The notes below the pieces were generated by a model. That model was not told the origin of the DNA and made no database searches. It saw nothing but the letters and a program-made list of their open reading frames with translations. From assembly GCA_001600695.1 (NCBI GenBank), contig BCKQ01000002.1, positions 1,846,001 through 1,899,432 on the forward strand: a stretch of DNA of 53,432 nucleotides. Reading direction: 5' to 3'. Below, one piece after another: positions 1-53,432 of the stretch. Source of the DNA: Ascoidea asiatica JCM 7603. Taxonomy: Eukaryota; Fungi; Ascomycota. How positions within the stretch are numbered: the stretch's first letter is position 1; each line of letters opens with the position of its first letter. A program made the translations under genes and the position numbers.

Positions 1-1954
1 TCGTATGTACACAAAACTATATAAAAATTTCTGTTTTTGTCTACACTTTTTTTGATTTTATATAGTTTTGAAATTATCAAGTTTTATATTTACTATTTTA
101 CATATATTAATACATAATATTTATTATTATTCTATTTATAATATTGACATTATTTTTCATTAACCTTGATAAGTTTTAAACTAAAACAACTTAATTTGTT
201 TTATATGTCTCAAGAATCCCAAAATTTTCCTTCAAATTAGAGACCAAAATAAATTAATGTTTGAAAACCCACTATTGAATTCAGATATTAGTTTTGGCTA
301 TTGTATTTAAAATGTTAATCACAATAACCTAAATTGATATTCAATTTCGTTTTTCACTCGAATTCCATCTGAAAAAAAATTTGATTTTGTTTTAATTGAA
401 ATATACCTAAGCTTGTTTCACTATTAGAGATTTCAAGTTTGTTCTAAAGCATTCTGTTTTGGGGTCATAAAGTCTCCTGTTCGGGGTCAGCATCCATTTT
501 GAAAGATATGATTTTTTTTTTCAAGGATTACTAATATTTAAATGTTGTTTCTTAGAAATGTTTCATTAGTGCGGTTTTGATTGATTTTCTCCATTAACTT
601 TCAATTTTTCTTATTTGATATTATCAAAGGCGTATCTTTTTAATATACGTTATTCATTTACATTTATATTTACATTTTCAGTTATTTATTCTATTCTATT
701 GGAATACAATATTGATTAATATTATGAGGACATATCTAAAACCCTCATCAAGCGAAATTGTTGAATGTAAATCTGAAACGGTTGACGCCCACAGTTTTTG
801 GTTGTGGCGAATGAGGTGACAACGCTTGTGCTGCATTAAAAACAGCTATAACCGTTATATTTTCTGAAACCGTTGAAAAACCGTTGCAGAAATTTAACTT
901 TAAATTAGTTTATACTGCATTTCTACACAAAAATTATACGTATATTTCTGTTGATGTATTTAATGTTATACATTTTGAAACAAGAAAAAAAATTTCCATT
1001 TGATTTTTGTTTAAAAATTTTATTAACAAAAGCCTTTAGAATAAATGAATCATGACTTTCAAGCTAATGAGCTCACCAGATTAACATGTTATCTTTCTTC
1101 ATTTAGTAAGACATTTTGATTGTCCCAAAATGGAGGCTAAAATAAATAAAAATAAAAGAAAAAATCAAAAAAAAAGTTGTTATTTTTTGAGTCATTAACG
1201 TAGATTTTTAGTTAACAACTCAGATTATTCCTTGCGTAGTTGATCATAATTTATTTTGCACTATTATTTATATGAAAACTTAATGAGAACGCTCTAGCCG
1301 TAAAGAATATGACCTTTCTAAAAAAATTTAGTTTGTGTTTTGGCAGAATCTTTAGATACGTAGACCTATTGTAAAACTCAATAATATTTTATTTTTGTTC
1401 CTTTGTTGAAACTTTTATATTTTTTAGTAGCTTTTAATCTGAGATTATTATTTATAATCATTATGTTCCATAACGCATATTTGAGTTTATAATTATTTCG
1501 GTATAATCCTTTTTTCTAATTCTGCCCATAGCTATCTTCAGATAAATTTTTTATAATCTTTCTTAACTATTATCTCCAAAAAGTTTTCAGCCCTTACTTT
1601 GACTTCAGTTTTGTTTTATTTGTTAAAATATTCTTTAAGCTACGTTGAACATACGTTTCTCTTTCATTTCATAAATCTTTGAATTTTCTTTTTTTTCTTT
1701 ACTTAAATCGGGCAAATCCTCATACTAGAAATAATTTTCAATTTACAATTTTAATACTCAACCTTTTAGATAATTATTATTGCTCATTAGATTTACGTTT
1801 TGTGTTTATCCCATTGCATTTAAGAGCTTAAACAGTGAATTTCATAAATATTCAAATCAAAAATTATCTTTTTTTTATTCAACAATTATCCTATTTTTCA
1901 AAAAAAAAAAAATAACTTATTTAATAAAATCATTCTTATAGATTTATATTAGAA

Positions 1955-2086
1955 ATGTATTTAGTTTGGGTCTGCTGTAAATGCAATAAACAAAGAGTTC
2001 AATTTGAGGATTTACAGAATGTTATTTGCGAAGAATGCGGTCATAAATTCTGTAAAGAAAGTTGCAACGTTGTATTAATACAATAA
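1955..2086 (+). CDS. 43-aa Cys/His-rich microprotein, putative double zinc ribbon (not in the ORF track)
   Basis: Manual translation gives MYLVWVCCKCNKQRVQFEDLQNVICEECGHKFCKESCNVVLIQ*. Pattern WxCCxC-x14-CxxCxHxxCxxxC; start context AGAAATG; locally higher GC than the flanks. Confidence 0.65.
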   Translation: MYLVWVCCKCNKQRVQFEDLQNVICEECGHKFCKESCNVVLIQ

Positions 2087-2846
2087 ATTTTCTTTTCTGT
2101 TGCTTTTTTAAAATATTTCAATTCTATCATTCTTATATCATCAGATTCTTCATCTTTTATAAAAGTTATTGGTTTATTTTTAATATAGAGCCTAGAAATA
2201 TAAAGTCAAAAAAACAAAGGATTAATTATCAGCAATCATAAATTAAATTTCTATCAATTGTCAGCTATTCAATATACTATAATATACTATAATACTCGTC
2301 ATCATTTTTTTATATAATTGTCTATAATATACAGAAAAATAATGTAAAATAAATTTGAATAAAGCTTTTTTCTGTCTCAAGTGAAGAAACTACTCTCTTG
2401 TAAAAATAAAAAACTCAGATTTTAAATTCTATTATTTTTTGTATGATATTTGAGTATTTCATTTTGAATGAAAGGGTTGAAAGTAGATTTGTTTCAAATT
2501 GCTAAAAAGATTCCATCATTTTAGAAAACACTTATACTGCTCATGAGAATTTGAACTAGGTAAAGTAAGATCGCGTGAAGCAGAAAAGCAAAATGGATTT
2601 CGTTTTGGTACAAGTTGTCAAGAAAAAGTAATTTTATTATATTCGACCAGTTTTTTTGGTTAATTTTATCATATAATACAAAAATAATTTCTTTAGAACT
2701 GTCTTTAGAATAAATAATAAAAGAAAAGTCAACTTTTAGAAGCAGAAAATCTAAAAAAGAAAAGCCTATGGAAAATTTAAATTAAAAAAACCAAAACATT
2801 TAATGTTTCTTTTGCTATATTGATCCTTTGCAAAAAAACTTATATA

Positions 2847-5195
2847 TTAATCTTCAATCCCATTTGCAATAGCATTTAAAGAATCTATCCAATGATCTTT
2901 ATTTGAGAAATGCCAGCTTGGAAACCAATCCAAGTACTCATAACTACTTGCTGGACCAGTCATACCAAAGGTTATAGGAGAAAAATAGCAAAAACTAAAG
3001 ACGCTAAGAGTAAGAACTAAAGAATATAAAAGAAATTTCATAGCCCTGTTCCATCGCTTAGTTATATAATCAATTAAAAAACCCAAAATGAAAATGGCAA
3101 AATATAACGAGGGCATATAATGATGAACGTAAGTGACTCTTCCCATAAAAATGAAAGGCAAATAATTAATTAGAAAACATAAAAAAGGAATTATACCTTG
3201 GAGTAAATAACGATAAAAATTTTTCAGATTAAATTTTATTTCTTGTTTTTTCCACAATGTTAGCTGCTTTATGGTGAGATGTATAAATACTAAAATACAG
3301 ATAGAAGTAGCCCATACATTGAACGGATTTCCCATCAAAAAATACTTTGTGTCCTCTTTCCTCCATGTTGACATTCTAATACCAGAGTAAGATAAAGGCC
3401 AATGCCACCACGGAGAAGCAATATTATCATCAGTGTCATCATCCGATAGCAAAGCATTATTTGAAGAGTACATGGACAAATTGATTTGAATAAAGTCTCT
3501 CCAGAACTTAGGTTTTGGAGGGATATAACTAGAATCTTTAGTTAAAAGATCATTTGAATGATCCTCAATATTCCACCAAGTAGACTTATCATATAGCAGA
3601 GCAGTTCTTTTACATACAACTTCTCCTTGTTTGAACCCCCAGATAGGATAAGCTTTTCCAGTTGTAGCTAGAAAGCAGTTTAAAATCTTATGTCTTAATC
3701 TAAAATTTGTTGATAGGGGATGAATAAATGGATCAATCTTTGAATTCTGAATAGTGGAGTTGGAGGATTTAAATAAAGGTGGAGACAATTGCTCAACTAC
3801 TTCAATAATCCAATCATCTTTCAAATCCCCAACTTCTTCATTTCCATAACCACTTACTTCATAGTTGTGTTTGGAAACGTGAGAGGGTATTCTATGTGAA
3901 TGTAAATTTACCTTTAACCTTTCATGGACTAATCTTACTAACTGTCCATTCTGTATATATTCAAGATTCATGCTTTTGATTTTCTCAGAAGAGTTTTTAT
4001 ATAAATCAGTATCAAAAAACCCTTTTCCTGAGGTTCTTGAAAACTGAAAAAACCAATTATTATTATCATCTTTATGAGAATATGTTGTAATTTGGTTTTG
4101 CCTAGAACCATCAGGATATGTCTGAATATGCGAATGAAGTAGATTTGGCGACATTCCCTGCGATCTTATAGTAACCTTCGATCCAAAAGTTACCAATCTA
4201 GGAGAATTTTGAATATCAGTATTAATTAAATTTGCCTGAAATAATGATGACATTGAGGAGTGTCCTGTCCCAGTTTTGCTGAGAATAGAAAAATGAATTT
4301 TAAAGAAAAAAGCATATAAGAAAAATGGAACCATGATTAAAAAAAAAACTCTGAAGAGCCAATGCAATACATAGACCTTTTTATTTCTAGGATATAGGTA
4401 TAAAGTTTTTTGAAGTAAATCAAATATTATGTATAGTCCAACAATAACCGTTATAAATAACCCAACCCATTTGATACTACATACACAAGCAATTGACAAA
4501 CCTGTTATAAAAAGCCATTTTATAGAGTAATTTTCTGAAGATGATTTTAGTTTAAATTCATTATGTAGCTTAATTAAACATAAGAAAGTGGTAGCAATAA
4601 AAAATAATAGCATTGAGTCTAATAGAATAAATTTAGATAATACAACAAACATATTTTCAAATATAATCATAATTGAAATCAAATATGAAGTGAGTAAATT
4701 ATTGTTAAAATTCATGGATTTACAAGCATAGTATGCAATTGTTGGAGATAAAATTCCAAAAATTGAATTTATGATTCTAATTTTACTATAGTTGAAATTT
4801 GATGGATATTTCTCGCCACTATCAAATGTGAAGTTTCCATTGAAATTAGATATGTATTCTGAAAATCCAATAAATAATTTCCCTAAAGGAGGATGAACAT
4901 CAGAATAAAATTCTTGTTTAATGTAATAACTACCAAATTTTGCAAAATGAGCTTCGTCCCAATTTACATGATCATTTTTGTCTATATTATAAAGTCTTAG
5001 ATATGCAGATAATAATGTTAGAAATATTGGACCAATAGTGGGCTCTAATTTAGACAAAAAGGATTTTTTTTCATCATCTGCTTTTTTAGAAGACTTTTTT
5101 TTTTTTTTTGAATTAACTTTTGGATTTGAAGAATATTCACATTTTTCAGCTGAAATATTTAAGGACCCTTTGATTTCAAACTCTGAATCACTCAT
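2847..5195 (-). CDS. PMT2: Dolichyl-phosphate-mannose:protein O-mannosyltransferase, PMT2 subfamily
   Basis: 782 aa. WDEAHF..FGSYY and DVHPPLGK loop-1 motifs, multiple TM segments, MIR repeats (LLHSH, NLHSH, FRLRH), GRVTYVHHYMP. Which PMT2/3/6 paralogue is uncertain. Confidence 0.9.
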   Translation of the reverse strand: MSDSEFEIKGSLNISAEKCEYSSNPKVNSKKKKKSSKKADDEKKSFLSKLEPTIGPIFLTLLSAYLRLYNIDKNDHVNWDEAHFAKFGSYYIKQEFYSDVHPPLGKLFIGFSEYISNFNGNFTFDSGEKYPSNFNYSKIRIINSIFGILSPTIAYYACKSMNFNNNLLTSYLISIMIIFENMFVVLSKFILLDSMLLFFIATTFLCLIKLHNEFKLKSSSENYSIKWLFITGLSIACVCSIKWVGLFITVIVGLYIIFDLLQKTLYLYPRNKKVYVLHWLFRVFFLIMVPFFLYAFFFKIHFSILSKTGTGHSSMSSLFQANLINTDIQNSPRLVTFGSKVTIRSQGMSPNLLHSHIQTYPDGSRQNQITTYSHKDDNNNWFFQFSRTSGKGFFDTDLYKNSSEKIKSMNLEYIQNGQLVRLVHERLKVNLHSHRIPSHVSKHNYEVSGYGNEEVGDLKDDWIIEVVEQLSPPLFKSSNSTIQNSKIDPFIHPLSTNFRLRHKILNCFLATTGKAYPIWGFKQGEVVCKRTALLYDKSTWWNIEDHSNDLLTKDSSYIPPKPKFWRDFIQINLSMYSSNNALLSDDDTDDNIASPWWHWPLSYSGIRMSTWRKEDTKYFLMGNPFNVWATSICILVFIHLTIKQLTLWKKQEIKFNLKNFYRYLLQGIIPFLCFLINYLPFIFMGRVTYVHHYMPSLYFAIFILGFLIDYITKRWNRAMKFLLYSLVLTLSVFSFCYFSPITFGMTGPASSYEYLDWFPSWHFSNKDHWIDSLNAIANGIED

Positions 5196-5694
5196 ATTTT
5201 GTTCAGAACTTACCCTTTAATTTCTTTGGGCACAGATTATCAGTTGATTTTAATCACCAATTATTTTTTTGAGCAAAATTGTTGTTAATCTATGAAACAA
5301 ATATTGTTAATTTATTTTACTACGTATTAGAAATGAGAGTTGAGTTTTTGTTCGAAGAAATTTAATGAACAAGGTTAACCAGGGCACGGGAAGAATTCCA
5401 AGTATTTGGGACAGTAAAATCATTCTGAGGCCACTTGCCCTAGACCTCCTTTGTGGCAGAGCTTGTTTTGAATAAGGGGTTTGATTGATAAATGAACATT
5501 TATGGGAAAATTCCCGAAACTATTCTAGGATATTTTTTTGCAACGGATGCGGAATACTTGAAATGTTGGCCGTGTGAATGTTACACGCTGTAGAAGCGAA
5601 TAAAATTAATTTAATATTTATGCATGTAAATGTTCCGTGCTTATATTACTGCAAAGCTGAAGCAACGGCTACTCGATTGAGCTGACTCCGAGGT

Positions 5695-6300
5695 ATGCAT
5701 GGAAAATACAAAATAACAGAGTTTGATTTAAAGTTGTTGGAAGAACAGATAATATTTAAAGTTCTCCTTTAGGAATTTACATATTTTCAAAAAATGTTTA
5801 TCAAAGATAAGGATATTTAACTTGCTATGTAAATTACTGAAACAGCCATTGAATCATTTTCTGCTTATTATGCTTTAAATAGAGAAAGCATCAATTTGAA
5901 AAGGAAGACTGAAAGAAAGCAACCGAAAAGTTTTAAAATAGTCATTGAGATTTATTTTAAAGAAGATTCAATAAAAAAAGACAATAATTGGAAATTTGAA
6001 AAAACAAAATCTGATAAAATATATCAGGCTCGTTTTAAGTGATTAAAGGCAAATAGGCAACTTTTTCTGGAAAAAGAATATATTTGAAAATTGAAAAATT
6101 TTTTAGTTCGCTAATAAGAAAATTTAGAAAAAAGAGCATCTCCAGTTATGAAAATAACTATTTTTTTTTTAATTATAGATTTTAATTACGGTATATATGT
6201 GAAATTTCATGCAACCCAATCTATCAACAAAAATAGAAATATTTCTTTTGAGATTACAAAAAAATCAGATGAAACTTTGGCTCAAGTACTTAATCTATGA
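5695..6300 (+). pseudogene. Possible decayed ORF of unknown origin
   Basis: One frame from ATG 5695 reads MHGKYKITEFDLKLLEEQ...ITETAIESFSAYYALNRESINLKRKTERKQPK... with about 8 stops in about 200 codons, roughly half what this composition would give. No recognisable family. Confidence 0.3.
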
Positions 6301-9080
6301 ACTATAGATATTTGAAATACTTATCCATTATTTTATTAACGATTCGTGTTTTGAGTTTAGAAAGAAGAATAAGGATCTCTAAGAGAAAAATACAATTACC
6401 TTTTGTTTTTTTTCGTAGTCTGAAATTGAATAAGGTTGGAGTATATGTTGTTCGATATATGTTTTAGCATATTATACAATAGCATAAAATCATAACAAAC
6501 TTTTTGGGATAGGTTGAAATATCTGATATATATCGGGTCTAAGGATTTTATTTTCCTTCATCATACTTTGTTTATAATGTTTACTTTTTTTATCCTTATG
6601 CAATCTCATCAATAAAAAAAAAAAAAATCCATAACTTTGCATATACTGTAGAAATAAAGCCAGGGTCATATTTTTTGTCAATTTTTAGTTGTACACTGTT
6701 AGTTTTTTTTATGGGTTTGATAATCAAAAATATAAAGAAACTAATAACCAGCATTTAAAGATCAGTAATAATTTATTATTAGTCTCCATTTTGTCAAATT
6801 GTAAAATCATATCTTTAAAAAAAAAAAGATTTATTTATCATTTTTCCAATGGAGATCAATCATTCGGAGAGGGTTGAAGTAAGCTTCTTTTTTATAATAT
6901 CAATAAAGAGACAGTGTCATGATTCTCTTATTCCATTAAAATCTATGAAGGTCAAATTTGTAAAATTATTTATTCCAAAAAGTATACGCTTCAATCTATA
7001 AGAGGAATACAGAGTTTTGTTTATTTTGTATGAATTCAGAATTTTTTTCCTGTAATATTAATCATTTGAAATAAACATCAAGCTAATAAGAGAATTTTAA
7101 AAGGATTGAAAGGGCAAGGCTAGCTTTTTCTCAAATGCTCCAAATAATTATAGAAAGTATGGTATTCTAATTGTATTAAAAATATCATCAACCTTTTCGA
7201 ATATAAATTTGGACAGTATCAGTAATGCTTATGTATTGATTTTGAGATTACTAATATCATAAGAAAGGTAAAAATTATCATAATTTTCTTTTTGATATCA
7301 AAAAAAGTTTTGGAGTTATTTTTGTAAGTAAATTAGTATCAAGAAGCTTTATATCCTACCATATACTGTATTATCATCATAAATACTATAAGAAAAAAAA
7401 AAGTTAAGTAATTTGTCATAGTAAAGCTGGTTTTTAAGGGCTGCTTTAAAAGACTACGACAGCCCTATTAAATTAAATACCCATCTTTATTTCCACACTG
7501 TTTAATATAACTATGAAAACACTACATAAATGGAGTAGACTATAGGTAAATAAATAAAATGGAGAATATTTTATTGGATTGATAATAATTATAATAATAA
7601 TATTAAGACCTTTCAAAAAAACATACTCATGAATAAATTGGCTTTCTAAAGAAAGATTACATTTGAGAAGCGAACGAGCATAGTGTCTTTTTTTATTGGT
7701 TAGAACCTCTTTTTGTTTGGTCTTTGTAATTTTTATGTATTCTTCTTACTAGAAATAATTTCAATATATCAACTTAATTAATGAGACAGTTTTTTTTGTA
7801 TTTTCAATTTTTCTTCTCAAACTCAATTCTGTAATTTATATTCAAATTCATACTTTAATTCATATTTAAATTCTATCCACTTTGAGAAACATAAAAGTTG
7901 ATGTAAAAAAGGAATTTCCTTTTTTGTAAAATAGTTTCTATCTCGAGCAATTGATGATTTGTTAAGCGGACCTAATTATCTTCGTATTTGATTATAGACA
8001 AAAACAACATGAAATTTGCTAATTAGAATTACATTGAACCTGAGATCATTGTTGTCTGCTTGTATAATTGTTGTCGAATATTGGTGTATTAATATTTTTG
8101 ACGGAATGTTTTCTTGTTTCTTTTTAGTGCAGATTATTTCAATTCGAGAATTCTTCGCGTTCTTTTTGAAAATATTATTCTGAAATATTTTTACTTACCT
8201 TTAGAAAATTATTGATAACTGAAATACATAAACTATTGAACTAAATAAGATATCAATCTCACTGAATAATTACGAGTTTCAAATAGCTTGACCTACTGGT
8301 ACAAATTATTATTGATTTCATTCACTACTTAATTCCTTTTTAACCTACAGTGCTAACAGCTAACTTACCATTTTTAGACTTAATTATACAATCGTCTTGA
8401 ATTGTGATAATAGACATTTAAATGTCTTTTATTTTTGTATTGTTTAAGTACACTAATCCACATGCTAAAGACATTGAAATTGGCTCTTTAATAATAATTG
8501 TACTATTTGGTACCGAGTCTTTTGAAATTTAAACCGACACAAAAAATGAAATATTTTTTTGAACTGCACAATCTTGCAAAAATAAAAAAACAAAAATATT
8601 CGATACCAAAATTTTTTGAGATTGAAAAATCATGAAGAATTTTATTTCATTTATTTTTCCCACAAACTGGGGGTTCGTTCCATAAGTTAACTCAATCATA
8701 GAGAAAATTAATAAAATTGTCATGAAAATTTCAGTTTCTTCTAAATAGATATTTAAGACTGATCAGTGCTTTTTTTAGAAAAAAATAGAGAAATTAAAAA
8801 TCATAGTAAATTCTCGTAATTAAGGAGAACGAAACTACACTTGAAATTTTTGTAATGAAGTAAATGTTAGCTTGATTCTCTTAGGTTAGTTTTCTGTATT
8901 GATGTTTAGGATTATATAATTTATTGTATTTAGATACATTGGCAACGCCAAACCTATAATCATAGCCTGAAAAATCCTTTCCTATTATAACTCTTAAAGT
9001 CAAATCGCCCTATAATAAAAGCTATAACTTTTGGAGGATGTTGAAATGTATCTATTCCTCAATTCTATGAAAAGTTTTGA

Positions 9081-9087
9081 TATAAAA
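9081..9087 (+). promoter_or_regulatory. TATA box of the desaturase gene
   Basis: TATAAAA about 125 bp upstream of ATG 9210. Confidence 0.45.
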
Positions 9088-9209
9088 GAGATATGATCCT
9101 CCAATGCATTTGAGTGTTTCATTTATATAATTTGAATTGCTTCTCAAATCAGATTTATAGGTTTCTTTGAAATACAAATTTTTTAACAAAACCATTCTTT
9201 CTTTTTGCA

Positions 9210-10739
9210 ATGCATCAAAATAATCTCAAAACTAATAAAATAGAATCCGATGACTCAACAAATATAGCTTCTCAGACATATTCAAATTTCTTAACCTTTA
9301 ATGAAAAATTATATAATACTGCTATAGCTGATAAAAAAAAGTCTGAGAAAATAGGCCATACTTTTAAAACTCCATTAGTTTGCTTGTACTCTCTTCCATC
9401 AGCATCTACTCTCAATTCCCTTTTCTCGGTTACTAGTTTATCTACATGTCCTTCTATACTTCTGTCAAATTCTTCTCCAGTTAAAACAGATCGCAAAAAC
9501 AAAATTCAAATCAGGGAAAACCCAATTGTGGCTTTAGATACATATGGAAATGAATATTCGACTCCCGAATTCACTTTAAAAAATATCATCTCAGCTATTC
9601 CTAAACATTGTTTTCAAAAAAGCACAAGAAAGTCTTTGCAATTTCTTTTTAGAGATGTTTTTTATTTGACATGCTTGGGATTTTTAACTCATAAGGTAAT
9701 TATGCCATTGATTCCTAATCAAATACTAAGAGGAATAATTTGGGGAATGTATACTTTTGTCGAGGGTATTTTATTTACCAGTTTTTGGGTAATTGGTCAT
9801 GATGCTTCACACAATGCTTTCAGTAATTCTATTGTAGTAAATGATTTAGTTGGTTGGATATTGGATTCATTTTTGCTTGTGCCATATTTTGCTTTTCGCG
9901 AAGGTCATATGAGACATCATAAATCCAACGGAAATCTCCAAAAAGATAATAATTTCGTTCCACCAACAAAAGATCAATTTATCAAAGCCAAGAATGCAAA
10001 TTCAATATTAGAAATAGCAGAGGAATCTCCAATTATAACCCTATTAATCATAATTATTCGTCATACTATTGGTTTTACTTTATCTATCCTGATAAATGCT
10101 TCTGGCCAAACCTACAAATCTTTTTACCCCCAAGAAGATCCTAATTGTATAATAAACAAACTCAAGATGAGTCATTTCTACCCTAAATCTCCTATATTTC
10201 GTGATAAATTTCAAAATGATTTAAAATTACATTTGATTGGGGATATGGGTGTGTTAATAACCATGCTATCATTATATTATGTTTATTCGGTTAAGGGATT
10301 CGGTTGTTTTAATTTTGTTGTAAATTATTTTATTCCATATCTTTGGTTAAATCACTGGGTTGTTTTATTTACGTATCTTCAACATAATGATCCTAGGATG
10401 GGAAGATATGACAATTCCCAATGGTCTTATGTTAGAGGACAGTCTCTAACAGTTGACCGAAATTGTGGGTGGATTGGAGAACACTTTTTTCATCATATAG
10501 CTTCAGGACATGTTGTTCATCATTTTGCCCCTACTATTCCCTTATATCATTTAAAAGAAGCGACAGAAGCAATAAAGCCAATCATGGGAAGACATTATCT
10601 CGATTCTAAGGAAGGATTATTAGTTGATACCTGGAAATTTTCCCGAATGCTACAGTATGTTGAAGGAAACGAGGGTCTTTTAATGTTCAGGAATGTCAAT
10701 AATAAAGGTTTTGATTTCTCTAAAAATCAATTACATTAA
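9210..10739 (+). CDS. Divergent delta-12/omega-3 type membrane fatty acid desaturase (FAD2/FAD3 family)
   Basis: 509 aa. N-terminal DTYGNEY..PEFTLKNIISAIPKHCF motif of fungal FAD2/3; three His boxes HDASH, HMRHH, HVVHH; TYLQH; TVDR; IPLYH..EATEAIKPIMG. Confidence 0.9.
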   Translation: MHQNNLKTNKIESDDSTNIASQTYSNFLTFNEKLYNTAIADKKKSEKIGHTFKTPLVCLYSLPSASTLNSLFSVTSLSTCPSILLSNSSPVKTDRKNKIQIRENPIVALDTYGNEYSTPEFTLKNIISAIPKHCFQKSTRKSLQFLFRDVFYLTCLGFLTHKVIMPLIPNQILRGIIWGMYTFVEGILFTSFWVIGHDASHNAFSNSIVVNDLVGWILDSFLLVPYFAFREGHMRHHKSNGNLQKDNNFVPPTKDQFIKAKNANSILEIAEESPIITLLIIIIRHTIGFTLSILINASGQTYKSFYPQEDPNCIINKLKMSHFYPKSPIFRDKFQNDLKLHLIGDMGVLITMLSLYYVYSVKGFGCFNFVVNYFIPYLWLNHWVVLFTYLQHNDPRMGRYDNSQWSYVRGQSLTVDRNCGWIGEHFFHHIASGHVVHHFAPTIPLYHLKEATEAIKPIMGRHYLDSKEGLLVDTWKFSRMLQYVEGNEGLLMFRNVNNKGFDFSKNQLH

Positions 10740-11142
10740 ACATTTTTTTAGTTCTTCAACAATTTCAATAATTTTTATTACATTTACTTTTTTTACAAAA
10801 TTTTTCATCTATTTTTCTTGAACTTCACTTTTTTGAGATTTTCAGCTTATTAATTTTACATTGATATTCCTGAATACATATTCCAATTTTAAATTTATTA
10901 TTTTTTTTGTCACATTATATTATTGAGTATGTAAAATACAATCAGATAGTGTTATCAAAGCATTTCAAGTAATAAACTTATAAATTAACCAGTAACAATA
11001 CTTAAAAAAAAGTAAAAATCTTTCTAGAAAACCTTTTTTCATGAAAATAATTTCGATAGGTCCCCATTATTGAGAAATATAGTCTAAAGCATAATTGATA
11101 AAATGAATAAGAGTTAAAAAAAATTGTGAGTTTGACTCTGAG

Positions 11143-13011
11143 TTAATGGTTTCTTTCAGCGTCAGTTCTTTCCTTGGCAGATTTTATTAATGAATTCCAA
11201 TTAGGTGTTACTATACCAAAATAACATTGAACAAATCCAATAATAAAAAGAGCAAAGCCAATACCTATCCACAATCCTTTTAATTTAAAATCAGTATTGA
11301 ATGCTAAATAAAATGACAAAGGTAATCCAATAATATAATATGCTCCTAAGTTTACTATACTTCCAATTTTCTGCTGACCTTCACCTCTTAAAATACCTGC
11401 AGATATTGCATTTAGTCCATCGAATACCTGAATATAAGATATTAAAGGTATTACATCCACCAATTCTTCTATTACATCTTCATCTGAAGTGAAAAGATTT
11501 GCAATTTTATATCTAAAAGTAAACAAGAAAAGGCCGTTGAGAATTCCGGCAACAAGACCAAAAGTCAATCCAACTTTAGCACAAATTTTTGAAGATTCTG
11601 GTAAAGAAGCACCAATGAAATTAGCTAATCTGGTAGAAGAAGCAATTGAAATTGCAAAGGGAACTTGGTAAGTTAAAGAAGATATTGAGGAAAGAACTGA
11701 ATTTGTAGCTAAAGCGGTAATACCAAGATAGGTTGAACCTAAAGTTAAAATTTCAAAGGCTAAAAACTCAGCTAAAATCATCAATAAACCAGCAAAAGCT
11801 AATGAAAACATTCTTTCCCAGCCTCTAAAACATTCTTTAAGATTTAAACCATTCCAACATTTTAAAGGGTCTACTTCATTTTTTGTAAAAATAGTATATA
11901 AAAATAAGCCAATTGGCATAATCCAATAAGTAATTGCAACAGCCAAGGGAGCTCCAAGATAACCAATACCTATATGTTTATTCCAAACAAATAAATAATT
12001 CATTAAAGCATTTAATGGAGAACATATAAGTAAAATATAAGTTGAAGCTGAGAAAATCCCTTGAGATTGTAAAAATCTTTTACCACATTCAAATAAAACA
12101 TAACCAGGAATACCAAATGCAACAACTTTTAAATAATTTGAAGCTAAGTGAGATAAATTTTCATCATGAATTATTAAGAATAATACTTTTTCAGAACCAA
12201 AAAACCAAAATAAGATTATTGGAACTAAAATTGAAATTAAAAGAGCAACACATCTCTGGAAATAAAGTCCAACTAAATGATATTTTTTAGCACCAAATGC
12301 TTGAGAACAAAGAGTATCTAAACAAGTTGCCATTCCTTGAACTGTTGCAAAACCTGTGATATTTGCCGTCATTGCACCTAAAGTTACTGCAGCTAATTCA
12401 GTTTTACCTAAATGACCAACGGAAAAAATTGAAGCTGCTGAATAACTATTTTGTAATAAAAATGTTATTACTAATGGAAAAGCAGATTTTGCTAATGATT
12501 TAATTTCTCTTGAATAAGTTGTTTTAATTTTTTCTTGAGTAACAGCATCTTCCCAAGCATTAATAATTATTGAAGCATCATCGTTTTCAGGTAATATAGA
12601 GCCATAAGTGGGTAAAATATCAGTAGAAGGAGTTCTTGATCTCATTAAAGAATGAGTAAATGAATTTCTTGATCTTGTCTTTGCAAGAAGATTATTATCT
12701 TCTAATAATTGTCTTTCTTCTTGTAATAAAGTTTGACCATTTCTACTTTGAAAAACAGTTGGATTTAAAAGAGGTCTATTTTCACTATGGGAATCATTAT
12801 CAGTACGAATATTATCATTGTTATTATCAATATCATTATCATCATCAAAAACTGATGAATTCAGAGAGCCTAAAAAGTCACTTGGAATAAATATTGAGGC
12901 TCTACCTACAGAAGCTGATAATAAAACGGAAGCTCTTCTTTCATTAGCAGAAGATCTAAACTGATGAGAAGTATCCTTTGGAGACGATATTGGAATATTA
13001 AGATTACTCAT
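11143..13011 (-). CDS. ERC1: MATE-family transporter, ethionine resistance protein Erc1 orthologue
   Basis: 622 aa. VGHLGKTELAAVTLG and LDTLCSQAFGAK, two MatE repeats. N-terminal RRASVLLSASVGRASIFIPSDF and EERQLLEDN resemble S. cerevisiae Erc1 rather than Ydr338c. Confidence 0.9.
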   Translation of the reverse strand: MSNLNIPISSPKDTSHQFRSSANERRASVLLSASVGRASIFIPSDFLGSLNSSVFDDDNDIDNNNDNIRTDNDSHSENRPLLNPTVFQSRNGQTLLQEERQLLEDNNLLAKTRSRNSFTHSLMRSRTPSTDILPTYGSILPENDDASIIINAWEDAVTQEKIKTTYSREIKSLAKSAFPLVITFLLQNSYSAASIFSVGHLGKTELAAVTLGAMTANITGFATVQGMATCLDTLCSQAFGAKKYHLVGLYFQRCVALLISILVPIILFWFFGSEKVLFLIIHDENLSHLASNYLKVVAFGIPGYVLFECGKRFLQSQGIFSASTYILLICSPLNALMNYLFVWNKHIGIGYLGAPLAVAITYWIMPIGLFLYTIFTKNEVDPLKCWNGLNLKECFRGWERMFSLAFAGLLMILAEFLAFEILTLGSTYLGITALATNSVLSSISSLTYQVPFAISIASSTRLANFIGASLPESSKICAKVGLTFGLVAGILNGLFLFTFRYKIANLFTSDEDVIEELVDVIPLISYIQVFDGLNAISAGILRGEGQQKIGSIVNLGAYYIIGLPLSFYLAFNTDFKLKGLWIGIGFALFIIGFVQCYFGIVTPNWNSLIKSAKERTDAERNH

Positions 13012-13464
13012 TTTAAGGCAAAAAATCGATTATAAAGTTTATTATCTTAAGGGATAAATGATAGATATAATTTTATTTGATGAAAATTGAAAAAAAAACA
13101 TAAAACCCAGTTGAAATTTAATGGTAAACTAAAAAATATATTTCAAGAAAGGAAGAAAAGGATGAAAAATTTTGATTTTTTTTGAGGGAATTTATAGAAC
13201 ATTATAAATTAAAATTAGGTGAAAAAACATATCATAATGTTGTAATTTTATAGTACAAATTGTTGATTTAAGTTAATTATGATTATTATCTCGAAAATCG
13301 AAATAATCGAAATAATCTGAATTATCGTAGTAATGTTACTGTAAAATTTAAGTTAATGAATTTCTGGAATGTGGTTAAATCAATTTAGTGCTTGCGTCGG
13401 CTATTTCCCAAACAAGACTGATAGTTAGTCACTTTTACTAAAATGTTACATACAAATAATCCGA

Positions 13465-13472
13465 GTCACGTG
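13465..13472. promoter_or_regulatory. Cbf1-type GTCACGTG site upstream of ERC1
   Basis: Exact RTCACGTG about 450 bp upstream of the ERC1 ATG. Confidence 0.4.
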
Positions 13473-16179
13473 CTTCTATAATAAAACTTTAGGATAAAGA
13501 TAATAATTATGGAATTAAATATTTATTTTGACAGGACTTTATTTTACCCCCAAAATGATTCATTCATGTCTTGAATTTTTCACTTGTTAAAATTTTGAGG
13601 ATAAGATTTTAGTGGTTTTTTTTTGACTGTAATTATTTTCATATCTAATGGCTGAAGAAGTTTTAATTACAAGTTCACGATTGATGAGATTGAGAAAGAA
13701 TTCCGCTCCACGGATTTACTATCGTTTATATTATTTCCTATTAATGGATTTTTTTTTTTATAAAAGTGTATGGGAAAGAAACGAGATTATGGGGCATTTC
13801 AAAAATGCTATAGCCAACCCTTATGTTTTGTGGGCAAGTTTCGACACCCCGCAATTAACATATTCAGATCGGGGAGGTCCCCGGGGTTGTTTATTTTTAG
13901 TGACCACGATCAGGAAAAGTTTTGGGTAAGTTTTAAAGCAGTTCTCGAAATTTGAGGGTCAGCATTTTATTAAACCCGATTTAATCCTACTGCCCCATTC
14001 GCCTATAAAAGTTTCATAATTCTTGAAACTTTCCTAATCTGGAAAGATTGTAGAAAATATATATTTTTTGATATTATATAATTTAATATGGACTTCATTT
14101 AATTTTTTTTTGAAATATTTCAATAGGAGTTCGCTAAGAGTAAAATAAATCTAAATTGTCTAAACTATTAATATAAGATTTCAGATTAAAAATAATTAAG
14201 GGTGAGTTGGAAATAAGGCGAAATTTTTTTTTGGTTTAAATTTGATTATGAACCGATAACTGAAACAAAAAACACATTTATTTTTTCTTTTCTCCTCAAA
14301 TCGAAAATTAATGATTAAAAAAAATTTCAAAATATAAAATGAGAGATAAAATAATCATAATTGATAATGCATTAGTATTTGCTTCAGTGCAACGCCAATT
14401 TAATATTATGTAACTTGAAATTCTCTCTAGTTGTTAAAAATGCGCGCTATAGATAAAATGTTATTTTTGCGTGCAATAAAAACGTATTTTGTTATGCGTG
14501 CAATAATACTATTTGTTTTTGAATGCACAGAAAGAATAATATGCATTTAGCGCACATAATGTAATGAGCCAGAGAAAACGACCGCGACTTAACTCGTATT
14601 CTGATCTACGCCATTGCAGTATTATGTGTTATACTACTTCATTATACAGGTAACTAAATTTTCCACTTAACCCATTAACTAATTCAAATTGAATTTTCTT
14701 CTAAATTTTTTTCATTAGTGCGTGCCTTTGATAACTTTATATAAAATTATTTCCACTTGAAAAGCCATAAAATATTTTATTTTTTAGATACAATCGAATC
14801 TCGTTAAATGAATAATAAATATTAATTATTTTTTTTATTTTTTTTACTGGCAGTCCACACTTTGATGTATTTGAATAATTTTTAAAAGAATATTTCACAT
14901 TTAAATTATGAAGGATAATGCTTCTATCGAGCTTTTAAATGACCAATGAAAACATTACTTAGAGCTCTTTCGGAGTTTATGCAAAAGTCAGAAGACATGA
15001 AATTCAATCTCGAGCAGTTGTAAAAATCAATTCAAATTCAAAATTGAAATGGCAAACCTTTTACCAAATCAAACATATATTTTCTACAATTTTGGAAGTA
15101 AATATTACTAAAAGGCTCTTCTTGTTTCATGACTGATTTAAATCATATGAATTTTTGTTGATCGTAAATTTTATACAAGGAATATTTGTTAATTTAAACT
15201 CCTTTTAAGGAGTTGTTATCACTTCAGCATCGTTACTTGCGATTAAGTAACAATTACGTGAAATCAGGTATGATTCTCATAACGTGCTCAAACAATACCG
15301 GAAGCGGCTCTTAAAGCTGACGGATTACTGTTTTAGTGTATTGTATATTTGCATAATTATACTGTAAAATGCATCTTATTAAAATGAAAGACTTTAAAAC
15401 ATTATTGCGCAGATACACACCTACAGGAATGCTTACCATACTTATCAGAGCTGCTTTTTTTGTTTTTGCGCAAGTGATAGACACTTTTTATGTACAACAC
15501 AGCATCAGTTTTCCCATAGTAAAAACTGACAAATTCCCCGGTGTGGCGTTGATATCCAAATGCCATTTCATTTTACTTTCAAGTTAACATGGCTCTTCAA
15601 TTTCACAGCCACGTTACTCTTGAAACTGTTACAATCAAGAATATTTTTGACGCTCTAAAAGTGTATTTATTTACGACTATTCATTCTTTTGCGCGCATGC
15701 CCTTATAAGTTATTCTTACTGAGCGCGCGCTGCTATTAAAGCGCACTGATTTCCAACAGCGCAATTACGGTGGATTGATTGCACGCAGAAAATACAATAG
15801 TTAGCGCGCAAGAAGAAAAGTTAGCCCACTGCGTTGATTTTGTGTAAGCCGCTGCTCAAAGTGCTGTGTAACCTTGGACGCTTCTTTCCACGCTTTCTGC
15901 TCCAACATAACCTTACATTGATCATTTATTGATTGGTAAACTGCTAATGGTGATATTGAGCCTGGGATTATTAGATTTCTTTAGCTCTTTTTTTGCAATT
16001 GCAAGAAGAAAATTCTTTTGGATTACTTAAGATAATTTCAATTCATTAACAAAATTTCAAAAGTTTCTGAGAATTTAAAGCTTTAGTGATTTGATGATTT
16101 GATAATTACAATTGTTTCAATATCTGAATATTTGTATATTTGTATATTTGTATATTTGAAGTTCTAAGTACACTTCATG

Positions 16180-17858
16180 GAAGCATTGCGATTATTTCAA
16201 ATATAAAATCATCTAAAATCCACGTAATTCAACTTTCAAATTAGCTTTTGAATAAAAATTTTTATTTTTTAAATTGATAATTTTCTAAACTTTTTAAATC
16301 ATTCTTTTGAAAGAATTCTTTAAATAAAATTTCAATTCTTTTTATAAAATAGTCTGTATCCTTCATCTATATTTTAGCTTATCTCATTGCTCATTATTCA
16401 TTTTTCATTTTTCATCGTTCATCGTTCATTTTCAATCAAATATTCAATCCAATTCAGTTAAGTTATTAATAATAAAAGAACCACAATAAAATTGAAAGAA
16501 AAAAGAACTCCTTAGATTTGATATAAACAAGAATTTCAATATTTTTTTATATTTGAGATTTAAAAGTCAAATAATCAATTAACCTATCTAAAAACGTTAT
16601 TACTCAGATTCAGATAAAAAGTAATTTTTTTCTCTGGTAATTTAATAAATTTTTTCTTATTTCCTCTTAATATTTTCATTTATTTTTTAAAATTGTCTTA
16701 ATTAATACAATTTTCAGCTAAAAATTTACCAAAAAATAATAAAATCTTTATCCTCAATTACATACTCAAAGCCTATCAGCTCAATCAATCACACATAATT
16801 TATAAATAATTAAAATAATTCCTACATTTTACAACTTACATATAATATCGTATCATATTAATATTATTATTAAATCCTGGTACTATTATTTCATTGTTTA
16901 ATCAATCCATTACAGATCAAAGGAGAATTAATAAATTTTAAAACTTTTTTCACTTTGCTTTTAAATCCGAGATCAAAACTAATTTTTAAACAAGAACAAT
17001 AACAAGTGTAAGTATTACAATTCTATACTACAGCATATTTAAAAAAAAATAAATCATAAATTTAAAAGAAAGATATTTACATAAGATATCAAACAAAATA
17101 CTTTATACTTAATACTTAATACTTAATATTCAATACTTGGTATTATTGACTGCTCATACTCTATTATTGATACTATTGGCACTATTGAAATATTTCAAAT
17201 TATTCTTATCATTCTCATTACTCACATATTCAAGTTATTATTACCATTATATTATCAATTATTATTATAATAATTATTATAATTATTATTACTAGATATA
17301 TAAAGTCCATTATTATAAATATATAAACCTGATAGATTCATTTAAAACAATCAAATAAGTTTCTTTCATACTATCACTACAATTTATTACAATTTTTTCT
17401 TAACAACCATTTTATAATTTCTTAAACAGTCAATCAACTTTTAGTTAGAACTCATTTAAGATCCAATTCTCAAATATTATTATTCATTTTCAATAAAATT
17501 TAAAAGATTATTTCTCTAATATTTAATATTTTGCATCCAATATCTTATTACAATATTATTTAATAAAGTTTACAACTAGCTCTACTCAATCTACATAATA
17601 TATCCTTATTTTTCTTTCCAGCTAATACAAAATTCAAGAAACTTTAACTATTTTCACATAATTTATATTTTTATAAATCTATTTCATAAAGTTTTTAGAA
17701 TCTGTTATACACTTCAAAAGAATATAACTTATCTCATAATTAAAAATTTAATAGTTAGTGGCCCATAATCAATAGCTTATAATCAATATTTTAAAATCGC
17801 AATTCATATTTTATAATTTATAATCTATAATTCACCATTACAATTTATATTATAGATA
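16180..17858 (+). other. Putative very long AUG-free 5' leader of the 540-aa gene
   Basis: No ATG on the + strand between 16180 and the start at 17859 (manual scan), while CAT is frequent. TATAAAA at 16202 and 16343. Confidence 0.55.
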
Positions 17859-19481
17859 ATGGAAGCAAATATCAATTTAAATATTCCTCTTTCTCGTCCA
17901 CAAACAATGATTTTTTCTACTCCAAATAATTCAAATCCAGATTTTTTCTCTGGATTTCAGACTCCATCTAATTCTCAACAAACTTACTCCTTCAATAATA
18001 ATTATATATTCAATAATACTTCAAATAATAATCCTAACTCAAATCAAAATCCAGGTATAACAATTGCCTCAAATAGTTTAAGAAGTTCAAATGCAAGTAT
18101 AGCCAGTTCAGTGACTTCTTCATCAGATTGTTTAGTTGATTATAATATCAATTTTAACCCTGTTTTTGATAAATTAATTCAATCGATTTATCAATCTCAT
18201 TGTTCAAATCCAACCGCAACACCATTTAATGGTAGATATCCACCTTCTGGTGTTGTCAGTAAAGTTGCAAAAAAAGTTTTAAAGCAATCAATTGAGAAAA
18301 AAATTCCTATGGAATATGATTCAATTAAAATTCCTTCAAAATCTCCTGAAAATTTAACAATAATAAGACAAAGATTATTATTTTTATGTAGTTCATCATT
18401 TGATGAGAATAATAATAGTAGAACTAATAGTCTTTCTTCAATAATTTCTTTTGATGCTGATCCTGATCAAACATTTTCTTTACAAAATACTGGAAATAAT
18501 AATTTCAATCTTTTAAATAATTTTAATAATTTAAATAATGGAAATACTTCAAATTCTATTAATGGTCAAATTATTGACTTTGATTCTTATAATTCAATTA
18601 ATCATGCTTCATTGAATTCAATATTTGAGTTGAAAAATATCAATCAGCAAAATATTCAACCTCCAAATGCACCATTTGCTGGATCAAGAACATCATCATT
18701 ATCTTCTCGTTCTTCAATTTCCTCTTCCAATAATAATTATTTTCAAAATGGGGCTTCATTAAATATCAACACTACTCTCAATAATAATATTAATAATAAT
18801 AATAATAATTATGGTATAAACTCGGGTACTAATACTCCTATTACAAACACAAATAATAATAATAATATGAAAAATAATTTTCAAGTCAACCCCTCATTGT
18901 ATTTGAAACAATCTCAATCTCAATCTCAATCTCCATCCCGTTTACATTCACCTTCTCAACTTCAATCACAGCAATATCAACAATATCAACAATTTCAGCA
19001 ATTTCAACAGCCTCAATCTCTCCAATCAGTTCAACCAGTTCAACAATTATCTCAATCTGGATCTCAATATTCCAACACTAATGATACTTCGTATTCTTCT
19101 TTAATGACCTTACAACCCGCATTAAACTCAGTTCCAGGAGGTAGTAAGAGTTCAAAAAGTAAACGAAATTCATTTATTCATACTAAGCCAATGTACTCCA
19201 ATCCTAATGATGCTATTGCTGTTCCTGGGCAAAATAATCAAAATCAAAGCCAAAATCAAACTCAACAACAATATGGATCTCATAATGCAGCAATTGCTTT
19301 AGCATCTTTGAATCAACCATTTAGTTTGAATAGCCCAGCAACTGAAGATTTTTCATTTGCAAAAAATTCTAGTAATTCTACTAGTCCTAAAGGTTTGAAT
19401 AATAATCAACCTCTCTATACAGCTAATTCAAGTAAGAGAAAAAGAGATAGTTTGAAGTTGAAAAGATTTGGACATCGTTAA
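17859..19481 (+). CDS. Uncharacterised N/Q/S-rich protein, probably a nuclear regulator
   Basis: 540-aa ORF. One ordered segment (FDKLIQSIY..NPTATPFNGRYPPSGVVSKVAKKVLK..IRQRLLFL) within low-complexity N/Q tracts; C-terminal KRKR NLS-like motif. Confidence 0.85.
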   Translation: MEANINLNIPLSRPQTMIFSTPNNSNPDFFSGFQTPSNSQQTYSFNNNYIFNNTSNNNPNSNQNPGITIASNSLRSSNASIASSVTSSSDCLVDYNINFNPVFDKLIQSIYQSHCSNPTATPFNGRYPPSGVVSKVAKKVLKQSIEKKIPMEYDSIKIPSKSPENLTIIRQRLLFLCSSSFDENNNSRTNSLSSIISFDADPDQTFSLQNTGNNNFNLLNNFNNLNNGNTSNSINGQIIDFDSYNSINHASLNSIFELKNINQQNIQPPNAPFAGSRTSSLSSRSSISSSNNNYFQNGASLNINTTLNNNINNNNNNYGINSGTNTPITNTNNNNNMKNNFQVNPSLYLKQSQSQSQSPSRLHSPSQLQSQQYQQYQQFQQFQQPQSLQSVQPVQQLSQSGSQYSNTNDTSYSSLMTLQPALNSVPGGSKSSKSKRNSFIHTKPMYSNPNDAIAVPGQNNQNQSQNQTQQQYGSHNAAIALASLNQPFSLNSPATEDFSFAKNSSNSTSPKGLNNNQPLYTANSSKRKRDSLKLKRFGHR

Positions 19482-20173
19482 AATCAATTAAATAAAGATT
19501 AAATATTTAATTTCAATATCTTGGTTTTTTGTTATCTCATAATAATCCATCTTACTCTCAAAGAAAAACAAACACTTATCCTCACTGCTCAAAATGATAT
19601 ACAGTATACAACTTTTTCAATCTAATTATAAATTTAATTAAGCTTATGAGAACTTTAATTTTCTTTTTTTTTTGTTGTTTACATTTCTTGTTTATTTTTT
19701 TGTATTTTTTTCATATAATCAATTCTCACTAATAACTTTTTACTAATTTAACTTTTGACTTAACTCTTGAATGATTTTTTATTTTTTCTCATTTTTCTCT
19801 ACTTATTTATATAATTTTCATTTCCTCTTTTGTTGTTGTCGTTGTTGTTTTTCTTCTCTTCACCAAAATTTACATTCTTAACACTATTATTACATACTTA
19901 CTATTAGATAATCCAAAATAATTATGCCTTTTTTTTTTTTTTTATTGAAAGCTGAAGCTCAAGATACACAAAACACACTTGAATGAATTCTAAAAGTTGA
20001 CGATTTTACTTCTTGGAATCTGTCTTAACACTAACTATCAATTATTTTTCAATCATGTCTTTAATTTAATTTATATACAGTTCTTAATTGCAATAATTTT
20101 CTTTTTTATCTTTATCTTATTATTTTAGTTTCGAAATTTCACTGTATCCCCAGTCTCTGCAAGTTTCCCCATT

Positions 20174-20194
20174 GGGGGGGGGGGGGGGGGGGGG
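20174..20194 (+). repeat. G21 homopolymer (potential G-quadruplex)
   Basis: 21 consecutive G in otherwise AT-rich intergenic DNA. Confidence 0.9.
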
Positions 20195-20796
20195 CCCACT
20201 ATATACTGCCAAAAATGCGTGGTCCGGGACCATAGTAATTAGCTAAATCATATGACATATAAAGGTAGTCCCGTTTTTAAGGGTTTAAAAGTGTTTAAAA
20301 AAATTATTTGGATTATTTTGAGGTTTTTGTTCCTGTTTTAGAAACAACGTTTACTATGTAAAGAAGAAGATTTTGAAGTGGTATTTAGCGTTTCTGGCAG
20401 TATATAGCGGTTCACCCCATTGGGACTCTGGTACAAGATACCACCCGTACACCTGGCGACAGTACAGTCACGCGGGCTGCTCTTTGCTCTTGCGCGTTAT
20501 CTCTGCCTCAGCTTCATTTTGCTTATTTTGTCTCGAGCGCTGTCAATACTCTGATATGTAATTCCAGTTGTTATTGTTCTTGGAGTTGTAGTAAGAGTTG
20601 GTGGTAGTGTTGTTTTTGCTGATTCAACTGGATCTGATTTGGCAGATATTCATAAATTAAATTATTCAATTCTTTTTCAATTAGCTTGATTAATTTTCAT
20701 CTGTTTTTATTTTGATTTTATCCTCACTATTGATATTTATTTATCTTTATTCATATTTATATTGCTTTATCTAGTAGGTGTTGCACTGCTGAAGGA

Positions 20797-23700
20797 ATGT
20801 CATCTTCAAGGCTACAGAATCAGATTCACGATGAGGATAATAGCCCCTTTGCTTCTTCTAATGATGAAAAACCTTTTTTGAATAATATCAATCCAAATTC
20901 CAATAATGATTTTTATAAACCTCCCAAAAATTCAGGCAATTCAATAATAAATGAACCTGATTTAACTGCTTCACATTTATTATTCAGTAATATTAACACT
21001 TCTTCAACTACAAAAGACCTTGATCCAAAATTGTTCAGTAAAACTCAAACATATTATAAAGATAATCACAGTGATTCTCTAATAACTAAACAATCTTCAT
21101 CTACTTCCAATTCATATAACGATAATTACGTTACAAATATATTCAATTCTGATACTTCAATTAAATCTCAAAAATCTTCTTTTTCTAATAATCTTGTTAA
21201 TCATTTTGAGCAAATTTCAAATAATAAAAATCTTAATCGTTCTCATAATGATGACGAACATTTAACTGAAGATGAAGCTGATATTACTTTCACTGAAGAT
21301 AATTCTCATTCTCGATCTGAAAGTGGAAGTTTAAATCAAAGTCAACCACCAACTTTAACAAAAAATAATTTTTCTACTCTTTTAAATCTTACAAATGAAT
21401 CCAATAAATCTAATGGATTCAATAATCCAATTACAAATTCAAAAAATGTATCTACAATTGATTCAATTGGAGCCCCTAAATCTGATTACGTATCAAATCA
21501 TCCTCCTATTTCAACCGATTTTTATAATGAATATTATAATGAAAATGGTTATACTTCAAATAAATATAATGCCGAAGAAGAAATAAGTATAAAAAATAGT
21601 ATTATTTTTAATAATAATTATCAATCTGAAACTTCCTCAATATTTACTCAAAACTCATATCATGGTAGTAATGAAAATATAAATAATTTTATGCCTCCAA
21701 ATAATGATTCTAAAATTTCTAATAATTTAAATTCAAATATATCAAAATCAAATAATCAAGTTAATAATTTCTTGAATAGAAGTGCAACAAGCATTTCAAA
21801 AATTAATTTAACTTCGAATTCAAATTCAAATATTAATGATAATCAAATTGTAAATCCTCAGATTATAAATTATTCACTTTATAATAATTCAATTAATAAT
21901 AATAGTCAAATATATTCTAATATATCACATAGTAGTATTGAAGATTTAGACAGCAATTCAAATCATAACCCTTTAGAGTTTTATTCACAATTATCTCTTC
22001 CTACTCCTCAAGAAATAATTGAAAAAAATAGAAATCAATTAATTTCTATATCCATAAAAGCTGCTGTTCAAACAAAAGATTTCAAAAATAAAAAAATTAT
22101 TGTATACATTATAAACTTCAATAACCAATTAGAAACAAGAAGAAGATATTCGGATTTTGATTCTTTAAGAAAAGTTTTAATAAAATTTTTTCCAACTTTA
22201 TTGATTCCTTCAATTCCTGAAAAACATTCTTTAAAAAATTATTTAAAAAATCCATTAAATGTTCAAAGTTCTGATTTTAAAATAATTGAAAAAAGAAAAA
22301 GACTTCTTGAACTTTTTTTAAATCGTTTAATAAATATTGAACATGTTAAATATTTTGAAGTATTTTGGAAATTTTTAGATCCAACTGTTGTTAATTTTCA
22401 AGATTTGCTAAAAATTCCTCCAATAACTTTAATTCCAAATAATTCACTCATGGCTCCTCCTATAAATCCAATTAAGCCTAGTCCTTTTCATTCTTTATTA
22501 CCTATCCCCGCTGTTAATAGTTTAAATAATTATGATTCTTTAGTTTTAGGATATAAAGAAATTTTAGCATCTCAAAGAAGAAATCTTGATTTGCAATTAA
22601 ATTATTATTCAAGTACTGTTAATAATTCAAATTCAGATCATTCTCATAATGCTTTCATTTCCCAAAATAATCGAAATAATTCACATACCTCATTTGATTC
22701 ATTAGCTCTTGAAGCTACAGAACCAACTGTTGAATCAATGGGTCCATTGGAATTTGAATTCTATTTGACTTTTAGAAGATTTGAAATTTTTAGTAAAAAA
22801 ATTGTCAAAATTATTAGTCCGTTGAATAAAAGTGTTGAAAAGAAATTCGTTAGAAATATTAAAGATCTAATTTCAAATTTAAGTGATCTTGGCGCTCATT
22901 ATAATGCTTTTTCTTTAGAATGGAGTTCAACAATGAATTTTGATTGTGAATTCGATAAGCCAAAAGCTCAATTAGATGAAAATTTAAGAAATTCTGAAGA
23001 TTATGCTGAAAATATTGGATATCTTAATCATAAGGCATCTCCATCATACTTTAATGATGATACTTTAAGTGCCAATCCTTTTTCAAAATCAAGCGAGAAT
23101 TCTTTAAATTTTTCATTAAAAGATGATCCTTTAGCTAATAAGTTCCATACCCTATCATCGGCAATTGAAAAAATTGGTCAAGCTTTAGATAATGAATTTA
23201 TTAATCTTGAAGCATTAAAGTATTCTTTTATCATTAAATTTCAAGAGCCATTGATGGAAATGAATAAAAATATTAGAAGTTTTTTGAAAGAAGTTCTAAT
23301 TTTCAAAAAATTGAAAGATCTTCAATATTTGATTATATTTAAAAAATTAATGAGATATTTCAAAAGAATTAAAGAACTTAGATTTTTAGAAGATAAAATG
23401 TCTAAATTAGATGACTTTTTGAAACAAAATTCTAAAGATAGTAATACTTTGAGAGAAGCTTATCAAATATGGGAACAGAAAAAGTTGAAAATGAAACAAC
23501 ATGATGACGAAGAATCTGCTCATGAAGAAGCTGATGATAATATACAGCATCATGATACAACCCATGATACTTCAATTTCAAATTCTCATTCAAATTCCAA
23601 TGGTAATGATAATGATAATAATAATAGTAATACTATTGATAATAATAATAGAGTTAATTCTAATTCAAATTCAAATGGAAGAAGTTCTTCGGATTCAAAA

Positions 23701-24435
23701 ATTTCAGCATCTCTTTTAACTAACTGGAGACAATTAATTATTGGAAAAAAATTTGCAAGTTCAAATCCAGAACAAATGACAAGTAGTGAAAGAAGAATTG
23801 CTATAAATAAATTACAAAAAGAAATTGAGAAATTTATTGAATTATTAAATGTATCTAAAAGGGATATAAATTTAATTAATCAATCAATTCATATAAATTT
23901 TAAAAAATTGATATCACAAACAAGATATGATATTAATAAAACTTTATTAGAATTTACAAGAATACTTTTAGTTTGGTTTAAAGAGAATTTAAAAGTTTGG
24001 GAACAAAGTAAAAATCATATTACAAATAATGTTTATTATCTTAAATATGACTTTAAACGGGATAGAAGGATTCCTAAATATGCTCGTGATTCAGATTTAC
24101 CACATGGTTTAGATCATTCTTCTAATTCAACATCAAAGCCAAATAATATAAATATCTCTGAAGATGATGCTATTGATACACCTAATAGTCAAGTTACATT
24201 TAAAGAAGAGCATGATAGTCTTACAACTATTGATAAAGAAATTGAAAGACACAATTTGCTGTTGAGTATTGAAAAGGGAAGTGATGATAAAGGAGTTAGT
24301 TCAGCTGATATAGCAAAGGGAACAAGAGATTTTGAAAATGGAGAAGATGAAGAAGAAGATAATATCTATTATCAAGACAGAAACAGGCTTATTTTGAATA
24401 GCGATGATGATGATGATGATGATGATAATGATTGA
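20797..24435 (+). CDS. PX-BAR sorting nexin, Snx41/Atg20(Snx42) family
   Basis: 1212 aa. PX motif RRRYSDFDSLRKVL..FPTLLIPSIPEKHSL, IIEKRKRLL..FLNR, BAR-like DLGAHYNAFSLE and AIEKIGQA; long N-rich extensions. Confidence 0.88.
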   Translation: MSSSRLQNQIHDEDNSPFASSNDEKPFLNNINPNSNNDFYKPPKNSGNSIINEPDLTASHLLFSNINTSSTTKDLDPKLFSKTQTYYKDNHSDSLITKQSSSTSNSYNDNYVTNIFNSDTSIKSQKSSFSNNLVNHFEQISNNKNLNRSHNDDEHLTEDEADITFTEDNSHSRSESGSLNQSQPPTLTKNNFSTLLNLTNESNKSNGFNNPITNSKNVSTIDSIGAPKSDYVSNHPPISTDFYNEYYNENGYTSNKYNAEEEISIKNSIIFNNNYQSETSSIFTQNSYHGSNENINNFMPPNNDSKISNNLNSNISKSNNQVNNFLNRSATSISKINLTSNSNSNINDNQIVNPQIINYSLYNNSINNNSQIYSNISHSSIEDLDSNSNHNPLEFYSQLSLPTPQEIIEKNRNQLISISIKAAVQTKDFKNKKIIVYIINFNNQLETRRRYSDFDSLRKVLIKFFPTLLIPSIPEKHSLKNYLKNPLNVQSSDFKIIEKRKRLLELFLNRLINIEHVKYFEVFWKFLDPTVVNFQDLLKIPPITLIPNNSLMAPPINPIKPSPFHSLLPIPAVNSLNNYDSLVLGYKEILASQRRNLDLQLNYYSSTVNNSNSDHSHNAFISQNNRNNSHTSFDSLALEATEPTVESMGPLEFEFYLTFRRFEIFSKKIVKIISPLNKSVEKKFVRNIKDLISNLSDLGAHYNAFSLEWSSTMNFDCEFDKPKAQLDENLRNSEDYAENIGYLNHKASPSYFNDDTLSANPFSKSSENSLNFSLKDDPLANKFHTLSSAIEKIGQALDNEFINLEALKYSFIIKFQEPLMEMNKNIRSFLKEVLIFKKLKDLQYLIIFKKLMRYFKRIKELRFLEDKMSKLDDFLKQNSKDSNTLREAYQIWEQKKLKMKQHDDEESAHEEADDNIQHHDTTHDTSISNSHSNSNGNDNDNNNSNTIDNNNRVNSNSNSNGRSSSDSKISASLLTNWRQLIIGKKFASSNPEQMTSSERRIAINKLQKEIEKFIELLNVSKRDINLINQSIHINFKKLISQTRYDINKTLLEFTRILLVWFKENLKVWEQSKNHITNNVYYLKYDFKRDRRIPKYARDSDLPHGLDHSSNSTSKPNNINISEDDAIDTPNSQVTFKEEHDSLTTIDKEIERHNLLLSIEKGSDDKGVSSADIAKGTRDFENGEDEEEDNIYYQDRNRLILNSDDDDDDDDND

Positions 24436-24829
24436 AAAAAAAAAAGCTCAAGCAAACTTTTTTATTAGTTTTGTTCAAATTTTGGTAATTATTATGTCAA
24501 TTTTATTCATTTCTCAACTTTATTTTATAATTTCACTCTTAACTTTCACATTTTGATTTTCACATCATTTACTCATAATATTTTATTTTAATATTTTATT
24601 TTATTCTTTATTTTGATAATTTTTTTCCTAATTTTCTTTGAAAGAGATAGAAGCTAAACAGTTTTATATGATAATTTGTTGGACTTATAGGACATAGTTT
24701 ATAGTTTATAATTCATAAAATAAGCACACGTACTGTTGTTATACTGTATGTTTTTTAATGTCTAACTAGAAGAAAAATCATATGAAAATGAAACTTCAAA
24801 AAAGAAAAATCATTTAGCTTACAAAAGGA

Positions 24830-25327
24830 TCAATAATCTAAATCTATATTATTTTGATTTATTTGATTTCTTTTATTATTTACAGAATAAGAGTTATTCT
24901 GAAAATTGATATTATTAATCCCATTTGAATTTTGTTTTTTATTTATGTTGAAATTTGAGCTTGAATTTGAATTTTGATTTAAACCCAAATCTAAATCTAA
25001 GATGATTTCATTACCATTTGATTTTAATTTATTTGAAGTGATTTTATTATTGTTTTCATTTGAATTTAGATAATTAGAATACATTGATGTATATTCATGA
25101 AAGATATTAGTTAAATAGTTTTCTTTAACATTTGTGTTAGTTGGATTTTGATTTTCTTTTAAATTCGAATTAAAATTTATCTTATCATTTAGATGATCGA
25201 TTTGATTATCAATTTGATGATTATTTTGATCAATTAAGGATATTCCATTAGAATTAGTAACATTGCTTAAAGAATTTTCATTCATTTTAATTTGTTTATC
25301 GATGATAATTTCATTGAAATTTTCCAT
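24830..25327 (-). CDS. Hypothetical 165-aa Asn-rich protein
   Basis: ATG in AAAAAAATG context; 165 stop-free codons in very AT-rich DNA; divergent from SLT2; no family recognised. Confidence 0.55.
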   Translation of the reverse strand: MENFNEIIIDKQIKMNENSLSNVTNSNGISLIDQNNHQIDNQIDHLNDKINFNSNLKENQNPTNTNVKENYLTNIFHEYTSMYSNYLNSNENNNKITSNKLKSNGNEIILDLDLGLNQNSNSSSNFNINKKQNSNGINNINFQNNSYSVNNKRNQINQNNIDLDY

Positions 25328-27005
25328 TTTTTAAAATAAATCTAGTTAAAGCTTATTTGAATAAAAAGATCGTGTAATGGATTTTGATAATGTTTGATTA
25401 TTTTTATATGTTTTTCTGGTAATGATAGTTCAAAAATTAAAATAAGTTATGTGAAATGTCTTAAACTAGTTGATTGTTCATCGTCTAATTACAATTGTTT
25501 CTACAGTACTTAAGGTTATTTACCCATGGATTTGTTTCTTAGGATTTGTTTCAAGGGTTTATTTATTATCACTTTACCTCTCTAATTGTTCCTCGCTTCA
25601 AATATATAATATCGATGATATTAGCCCTGGGATTTAAAGAATGATTTGATACCAATTCCAAAACCAGTTTCAATATCAATACAAGTTTCACTTCCCAATC
25701 CAGATTCTAATCCAATAAACCTATTCCCACTCCAGCTCTGATCTCAGTCTGTCTGCGTCGAGTGTCTCAGTACCTCAGACCCAGAAAAAAACAGGTTCCG
25801 TTGGACTCTTACGTAAGCAGCCTCCGCCGCAGTCCGCCGCAGTGAGACGTTGCTAAACCACTGCGACTTAACCGCTGTGAAGCTTCGTAAAATACCACAC
25901 CATCCACTTCACACTTGATCAAATCTAAGAAGTAAATATATTGAATATAATGAATATTATATTGGACTCTGCAAAATAAAAGGTACTTTAGTCTTTGAAT
26001 CAACTGAAAGAACTGAAAGAACTGAAGAAACACTTTCACAAGAACATTTATAGAATACTGATAAATCGTCGATAAATACTTTGCTTTTTACTGTGCTTTT
26101 CATCTGTCTAAGAATTCTGCTTCACTAGCTTTTTAATTTATTTTTTTAATGCATATTTATTATTAACTGATATAAATAATATTAAAAGTAATTAATTATA
26201 TTTATAATCAAAATCACAACTAAATTTAAAATCAAGTTTAAAATTAAACATTAATCAAATTAATTTTGGATTTAAAATTATTCAAGAACCGTAAAACTTC
26301 ATTAAAAAAAGAAAAGTACTATATTCTTTATTTTTTCTTCTTTTTTTCATTATACAAAAAGTTAACAAGGTCTCTTTTCATTCACATTTCTCTCATATTC
26401 TATTAGACTCAGTTCTTTTCTTTCAATTATTTATCCAGAGTTACACAATTCTCTTTAAAAAAGTTTATTTTCTTTTGCTATTTAAGTCAATTCAATTGTT
26501 CCATCAATTTCTTTAATTAATTTATTTTCTAATTTTTAAATCTTTAAATCTTTAAATCTTTAGAAAATCTTTTCAATATTAGTACAGAGTATCTTTTCAT
26601 TTCAAAAAGATTTTCATAATTATCTTTCAGTAATAATCAATATCAATATCCTCATCATCAATATCGTCAACATCATTATCATTATATTTACTCATCAATT
26701 ACTGTAACTGTAATCATAAGTGTAACTGTATTTGTAACTGTAACTACCATTGTTACTGTAACTATTTATTAAATTTAATTCTCTTTCTTTAATTTAAGGA
26801 CAGGTATACCTGAGCAAAACCATCACTACTTCAATTTATCTTTTCAATTAACTGAAAATATTTCATTATTAATATATTCTTAATAAATTTCTTATAAATT
26901 ATATTTATACTTTATTTACACTTTTTTTTTTGATCTACTTAATAATCTTTTATTTTTATTTTTATTCATCTTTTTTAAATTTCATTAAATTGTATTGTTA
27001 CTAAA

Positions 27006-28602
27006 ATGGATATTTTTCAACAAGATCGTAGAACTTATAGGTATGTATCAAATCTTATTTCATTTAATAATATCATATTATATTATATTTCCTAATATAC
27101 TTTCAAATAATAATATTTTACTAACAACTAATTTATTTTTATTTTTTTTTCAAATTAGGGTTTTTAATCAAGATTTCACAATCGATAAAAGATTTGAATT
27201 ATCAAAAGAATTAGGTCATGGTGCTTATGGAATTGTTTGTCAAGCAAAATATACTGAATTACCAAATGGTGGTTCTGTTGCAATTAAAAAAATTACAAAT
27301 ATCTTTACAAAAAAAATTTTATGTAAAAGAGCTTTAAGAGAAATGAAATTATTAAAACATTTTACTGGTCATAAAAATATAACTTGTTTGTATGATTTAG
27401 ATATTGTTAATACTTCAAATTTTAATGAAATTTACCTTTATGAAGAATTAATGGAATGTGATTTACATCAAATTATTCGCTCAAAACAACCTTTAACTGA
27501 TGCTCATTATCAATCTTTTATTTATCAAATATTAAATGGTTTAAAATATATTCATTCTGCTGATGTTCTTCATAGAGATTTAAAACCTTCAAATTTATTA
27601 GTTAATGCTGATTGTGAATTAAAAATTTGTGATTTTGGTTTAGCAAGAGGTTTTTCTGATGATCCTTCAAAAAATCAAGGATTTTTAACAGAATATGTTG
27701 CAACTAGATGGTATAGAGCTCCAGAAATTATGTTAAGTTTTCAAAGTTATTCAAAAGCTATAGATATTTGGTCTGTTGGTTGTATATTAGCTGAATTATT
27801 AGGTGGAAAACCAATTTTTAAAGGTAAAGATTATGTTGATCAATTAAATCAAATTTTGAAAATTATTGGAACTCCAAATGAAGAAACTTTAGTTAGGATT
27901 GGTTCAAGAAGAGCTCAAGATTATGTTAGATCTTTACCATTTATGCCAAAAATTCAATATTCTCAATTATTTCCAAATGCAAATCCATTTGCTTTAGATT
28001 TATTAGAAAAAATGTTAACTTTAGATCCTCTGAAAAGAATTAATGTTGATGAAGCTTTACTTCATGATTATTTAAAAATTTGGCATGATCCAAATGAAGA
28101 ATTAGTTTGTGAAAATAAATTTGATTTCAGTTTTGAAGAAATAGATGATATTACTGATATGAAACAAATGATTCTTCAAGAGGTTAAAGGATTTAGAGAA
28201 GCTGTCAGAGCTCCTCAGGCAAATTCAGCAGTAGTGGAAGACAATCAAATGAATGAACAACTTCATCAATCTGTACCGGTACAAGAATCAGAACGATATC
28301 AAGGCTTACAACAACAACAACAGCCTCAACAATCACATACTCAACCACAACAACAACAATATTCAGATTCAACCTTACAATATCAAGATCAATATCAGTC
28401 TCAAATAATGGGTCAGCAACAACAAGGTGTTTCACCTTCAATTGATTTTAGAAATACAAATATCAAAGGTCATAATGAAGAAGATTTACCACCAAAACCT
28501 CAAGAAAATATTTATCAGCAACATAATGCTAATATAAATAATGGAAATCAAGTATTTGATTTAGAAAAAGAATTAGAATTTGGTTTAGATAGATACTGTT
28601 AA
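27006..28602 (+). CDS. SLT2: Cell wall integrity MAP kinase Slt2/Mkc1; exons 27006-27040 and 27159-28602
   Basis: Spliced N-terminus [24 protein letters not shown] matches Slt2 (..RHTFKVFNQDF). GHGAYG, HRDLKP, DFGLARG, TEY activation loop, Q-rich tail, [11 protein letters not shown] end. Confidence 0.96.
27041..27158 (+). other. 118-nt spliceosomal intron in SLT2 (phase 2)
   Basis: 5' GTATGT at 27041, branch point TACTAAC at 27119-27125, 3' TAG at 27156-27158; splicing restores the kinase frame. Confidence 0.93.
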
Positions 28603-28955
28603 ATTATTCTATTATAGTAGAAATATATTTTTATGATATAGTTTTTTAATATTTTATTGTACTTTATTTTTGAGCTATTGAATTCATATCAATTTATAAA
28701 ATTGAATATCTCTAATAATATATTATTATCCTAACTTCTTTTTCTTTTTATAGATACCTTTAATTTTTAGTTTTATTATGCTTATCAAATTATTTCGACT
28801 TTAATTCCGATTTTGATATCGGTCTTATTTTCGAATTTCGAATTAAATTTTTTTTTTTCTATATTTTTTTTTATTCTTAGTTTAATTTGAATTTACTTAT
28901 TCCTTTTCTACTTTTTTTTTTCTTGTTCGTTTATATATTCACCTTTTTCATGATA

Positions 28956-28957
<2 letters not shown>

Positions 28958-29023
<66 letters not shown>
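28958..29023. repeat. (TTA)22 microsatellite between convergent SLT2 and DCW1
   Basis: Perfect trinucleotide run. Confidence 0.95.
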
Positions 29024-29024
<1 letters not shown>

Positions 29025-29308
29025 AACTAGTTATTTTGTGAGATTTAAAATATTTTCTCCTTCGTTTTTATTATATAGTTTGAATATGGGAATAATTTTT
29101 ATTTAAGTAAAAAAGGAGAAAAAGCATTGTAAAAGCTCAAAGGTTTTATTTTTTGAGTTTTGACAATGCTAAATTTTTAGGAAAATTGTATTTTTATATT
29201 ATAAATTACATGGTTTTGAGTTTCTTAGTTTTTATTCAATTCGTTAATTCATTAATTCATTAAACTATTAATTAGTTAATTAAACTCCTTTTCTTTCTGT
29301 TCTTTATT

Positions 29309-30697
29309 CTAAATAAGTAACCATATAGAACCACCTAATATAGAAAGACCAATAACCGCAGTTATTACAGAAGCTCCAGCTATATCTTTTGAATGAAGAG
29401 ATAATTTTTCATCAGAATCAACATTATTATTAACACCGGCAGCAGGATCTCCAATTGAAGAACCACCTGAATTAGCAGTATAAGGAGCAGGTCTATCAGA
29501 TATTCTTAAATTTTGTATAACTTCTAAAGCTGACATTTGTTCACCTAAACCCCAATTACCATCCCAACCATTATTAAACCAGTTTGTACCACAAGTATGA
29601 CCATCATCACCACCAGAACAAGATTGAGCAGCACCTAAAGCAGAAGATGATAAATATAAATAAACTTTATCATAAGTTTGTGGAACTAATTGAGCAGTTA
29701 AACCTAAAAATCTTGAAAAATAAGCTTTAAAAGATCTTTGATCGTTATTACAAGTACCAACATTTTGACAAGCAGCCTCAAACATGATATTATTTGTAGT
29801 ATTAAAGAAAACAGATGAAGAATCTAATAAATTTTGAGTTCTATTTAACCATTTTTCTTCATTTGTATAATTATAAAGGTAAGCACAACCGGCTAACATT
29901 AAACCTTGATTATAAGTCCATTGTAATTGAGTTATTGGAAAACAATTACCAGTTGTTGAATTAATTGTTGCACCATCATAAACAAAATAATAATCATCAG
30001 TTGTGATAAAATTTACAGATACCATCCAATCCCAAATTAAATCACACCAAGCAACATAAGTATCATTATTTGTATATCTTGCTAATCTTGAAGATAATTG
30101 AAATAAACAACCATTTGAAACTGAATTTTTATAATCATAACCCGAATTCCATTGAAATATTTGCCATCTTAAACCACCACCACAATTTTCAGTATCCCAA
30201 TTATAAGCCATGGTATTAAATACAGCTTGAGCTAAATATAACCATTGAGGTTCATCATCATTATTATTTGAAGGATTTGAGAAATTTCTTTCAGTTGCCG
30301 CCATTACAGCCAAACCCCAAAATGCTTGATCATCATTACCTTCAGTTGTTGATTGATTTGAAGGTATATAATCCCAATTATCACCAACTTGATATAATAA
30401 AGCTTGTTTAGTTATATTAACATAAGTATCATTTTCCATATAAAAAGAATAATCAATTAATGAACCCCAAGCACCACCAGCTTCCCACCAATAATAAGGA
30501 TCAGAAAATAAACCAATTGTTTCACCATAATCTAAACCATTATAATAATCAACTATACCATCAGCAATTAAAGAAGTTGCATTTTTTAGACTTTGTAAAT
30601 CTGATATATCTAAAGAAATTGAATTAACAGAAATTAAATTAGTAATATATATTATGAAGTATATTATATAATAATCATTTTTTAAAAAAAATATCAT
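29309..30697 (-). CDS. DCW1: GH76 mannan endo-1,6-alpha-mannosidase/transglycosylase, GPI-anchored
   Basis: 462 aa. Signal peptide, YYWWEAGGAWG (Dcw1-like), catalytic GNDDQ, CGGGLRWQ, hydrophobic C-terminal GPI signal. Confidence 0.92.
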   Translation of the reverse strand: MIFFLKNDYYIIYFIIYITNLISVNSISLDISDLQSLKNATSLIADGIVDYYNGLDYGETIGLFSDPYYWWEAGGAWGSLIDYSFYMENDTYVNITKQALLYQVGDNWDYIPSNQSTTEGNDDQAFWGLAVMAATERNFSNPSNNNDDEPQWLYLAQAVFNTMAYNWDTENCGGGLRWQIFQWNSGYDYKNSVSNGCLFQLSSRLARYTNNDTYVAWCDLIWDWMVSVNFITTDDYYFVYDGATINSTTGNCFPITQLQWTYNQGLMLAGCAYLYNYTNEEKWLNRTQNLLDSSSVFFNTTNNIMFEAACQNVGTCNNDQRSFKAYFSRFLGLTAQLVPQTYDKVYLYLSSSALGAAQSCSGGDDGHTCGTNWFNNGWDGNWGLGEQMSALEVIQNLRISDRPAPYTANSGGSSIGDPAAGVNNNVDSDEKLSLHSKDIAGASVITAVIGLSILGGSIWLLI

Positions 30698-31580
30698 TAT
30701 TTATCTTAATTATTAAATTTTTGAATTATTTATTGATCTGATTATGTAAGCGCGCAGCTTATTGTATTAATTAATTATATTGAGAATAAAATTGATTATT
30801 GTATTGTATTATTGAAATTTAGTCTGATTAAATATATTTGATAATTGATAAATGATAATTAGTATTTGATAATGGAATTGAATATGTTTGTTTATTATAA
30901 TTGATAAATTTTATGAATTATTGAAGTATATTGTTATTATTATGAGATGAATTACGAAATGAAATTGAAATTATTAGAGCAATGAATAGCAATAATATTT
31001 ATTTAGTTATCTTATTAATAGGTGAGATGAGTTAAGTAAATAATTTCAATAGTTTTTAAACTTTCCAGAGCCATTTTAAATCCAGAAAGATGAAATAAAT
31101 CAAAATAAAAGAAATGATTTGAAATAATCTACAATAAATAATCTGAGATAAATAAAATAGTTTGTAGATGAATTATGAATTATGAGGTATGAAATAAGAG
31201 ATATATTATTATGATTATTTCCTAATTTCTTATTCAAAGTCCATTGGCATTGGCATTATCAATATATTCATTCATTTTCATCATTTTAATTGTCAAAATC
31301 AAAAGCATTACCATTCATTATCAATTGAATTTATTCTCTAAGGGTCAGTATTAACGGTGCCTAACATTCTAATATTACTACTGTACTGTATTTTTTTTTT
31401 TTTTTATTGTTATACATTTTCACTATTAATATTACAGTGAATGTTACTTTGCTTATTCTCTTGCATCACATTTCTTCATTTCTTCATTTCTAGGCAAACA
31501 TCTCTTTCCAGTCTCTTTCAGGTGCTGATTGTTGAATATTTTCTCAATTTCAGACTGAATCGTGAGCATTTCACAAGCAA

Positions 31581-31705
31581 TTCTTGGGGTATCTTGGAAA
31601 ATCTTGGAGAGTCTTGGAGAATCTTGGAAGCGGTGGAAGTGAACAGGAGCAGAGTCTGAGAATTGCCTGTGAATTGCCTGTGAACTTGATTGTGAACTTG
31701 TCTGG
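31581..31705. repeat. 10-bp and 11-bp imperfect tandem repeats in the DCW1 promoter island
   Basis: ATCTTGGAAA/ATCTTGGAGA/GTCTTGGAGA/ATCTTGGAAG, then GAATTGCCTGT x2 plus degenerate copies. Confidence 0.8.
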
Positions 31706-32189
31706 TGCCCTGGTCGAGAAGGTTAGCGGCAGGAGTGGACGGGACTTGCTTGGCTTCCACAGCCGGAACAGGCAGCTAGACGTTTGGTAATGTAACAGAG
31801 TAATCAGGAAACTCGGAACAGGATAGCATGTACGGATTTGAATCCTTAAAATCGGAACTGGAGAAAAAAAAAATGATATACGGATATTGTTGTTAATTGG
31901 CTAATTGACTGATATTAGAAGTGGCTTTATATTGTATAGAAACTAGAATAGATAAATAAATAGTTTATAGAAAGATATGTATAGATAATATGGGAATAAT
32001 AATGGATGAAATATTTAACAAATACAATAGATAATAGTTTGTTGGGAAGTAATAGAGAGATAATGGATAATTCATAATAATGATAGGAAAAAAAAAGTAG
32101 AAAGTAAAAAAAATTAAATTAAAAAAGTTCAAGTTTAAGTTTATATATATATATATATATATCAAATTGAATTATGATTGATATTTTCA

Positions 32190-33791
32190 TTATTCAACAA
32201 TTGTTGGATCTTTTCTTGAAGTGAATTGTAAAATACAATCATCTTGTGGAAAAATAGTTGCAAAAACTTTAATTTTTTCAGATAATGGAGTAACTTTGTG
32301 TTTAATATCATTAAATAAACATGCTTTACCAATTAAACCTGTGAATAATAACATAACATATTGTTGACCAAGACAAACATGTGGTCCAGTACCAAATACT
32401 AACCAATTTTTTTTAGCTTCAGAAGCTTTTGAACCTTCAATCCATCTTTCAGGTATAAATTCATCTGGATTTTCATAAACTTCAGGATCATGTAAAGCAG
32501 GATATAAAGTTGGTATAACCATTGAACCTTTTGGAGCTGTATAAGTTTCAGAAACTGGATATGGTTGTTTAACAACATATGGTACCATAATAACTGGAGG
32601 TCTATAACGTAAAGTTTCTTTTACAACCATAAAAGTATATTTCATTTCTTCAATCATTTCAATTGTTAATTTTTTATTAATATCACCATTTCTAACATCT
32701 AATTGTTCTTGTCTAATTTTTTTAACAATATCAGGTCTATCACCAAGAATTTGAAATAACCAACATGTTGCAGATGATGAAGCATCTTGTGATGCAAATA
32801 AAAATGTAAAAATTGCTTCAGAAATTTCTCTATTTGAAAATTCTCTAACTTGTAATTTTTTATTTGGATTTGTATCATTTTTAAAATTAGCTTCACTATC
32901 TTGCATAATTTTAACCCAAGCATCCATTACACAAGTTGGTTCTGCACCAGTTTTCATATTTAATTTTGCTTCTTTTGCACAATTTTCAAAAATTTTCATT
33001 GTCATATCTGCAACTTTTTTACCATACCATGGTTTTGTAAAAGGTAAAATTATTGGAAAATTAACTAATTCTAAAGCAGCAGTAACAAGATAATAATCAT
33101 CAGCAACTTTTCTAATTTGATCATCAGTTATATATTCACCACAAAAAGTTCTTAAAGAAACTGCACACATAATTTCTCTAAAATCATGAAAAAATGGAAT
33201 TGGACCATCTTTTGATAAATCTCTAAATTTTTTTAAATAAATATCATAGATTTTTTCTTGAGCAGGTATATAAACTTTTAAAGCTTGTCTTGTAAATAAA
33301 CCATTAAGACCTTTTCTATAATCAACATGAGCTTTACCATCAAGGAATACCCAATTTGTTGGTCTTAAAATTTTTATTGCAACATCAACAACACATGGTT
33401 TAACATATTTTGGACTCATTAAAATTTTTCTTGCTAAATCTCTGTTTGAAGCAATAACAACAAATTTATGAAATATTGAAACACAAGATAATGGACCAGA
33501 ATCCCATTTTTGTTTATATTCTTCAAATTTTGGATCTAATGATTCTAAAAATGGTCCAATAATTGGCCAAATTTTAAATTTTGGACCTGCAATTGAACCT
33601 TTATTTAATTGATAAACAACCTGATCATAAGTTATAATAATTATAAAAAGTGATAAAAGAATTTTCCAAACTGAAAATTCAAAATTAAAATTTTTTAAAT
33701 TTAAACTATTAAAAGATTTTGAAATATTATTAATATTTATAAAAGAACTTGAAGAATTATAATCATTTAATATACCATTTACAACTTCCAT
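32190..33791 (-). CDS. ERG5: Sterol C-22 desaturase, cytochrome P450 CYP61
   Basis: 533 aa. FTFLFASQDASSS I-helix, KETLRYRPP (ExxR), PERW, haem motif FGTGPHVCLG. Confidence 0.97.
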   Translation of the reverse strand: MEVVNGILNDYNSSSSFININNISKSFNSLNLKNFNFEFSVWKILLSLFIIIITYDQVVYQLNKGSIAGPKFKIWPIIGPFLESLDPKFEEYKQKWDSGPLSCVSIFHKFVVIASNRDLARKILMSPKYVKPCVVDVAIKILRPTNWVFLDGKAHVDYRKGLNGLFTRQALKVYIPAQEKIYDIYLKKFRDLSKDGPIPFFHDFREIMCAVSLRTFCGEYITDDQIRKVADDYYLVTAALELVNFPIILPFTKPWYGKKVADMTMKIFENCAKEAKLNMKTGAEPTCVMDAWVKIMQDSEANFKNDTNPNKKLQVREFSNREISEAIFTFLFASQDASSSATCWLFQILGDRPDIVKKIRQEQLDVRNGDINKKLTIEMIEEMKYTFMVVKETLRYRPPVIMVPYVVKQPYPVSETYTAPKGSMVIPTLYPALHDPEVYENPDEFIPERWIEGSKASEAKKNWLVFGTGPHVCLGQQYVMLLFTGLIGKACLFNDIKHKVTPLSEKIKVFATIFPQDDCILQFTSRKDPTIVE

Positions 33792-34278
33792 TTTTAAAAA
33801 TTATATAAAAATATAAATATATATATATATATGAATATATCAAATTAAAAAAGATTGATTAGTAATATATATAAATATAAAGGAAAAAGAAAAAGGAAAA
33901 AAGAAAACAAGCGAAAGATAAAGTGATATAGTTAAGATAAATAAAAGAATATATATAAGGAATATTAAGGATATATAAAAGGATATAAAACAAAGAGAGA
34001 GAAAAAAAAAAAGAAAAAAAAGAAAGATAAAAGAGAAAAGAATATAAGTGAAAAAGTGGACTATTAACTAAGATTACTAAAAAATAATAAAGAGTTTTAA
34101 ATAATAATAAATATACAGGTGATCTTATTGAAGGAAATAGATTGAATTAGTGGTTTTGTATCGGTATAAAAGATAAAAGAAAAAAATTATGGGCAGTTGA
34201 AGAGCGGAGCTTTAATTTTATCGAGCGCGAAGTCCACGAAGTCCACGAAAGTTCACTTATCGAGCAACAGAGACACAG

Positions 34279-34383
34279 CTGAACGAGCAGCAAACGACCG
34301 GTAAACGAGCAGTAAACGAGGGTCAGCCAGCACTGGGACCGGGAACTGGGATCGGCAATGAGAGCTCGCACACGATCAAACGA
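34279..34383. promoter_or_regulatory. Cluster of Upc2/Ecm22-type sterol response elements upstream of ERG5
   Basis: CTGAACGA at 34279 (reverse of TCGTTYAG), TAAACGA at 34302 and 34313, CAAACGA at 34291 and 34377; all in one orientation. Confidence 0.65.
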
Positions 34384-35563
34384 GGGTACGACACACACAA
34401 CGTCAAGTGAAAAATGGCGGATGACGTAAGCACGGATAGCACGGAAAAAGATAAAGCTTGTTTTTAAAAAAAAAATGCACGTGATTTACTGCTACTTCAC
34501 TTGTTACTTCAAATTGCCGTTTTAGGGACTGTGCCCGTTTTCATTCTCAATTTGTTAAAATTAATTATTGTGGCTAGTTAATCACGTGCTTGTGATTGAT
34601 TGGAAATAAAAAGAAAATCCGGCTTTCTGGCGACAGGTTGGTTTTATTCAAAAACATTTCAATTAACTTTATAAAGTATAAGAACAAGTTTAAATAATTC
34701 AATAAATGTTATGTTAAAGATGTAAAAGATGTAAAAGATGATAATATGGAAGAGACCATTTGAGTCTCATGAATTTAAAAAATTGGAATCTGAAAAATAG
34801 ATCGATGATAACCTTAATGATAATAATAATAAACTGATTTTACATCCTGATTGTTATGAAATAACTTATAACTTTTGTTTAATTTAAAAAAAAACAAAAT
34901 AATCTAAACAAGTATCAAATAACTATTGAATAAATATAAGTTGTATTTATTCATACTATACAAAATATTATTCAAATTTTTAGTCTTGGTGAATTAATTA
35001 CTTCAAATTCGAATTTAATTTTTAATGATATCAAAATTTTTCGGATTCTCATGATTAAAAACTTAAAAAAACTTCAAATTCTAGTAGAGCAAAACAGTTA
35101 CAAAAAGAAACTATAGCAATAATTCTAAAGGGATACTGCTTTTGAATTTTTTATTTCAAGATAAAATAGTCCTTTTTCATTCACAAAAAATGATACAGCC
35201 AATAATAATAATAAAAACTAATGTGCAAAATAAAATACCAAATTTTACCAACAGTTCATATGATACTACATCTGATTAATATTAAAGACTATAAAAGATA
35301 ATTTCTCAATTTTAATTAATCAGTTGTAAAAGTTTTATAAAACTGTTTAAATTAAATTCAATTATCAAATTTATCAACTTCTCAAGCTATTTTAAAATTA
35401 TCAATTTAAAATTAGCCCCATTTATTATTTTCTAATCAGAAATAGCTTTATTGAAAAACTCTATAGGTGATTCTTTAAGGTTGAACATTTAAATTTTTGA
35501 CGACTATATGGAATAAAATAAATACAAATATACCAAATATAATAATTTTAGAATTGTTTTTAA

Positions 35564-36580
35564 CTATATTAAGTTTTTAATTTCTCGATTATTGAAAAAT
35601 GTAGAAACATGGATTGAGAAACAATTTTTATCGAAAAGGTTTAATTTGTTACGCTCCCCTTCACCAGGAGCTGAAACATATTTTCGAAAAATTATATCTA
35701 AATTTTTCAAAGTATTTTCTTTGGAATGTGAAAAAAAAGTTTTTGTTTTAATTTTCTTATAATTAAATTTTATTGCTGAAGTTAATTGTACTGTTGATTT
35801 ATAGGTATTTGTTGAAATAGTAATCATACCTAAATTTATGGTTTCATAATAATGATAATAATAATATCTTACACCTATTTTATTTTCTCTCAATTCTTTA
35901 ATTGTACTTTCAGCGTTTTTTATTTATTCAATTAGACTAAAAAAAAAAAAAAAACTTTTAGGACCAAGGCTTAAACTCATACTTGAACCAATTTTTAAAA
36001 GCAAATTTTCAAGGGCTAAGTGAAGTGTTTCAAAATATTTCTTTCCATACATAATAAAAGAATCACTTCCAACAGTCAACAATAGACCAAATGAATTCTT
36101 TAAGCCATTTATTTTATTATCTTTGGGAATATCAATTAATTGATTATTATCATTATTAAATTTAAAAGAAGAGTACAAAAAATCAGAATCTATTTTAAAG
36201 GAATTTGAAAAAAAAAAATTCCAAAAAAATTGGTATTAAATCTTTATCCATATTAGTAATTTAATAAAGAAAAGTATTTTAATGAATTCCTGAAAAAAGT
36301 TGATGCATTGTTGAAAAATTTTTTAATAAAACTTACATAAATTTATTTTTCTGATCTTTGGAAAAGACTGATGTAAAAAAATAATATCAGTCTTTGGAGA
36401 ATAATGTTTTAATAAATAATGTTGAGTCATCTACATTAAAATTTGGAGGTAAAGCATTATTTATCAATTTATACACATATTGAGATTTTTAGTTGATTGT
36501 TTTCAAATCCACATAATATTCATATTTGTATTTGTATTTGAAATTTTTTTGTCAATAACTTTAAGAGTTTGAATAGACAT
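35564..36580 (-). pseudogene. Disrupted orphan gene (may continue, more decayed, to about 34800)
   Basis: ATG at 36580 in CAAAAATG context; 1-nt frameshift in an A7 run; then one frame for about 330 codons with only about 7 stops, joining track ORFs 35924-36178 and 35564-35893. Confidence 0.6.
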
Positions 36581-37214
36581 TTTTGAGTTATTTATTAATG
36601 ATGTATATGAATTTAAATTAAAAAATTAAAACCATTTTTAGTGAAAATAGTTTTTATATATTAATCATTTGAATATTTTAATTATTTATAATAAAGTAAA
36701 TTACTATGAAAAATAACAAACAAATAGTGAAACTTAGCAATCAAATATAAAAAATAGATCAAATTAACGTACAATCAGAAATTTAAGGTTAATTAAGGTT
36801 ATTCATCCCGCATAGTTCTGCGAGCTTAAATACTCAAATTCATTTACGAGTGAGTATCCGAAAATCCCGGGTATACCATTCCGAAAGAGTACAAATTTTT
36901 TTTATAATAAAATGTGTTTAAATACTTCATAATATAATTCGAGTCTTTTTGAGGATTTTATTATTAATAAAATTTTAATTAATTATAATTAAGAAGTAAA
37001 ATGTATAAAAAATAATTAAAAAAATTTATAATATTAAAATATAAATTTGAAATTATCTACAAAATAGTAATTTTTTAAAAAAATATAACAAAATCCTCAA
37101 AATTGGATTCTGAATTTTATTTACACGTGCATATTACTATTATTATTATATAATTAGCCACCTCGAGGAGAAGCAAAAAAAAATCATACGGTGGCGTAGC
37201 GAGGTAGCTGTTCT

Positions 37215-37306
37215 GCGGAGCTGTCACATGTGACTTCTGCGACTTCCAGTGTTGGCAACTGCTGGGGGTGTGACCGTAGTTACCCCAGCTACGGGAGCTA
37301 CCCCAG
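37215..37306. promoter_or_regulatory. Mig1/Adr1-like SYGGRG cluster upstream of the acyl-CoA oxidase
   Basis: GCGGAG at 37215, CTGGGG at 37262, CCCCAG at 37283 and 37301; TATAAATA at 37675. Confidence 0.45.
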
Positions 37307-37902
37307 TCAGCAGAAAATGAAGAAGTTAATGAGATACGCTGTTAATTGGCACGGTACTTGTTCAATCAATTAGTTACCGCGTATTAATTACAATTTGCAT
37401 CGCGTATTAATTAACGAATCAATCAATTAATTAATCAATTACTCAATTAATCAAGGATCAGTCCTCGAGATTATTATCATATTCAAATATAATAATAATA
37501 ATAATAGAAAAGCTAACTTCCTCCAGTATTGCTTTGGAGTATGATAATCACCTCATAATCATAGTAATAACATTGATCTCAATTACTACCACAATCAATT
37601 CCAGACATAATCAAATCAAATCAATGAAGATTCAAGATAATGATTCGAATCTAGATAATTGATTATTTCCAGTGTATAAATATATGCTTTATTTCCTCCT
37701 TTTGATTCGGTTTTTGATTCTGATTCCATTTCTCTTTATTCGCTTATCACAACATTTTATTCTTGATTTACGTAGTTTTCTGTACTTCGATAACTATCTA
37801 AATACTTACTTTACTATATCACTCTTATTATAATTATAATTGTAATTATTATTTCTCAATTAGTCAATCAATCAATAAATATATATTGATAATATTTTTA
37901 AA

Positions 37903-40215
37903 ATGTCAAGAATTGAATCTTTAAATATACCAAAACCTCAAAATATAATTAATAATGAAAGGAATAAATTCACAGATTTTAATATTGATGATATGTTTAA
38001 ATTCTTAGAAGGTAATGATTTAAATTCTTCTAAACAAACTTTAAAAATCATGCAAGAATTAGAAAGAGATTTAATACTTAAAAATGATAATAATTATTAT
38101 GATAATTTAAATAAATCTGATTTAAGAAGAATTACAATGTTAAAAATTAGACAATTATCAAATTATTTAGAAAGAGATATTATTCAAGCTCAATCAATTG
38201 AAAATAATTTAAATGAAAATAAAAAATCAAATTTATCTTTAGATTTATCTTCTTTTAATAAAAGATTATATCTCATTGCAGTTCATGATCCTCAATTAGG
38301 TACAAGACTTGGTGTTCATCTTGGTTTATTTTTAAATGCAATTAAAGGTAATGGTACAAAATCTCAATATAATTATTGGGCTTTTCAAAGAGGTGCTGCT
38401 TCAATTAAAAATATTTATGGATGTTTTTCAATGACTGAATTAGCTCATGGTTCAAATGTTGCAGGTCTTGAAACAACTGCAACTTATGATTTTAATAAAA
38501 AACAATTTATAATTAATACTCCTCATTTAGGTGCAACTAAATGGTGGATTGGTGGTGCTGCATCTTCTGCTAATCATACTGTTGCTTATTGTAGATTAAT
38601 TGTTAATAATATTGATCATGGTATAAAAACTTTTGTGATACCATTAAGAGATTCAAATCATAATCTTTTACCAGGAATTTCAATTGGTGATATTGGTTCA
38701 AAAATGGGTAGAGATGGTATTGATAATGGTTGGATTCAATTTACAAATGTTAAAATTCCAAAAAATTTTATGTTACAAAAATATTGTAAAATTAATGATA
38801 AAACAAAAGAAGTTATTGAACCACCTTTAGCTCAATTAGCTTATGGTGCTTTATTAGATGGTAGAGTTCAAATGGTTATTGAATCTTTTAGAAATGGTGC
38901 AAGATTTTTAATTATTGCTTTAAGATATTCTGTTGGTAGAAGACAATTTGGTAAAAGTAATAAAAGTAATTTAAATTTTCAAAATGAATTTGAATTAAAA
39001 AATTTTAATTTAAATAATAAAATTTCAAATAAAAATTTAATTTTAGAAAATCAATTAATTGATTATCCTCATCATCAATATAGATTAATACCATTATTAT
39101 CAATAATTTATTCAATTTCATGTGCTTCAGATAAATTATATAAAAATCATAAATTTGTTACAAATCTTTTAGATCAATTATCAGAAAATGAAGAATTAAT
39201 TTCAAATGAAAAATTTTTAATAAATTCAATAAATTCTTTAAAATCTTTATTTATTACATCAGCATCATTAAAATCAACTTGTACATGGTTTACAGCAAAT
39301 TTAATTGATGAAGCAAGACAATCATGTGGTGGTCATGGTTATTCATCATATTCTGGTTTTGGTAAAGGTTATAATGATTGGGTTGTTCAATGTACTTGGG
39401 AAGGTGATAATAATATTTTAGCTACAAGTGCAGGTAAATCAATAATTAAATTTGTTCAATATATTTTAAAAGGTAAATTTAAATATGTTCCAAAAGATTT
39501 TAATTATTTAAATTATTGTTATAAAAATGAGAAAGAAATTTTAAATTCAATTAATTCTTCTTCTTCTTCTTCTTCTTCTTCTTCTTCTAATGAAGATGAT
39601 GAATTTGATCCAAATAATTATAATAATTTATTAAATTTAATTGGATTAATGATATTAAAATTATCAATATCATGTATTGAAATTTTAAAAAATTCAAATA
39701 ATAATTTTGATTTAATTACAACAGAATGTGTTAAATTATCAAAATTTAATGCATATTATTATTTATTAAATTCATTTATTGAATATTATAATTTTTCAGA
39801 AACTTCAAATAATATTAAAGAATCATTAAATTATTTAATAAATTTATTTTCAAATTATGAAATTTATGAAAATAGTAATTTTTTTTTACAATTTAATTTA
39901 TTAAATTCTAAAAAAATTTTAAAAATTAAATCAAATATGATGAATAAATTATTACCATTTTTAAGAAAAAGAATAATTGGATTAACAGATTCATTTAAAT
40001 ATTCAGATTTTTTAATTAATTCACCATTAGGATCATATAATGGAGATATTTATAATAATTATTTTGATTTAATTAATAGAATTAATAATAATTCATCAGA
40101 TTATGGTAAAAGTGGATATGAAGATATATTATTAGAAACTTTAAAAAGAAAAAGTGTTGAAGAAAGAGAATTTTTTGAAAAAAGTGAAGAATCTTTAAAG
40201 ACTTTAGGAAAATGA
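37903..40215 (+). CDS. POX1: Peroxisomal acyl-CoA oxidase
   Basis: 770 aa. GCFSMTELAHGSNV, KWWIG, GDIGSKMGRDGIDNG, RYSVGRRQF, CGGHGY, catalytic TWEGDN. Paralogue identity unknown. Confidence 0.95.
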   Translation: MSRIESLNIPKPQNIINNERNKFTDFNIDDMFKFLEGNDLNSSKQTLKIMQELERDLILKNDNNYYDNLNKSDLRRITMLKIRQLSNYLERDIIQAQSIENNLNENKKSNLSLDLSSFNKRLYLIAVHDPQLGTRLGVHLGLFLNAIKGNGTKSQYNYWAFQRGAASIKNIYGCFSMTELAHGSNVAGLETTATYDFNKKQFIINTPHLGATKWWIGGAASSANHTVAYCRLIVNNIDHGIKTFVIPLRDSNHNLLPGISIGDIGSKMGRDGIDNGWIQFTNVKIPKNFMLQKYCKINDKTKEVIEPPLAQLAYGALLDGRVQMVIESFRNGARFLIIALRYSVGRRQFGKSNKSNLNFQNEFELKNFNLNNKISNKNLILENQLIDYPHHQYRLIPLLSIIYSISCASDKLYKNHKFVTNLLDQLSENEELISNEKFLINSINSLKSLFITSASLKSTCTWFTANLIDEARQSCGGHGYSSYSGFGKGYNDWVVQCTWEGDNNILATSAGKSIIKFVQYILKGKFKYVPKDFNYLNYCYKNEKEILNSINSSSSSSSSSSSNEDDEFDPNNYNNLLNLIGLMILKLSISCIEILKNSNNNFDLITTECVKLSKFNAYYYLLNSFIEYYNFSETSNNIKESLNYLINLFSNYEIYENSNFFLQFNLLNSKKILKIKSNMMNKLLPFLRKRIIGLTDSFKYSDFLINSPLGSYNGDIYNNYFDLINRINNNSSDYGKSGYEDILLETLKRKSVEEREFFEKSEESLKTLGK

Positions 40216-40300
40216 ATATATTATATGAATTTTATATACGTTTTATTTACAAAATCATATTTTTTTATTTATTTTAATTTATTAGTTATTTATGTATGGG

Positions 40301-40303
<3 letters not shown>

Positions 40304-40337
<34 letters not shown>
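40304..40337. repeat. (AT)17 microsatellite in the shared POX/ISA1 terminator region
   Basis: Perfect dinucleotide run, followed by (AAGT)n. Confidence 0.9.
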
Positions 40338-40341
<4 letters not shown>

Positions 40342-40401
40342 TATTATATTGTATATAAGTAAGTAAGTAAGTTAGTAAGTAAGTAAGTAAGTAGGTAAAG
40401 A

Positions 40402-41325
40402 TTAAACCATAAAAGATTCACCACAACCACAAGTACCTTTTGAATTTGGATTTTTAAATATAAATTTTGAATATAATTTATTATCAACATAATCCATTTG
40501 AGAACCAATAATACTAAATAAAGCTTTTGAATCAATTAAAATTTTAATATCATTTTGAATTAAAATTTCATCAAATTTTTCTGGATTTTTAACAAATGTT
40601 AAATTATAAGATAAACCTGAACAACCTCTATTTTTTACAGAAATTCTAATTAATTTTGGATTTGGATTATTATATAATTTTTTTAAATGATCAATTGCAG
40701 AAGGTGTTAAAGTTATTAAAGCTTTACGAGGTTTAAGAGTTCTTTTTTTTTTCTTTAATTTTATTGGATTTATATTTGAAGAAGAAGCGTTTAAAGTGGT
40801 AGAAGTATTGGTTGGAGGAGGAGGAGGAGTAGTATTTGTAGTAGTATTTGCAGTAGTAATTGAATCCTGCGGTATAATTAAATCTTTTTGTAATTTATAA
40901 GAATTTAATTTTTTAATATTTTTATTACCAAATACACTTGAAAAAGATCTTGAAGGTAAAGAATGTTTTGACCATTTATCATTATCATTATCAATATCAT
41001 TATCATTATCATTATCATTATCATTCTGATTATTAATTTCTTTATTATTATTAATGTTATTGATATCAGTAGTTGCAGATTTTGAACTTATATTATTTAT
41101 ATTTATATCATTTATATTACTTATATTATTTATATTATTTATATTATTTATAATATATGAATCATTTGAAATTGAAGGAATTGTCTGTAAGAATCTTTTT
41201 GAATTTGATTTTAGATTTGATTTTGATTCATTTAAGAATCTTTTAAGTATTAAATTTTTTAAATTATTTTGAATTAAACTATTTGAAGTTATAGATTTAG
41301 ATATGATTAGTGAATTTAATATCAT
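40402..41325 (-). CDS. ISA1: Mitochondrial A-type Fe-S cluster assembly protein
   Basis: 307 aa. Basic presequence, low-complexity linker, LKPRKALITLTPSA, RGCSGLSY, C-terminal CGCGESFMV. Confidence 0.95.
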   Translation of the reverse strand: MILNSLIISKSITSNSLIQNNLKNLILKRFLNESKSNLKSNSKRFLQTIPSISNDSYIINNINNINNISNINDININNISSKSATTDINNINNNKEINNQNDNDNDNDNDIDNDNDKWSKHSLPSRSFSSVFGNKNIKKLNSYKLQKDLIIPQDSITTANTTTNTTPPPPPTNTSTTLNASSSNINPIKLKKKKRTLKPRKALITLTPSAIDHLKKLYNNPNPKLIRISVKNRGCSGLSYNLTFVKNPEKFDEILIQNDIKILIDSKALFSIIGSQMDYVDNKLYSKFIFKNPNSKGTCGCGESFMV

Positions 41326-41737
41326 AATGATTATATTATTATATGATTATGAATATGAATATGAATTTAAGTGATTGAAGATGATTTAAATAATAATAAA
41401 TATATATATATATAAATGAATAAATAAGATTAGTCCAGAAATAGAATCAATGAAATGAAATAATGATGAATATTGATCTTTATTTAATAAACAATTATTT
41501 ATCAAATAATCAAATAATCAAATAATCTTCACTCAGTCAAAAAAGTAAGCATTATTAATACAAGAAATATTCTTACAGCACTAAATCAATCGGCCATTGA
41601 GCTGAGTGACCCGAAGTTGGAAGTGTTGGAAGTGTTGGAAGTGCGACGAGCGGGTTTGTGGCCATGAAAGTCACGAGTGTGGCTCTGACGACAGGAAACC
41701 CACTGCAATGGCGCTCTGCTGACAAAACAAAGCTCGT

Positions 41738-41899
41738 TGATTGGCAGTTTCACAGACCTCTGCTGGTCTCAGTGGTCACGGAACTGTCTCTTTGCAAAGT
41801 CCACTGCTATTTCTGCTCCGGGAAAACCCTCAGACCCTCAAACTTTCAGTGCGAAATCAGTGGCAGTGGGCACTCGAAACCTGCGTAGTTTTTGATTGG
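41738..41899 (-). promoter_or_regulatory. Two CCAATCA boxes in the ISA1 promoter
   Basis: TGATTGG at 41738-41744 and 41893-41899. Confidence 0.5.
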
Positions 41900-42089
41900 A
41901 CCGCGCCAGAGCCCTGCTTGTGAGTAGTGAGTAGTGAGCAGTGCACAGTCATGTGACCTGCCAGGGCTCTGTTCTTGTTTTTGTTCTTTTTTTTTGCTTT
42001 TACTCTTTGAACGTTGTTGAAATGCCATTGAGAAATGTTGAAATGAGGACGAGTTTTCTGTTCTCCCGAAAATAGCAGTTATTAATATA

Positions 42090-42092
<3 letters not shown>

Positions 42093-42130
<38 letters not shown>
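42093..42130. repeat. (TA)19 microsatellite downstream of XKS1
   Basis: Perfect dinucleotide run, likely acting as a 3'-end efficiency element. Confidence 0.9.
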
Positions 42131-42136
<6 letters not shown>

Positions 42137-42266
42137 TCCATTGAAACAGGTATTATTAAGAATAATAATTTATAAATGTAGATATAATATGTATTATAAT
42201 TAAGTATATCTTTTGCAAAACTAATAAAAAAAACTAACAAAAATAAATAAAAAAAAACAATATATT

Positions 42267-44108
42267 TTAAACATCTAAAAGTTTTTCTAAATTTTCAAGA
42301 ACTTTTGTTCCATTTTGATATTCTTTCCATTCATCATTAACATTAAATTCTTCTAAAGTATTCCATTTAAATTTTAAATTTAAATATTCATCATATTCAA
42401 TAAATTTTTTTACATCTTTTTTAATATTTTCTTCAATATAATATGACCAATTTGCTTTATATGATCCACCTAATGCACAACCATTGGTTTCAAAATTTTT
42501 AAAATTTCCACCAATTTTTTGATCATTACCTAAAATTTTACTAAAAAATTTAATTATTGATTCATTTTTACTACTACCACCAACATAAAATAATTTATTT
42601 GGTTTAACTTCATTATTAATTTCATTATTAATTTCATTATTAATTTCACCAACTTCATTTTTTAACATTGGATTTGCTCTCATTCTACAACTTAAAGCTT
42701 GTGATTCAATAATACCTTTAACATCTTTTTCAATTTCCCAATTAATATTATTAAAATTGATAATTTCATTTGTTAATTTATTAAATTCTGCTTTTTTAAA
42801 TTGTGATAATGCATTTGGTACAATTTCTCCATTTGGAAAATAAATTCCAATTTTATTATCTTTAAATAATTCATAATTTTTATTATTTGAATCTAAAATT
42901 TCATTAAATTTATTCCATCCATCATTATTATCATTTTTAATATTATATTTTTTATTAATTTTATCTTTAATTTGATTTCTTGCTAAAGCTCCATTACAAT
43001 AACATATCATTCCCATATAAAGATTTTTATTTGTTGGATGAATAAACATATGATATAATGGTGATGGTTTATAATTTTTTGTAATAATTAATAATGTTGT
43101 TGAAGTACCTAAACTAATTAATAAATCATTTTTTTTTAATGGTAATGACATAATTGTTGCTAAATTATCTCCAGTAAATGAATAAATTTTACAATCTGAA
43201 TTAAAACCATATTTTAAAACAAAATAATTTGAAATTTTTCCAATATTTTTATATCCAACAGGTTCAACATTACCTAATTTTAATCTTAAATCTTTTACTA
43301 AATTTTTTTCACTTTGATTATCTTTATTATTATTAATTGCAGAATTTATTGTAATTTTTAATAAATCTTCATTCCAATCTTTTTTTTCAATATCATATAA
43401 ATTCATACCACAAGCATCAGCTTGATCAATATTTGCAATATCTCCAATAAATAAAGATGATAAAAATGATGATAATAATGAAATTCTATATGTTTTTGAA
43501 TATTTTAAATAATCATCATTAATTAATTTTTTAATTTGAGGTCCAGTAAATCTATAATGAGCTCTTGAACCTGTAATTTTTGATAAATTTAATTCACCAC
43601 CAATTTTTTTTTCAAATTCTTTAATTTCATTATTTGTACTATGATCTTGCCAATTTGGTACAAAATCAAAAGTAAAAGAATTTGGAAAAATTTGTTGTGA
43701 TAAATTTAAATTTAAATTTTTATCTAAATTTTTTAAAATTTTTTTTGAAAAATTTGACCAATAAACTGAACCATGTTGTTGAGCAGAACCAGAAATTGAA
43801 TTAACTTTAAAAAATTTAAAATTATCTAATTTCATTTTATTTAATAATAAATCTAAAGATTTTAAATATAAATTTATTGGAGCAAAAATTCTACCAATTT
43901 TTTCAAATTTTAAAACACCATTTTTTGTTTTAAATTCAGGAAATTCATTATCAAAATCAACAGAATATGTTTTTAAATGAATTAAATTTTGATTAATTAC
44001 AACAACTTTAAATTGTTGAGTTGATAAATCAAAACCTAAAGAATATGTATCATTATCATTATCAACAAAAGATGAAGCTGGAGTTGGAGTTGAAGAATCT
44101 TGAGTCAT
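42267..44108 (-). CDS. XKS1: Xylulokinase (FGGY family)
   Basis: 613 aa. LGFDLSTQQ, SGSAQQHGSVYW, PNWQDHST, TGSRAHYRFTGPQI, TGDNLATI, SLGTSTT, YCNGALAR. Confidence 0.96.
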   Translation of the reverse strand: MTQDSSTPTPASSFVDNDNDTYSLGFDLSTQQFKVVVINQNLIHLKTYSVDFDNEFPEFKTKNGVLKFEKIGRIFAPINLYLKSLDLLLNKMKLDNFKFFKVNSISGSAQQHGSVYWSNFSKKILKNLDKNLNLNLSQQIFPNSFTFDFVPNWQDHSTNNEIKEFEKKIGGELNLSKITGSRAHYRFTGPQIKKLINDDYLKYSKTYRISLLSSFLSSLFIGDIANIDQADACGMNLYDIEKKDWNEDLLKITINSAINNNKDNQSEKNLVKDLRLKLGNVEPVGYKNIGKISNYFVLKYGFNSDCKIYSFTGDNLATIMSLPLKKNDLLISLGTSTTLLIITKNYKPSPLYHMFIHPTNKNLYMGMICYCNGALARNQIKDKINKKYNIKNDNNDGWNKFNEILDSNNKNYELFKDNKIGIYFPNGEIVPNALSQFKKAEFNKLTNEIINFNNINWEIEKDVKGIIESQALSCRMRANPMLKNEVGEINNEINNEINNEVKPNKLFYVGGSSKNESIIKFFSKILGNDQKIGGNFKNFETNGCALGGSYKANWSYYIEENIKKDVKKFIEYDEYLNLKFKWNTLEEFNVNDEWKEYQNGTKVLENLEKLLDV

Positions 44109-44143
44109 TGTTATATTAATTGATTGATTGATTGATTGATTGA

Positions 44144-44422
44144 TTATAAATAATTTTTTTGTTTTAAGAAAGATACTGAATTTATTTTTTTATTTAAAAA
44201 AGACCAAGGAGGTAAAATTAAAATTGCAATTAATATTGAAAAAAAAGAAAAAGAATAAATAATATAATTAATATTTTGAAATATGAAACCAAATAAAAAT
44301 GAAATTAAAGTATTTAAATAAAATGTATAATTTAATAAATTTAATGATAATTCTTGTCCTTTATAATTGATATTACCTTCTAATTTATCTAATAAAAAAT
44401 TAATATCGAAATTAAAATCCAT
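44144..44422 (-). CDS. SPC1: Signal peptidase complex subunit Spc1/SPC12
   Basis: 92 aa. INYKGQ (IDF/Y.GQ motif), two TM helices with FGF..Q, then LPPW..LNK. Confidence 0.85.
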   Translation of the reverse strand: MDFNFDINFLLDKLEGNINYKGQELSLNLLNYTFYLNTLISFLFGFIFQNINYIIYSFSFFSILIAILILPPWSFLNKKINSVSFLKQKNYL

Positions 44423-45071
44423 AATAAATAAAAAAAGAAAAGAAAAAATTAAAAAAGATTTAAAAAATAAAGAAATTTGAAAGAGTATTTATATTAAAAT
44501 AATAATATATATAGTTAAGTAAGTAAATAAGTAAATAGGGAGAATATTGAATATTATTGAATTATTTTGATTACGAGACTAAGAGATTTATTCGAGTTAA
44601 CAAATAAGTATTTAATTATTTAATTTAATTTCACAATCGAGAAAGAGAAATTGAAAAATATGCGAAACCTGGGGAAAGAGAGTGATTGAATAGAAATGGA
44701 TGAGAATAGTTGGGAGTAAATTGGAATGGATAATTGAATACTTGACTGTGAAAGCAATTGGGTTGGAATATATTGGAGCTTGAATGCAGTGAATTGATTG
44801 ATATTGTCTGTTGATCAGTGAATGATTGTTTAGATGTATCCTTTATTTGTTTCTTTCTTTGTTTCTTTCTTCTATTCAATATATTCAATATATTCAATAT
44901 ACTAAATACTAAATACTAAATATATTCTTTATATTCTTTATATTCTTTATATTCTTTATATCTTCTTCTTCTCTCTTCTCGCTGTCGATAAATGATCAAA
45001 ACGAACAAATCGCCACTTTCGCAGACTCGTCGACCGTTGCCCCCGCGGAGTCCCGGCACCCCTGCGAAACC

Positions 45072-45146
45072 ACGCGAAAACATGAAAAAATGGAAAAATA
45101 TCAAAGAAAAAGAAAAATACGCGAAAATACGCGAAAGTACGCGAAA
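45072..45146. promoter_or_regulatory. Four ACGCGAAA (SCB/MCB-like) elements
   Basis: Copies at 45072, 45119, 45129 and 45139. Confidence 0.55.
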
Positions 45147-45327
45147 CCACCTTGGAAAACACAAAATATATTTATATCTATTTATTTATTTTATCTACCT
45201 GTATCTATTTAGTCTATTGGTATATTCATTGAATTTGAAGTATTTGAAGTATTTGAAGTATGTTTGATTATATAAAAAGAATTTGAAAAGAATAAAAAAA
45301 AGATAAATTTAATGGGGGTTTTATATT

Positions 45328-46235
45328 TTAATTGTTAAGAAACTCAATTATGGGTTCTCCTATTGTCTGATAAGCATCTTTGGCCCAAAGAACATCTAAA
45401 TGAGAATATTTCTCAAGTCTTTTAACTTTAAACATTGGTTTATCATTATCATTATCAATATCATTATTAAAATTGAAATTTTCATTTTCATATTCATTGA
45501 AATGACTTACCAATTGTTCTCCATTAACTAAATTATCTTCAATTGGTATAAATAAATAAATTGAAGGATATTCTTTCATAAATTTAAACCATGATTTTTT
45601 ATATGGAAATATTGTATTTGAATTATTATAAAATCCTTTATTACTTATCCACCATATCATCATCTTACAACTTATATAAACTGGACTAAATAAAAATTGT
45701 CTATTTCTAAAAAATGGATTCCATAATTTATCATTCCAATTAAATAAAAAATTAAACATTAAATATGCAATTTTACAATAAATTATTTTTAAAAAATTTA
45801 TATTATTATTACTAATAAGTAAAAAATTTCTAATATTCATCATTATTGGCATAAAACTTAATATACCAAAAATTGAATTAAATAAAAAATTTGGAATTTT
45901 ATGCATAAATTTTATAAATAATTTTTCTGTTAATAAAATTCCTGGATAAATTGCAGGTGATAATCCAATAAATTTATCTATATATAAATTTATATCATTA
46001 AAATTATTTATTATTAAATATATTGTTATTGTTGTTCCTTGAGAATGTGCAATAATATTAATCTTATTTATCTCATTATTTCTATTATATTCATTAGTAT
46101 TAGAAATAAATTTAATCATTGAAATTAAATCAAATTTAGAAAATTCATTTATATTCCAATTCCAAAAATTTGGATTATTATCATTTAAATTTATATTTTC
46201 TGGATTAAATCCACATCTAAAATTACCTAACCAAA

Positions 46236-46283
<48 letters not shown>

Positions 46284-46800
46284 ATAAATAAAATCCTAAT
46301 GAATTTTTACCACTTGTTAAATATGCTCCAGATGATTGTAATAATCCATGTAATAATAATATTGGTTTTTTCTTATTTTGTTTTTCAATACTATTAATTT
46401 CTTTTGGATTTATTAATCTTTGTAAAATTATTGTAAATCCATCTGGTGTTATAATTTTATATTCTAATAATTTTAATCCATTTAATTCAACATAATAATT
46501 TAAATCATCAATTAAAAATTTTTCTTCTTTACTTTTTAAATTTTCTTCTTCTTCATTATTGATATTTCCATTATTTCTATTATTATTATTATTATGAATA
46601 TCATTATGATGAAATAAACTTATTATAAATACAATTAATAATCTAATTAAAGCAATTATCATTAATATTAATAAAAATATTGCTGATAAAACATTTGAAG
46701 AAATTTTAAAAAAAATTATTTTATATTTTGGATAAACTAATTCTTCTCTAGAAAGTAATTTCAGAGTTGATTTATTTGATCTTGAAGATCCACTATCCAT
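45328..46800 (-). CDS. Steryl ester hydrolase / AB-hydrolase lipase, Yeh1/Yeh2-like
   Basis: 490 aa. N-terminal TM helix, TPDGF.I.L, LLHGLLQSSG, nucleophile elbow AHSQG, YSHLDVLWA. Confidence 0.9.
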
Positions 46801-49602
46801 TTTATTTTAAACTATAATTCAATTTTCTTTTATTCTATTCTATTATAAATTAAATTAAATTGAATTAAGTCTGTTTTGATTTGAAATAAAAATGTAAATA
46901 TTATATACAGTATATATATATATTTCTTCCCATTTGAAAAAAAAAGATTAATTATCAATCAAGATGATAAACTCATTAAATATATCTATCTATATATATA
47001 TTTCAATATAATTTATCATATAATTCTATTGTTCCTTTGATTATTTTGAATTCCAAAGTTCAAATAACTAAAATGAACCTTCATTTGGCTCTTTCAATCG
47101 AAATAATCAAAAGTAATACCCGTTTCAACAATTCAGCATATATTTTTCACTATTTTATTGCTATTGTTGGCTTGTGTTCAATTTGTCACTTGAAATATCA
47201 ATAATCTATCCGGCACCGGATTGCCCAGTTTTACCGGATACACAGTCCTAGATATTTGCCCAGCCTCAACCGGTGTCCAATATTTTAATTGACTGTGCCA
47301 CTTTGTGGAGTGTTGACGCAAAAAACAATTCAACAGGCTTAAAGGTTTTGCGTACCCCGAAAATCAAGTCCGGGGCATGTGCGCCTCAAGTAAACTGACC
47401 TGCAGATTTTAATTTTATGGTCACCCGGATATACCTGTTTTTATTTCCCAATGCAGTGAACTTGGTTGGTGGTTCTCCAGCCCCACCCTCGGAAATGGTT
47501 TCTGCCGCAGAGCCCTAACTGTCGCGTGTATCTGTGGCTCGGCTGCCAGAGTTAGCTTCCAGCGGCAATAGCTCCCACACTAAAGTTAAATTCATTCTAT
47601 TATTCTGGTTAATTGTTATTGTTATATCTTGATTACCTTCAATCACAGTAATTAACTATTGTTCTGAGAATAATTCCAAATAATTCTATAATTATGTAAT
47701 TATTCAATTATATATATACTATTTTATTTTGATAATAATGATCTTTTGTGAAGAAAAAATATTCAAAGCTGATAATTTATGATAGTTTACGATGATTTTT
47801 ATCTTTTGTTTATTGAATGAAGTAAATCTTTATTACTTGTTATCGGTTCAAGTATTCCAACTCGTATTAAAACAATACAAATAAGTTTGATAATCTTATG
47901 TAGTGAATCATCTACGAAAACCCATTTTTTATATAATTTTTAATATAAATTATAATTTGTTGGATTTAAGCACACTAAAATTAAAAAAAAAATGTTTTAA
48001 AACTTATTCATAAAATTTTAACTCTGATTTGTTCCTGCCTTAGGGTATCAAAAACTGATTATGAATCTTATCAATTAGAATAAAGATAAATGTTACAAGA
48101 ATTAAAATTTTATTTTATGTATCATTTACTCCAATATTAAAATATGTAAAGAAAAAATTAAAAATTATTATTTTTTTACCTGGATTAGCTTAAATTCTTT
48201 TACCCAATCATTCAATTTTTTGTCTTTCAAAGCCAATTCTCTTCTCGAATTAATTCAAACTTCAATCAAAGGAAAGTTAATCAAAACAAAATTTTTATTT
48301 TTATCTATGTTGCGCCATGTTTATGGTTTATAAGAATTACCCTATATTTTATTTATAAAATTATTCTCCAAACAAAATCCTTATAATAATGTTTTATTTG
48401 TATTGTAAAAAAAAAAAAAAAAGGGAAAGAAAATGATACGTTGAAATTTTACAATATTCAAATCCGTAAGAATGTATAAAGGAGAACTGGAAACAAATTA
48501 ACCCAAAAATTACTTATTTTTGGACTCATGAAACCACAAATGTTACACATTTCCTACAGGTTCCTTTTTTTTTTTTGCTTTTCAATTTCAAATAAATGAG
48601 CACTATACTTTTTCAACGTGGTTTATTTTTGTTTTATTTAACTTAATTTCATATAAAAATTGATCTTTTAAGAGAATTTCGTTAAATTTCATTTCAAAAA
48701 AGAAATTACATTTTTTTTTTGGCTTTCATTACAAGACTAATTTAACTGAGAAATTAAGAACAAAAATTCAAATTTGAAAACCAAGTACAAATATCGAGTA
48801 TCAAAAGATATAAACTGCTAACCATCAGCTATCAGAAAGTAAGAAAACAAGTCTTATTTTATACTTTGATATATGAAAGCCTTTCATAATTAATAGTCAA
48901 TCTGACTTATTAAAAGATTAAAATAGCCTCTACGTCACGGAAAGTCCAGAGAATGAATTATTCCATTAATAATCTCCAATAATCTTTAACAATCAACAGC
49001 AATCCCAGAAGCCTTTCCTTTTTCTTCTATCCTCATATTCCAACCAACATCTCTGGCTCTTTTTCTTCTCTTTCTCTTCTCATTTCTTTCTTTCTTCATT
49101 CTTTCTTTTATTCTCCAGGCTCCAAAAACGTTCGCAAAACTCGCAAACATTGAAAAAGTTACCGAAAACAAATAGTTCGGGTCTGCAGAATGCCACCGCG
49201 CCAGACCGCCGGGCGAATGACACCGCTGCACTCGGCACCAGATATGCTCATGATTCAAATCTTTAATTTATAAAATTCTTATACGTAATTTAATTTTATT
49301 CAAAATTTATTTCATTTTATTATAAATTTGATTTGATTTGATCTGTCTTCAAGGCTATATTTTCACTGATAATTTCACTAATAATAAATTATAATAAACT
49401 ATTTTTATTTATCAGATATTTCTTTATCTTCTTTTTATTACAATAGAACTTCTTATTTAATTAATTCTTTATCCACACACTTAATTATTTTTATATTTTA
49501 TTCATCAATTCATTCATCAAATTCATTATCATTTTATATTACATATAAGTTAAACAAATAAGGGTAAATAGAATAATAATATAAAAATTACTATTTCATA
49601 TA

Positions 49603-50211
49603 ATGTCAAAGATTCAATTAAATAATATAATCTATGATTTTGATTTTATTTATAAACCAAAATTAAAAATTAATAAAAAATCATGTATTGGAATAAAATT
49701 AAATTTACCAACTGAAAAATCTCCAAAATTATGTTTAAGATTATTTGATTCAAATTTAAAAAATATTACAAATAAATTTTCTCCAAATAGTTTTTATATT
49801 GAAGCTGATGTTTATTCTTCTCAAATTATATTAAATAATTCTCAATTAATAAATTCATTTTCAAATAATAATATAAATGGTTTAAAAAATAATAAATATA
49901 ATAAAACTAATGATAAAACTGTTATTAATGATTATAATAATTATAATAATGATGATGATGATGATGATGATAATAATGATGATAGAGGAATGTTTTATGT
50001 TAAATTAAATTCAACTAAATATCCAGCTCCTGCAAAATTAATTGATGGTAATTATTTTCTTTTTACTTTTAATCCAGGTATTGAAATTAATATATTAAAT
50101 GATCAATCTTTAATTTTAGATTTTCAATTATATGAAAAAATAAAAACAGTAAAATTTGGTATTCCAATAGTTAAATCTCAAAGAATAACTGCAATTTCAA
50201 TGACAATATAG
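49603..50211 (+). CDS. Uncharacterised 202-aa beta-rich protein, possibly a divergent velvet domain
   Basis: Intact ORF with the same codon style as its neighbours and its own GC-rich promoter island (about 49110-49250); motif order resembles the velvet domain. Confidence refers to coding status, not to the domain. Confidence 0.8.
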   Translation: MSKIQLNNIIYDFDFIYKPKLKINKKSCIGIKLNLPTEKSPKLCLRLFDSNLKNITNKFSPNSFYIEADVYSSQIILNNSQLINSFSNNNINGLKNNKYNKTNDKTVINDYNNYNNDDDDDDDNNDDRGMFYVKLNSTKYPAPAKLIDGNYFLFTFNPGIEINILNDQSLILDFQLYEKIKTVKFGIPIVKSQRITAISMTI

Positions 50212-50378
50212 CCAAAATTTTATTTTTATTTTATTCAACAGCACAATCATTAACATCATATTATTTCAGTATAAATATTTACAAATTCATTGGTAAAATA
50301 TATCATATCATATCATATCATATCATAACATAACATTACCCAATATAATATAATAAAATTGTAAATTACATTTTTTAA

Positions 50379-52010
50379 TTAAATTATAATCTCACTGAAA
50401 TCCCCTTCACTAATTTTAACAAAATTTATGACTCCATTATCACTCATAGCAATTAAAAAATTTCTTTTACCATTTTTTAATCTATTACTTTTTTCTCTCT
50501 TTACTTTTTTTATGAGTGCTTGTTCTCTTTTCTCCTTTTCTTTTTCTTTTTCTTTTTCTTTTTGTGATTCATTTTCATTTGCTCTTGGTTTTGGTTCTAC
50601 TTTCGCTTGATTAATAGAATTTTTCCCACTTTTAATATAATTTTCATTAATTTTTTCATTATCAATAATAGATTTCTCATTTTTTCCACTCTTTTTCATA
50701 ATCTCAACATTATTCATTTTCACATTCCCACTTTTAACTTTATTTTTTTTTTTATTTTCTTTCACTTTTTCTCTTTCTTGTTCATTTTTGATTTGATTTT
50801 GATTTTGATTTTGATTTTGATTTTTATTTTTCTTTTTCTTTTTATGATTATTCACATTTCCATTATCATTTTCATCATCATTTTTATTATCTTTTTCATA
50901 ATTATAATCATCATTATACGTTTCATTAAATATTTTATAAATTTCATTTAAGGTTGGCATCTTATCTAAATTACTATTAAGAATACAAACTTGATAATCT
51001 GGTCTCATTGGTTTGCTTTTTTTAAAATTAACATTTCTTGATGGTTTCCATATATTATATATTATTTTTAAATTATCATCATTATTATTATCATTATTAA
51101 TTTCATTAAAGTTATTATTATATTCTATTAATTGTAAACTTTTAAAAATATCTTTATATGAACGATAATTTTTTGTAAGAAAATGTTCAGAATGAAAAAC
51201 TGGATATGATAAAAAATTTTTCTTTCTTAAATATTGAATAAATATTTCATAATTTTTTTTAACATTATAATTTAAACCAATAATAATATTCCAAAAATTA
51301 TTTAAGAAATTAAAACCATTTTTAATAACATTGCTAATACCATTTTTAATAACATTTTTAATATCATTTTTAATATCATTTTCATTGTTTTTATTTTTAT
51401 TAATAATATTTGATTTTTTTATTAATCCATCTTTTTTAAAAATTGAATATCTTTGAACTAAATACCCATGTCTTTTTAAATATGAATAAACCATATAATT
51501 ATCTAAATCTCTTATACTTCTTATACAATTACTATAACAATTTTGTAAACTTATAGGTAAACCATTTTCATAATAAACTTGTAAACTACCTCTTTCCAAA
51601 AGATATAAAACTTCTTCAGAATTTAAATAAATCTTATCATTAGAATTAGAATAACCAATATCTTTAAAATAATTACCCTTTGGATGAGAAATTATTGCTT
51701 TTCTTAAATCTTTTATCCATATTGCCTCAAGATGATTTTTATGAAAATGTTTTCTAGATTCAATAGATTCTTCTAAAACATCCCACATTGCATTTCTTGA
51801 ATCATTTAATACATTTAATTGAAATTTAGTTCCATCTGGTTCAAAATCTTTTTCACCTCTTTTTGGTAATAAATCATTTTTTTCATTTACATTATTTTTG
51901 GAAGTAGATTTAAGTTTACCCCAATTTTGAACTTCATTTGAAATATCTTCATCTTCTACTTCAAAACTTTCAAAAGCTTCACTTTTAGGATGCACAGGAA
52001 CTTCGCTCAT
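50379..52010 (-). CDS. SEN54: tRNA-splicing endonuclease subunit Sen54
   Basis: 543 aa. LPKRGEKDFEPDGT..Q, EEVLYLLERGSL, VYSYLKRHGY, C-terminal IAMSDNGVINF. Confidence 0.93.
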   Translation of the reverse strand: MSEVPVHPKSEAFESFEVEDEDISNEVQNWGKLKSTSKNNVNEKNDLLPKRGEKDFEPDGTKFQLNVLNDSRNAMWDVLEESIESRKHFHKNHLEAIWIKDLRKAIISHPKGNYFKDIGYSNSNDKIYLNSEEVLYLLERGSLQVYYENGLPISLQNCYSNCIRSIRDLDNYMVYSYLKRHGYLVQRYSIFKKDGLIKKSNIINKNKNNENDIKNDIKNVIKNGISNVIKNGFNFLNNFWNIIIGLNYNVKKNYEIFIQYLRKKNFLSYPVFHSEHFLTKNYRSYKDIFKSLQLIEYNNNFNEINNDNNNDDNLKIIYNIWKPSRNVNFKKSKPMRPDYQVCILNSNLDKMPTLNEIYKIFNETYNDDYNYEKDNKNDDENDNGNVNNHKKKKKNKNQNQNQNQNQIKNEQEREKVKENKKKNKVKSGNVKMNNVEIMKKSGKNEKSIIDNEKINENYIKSGKNSINQAKVEPKPRANENESQKEKEKEKEKEKREQALIKKVKREKSNRLKNGKRNFLIAMSDNGVINFVKISEGDFSEIII

Positions 52011-52391
52011 TTGAAAGTTTGATCAATCAATTCTAAAAAAGCAAATATAGATGATGCTGAATAAGTAAGTTTCAAAATATGTTCTGAATATATTCGAATA
52101 TATTTTCATTTTCTTCTCTGGTTTTAAAACCCCATGAAAAAATTAACCTCAGTTTCATTTCCATTGATTTTCTTTCGTTTGTTTGGATCCGCAGTTTTGG
52201 TTTTGGAGCACGCTGAAGATTTATTTTGTGCAAGTTCGAAAACGAGCATTTTTTTCAGTGTGGTTGGAAACATCAGCAAAGCTGGAATTGAAGAGAAAGA
52301 GAAGTTTGCCAATTGAGCAGAACAAGAGAATTGAATTGAATTGATATTGATATTGATATTGATATTGATATTGCAGTGGCTATTATTGAAT

Positions 52392-53231
52392 ATGAATGTG
52401 TTTATAAGGAGCTTGGCAAGTTACTCGAAGAAAAAAGTAGTTTCAGTGCAGCCTGTGGGGCCTTCTTCTTCTCAGCTCTTGAATGAGTTTAAAACTGAAT
52501 TTCAGTTTTTACCTAAAACTAAACTAGATAAATCAAATACAAATCGTTTTTTTAATAATTCAAACACAAAATTTGTTTGGGCTGCAGGTGAATTCAGTCA
52601 GATTCCAGGAGAAATTGAAAGAGGAGATGATCCAAGTATTCAAGAAGAAAAACTTAATGACCCGATTTTTAGGAATATTAATCAACTCCCAGAAGTTTTA
52701 TTTTTAGGAAGATCTAATGTTGGAAAATCATCTTTATTAAATGCTTTATGTTCACATTCTAAAGTAAAAAGTATTCAAACTTTTGCTAAAGTTTCAAAAA
52801 AAGCAGGTTCTACTAATACTATAAACTGTTATCTTGTAAATAATAAATTAAAAATCATTGATTCCCCTGGATATGGTGCAATGTCAGTCAGAACTCATGG
52901 AAATGTCATATTAGAATACATTGAGAAAAGAAGACAACTTCGAAGGGTATATTTGTTGGTTGGTAGTAAAGTTGGATTTAAAAAAGATGATTTTCAATTG
53001 ATCAAAATATTAATGGCAGGAGGACAACCTTTAGAAATAGTTTTTACAAAAATTGATAAAATAAAGAGAATTTTCTATTTAAAAAGTTATATTACTAATT
53101 TAGAAAATTGGTTAAAATCAGAAAATTTGAATGTTTCACCTGATTATCTTTTTACTTTAGTTTCAAAAGATAAAAGAGATGGTATAACTGAAGTGAGATA
53201 TTCAGTATTAGCTTCATGTGGTCTTGTTTAG
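52392..53231 (+). CDS. MRX8: Mitochondrial EngB/YihA-type GTPase
   Basis: G1 GRSNVGKS, G3 DSPGYG, G4 TKID. First ATG is at 52392; the track's upstream extension is a TTGATA repeat. Confidence 0.88.
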   Translation: MNVFIRSLASYSKKKVVSVQPVGPSSSQLLNEFKTEFQFLPKTKLDKSNTNRFFNNSNTKFVWAAGEFSQIPGEIERGDDPSIQEEKLNDPIFRNINQLPEVLFLGRSNVGKSSLLNALCSHSKVKSIQTFAKVSKKAGSTNTINCYLVNNKLKIIDSPGYGAMSVRTHGNVILEYIEKRRQLRRVYLLVGSKVGFKKDDFQLIKILMAGGQPLEIVFTKIDKIKRIFYLKSYITNLENWLKSENLNVSPDYLFTLVSKDKRDGITEVRYSVLASCGLV

Positions 53232-53432
53232 TTAAATCTGTTTTCTTCTTTCATTCTCTTCTTTTATATTGACGAATTTATTTCTCTTTAGTTTCAATCT
53301 TATAGCTGTAAAGGTACTTGTTGTAAGTTTATCAGATAATTTTAGACCCTTTCCGTTTTCAGTGCTTTTATCGTTTATCGGTGGTTTGGTCCAGTAAAAT
53401 CCATTTATACTTTGCAGCTAAGATCTGTATTT

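Follow-up and report, generated by a model that had tools for sequence, protein, structure and literature searches.

A candidate leaky-scanning bicistron linking SPC1 and XKS1 in Ascoidea asiatica and related budding yeasts

The window analysed here, a 53,432-nt stretch of contig BCKQ01000002.1 from Ascoidea asiatica JCM 7603, carries the genes SPC1 and XKS1 in tandem, separated by a short spacer and preceded by a long leader with a GC-rich island (Table 1). The ORF coordinates agree with the initial annotation of this DNA, in which the SPC1 stop codon was placed 35 nt before the XKS1 ATG on the same strand and the spacer was described as (TCAA)6 plus a short tail, which reads TTAATATAACA. The spacer contains neither G nor ATG and has no predicted structure; folding of the 121 nt around the SPC1/XKS1 junction gave a minimum free energy of 0 kcal/mol, with no hairpin or IRES-like structure predicted in the spacer.

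Table 1. Features of the SPC1–XKS1 locus, in window coordinates
Feature	Position	Strand	Basis or remark
SPC1 ORF, 92 aa	44144..44422	(-)	ORF call; upstream cistron
XKS1 ORF, 613 aa	42267..44108	(-)	ORF call; downstream cistron
Inter-ORF spacer, 35 nt, (TCAA)6 + TTAATATAACA	44109..44143	(-)	Period-4 repeat
ATG-free, AT-rich, repeat-rich leader before SPC1	44423..45082	(-)	ATG map; tandem repeats present
GC-rich island 5' of SPC1, TTTCGCG-type repeats	44965..45113	(-)	GC-island scan
AT-rich stretch 3' of the XKS1 stop, (TA)19 run	42093..42266	(-)	Repeat listing

Both gene products can be assigned from their sequences. SPC1 is identified as the 12-kDa subunit of the signal peptidase complex (SPC12/SPCS1 family): it matches the Pfam profile SPC12 (PF06645) over positions 1–69 of 71 (E 4e-16, 59.3 bits against a cut-off of 23.6), SPC1 translations show conserved EG.I...GQ and PPW motifs, and tblastn matches the window protein to SPC1 of 8 other yeasts. 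No second SPC1 copy was found in the 20.3-Mb genome, so that the gene is single-copy. XKS1 is likewise identified as the D-xylulokinase of the FGGY family orthologous to XKS1/XYL3, with FGGY_N and FGGY_C domains (Pfam) and 42–56% identity over 95–98% coverage to named yeast Xks1/Xyl3 proteins (56% to the Ascoidea rubescens protein, 42–53% to Xks1 of other yeasts). Only a start at the 44108 ATG can include the conserved GFDLSTQQ strand, and the next ATGs, at 44059 and 44053, are out of frame. Every invariant column is retained in the window protein, and a second XKS1 copy with its own promoter was not found in the genome; as an intact, single-copy gene with all invariant residues kept, XKS1 must therefore be expressed somehow.

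ATG codons are scarce along this part of the minus strand, where they occur in the order 45229, 45083, 44422 (the SPC1 start), 44108 (the XKS1 start) and 44059. The leader upstream of SPC1 is ATG-free for 661 nt, the second-longest gap between ATGs on the minus strand, and contains none of the approximately 10 ATGs expected from its composition, while SPC1 and the spacer together provide 314 nt with no ATG in any frame after the SPC1 start. The 975 nt preceding the XKS1 start thus contain exactly one ATG, that of SPC1 itself. This map upholds the earlier observation that SPC1 has no later AUG and that none occurs upstream until about 45081, the nearest being at 45083. The two start contexts are also as first described, U-rich for SPC1 (ttatttattATGG, with A at −3 and U at −1, −2, −4, −5 and −6) and A-rich for XKS1 (aatataacaATGA, with A at −1, −3, −4 and −6). 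The context of the window SPC1 AUG is only mildly weak, because its −3 base is A, the favoured base in yeast.

GC islands, defined as 80-nt windows with GC ≥ 0.5, number 13 in the window. The island of SPC1 sits 543 nt 5' of its ATG and is the sole island upstream of XKS1, consistent with the statement in the initial annotation that XKS1 lacks the GC-rich island most other genes here possess. An island 180–900 nt upstream accompanies most of the other genes in the window, and for about half of the genes the stretch without ATGs that precedes the start codon extends to the island; the island at 41572–41988 belongs to the ISA1-like gene downstream of XKS1. The SPC1 island is probably the promoter or TSS region of the transcription unit, the leader would represent the 5' UTR or contain it, and the AT-rich stretch beyond the XKS1 stop may provide the 3' UTR and terminator of an SPC1–XKS1 unit. 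Between the two ORFs there is neither room for nor sign of a separate XKS1 promoter, given the 35-nt spacer and the missing island.

Taken alone, the absence of ATGs in this AT-rich genome is weak evidence. Dinucleotide shuffles gave P of 0.23–0.26 for the missing ATGs, and synonymous resampling of the window SPC1 gave a P(0) of 0.25, values that are unimpressive because G makes up just 5.7% of SPC1. As neither the shuffles nor the resampling reach significance within the window, the case rests on comparison with other yeasts.

The comparison set was made up of the 20 budding-yeast loci in which SPC1 could be located and measured. At every one of them SPC1 immediately precedes XKS1 in the same orientation, with spacers from −40 to 842 nt that divide into a tight group (11 loci, the window included; −40 to 131 nt) and a loose group (9 loci; 119 to 842 nt). 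Not one ATG occurs between the two starts in the tight loci, for which dinucleotide shuffles predict approximately 36 in total; with the protein held fixed, synonymous resampling predicts 12.4 ATGs inside SPC1 (product of P(0), 1.4e-8). This avoidance spans the whole SPC1 ORF, the 5' half and synonymous sites included, whereas the loose loci contain 22 ATGs inside SPC1 against 19.1 expected and show no depletion. Across the 20 loci, spacers of up to 116 nt coincide with zero ATGs (Fisher 1e-4), the single exception being C. boidinii, with a 131-nt spacer and zero ATGs. The SPC1 −3 base follows the same division: it is C or T in 7/10 loci whose spacer does not exceed 116 nt vs 0/10 of the others (Fisher 0.003), the loose loci having a purine at this position. 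Judged across these loci, the ATG pattern is highly non-random. The check proposed by the initial annotation, adjacency and AUG avoidance in relatives, therefore returned adjacency throughout and avoidance confined to short spacers.

The two ORFs overlap or are at most 2 nt apart in K. phaffii, O. parapolymorpha, Pachysolen, S. crataegensis and the Metschnikowiaceae, so that an intergenic promoter cannot fit; the XKS1 AUG lies upstream of the SPC1 stop by 40 nt in K. phaffii and by 11 nt in the Metschnikowiaceae. The closest relative of A. asiatica, A. rubescens, has lost the signature: its spacer measures 119 nt, its SPC1 contains 2 internal ATGs and its −3 base is G. Coupling can therefore be lost within the Ascoidea clade. 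Just 3 changes on the XKS1 tree suffice to explain the ATG-free state; the loci are therefore not independent origins, though they have been independently maintained. SPC1 was not found within 3 kb upstream of filamentous-fungus-like metagenome XKS1 loci (38–41% identity), where introns could hide a short gene.

Several existing gene models at these loci differ from those described here. SPC1 is not called, or is absent from the protein collection, in A. rubescens, Pachysolen and O. parapolymorpha, the K. phaffii GS115 SPC1 model is too long, and A. rubescens has XKS1 and ISA1 fused in one model. Annotation fixes follow for the SPC1 and XKS1 models in several yeasts.

Transcript data from K. 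phaffii bear on whether the two genes share an RNA. Four Logan contigs of 2.1–2.2 kb (SRR32004184, 185, 187 and 189) span both ORFs, starting 5–94 nt 5' of the SPC1 ATG and ending 25–91 nt past the XKS1 stop. The runs SRR32004184–189 were taken to be RNA on the basis of these 2.1–2.2 kb contigs with clustered ends, compared with 8–17 kb in other runs, and as contigs assembled from short reads fuse transcripts that overlap, they are no proof of a single molecule. In the published K. phaffii data (Liang et al. 2012, Tables S2 and S4; PMC3547764), RNA covers 0.77–0.81 of the over-long SPC1 model, which places the 5' boundary approximately 17 nt before the real SPC1 AUG, and a separate 5' UTR for XKS1 could not be defined. 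The same tables give SPC1 RPKM values of 152–156 in one strain/condition and 23–30 in others, with XKS1 at 37–64. SPC1 RNA thus varies 5–6.6 fold while XKS1 stays flat, and the RNA levels are partly uncoupled; that SPC1 changes without XKS1 indicates at least one extra transcript isoform there. In 4/6 samples SPC1 RPKM is below that of XKS1, which is due to a 5'-edge effect or else points to XKS1 transcription beginning within SPC1.

The initial annotation had proposed that SPC1 and XKS1 share one transcript, with XKS1 translated by leaky scanning or by re-initiation. Adjacency in 20/20 loci, ATG avoidance limited to tight spacers and the weak SPC1 −3 base of the relatives favour a bicistron read by the first of these routes and give the proposal partial support; we consider it probable, on this comparative evidence, that SPC1–XKS1 is a conserved leaky-scanning bicistron. 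For A. asiatica we infer the TSS position, co-transcription and the scanning mechanism as follows. The two genes would form one transcription unit starting near the GC island, and the mRNA would consist, in order, of the AUG-free leader, the SPC1 ORF, the unstructured spacer and the XKS1 ORF. Part of the scanning 40S subunits would initiate at the SPC1 AUG; the remainder would bypass it, find no further AUG in any frame over the next 314 nt and start translation at the A-rich XKS1 AUG. The arrangement is predicted to be old, common to Pichiales, Pachysolen, Metschnikowiaceae and Saccharomycopsis, and to be maintained by selection against AUGs within SPC1, and a shorter SPC1-only isoform may coexist with the bicistronic mRNA. 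Counting against a bicistron, a stop codon 1.9 kb from the poly(A) tail is expected to attract nonsense-mediated decay in yeast.

A broader evolutionary scenario, whose chances of being right or wrong we regard as evenly balanced, would have the SPC1–XKS1 pair as an ancient two-protein bicistron, kept by selection, in Pichiales, Pachysolen, Metschnikowiaceae (including the Candidozyma/C. auris group) and Ascoideales, where XKS1 would need leak past the SPC1 AUG. The Scheffersomyces/Candida clade, A. rubescens and Phaffomycetales/Saccharomycetales-like lineages would have escaped through a promoter-bearing spacer, after which ATGs re-accumulated in SPC1. A full-text literature search found no published description of the pair, Liang et al. 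2012 giving expression values only.

An unlikely but serious alternative is that the genes are carried by two overlapping, separate mRNAs, with the main XKS1 TSS inside the SPC1 ORF or leader and an SPC1 poly(A) site in the spacer or early XKS1. SPC1 would then be without ATGs because its CDS doubles as the XKS1 5' UTR, and an XKS1 promoter may lie inside the SPC1 ORF. The uncoupled RNA levels of K. phaffii and the samples in which SPC1 falls below XKS1 are in keeping with this, and A. rubescens must already have a TSS 3' of the last SPC1-internal ATG. AT-rich yeast DNA is rich in TATA-like and poly(A)-signal-like motifs (the window SPC1 is 86% A+T), and compact yeast genomes commonly produce tandem transcripts that overlap, 1290 overlapping transcripts being listed in one study (PMC3547764). 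However, an internal TSS needs ATG avoidance only 3' of itself, whereas the 11 tight loci avoid ATGs over the whole of SPC1, and the pyrimidine at SPC1 −3 in 7/10 tight vs 0/10 loose loci is left unexplained. The lack of an own GC island for XKS1 in the window also argues against two mRNAs, as does the fact that 4/4 of the K. phaffii transcript-like contigs begin 5' of the SPC1 AUG.

It is improbable that in this genome the pattern is a compositional accident, in which an AT-rich, low-G gene for a small, hydrophobic, Met-free protein happens to have zero ATGs and the tight spacing simply reflects a conserved neighbourhood. The window-only tests (P ~0.25), the further long ATG-free runs in the window and the loss of the signature in the sister species A. 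rubescens would all fit, but just 1.0% of 311-nt sense coding windows in the window are ATG-free (median, 7 ATGs) and the window obeys the spacer/ATG rule of the 20 loci, to which there is one exception. An accident would also leave an intact, single-copy XKS1 with no promoter site outside SPC1.

Efficient reinitiation in yeast is limited to short uORFs, well below the 83–104 codons of ORF1 across the loci. A bicistronic mRNA with XKS1 translated by termination-reinitiation after SPC1 is accordingly very improbable, even though spacers of 0, 2, 2 and 35 nt in several species resemble stop-start coupling and an 80S-mediated route is inducible in S. cerevisiae (PMC11952965), since this mode does not require the AUG-free ORF1 that is the strongest signal here, the weak −3 base that SPC1 has in most tight loci speaks for bypass, and the XKS1 start does not lie at or just after the SPC1 stop (35, −40 and −11 nt), falling upstream of it in K. 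phaffii and the Metschnikowiaceae.

Budding yeasts are the textbook case of one gene per mRNA, and the bicistronic RNAs known from them are mostly young or deemed noise. The leaky-scanning SPC1–XKS1 bicistron would instead join two real, unrelated proteins, one housekeeping and one metabolic, in different yeast orders, and selection at the codon level would keep AUGs out of SPC1. Should the broader evolutionary scenario hold, the pair would be the first natural operon-like gene in Saccharomycotina that is deeply conserved, and it would bring its own evolutionary control group. If the leaky-scanning reading is correct, the pair would allow a before/after comparison of a bicistron resolving into two genes. 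It would also offer a natural system for quantifying, in genetically tractable yeasts (K. phaffii, Ogataea), how often ribosomes scan past a full-length ORF, and a practical model for cassettes that express two genes in production yeasts.

Anciently conserved pairs of real proteins translated from one mRNA by leaky scanning, with ORFs that sometimes overlap, are represented by CDC26-TTM3 in plants and MOCS2A/MOCS2B in animals; these differ from SPC1–XKS1 in kingdom and gene pair, and have experimental support. Viral termination-reinitiation, with stop-start overlaps of the UAAUG type, resembles some of the yeast loci in its abutting or overlapping codons (0, 2 and −11 nt), but it needs no AUG-free ORF1 and the −40 nt of K. 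phaffii does not fit. In S. cerevisiae, SPC1 and XKS1 are presumably unlinked, on chromosomes X and VII. The bicistronic transcripts described in that yeast (PMC8573964), in a study with no mention of SPC1 or XKS1, are like SPC1–XKS1 in that same-strand neighbours with short spacers share one RNA, and at YOR302W-CPA1 scanning ribosomes reach the downstream ORF by leaking past the upstream AUG, as proposed here. YOR302W, however, is a 25-codon regulatory peptide whereas SPC1 is a conserved structural protein, and most of the S. cerevisiae bicistronic RNAs, unlike SPC1–XKS1, are of recent origin, show little conservation and have doubtful function (PMC8573964).

Further parallels are found in green algae, where a weak ORF1 context together with AUG depletion before ORF2 has been shown experimentally to mark leaky-scanning bicistrons (PMC11892635). 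The algal cases are established by full-length transcripts and in vivo mutagenesis, while SPC1–XKS1 is supported by comparative evidence; its host is, unlike the algae, a budding yeast, where natural two-protein bicistrons count as rare and mostly noise, and its leader in the window appears long (>500 nt), unlike those of the algal loci. In other respects the green-algal bicistrons, for example the TOM22 and OST4 loci (PMC11892635; PMC7896298), resemble SPC1–XKS1: ORF1 encodes a small membrane protein and has a weak start context (for SPC1 clearest in the tight-spacer relatives and only mild in the window), AUGs are depleted in ORF1 and in a short inter-ORF region, and the two proteins are functionally unrelated yet conserved as a pair across distant species.

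The window carries two minus-strand reading frames, encoding the small ER subunit of the signal peptidase complex (SPC1) and a xylulokinase (XKS1), each present in one copy in the 20.3-Mb assembly. The best full-length matches of the XKS1 ORF are yeast xylulokinases (42-56% identity). Minus-strand ATGs occur at 45229 and 45083, at the two start codons (44422 and 44108), at 44059 and at further positions beyond, so that the 661 nt ahead of SPC1 and the 314 nt from the SPC1 start to the XKS1 start are ATG-free in all frames. The ATG at 44108 is the sole start that retains the conserved GFDLSTQQ strand, because the following two ATGs are out of frame. When the ORF, ATG and spacer positions were re-read, all sequence statements of the initial annotation proved correct: SPC1 stops 35 nt ahead of the XKS1 ATG on the same strand, the spacer being (TCAA)6 and then TTAATATAACA, and SPC1 holds no further AUG, with none upstream to about 45081 (the nearest is that at 45083). 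No structure was predicted for the 121-nt junction (minimum free energy 0). Within XKS1, a 12-nt tandem repeat (3.8 copies, 42604-42648) encodes the residues NNEI NNEI NNEI NNEV, inserted between conserved blocks of FGGY_C, a typical Asn-rich expansion of the AT-rich A. asiatica genome, and a perfect (TA)19 microsatellite (42093-42131) lies 136 nt 3' of the XKS1 stop.

Features of the window, and spacers (SPC1 stop to XKS1 ATG) in budding-yeast loci
Feature	Position or length	Strand	Detail
SPC1 ORF	44422-44144	minus	92 codons; Pfam SPC12/SPC1 PF06645, E 4e-16
XKS1 ORF	44108-42267	minus	613 codons; Pfam FGGY carbohydrate kinases
GC island of SPC1	44965-45113
GC island of ISA1-like gene	41572-41988		downstream neighbour
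GC island of lipase-like gene	47198-47598		upstream neighbour
ATG-free run	16177-17859	plus	1682 nt; precedes ORF at 17859
ATG-free run	26149-27006	plus	857 nt
ATG-free run	33791-34544	minus	753 nt
Spacer, Komagataella phaffii	-40 nt		XKS1 AUG within SPC1 ORF
Spacer, two Metschnikowia-like metagenome loci	-11 nt
Spacer, Candidozyma haemuli	-11 nt
Spacer, Saccharomycopsis crataegensis	0 nt
Spacer, Pachysolen tannophilus	2 nt
Spacer, Ogataea parapolymorpha	2 nt
Spacer, window (A. asiatica)	35 nt
Spacer, Brettanomyces-like locus	61 nt
Spacer, Saccharomycopsis-like locus	116 nt
Spacer, A. rubescens	119 nt
Spacer, Candida boidinii	131 nt
Spacers, Scheffersomyces, Candida orthopsilosis-like, Cyberlindnera, Phaffomycetaceae-like and Saccharomycetaceae-like loci	157-842 nt

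Thirteen short GC-rich islands were found in the window, and most genes have one 180-900 nt 5' of the ATG; XKS1 has none of its own, as the initial annotation had noted. Tandem intergenic distances elsewhere in the window are about 900 nt, as against 35 nt here. The ATG-free run 5' of the start codon extends to the GC island in about half of the genes, and each of the three longest runs starts near a GC-rich island and stops either right at the start codon of a long ORF or 37 nt short of it. This arrangement suggests that many genes of the window have transcripts starting near the islands, with very long AUG-free 5' leaders. Upstream of SPC1, the GC-rich sequence at 45072-45146 carries a 10-nt repeat of the TTTCGCGTA type, present in roughly four copies and similar to MCB/SCB sites.

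SPC1 is 86% A+T and only 5.7% G. Zero ATGs in the SPC1-XKS1 interval had a probability of 0.23-0.26 in dinucleotide shuffles, and zero within SPC1 a probability of 0.25 when synonymous codons were resampled with the protein fixed; ATG-free segments make up only 1.0% of 311-nt sense windows from the 16 long ORFs (median 7 ATGs). Judged from the window alone, the absence of ATGs is thus at most suggestive.

Loci for comparison came from named genomes, Logan assemblies (public sequencing runs) and a metagenome scan using an XKS1 alignment, and SPC1 was located beside XKS1 by tblastn with SPC1 proteins. In 20/20 distinct assessable budding-yeast loci, SPC1 is the immediate 5' neighbour of XKS1 and has the same orientation, which bears out the adjacency that the initial annotation proposed to check in relatives. 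In S. cerevisiae the two genes are unlinked. Ascoidea rubescens provides the best match of the window XKS1; its model ASCRUDRAFT_7972 (859 aa, 6001-9211 of the KV454480.1 locus) wrongly fuses XKS1, by ORF reading 600 aa ending at 7785, to a downstream ISA1-like Fe-S assembly gene, and SPC1 (5600-5863) is absent among the called genes. SPC1 is likewise uncalled in the deposited assemblies used for O. parapolymorpha (locus positions 2235-2498) and P. tannophilus (locus positions 3747-3998), whose exact SPC1 proteins have no entry in a 15-billion-protein collection. An acyl-CoA oxidase gene is found near the pair in the window and in O. parapolymorpha, and a Fe-S assembly gene follows XKS1 (ISA1-like in the window and A. 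rubescens, NifU-type in Ogataea); by this gene order the neighbourhood (37903-46800 in the window) is in part also old.

No ATG separates the two starts in any of the ten loci with spacers of at most 116 nt, or in C. boidinii, and 2-10 are present in each of the nine remaining loci (10/10 tight loci vs 1/10 others ATG-free; Fisher P 1.2e-4). Dinucleotide shuffles of the ten tight loci predict 30.8 ATGs. Each SPC1 protein was then held fixed while codons were drawn from the XKS1 usage of the same species: 12.4 ATGs were expected and 0 observed inside SPC1 of the eleven ATG-free loci (product of P(0) 1.4e-8), and 19.1 expected and 22 observed in the other nine. ATG avoidance therefore operates at synonymous sites throughout SPC1, the 5' half included, and is confined to loci in which XKS1 is closely linked; the AUG avoidance sought in relatives is present in the ATG-free, tightly linked loci, with no depletion in the nine others. 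In the XKS1 tree, the window groups as the sister of A. rubescens in a clade that also contains Saccharomycopsis, and only three changes are required to explain the ATG-free state, which therefore did not arise independently at each locus. SPC1 has nevertheless diverged to 30-50% protein identity among these loci, and maintenance is tested separately in each lineage. Position -3 of SPC1 is occupied by C or T in 7/10 tight loci and by a purine in 10/10 others (Fisher 0.003). The window SPC1, itself a tight locus, has A at -3, a base strongly favoured by yeasts, and its remaining upstream bases are U.

An XKS1 index search in K. phaffii returned long genomic contigs and four contigs of 2116-2234 nt from putative RNA libraries (runs SRR32004184, 185, 187 and 189). 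Mapped to the genome, the four have their 5' ends 5, 16, 68 and 94 nt ahead of the SPC1 start codon, downstream of the stop of the preceding sorbitol-dehydrogenase-like gene, and end 25-91 nt beyond the XKS1 stop; they are what an RNA assembly of one unit would yield. The GS115 SPC1 model (118 aa, locus positions 3684-4040) begins at an upstream in-frame ATG and is 96 nt too long. In the data of Liang et al. 2012 (PMC3547764), where SPC1 is PAS_chr1-1_0491 and XKS1 is PAS_chr1-1_0280, RNA covers 0.77-0.81 of this model and does not reach the upstream ATG, which puts the 5' limit of SPC1 RNA some 17 nt ahead of the true AUG; the 86-aa CBS7435 model agrees with this coverage. XKS1 was assigned a 52-nt 3' UTR and no 5' UTR (PMC3547764). 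SPC1 RNA is 5-6.6 fold up in a surface-display strain on methanol (RPKM 152 and 156 vs 23-30 in other samples), and XKS1 stays at 37-64 across all samples (PMC3547764, Tables S2 and S10 for the fold change). The two RNA levels are partially uncoupled, and K. phaffii must therefore make either an isoform carrying SPC1 alone or XKS1 transcripts from a start site of their own; short reads fit either.

These expression data leave room for an internal XKS1 promoter, which may contribute; however, it accounts for ATG avoidance only downstream of its own TSS and leaves the weak SPC1 context unexplained. Termination-reinitiation after SPC1 is an unlikely route to XKS1 translation: it does not require an AUG-free ORF1, and it cannot get back to a start codon lying 40 nt 5' of the stop, as in K. 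phaffii. Of the two routes proposed in the initial annotation, leaky scanning or re-initiation, leaky scanning is the favoured one. Ribosomes would reach XKS1 through the AUG-free ORF1 and spacer, and leaky scanning would jointly explain that AUG-free stretch, the weak ORF1 context, the tolerated spacers of -40 to about 130 nt and the unstructured junction.

A full-text literature search found no description of the SPC1-XKS1 pair, and a survey of bicistronic transcripts in S. cerevisiae mentions neither gene. The leaky-scanning bicistron is already known as a kind; this probable member, and the depth of its conservation in budding yeasts, appear to be new. In green algae, the weak ORF1 context and AUG-free signatures of bicistrons were validated by mutagenesis (PMC11892635), whereas those of SPC1-XKS1 are known here from sequence comparison; in the algal TOM22 and OST4 bicistrons, as in SPC1-XKS1, ORF1 encodes a small membrane protein.
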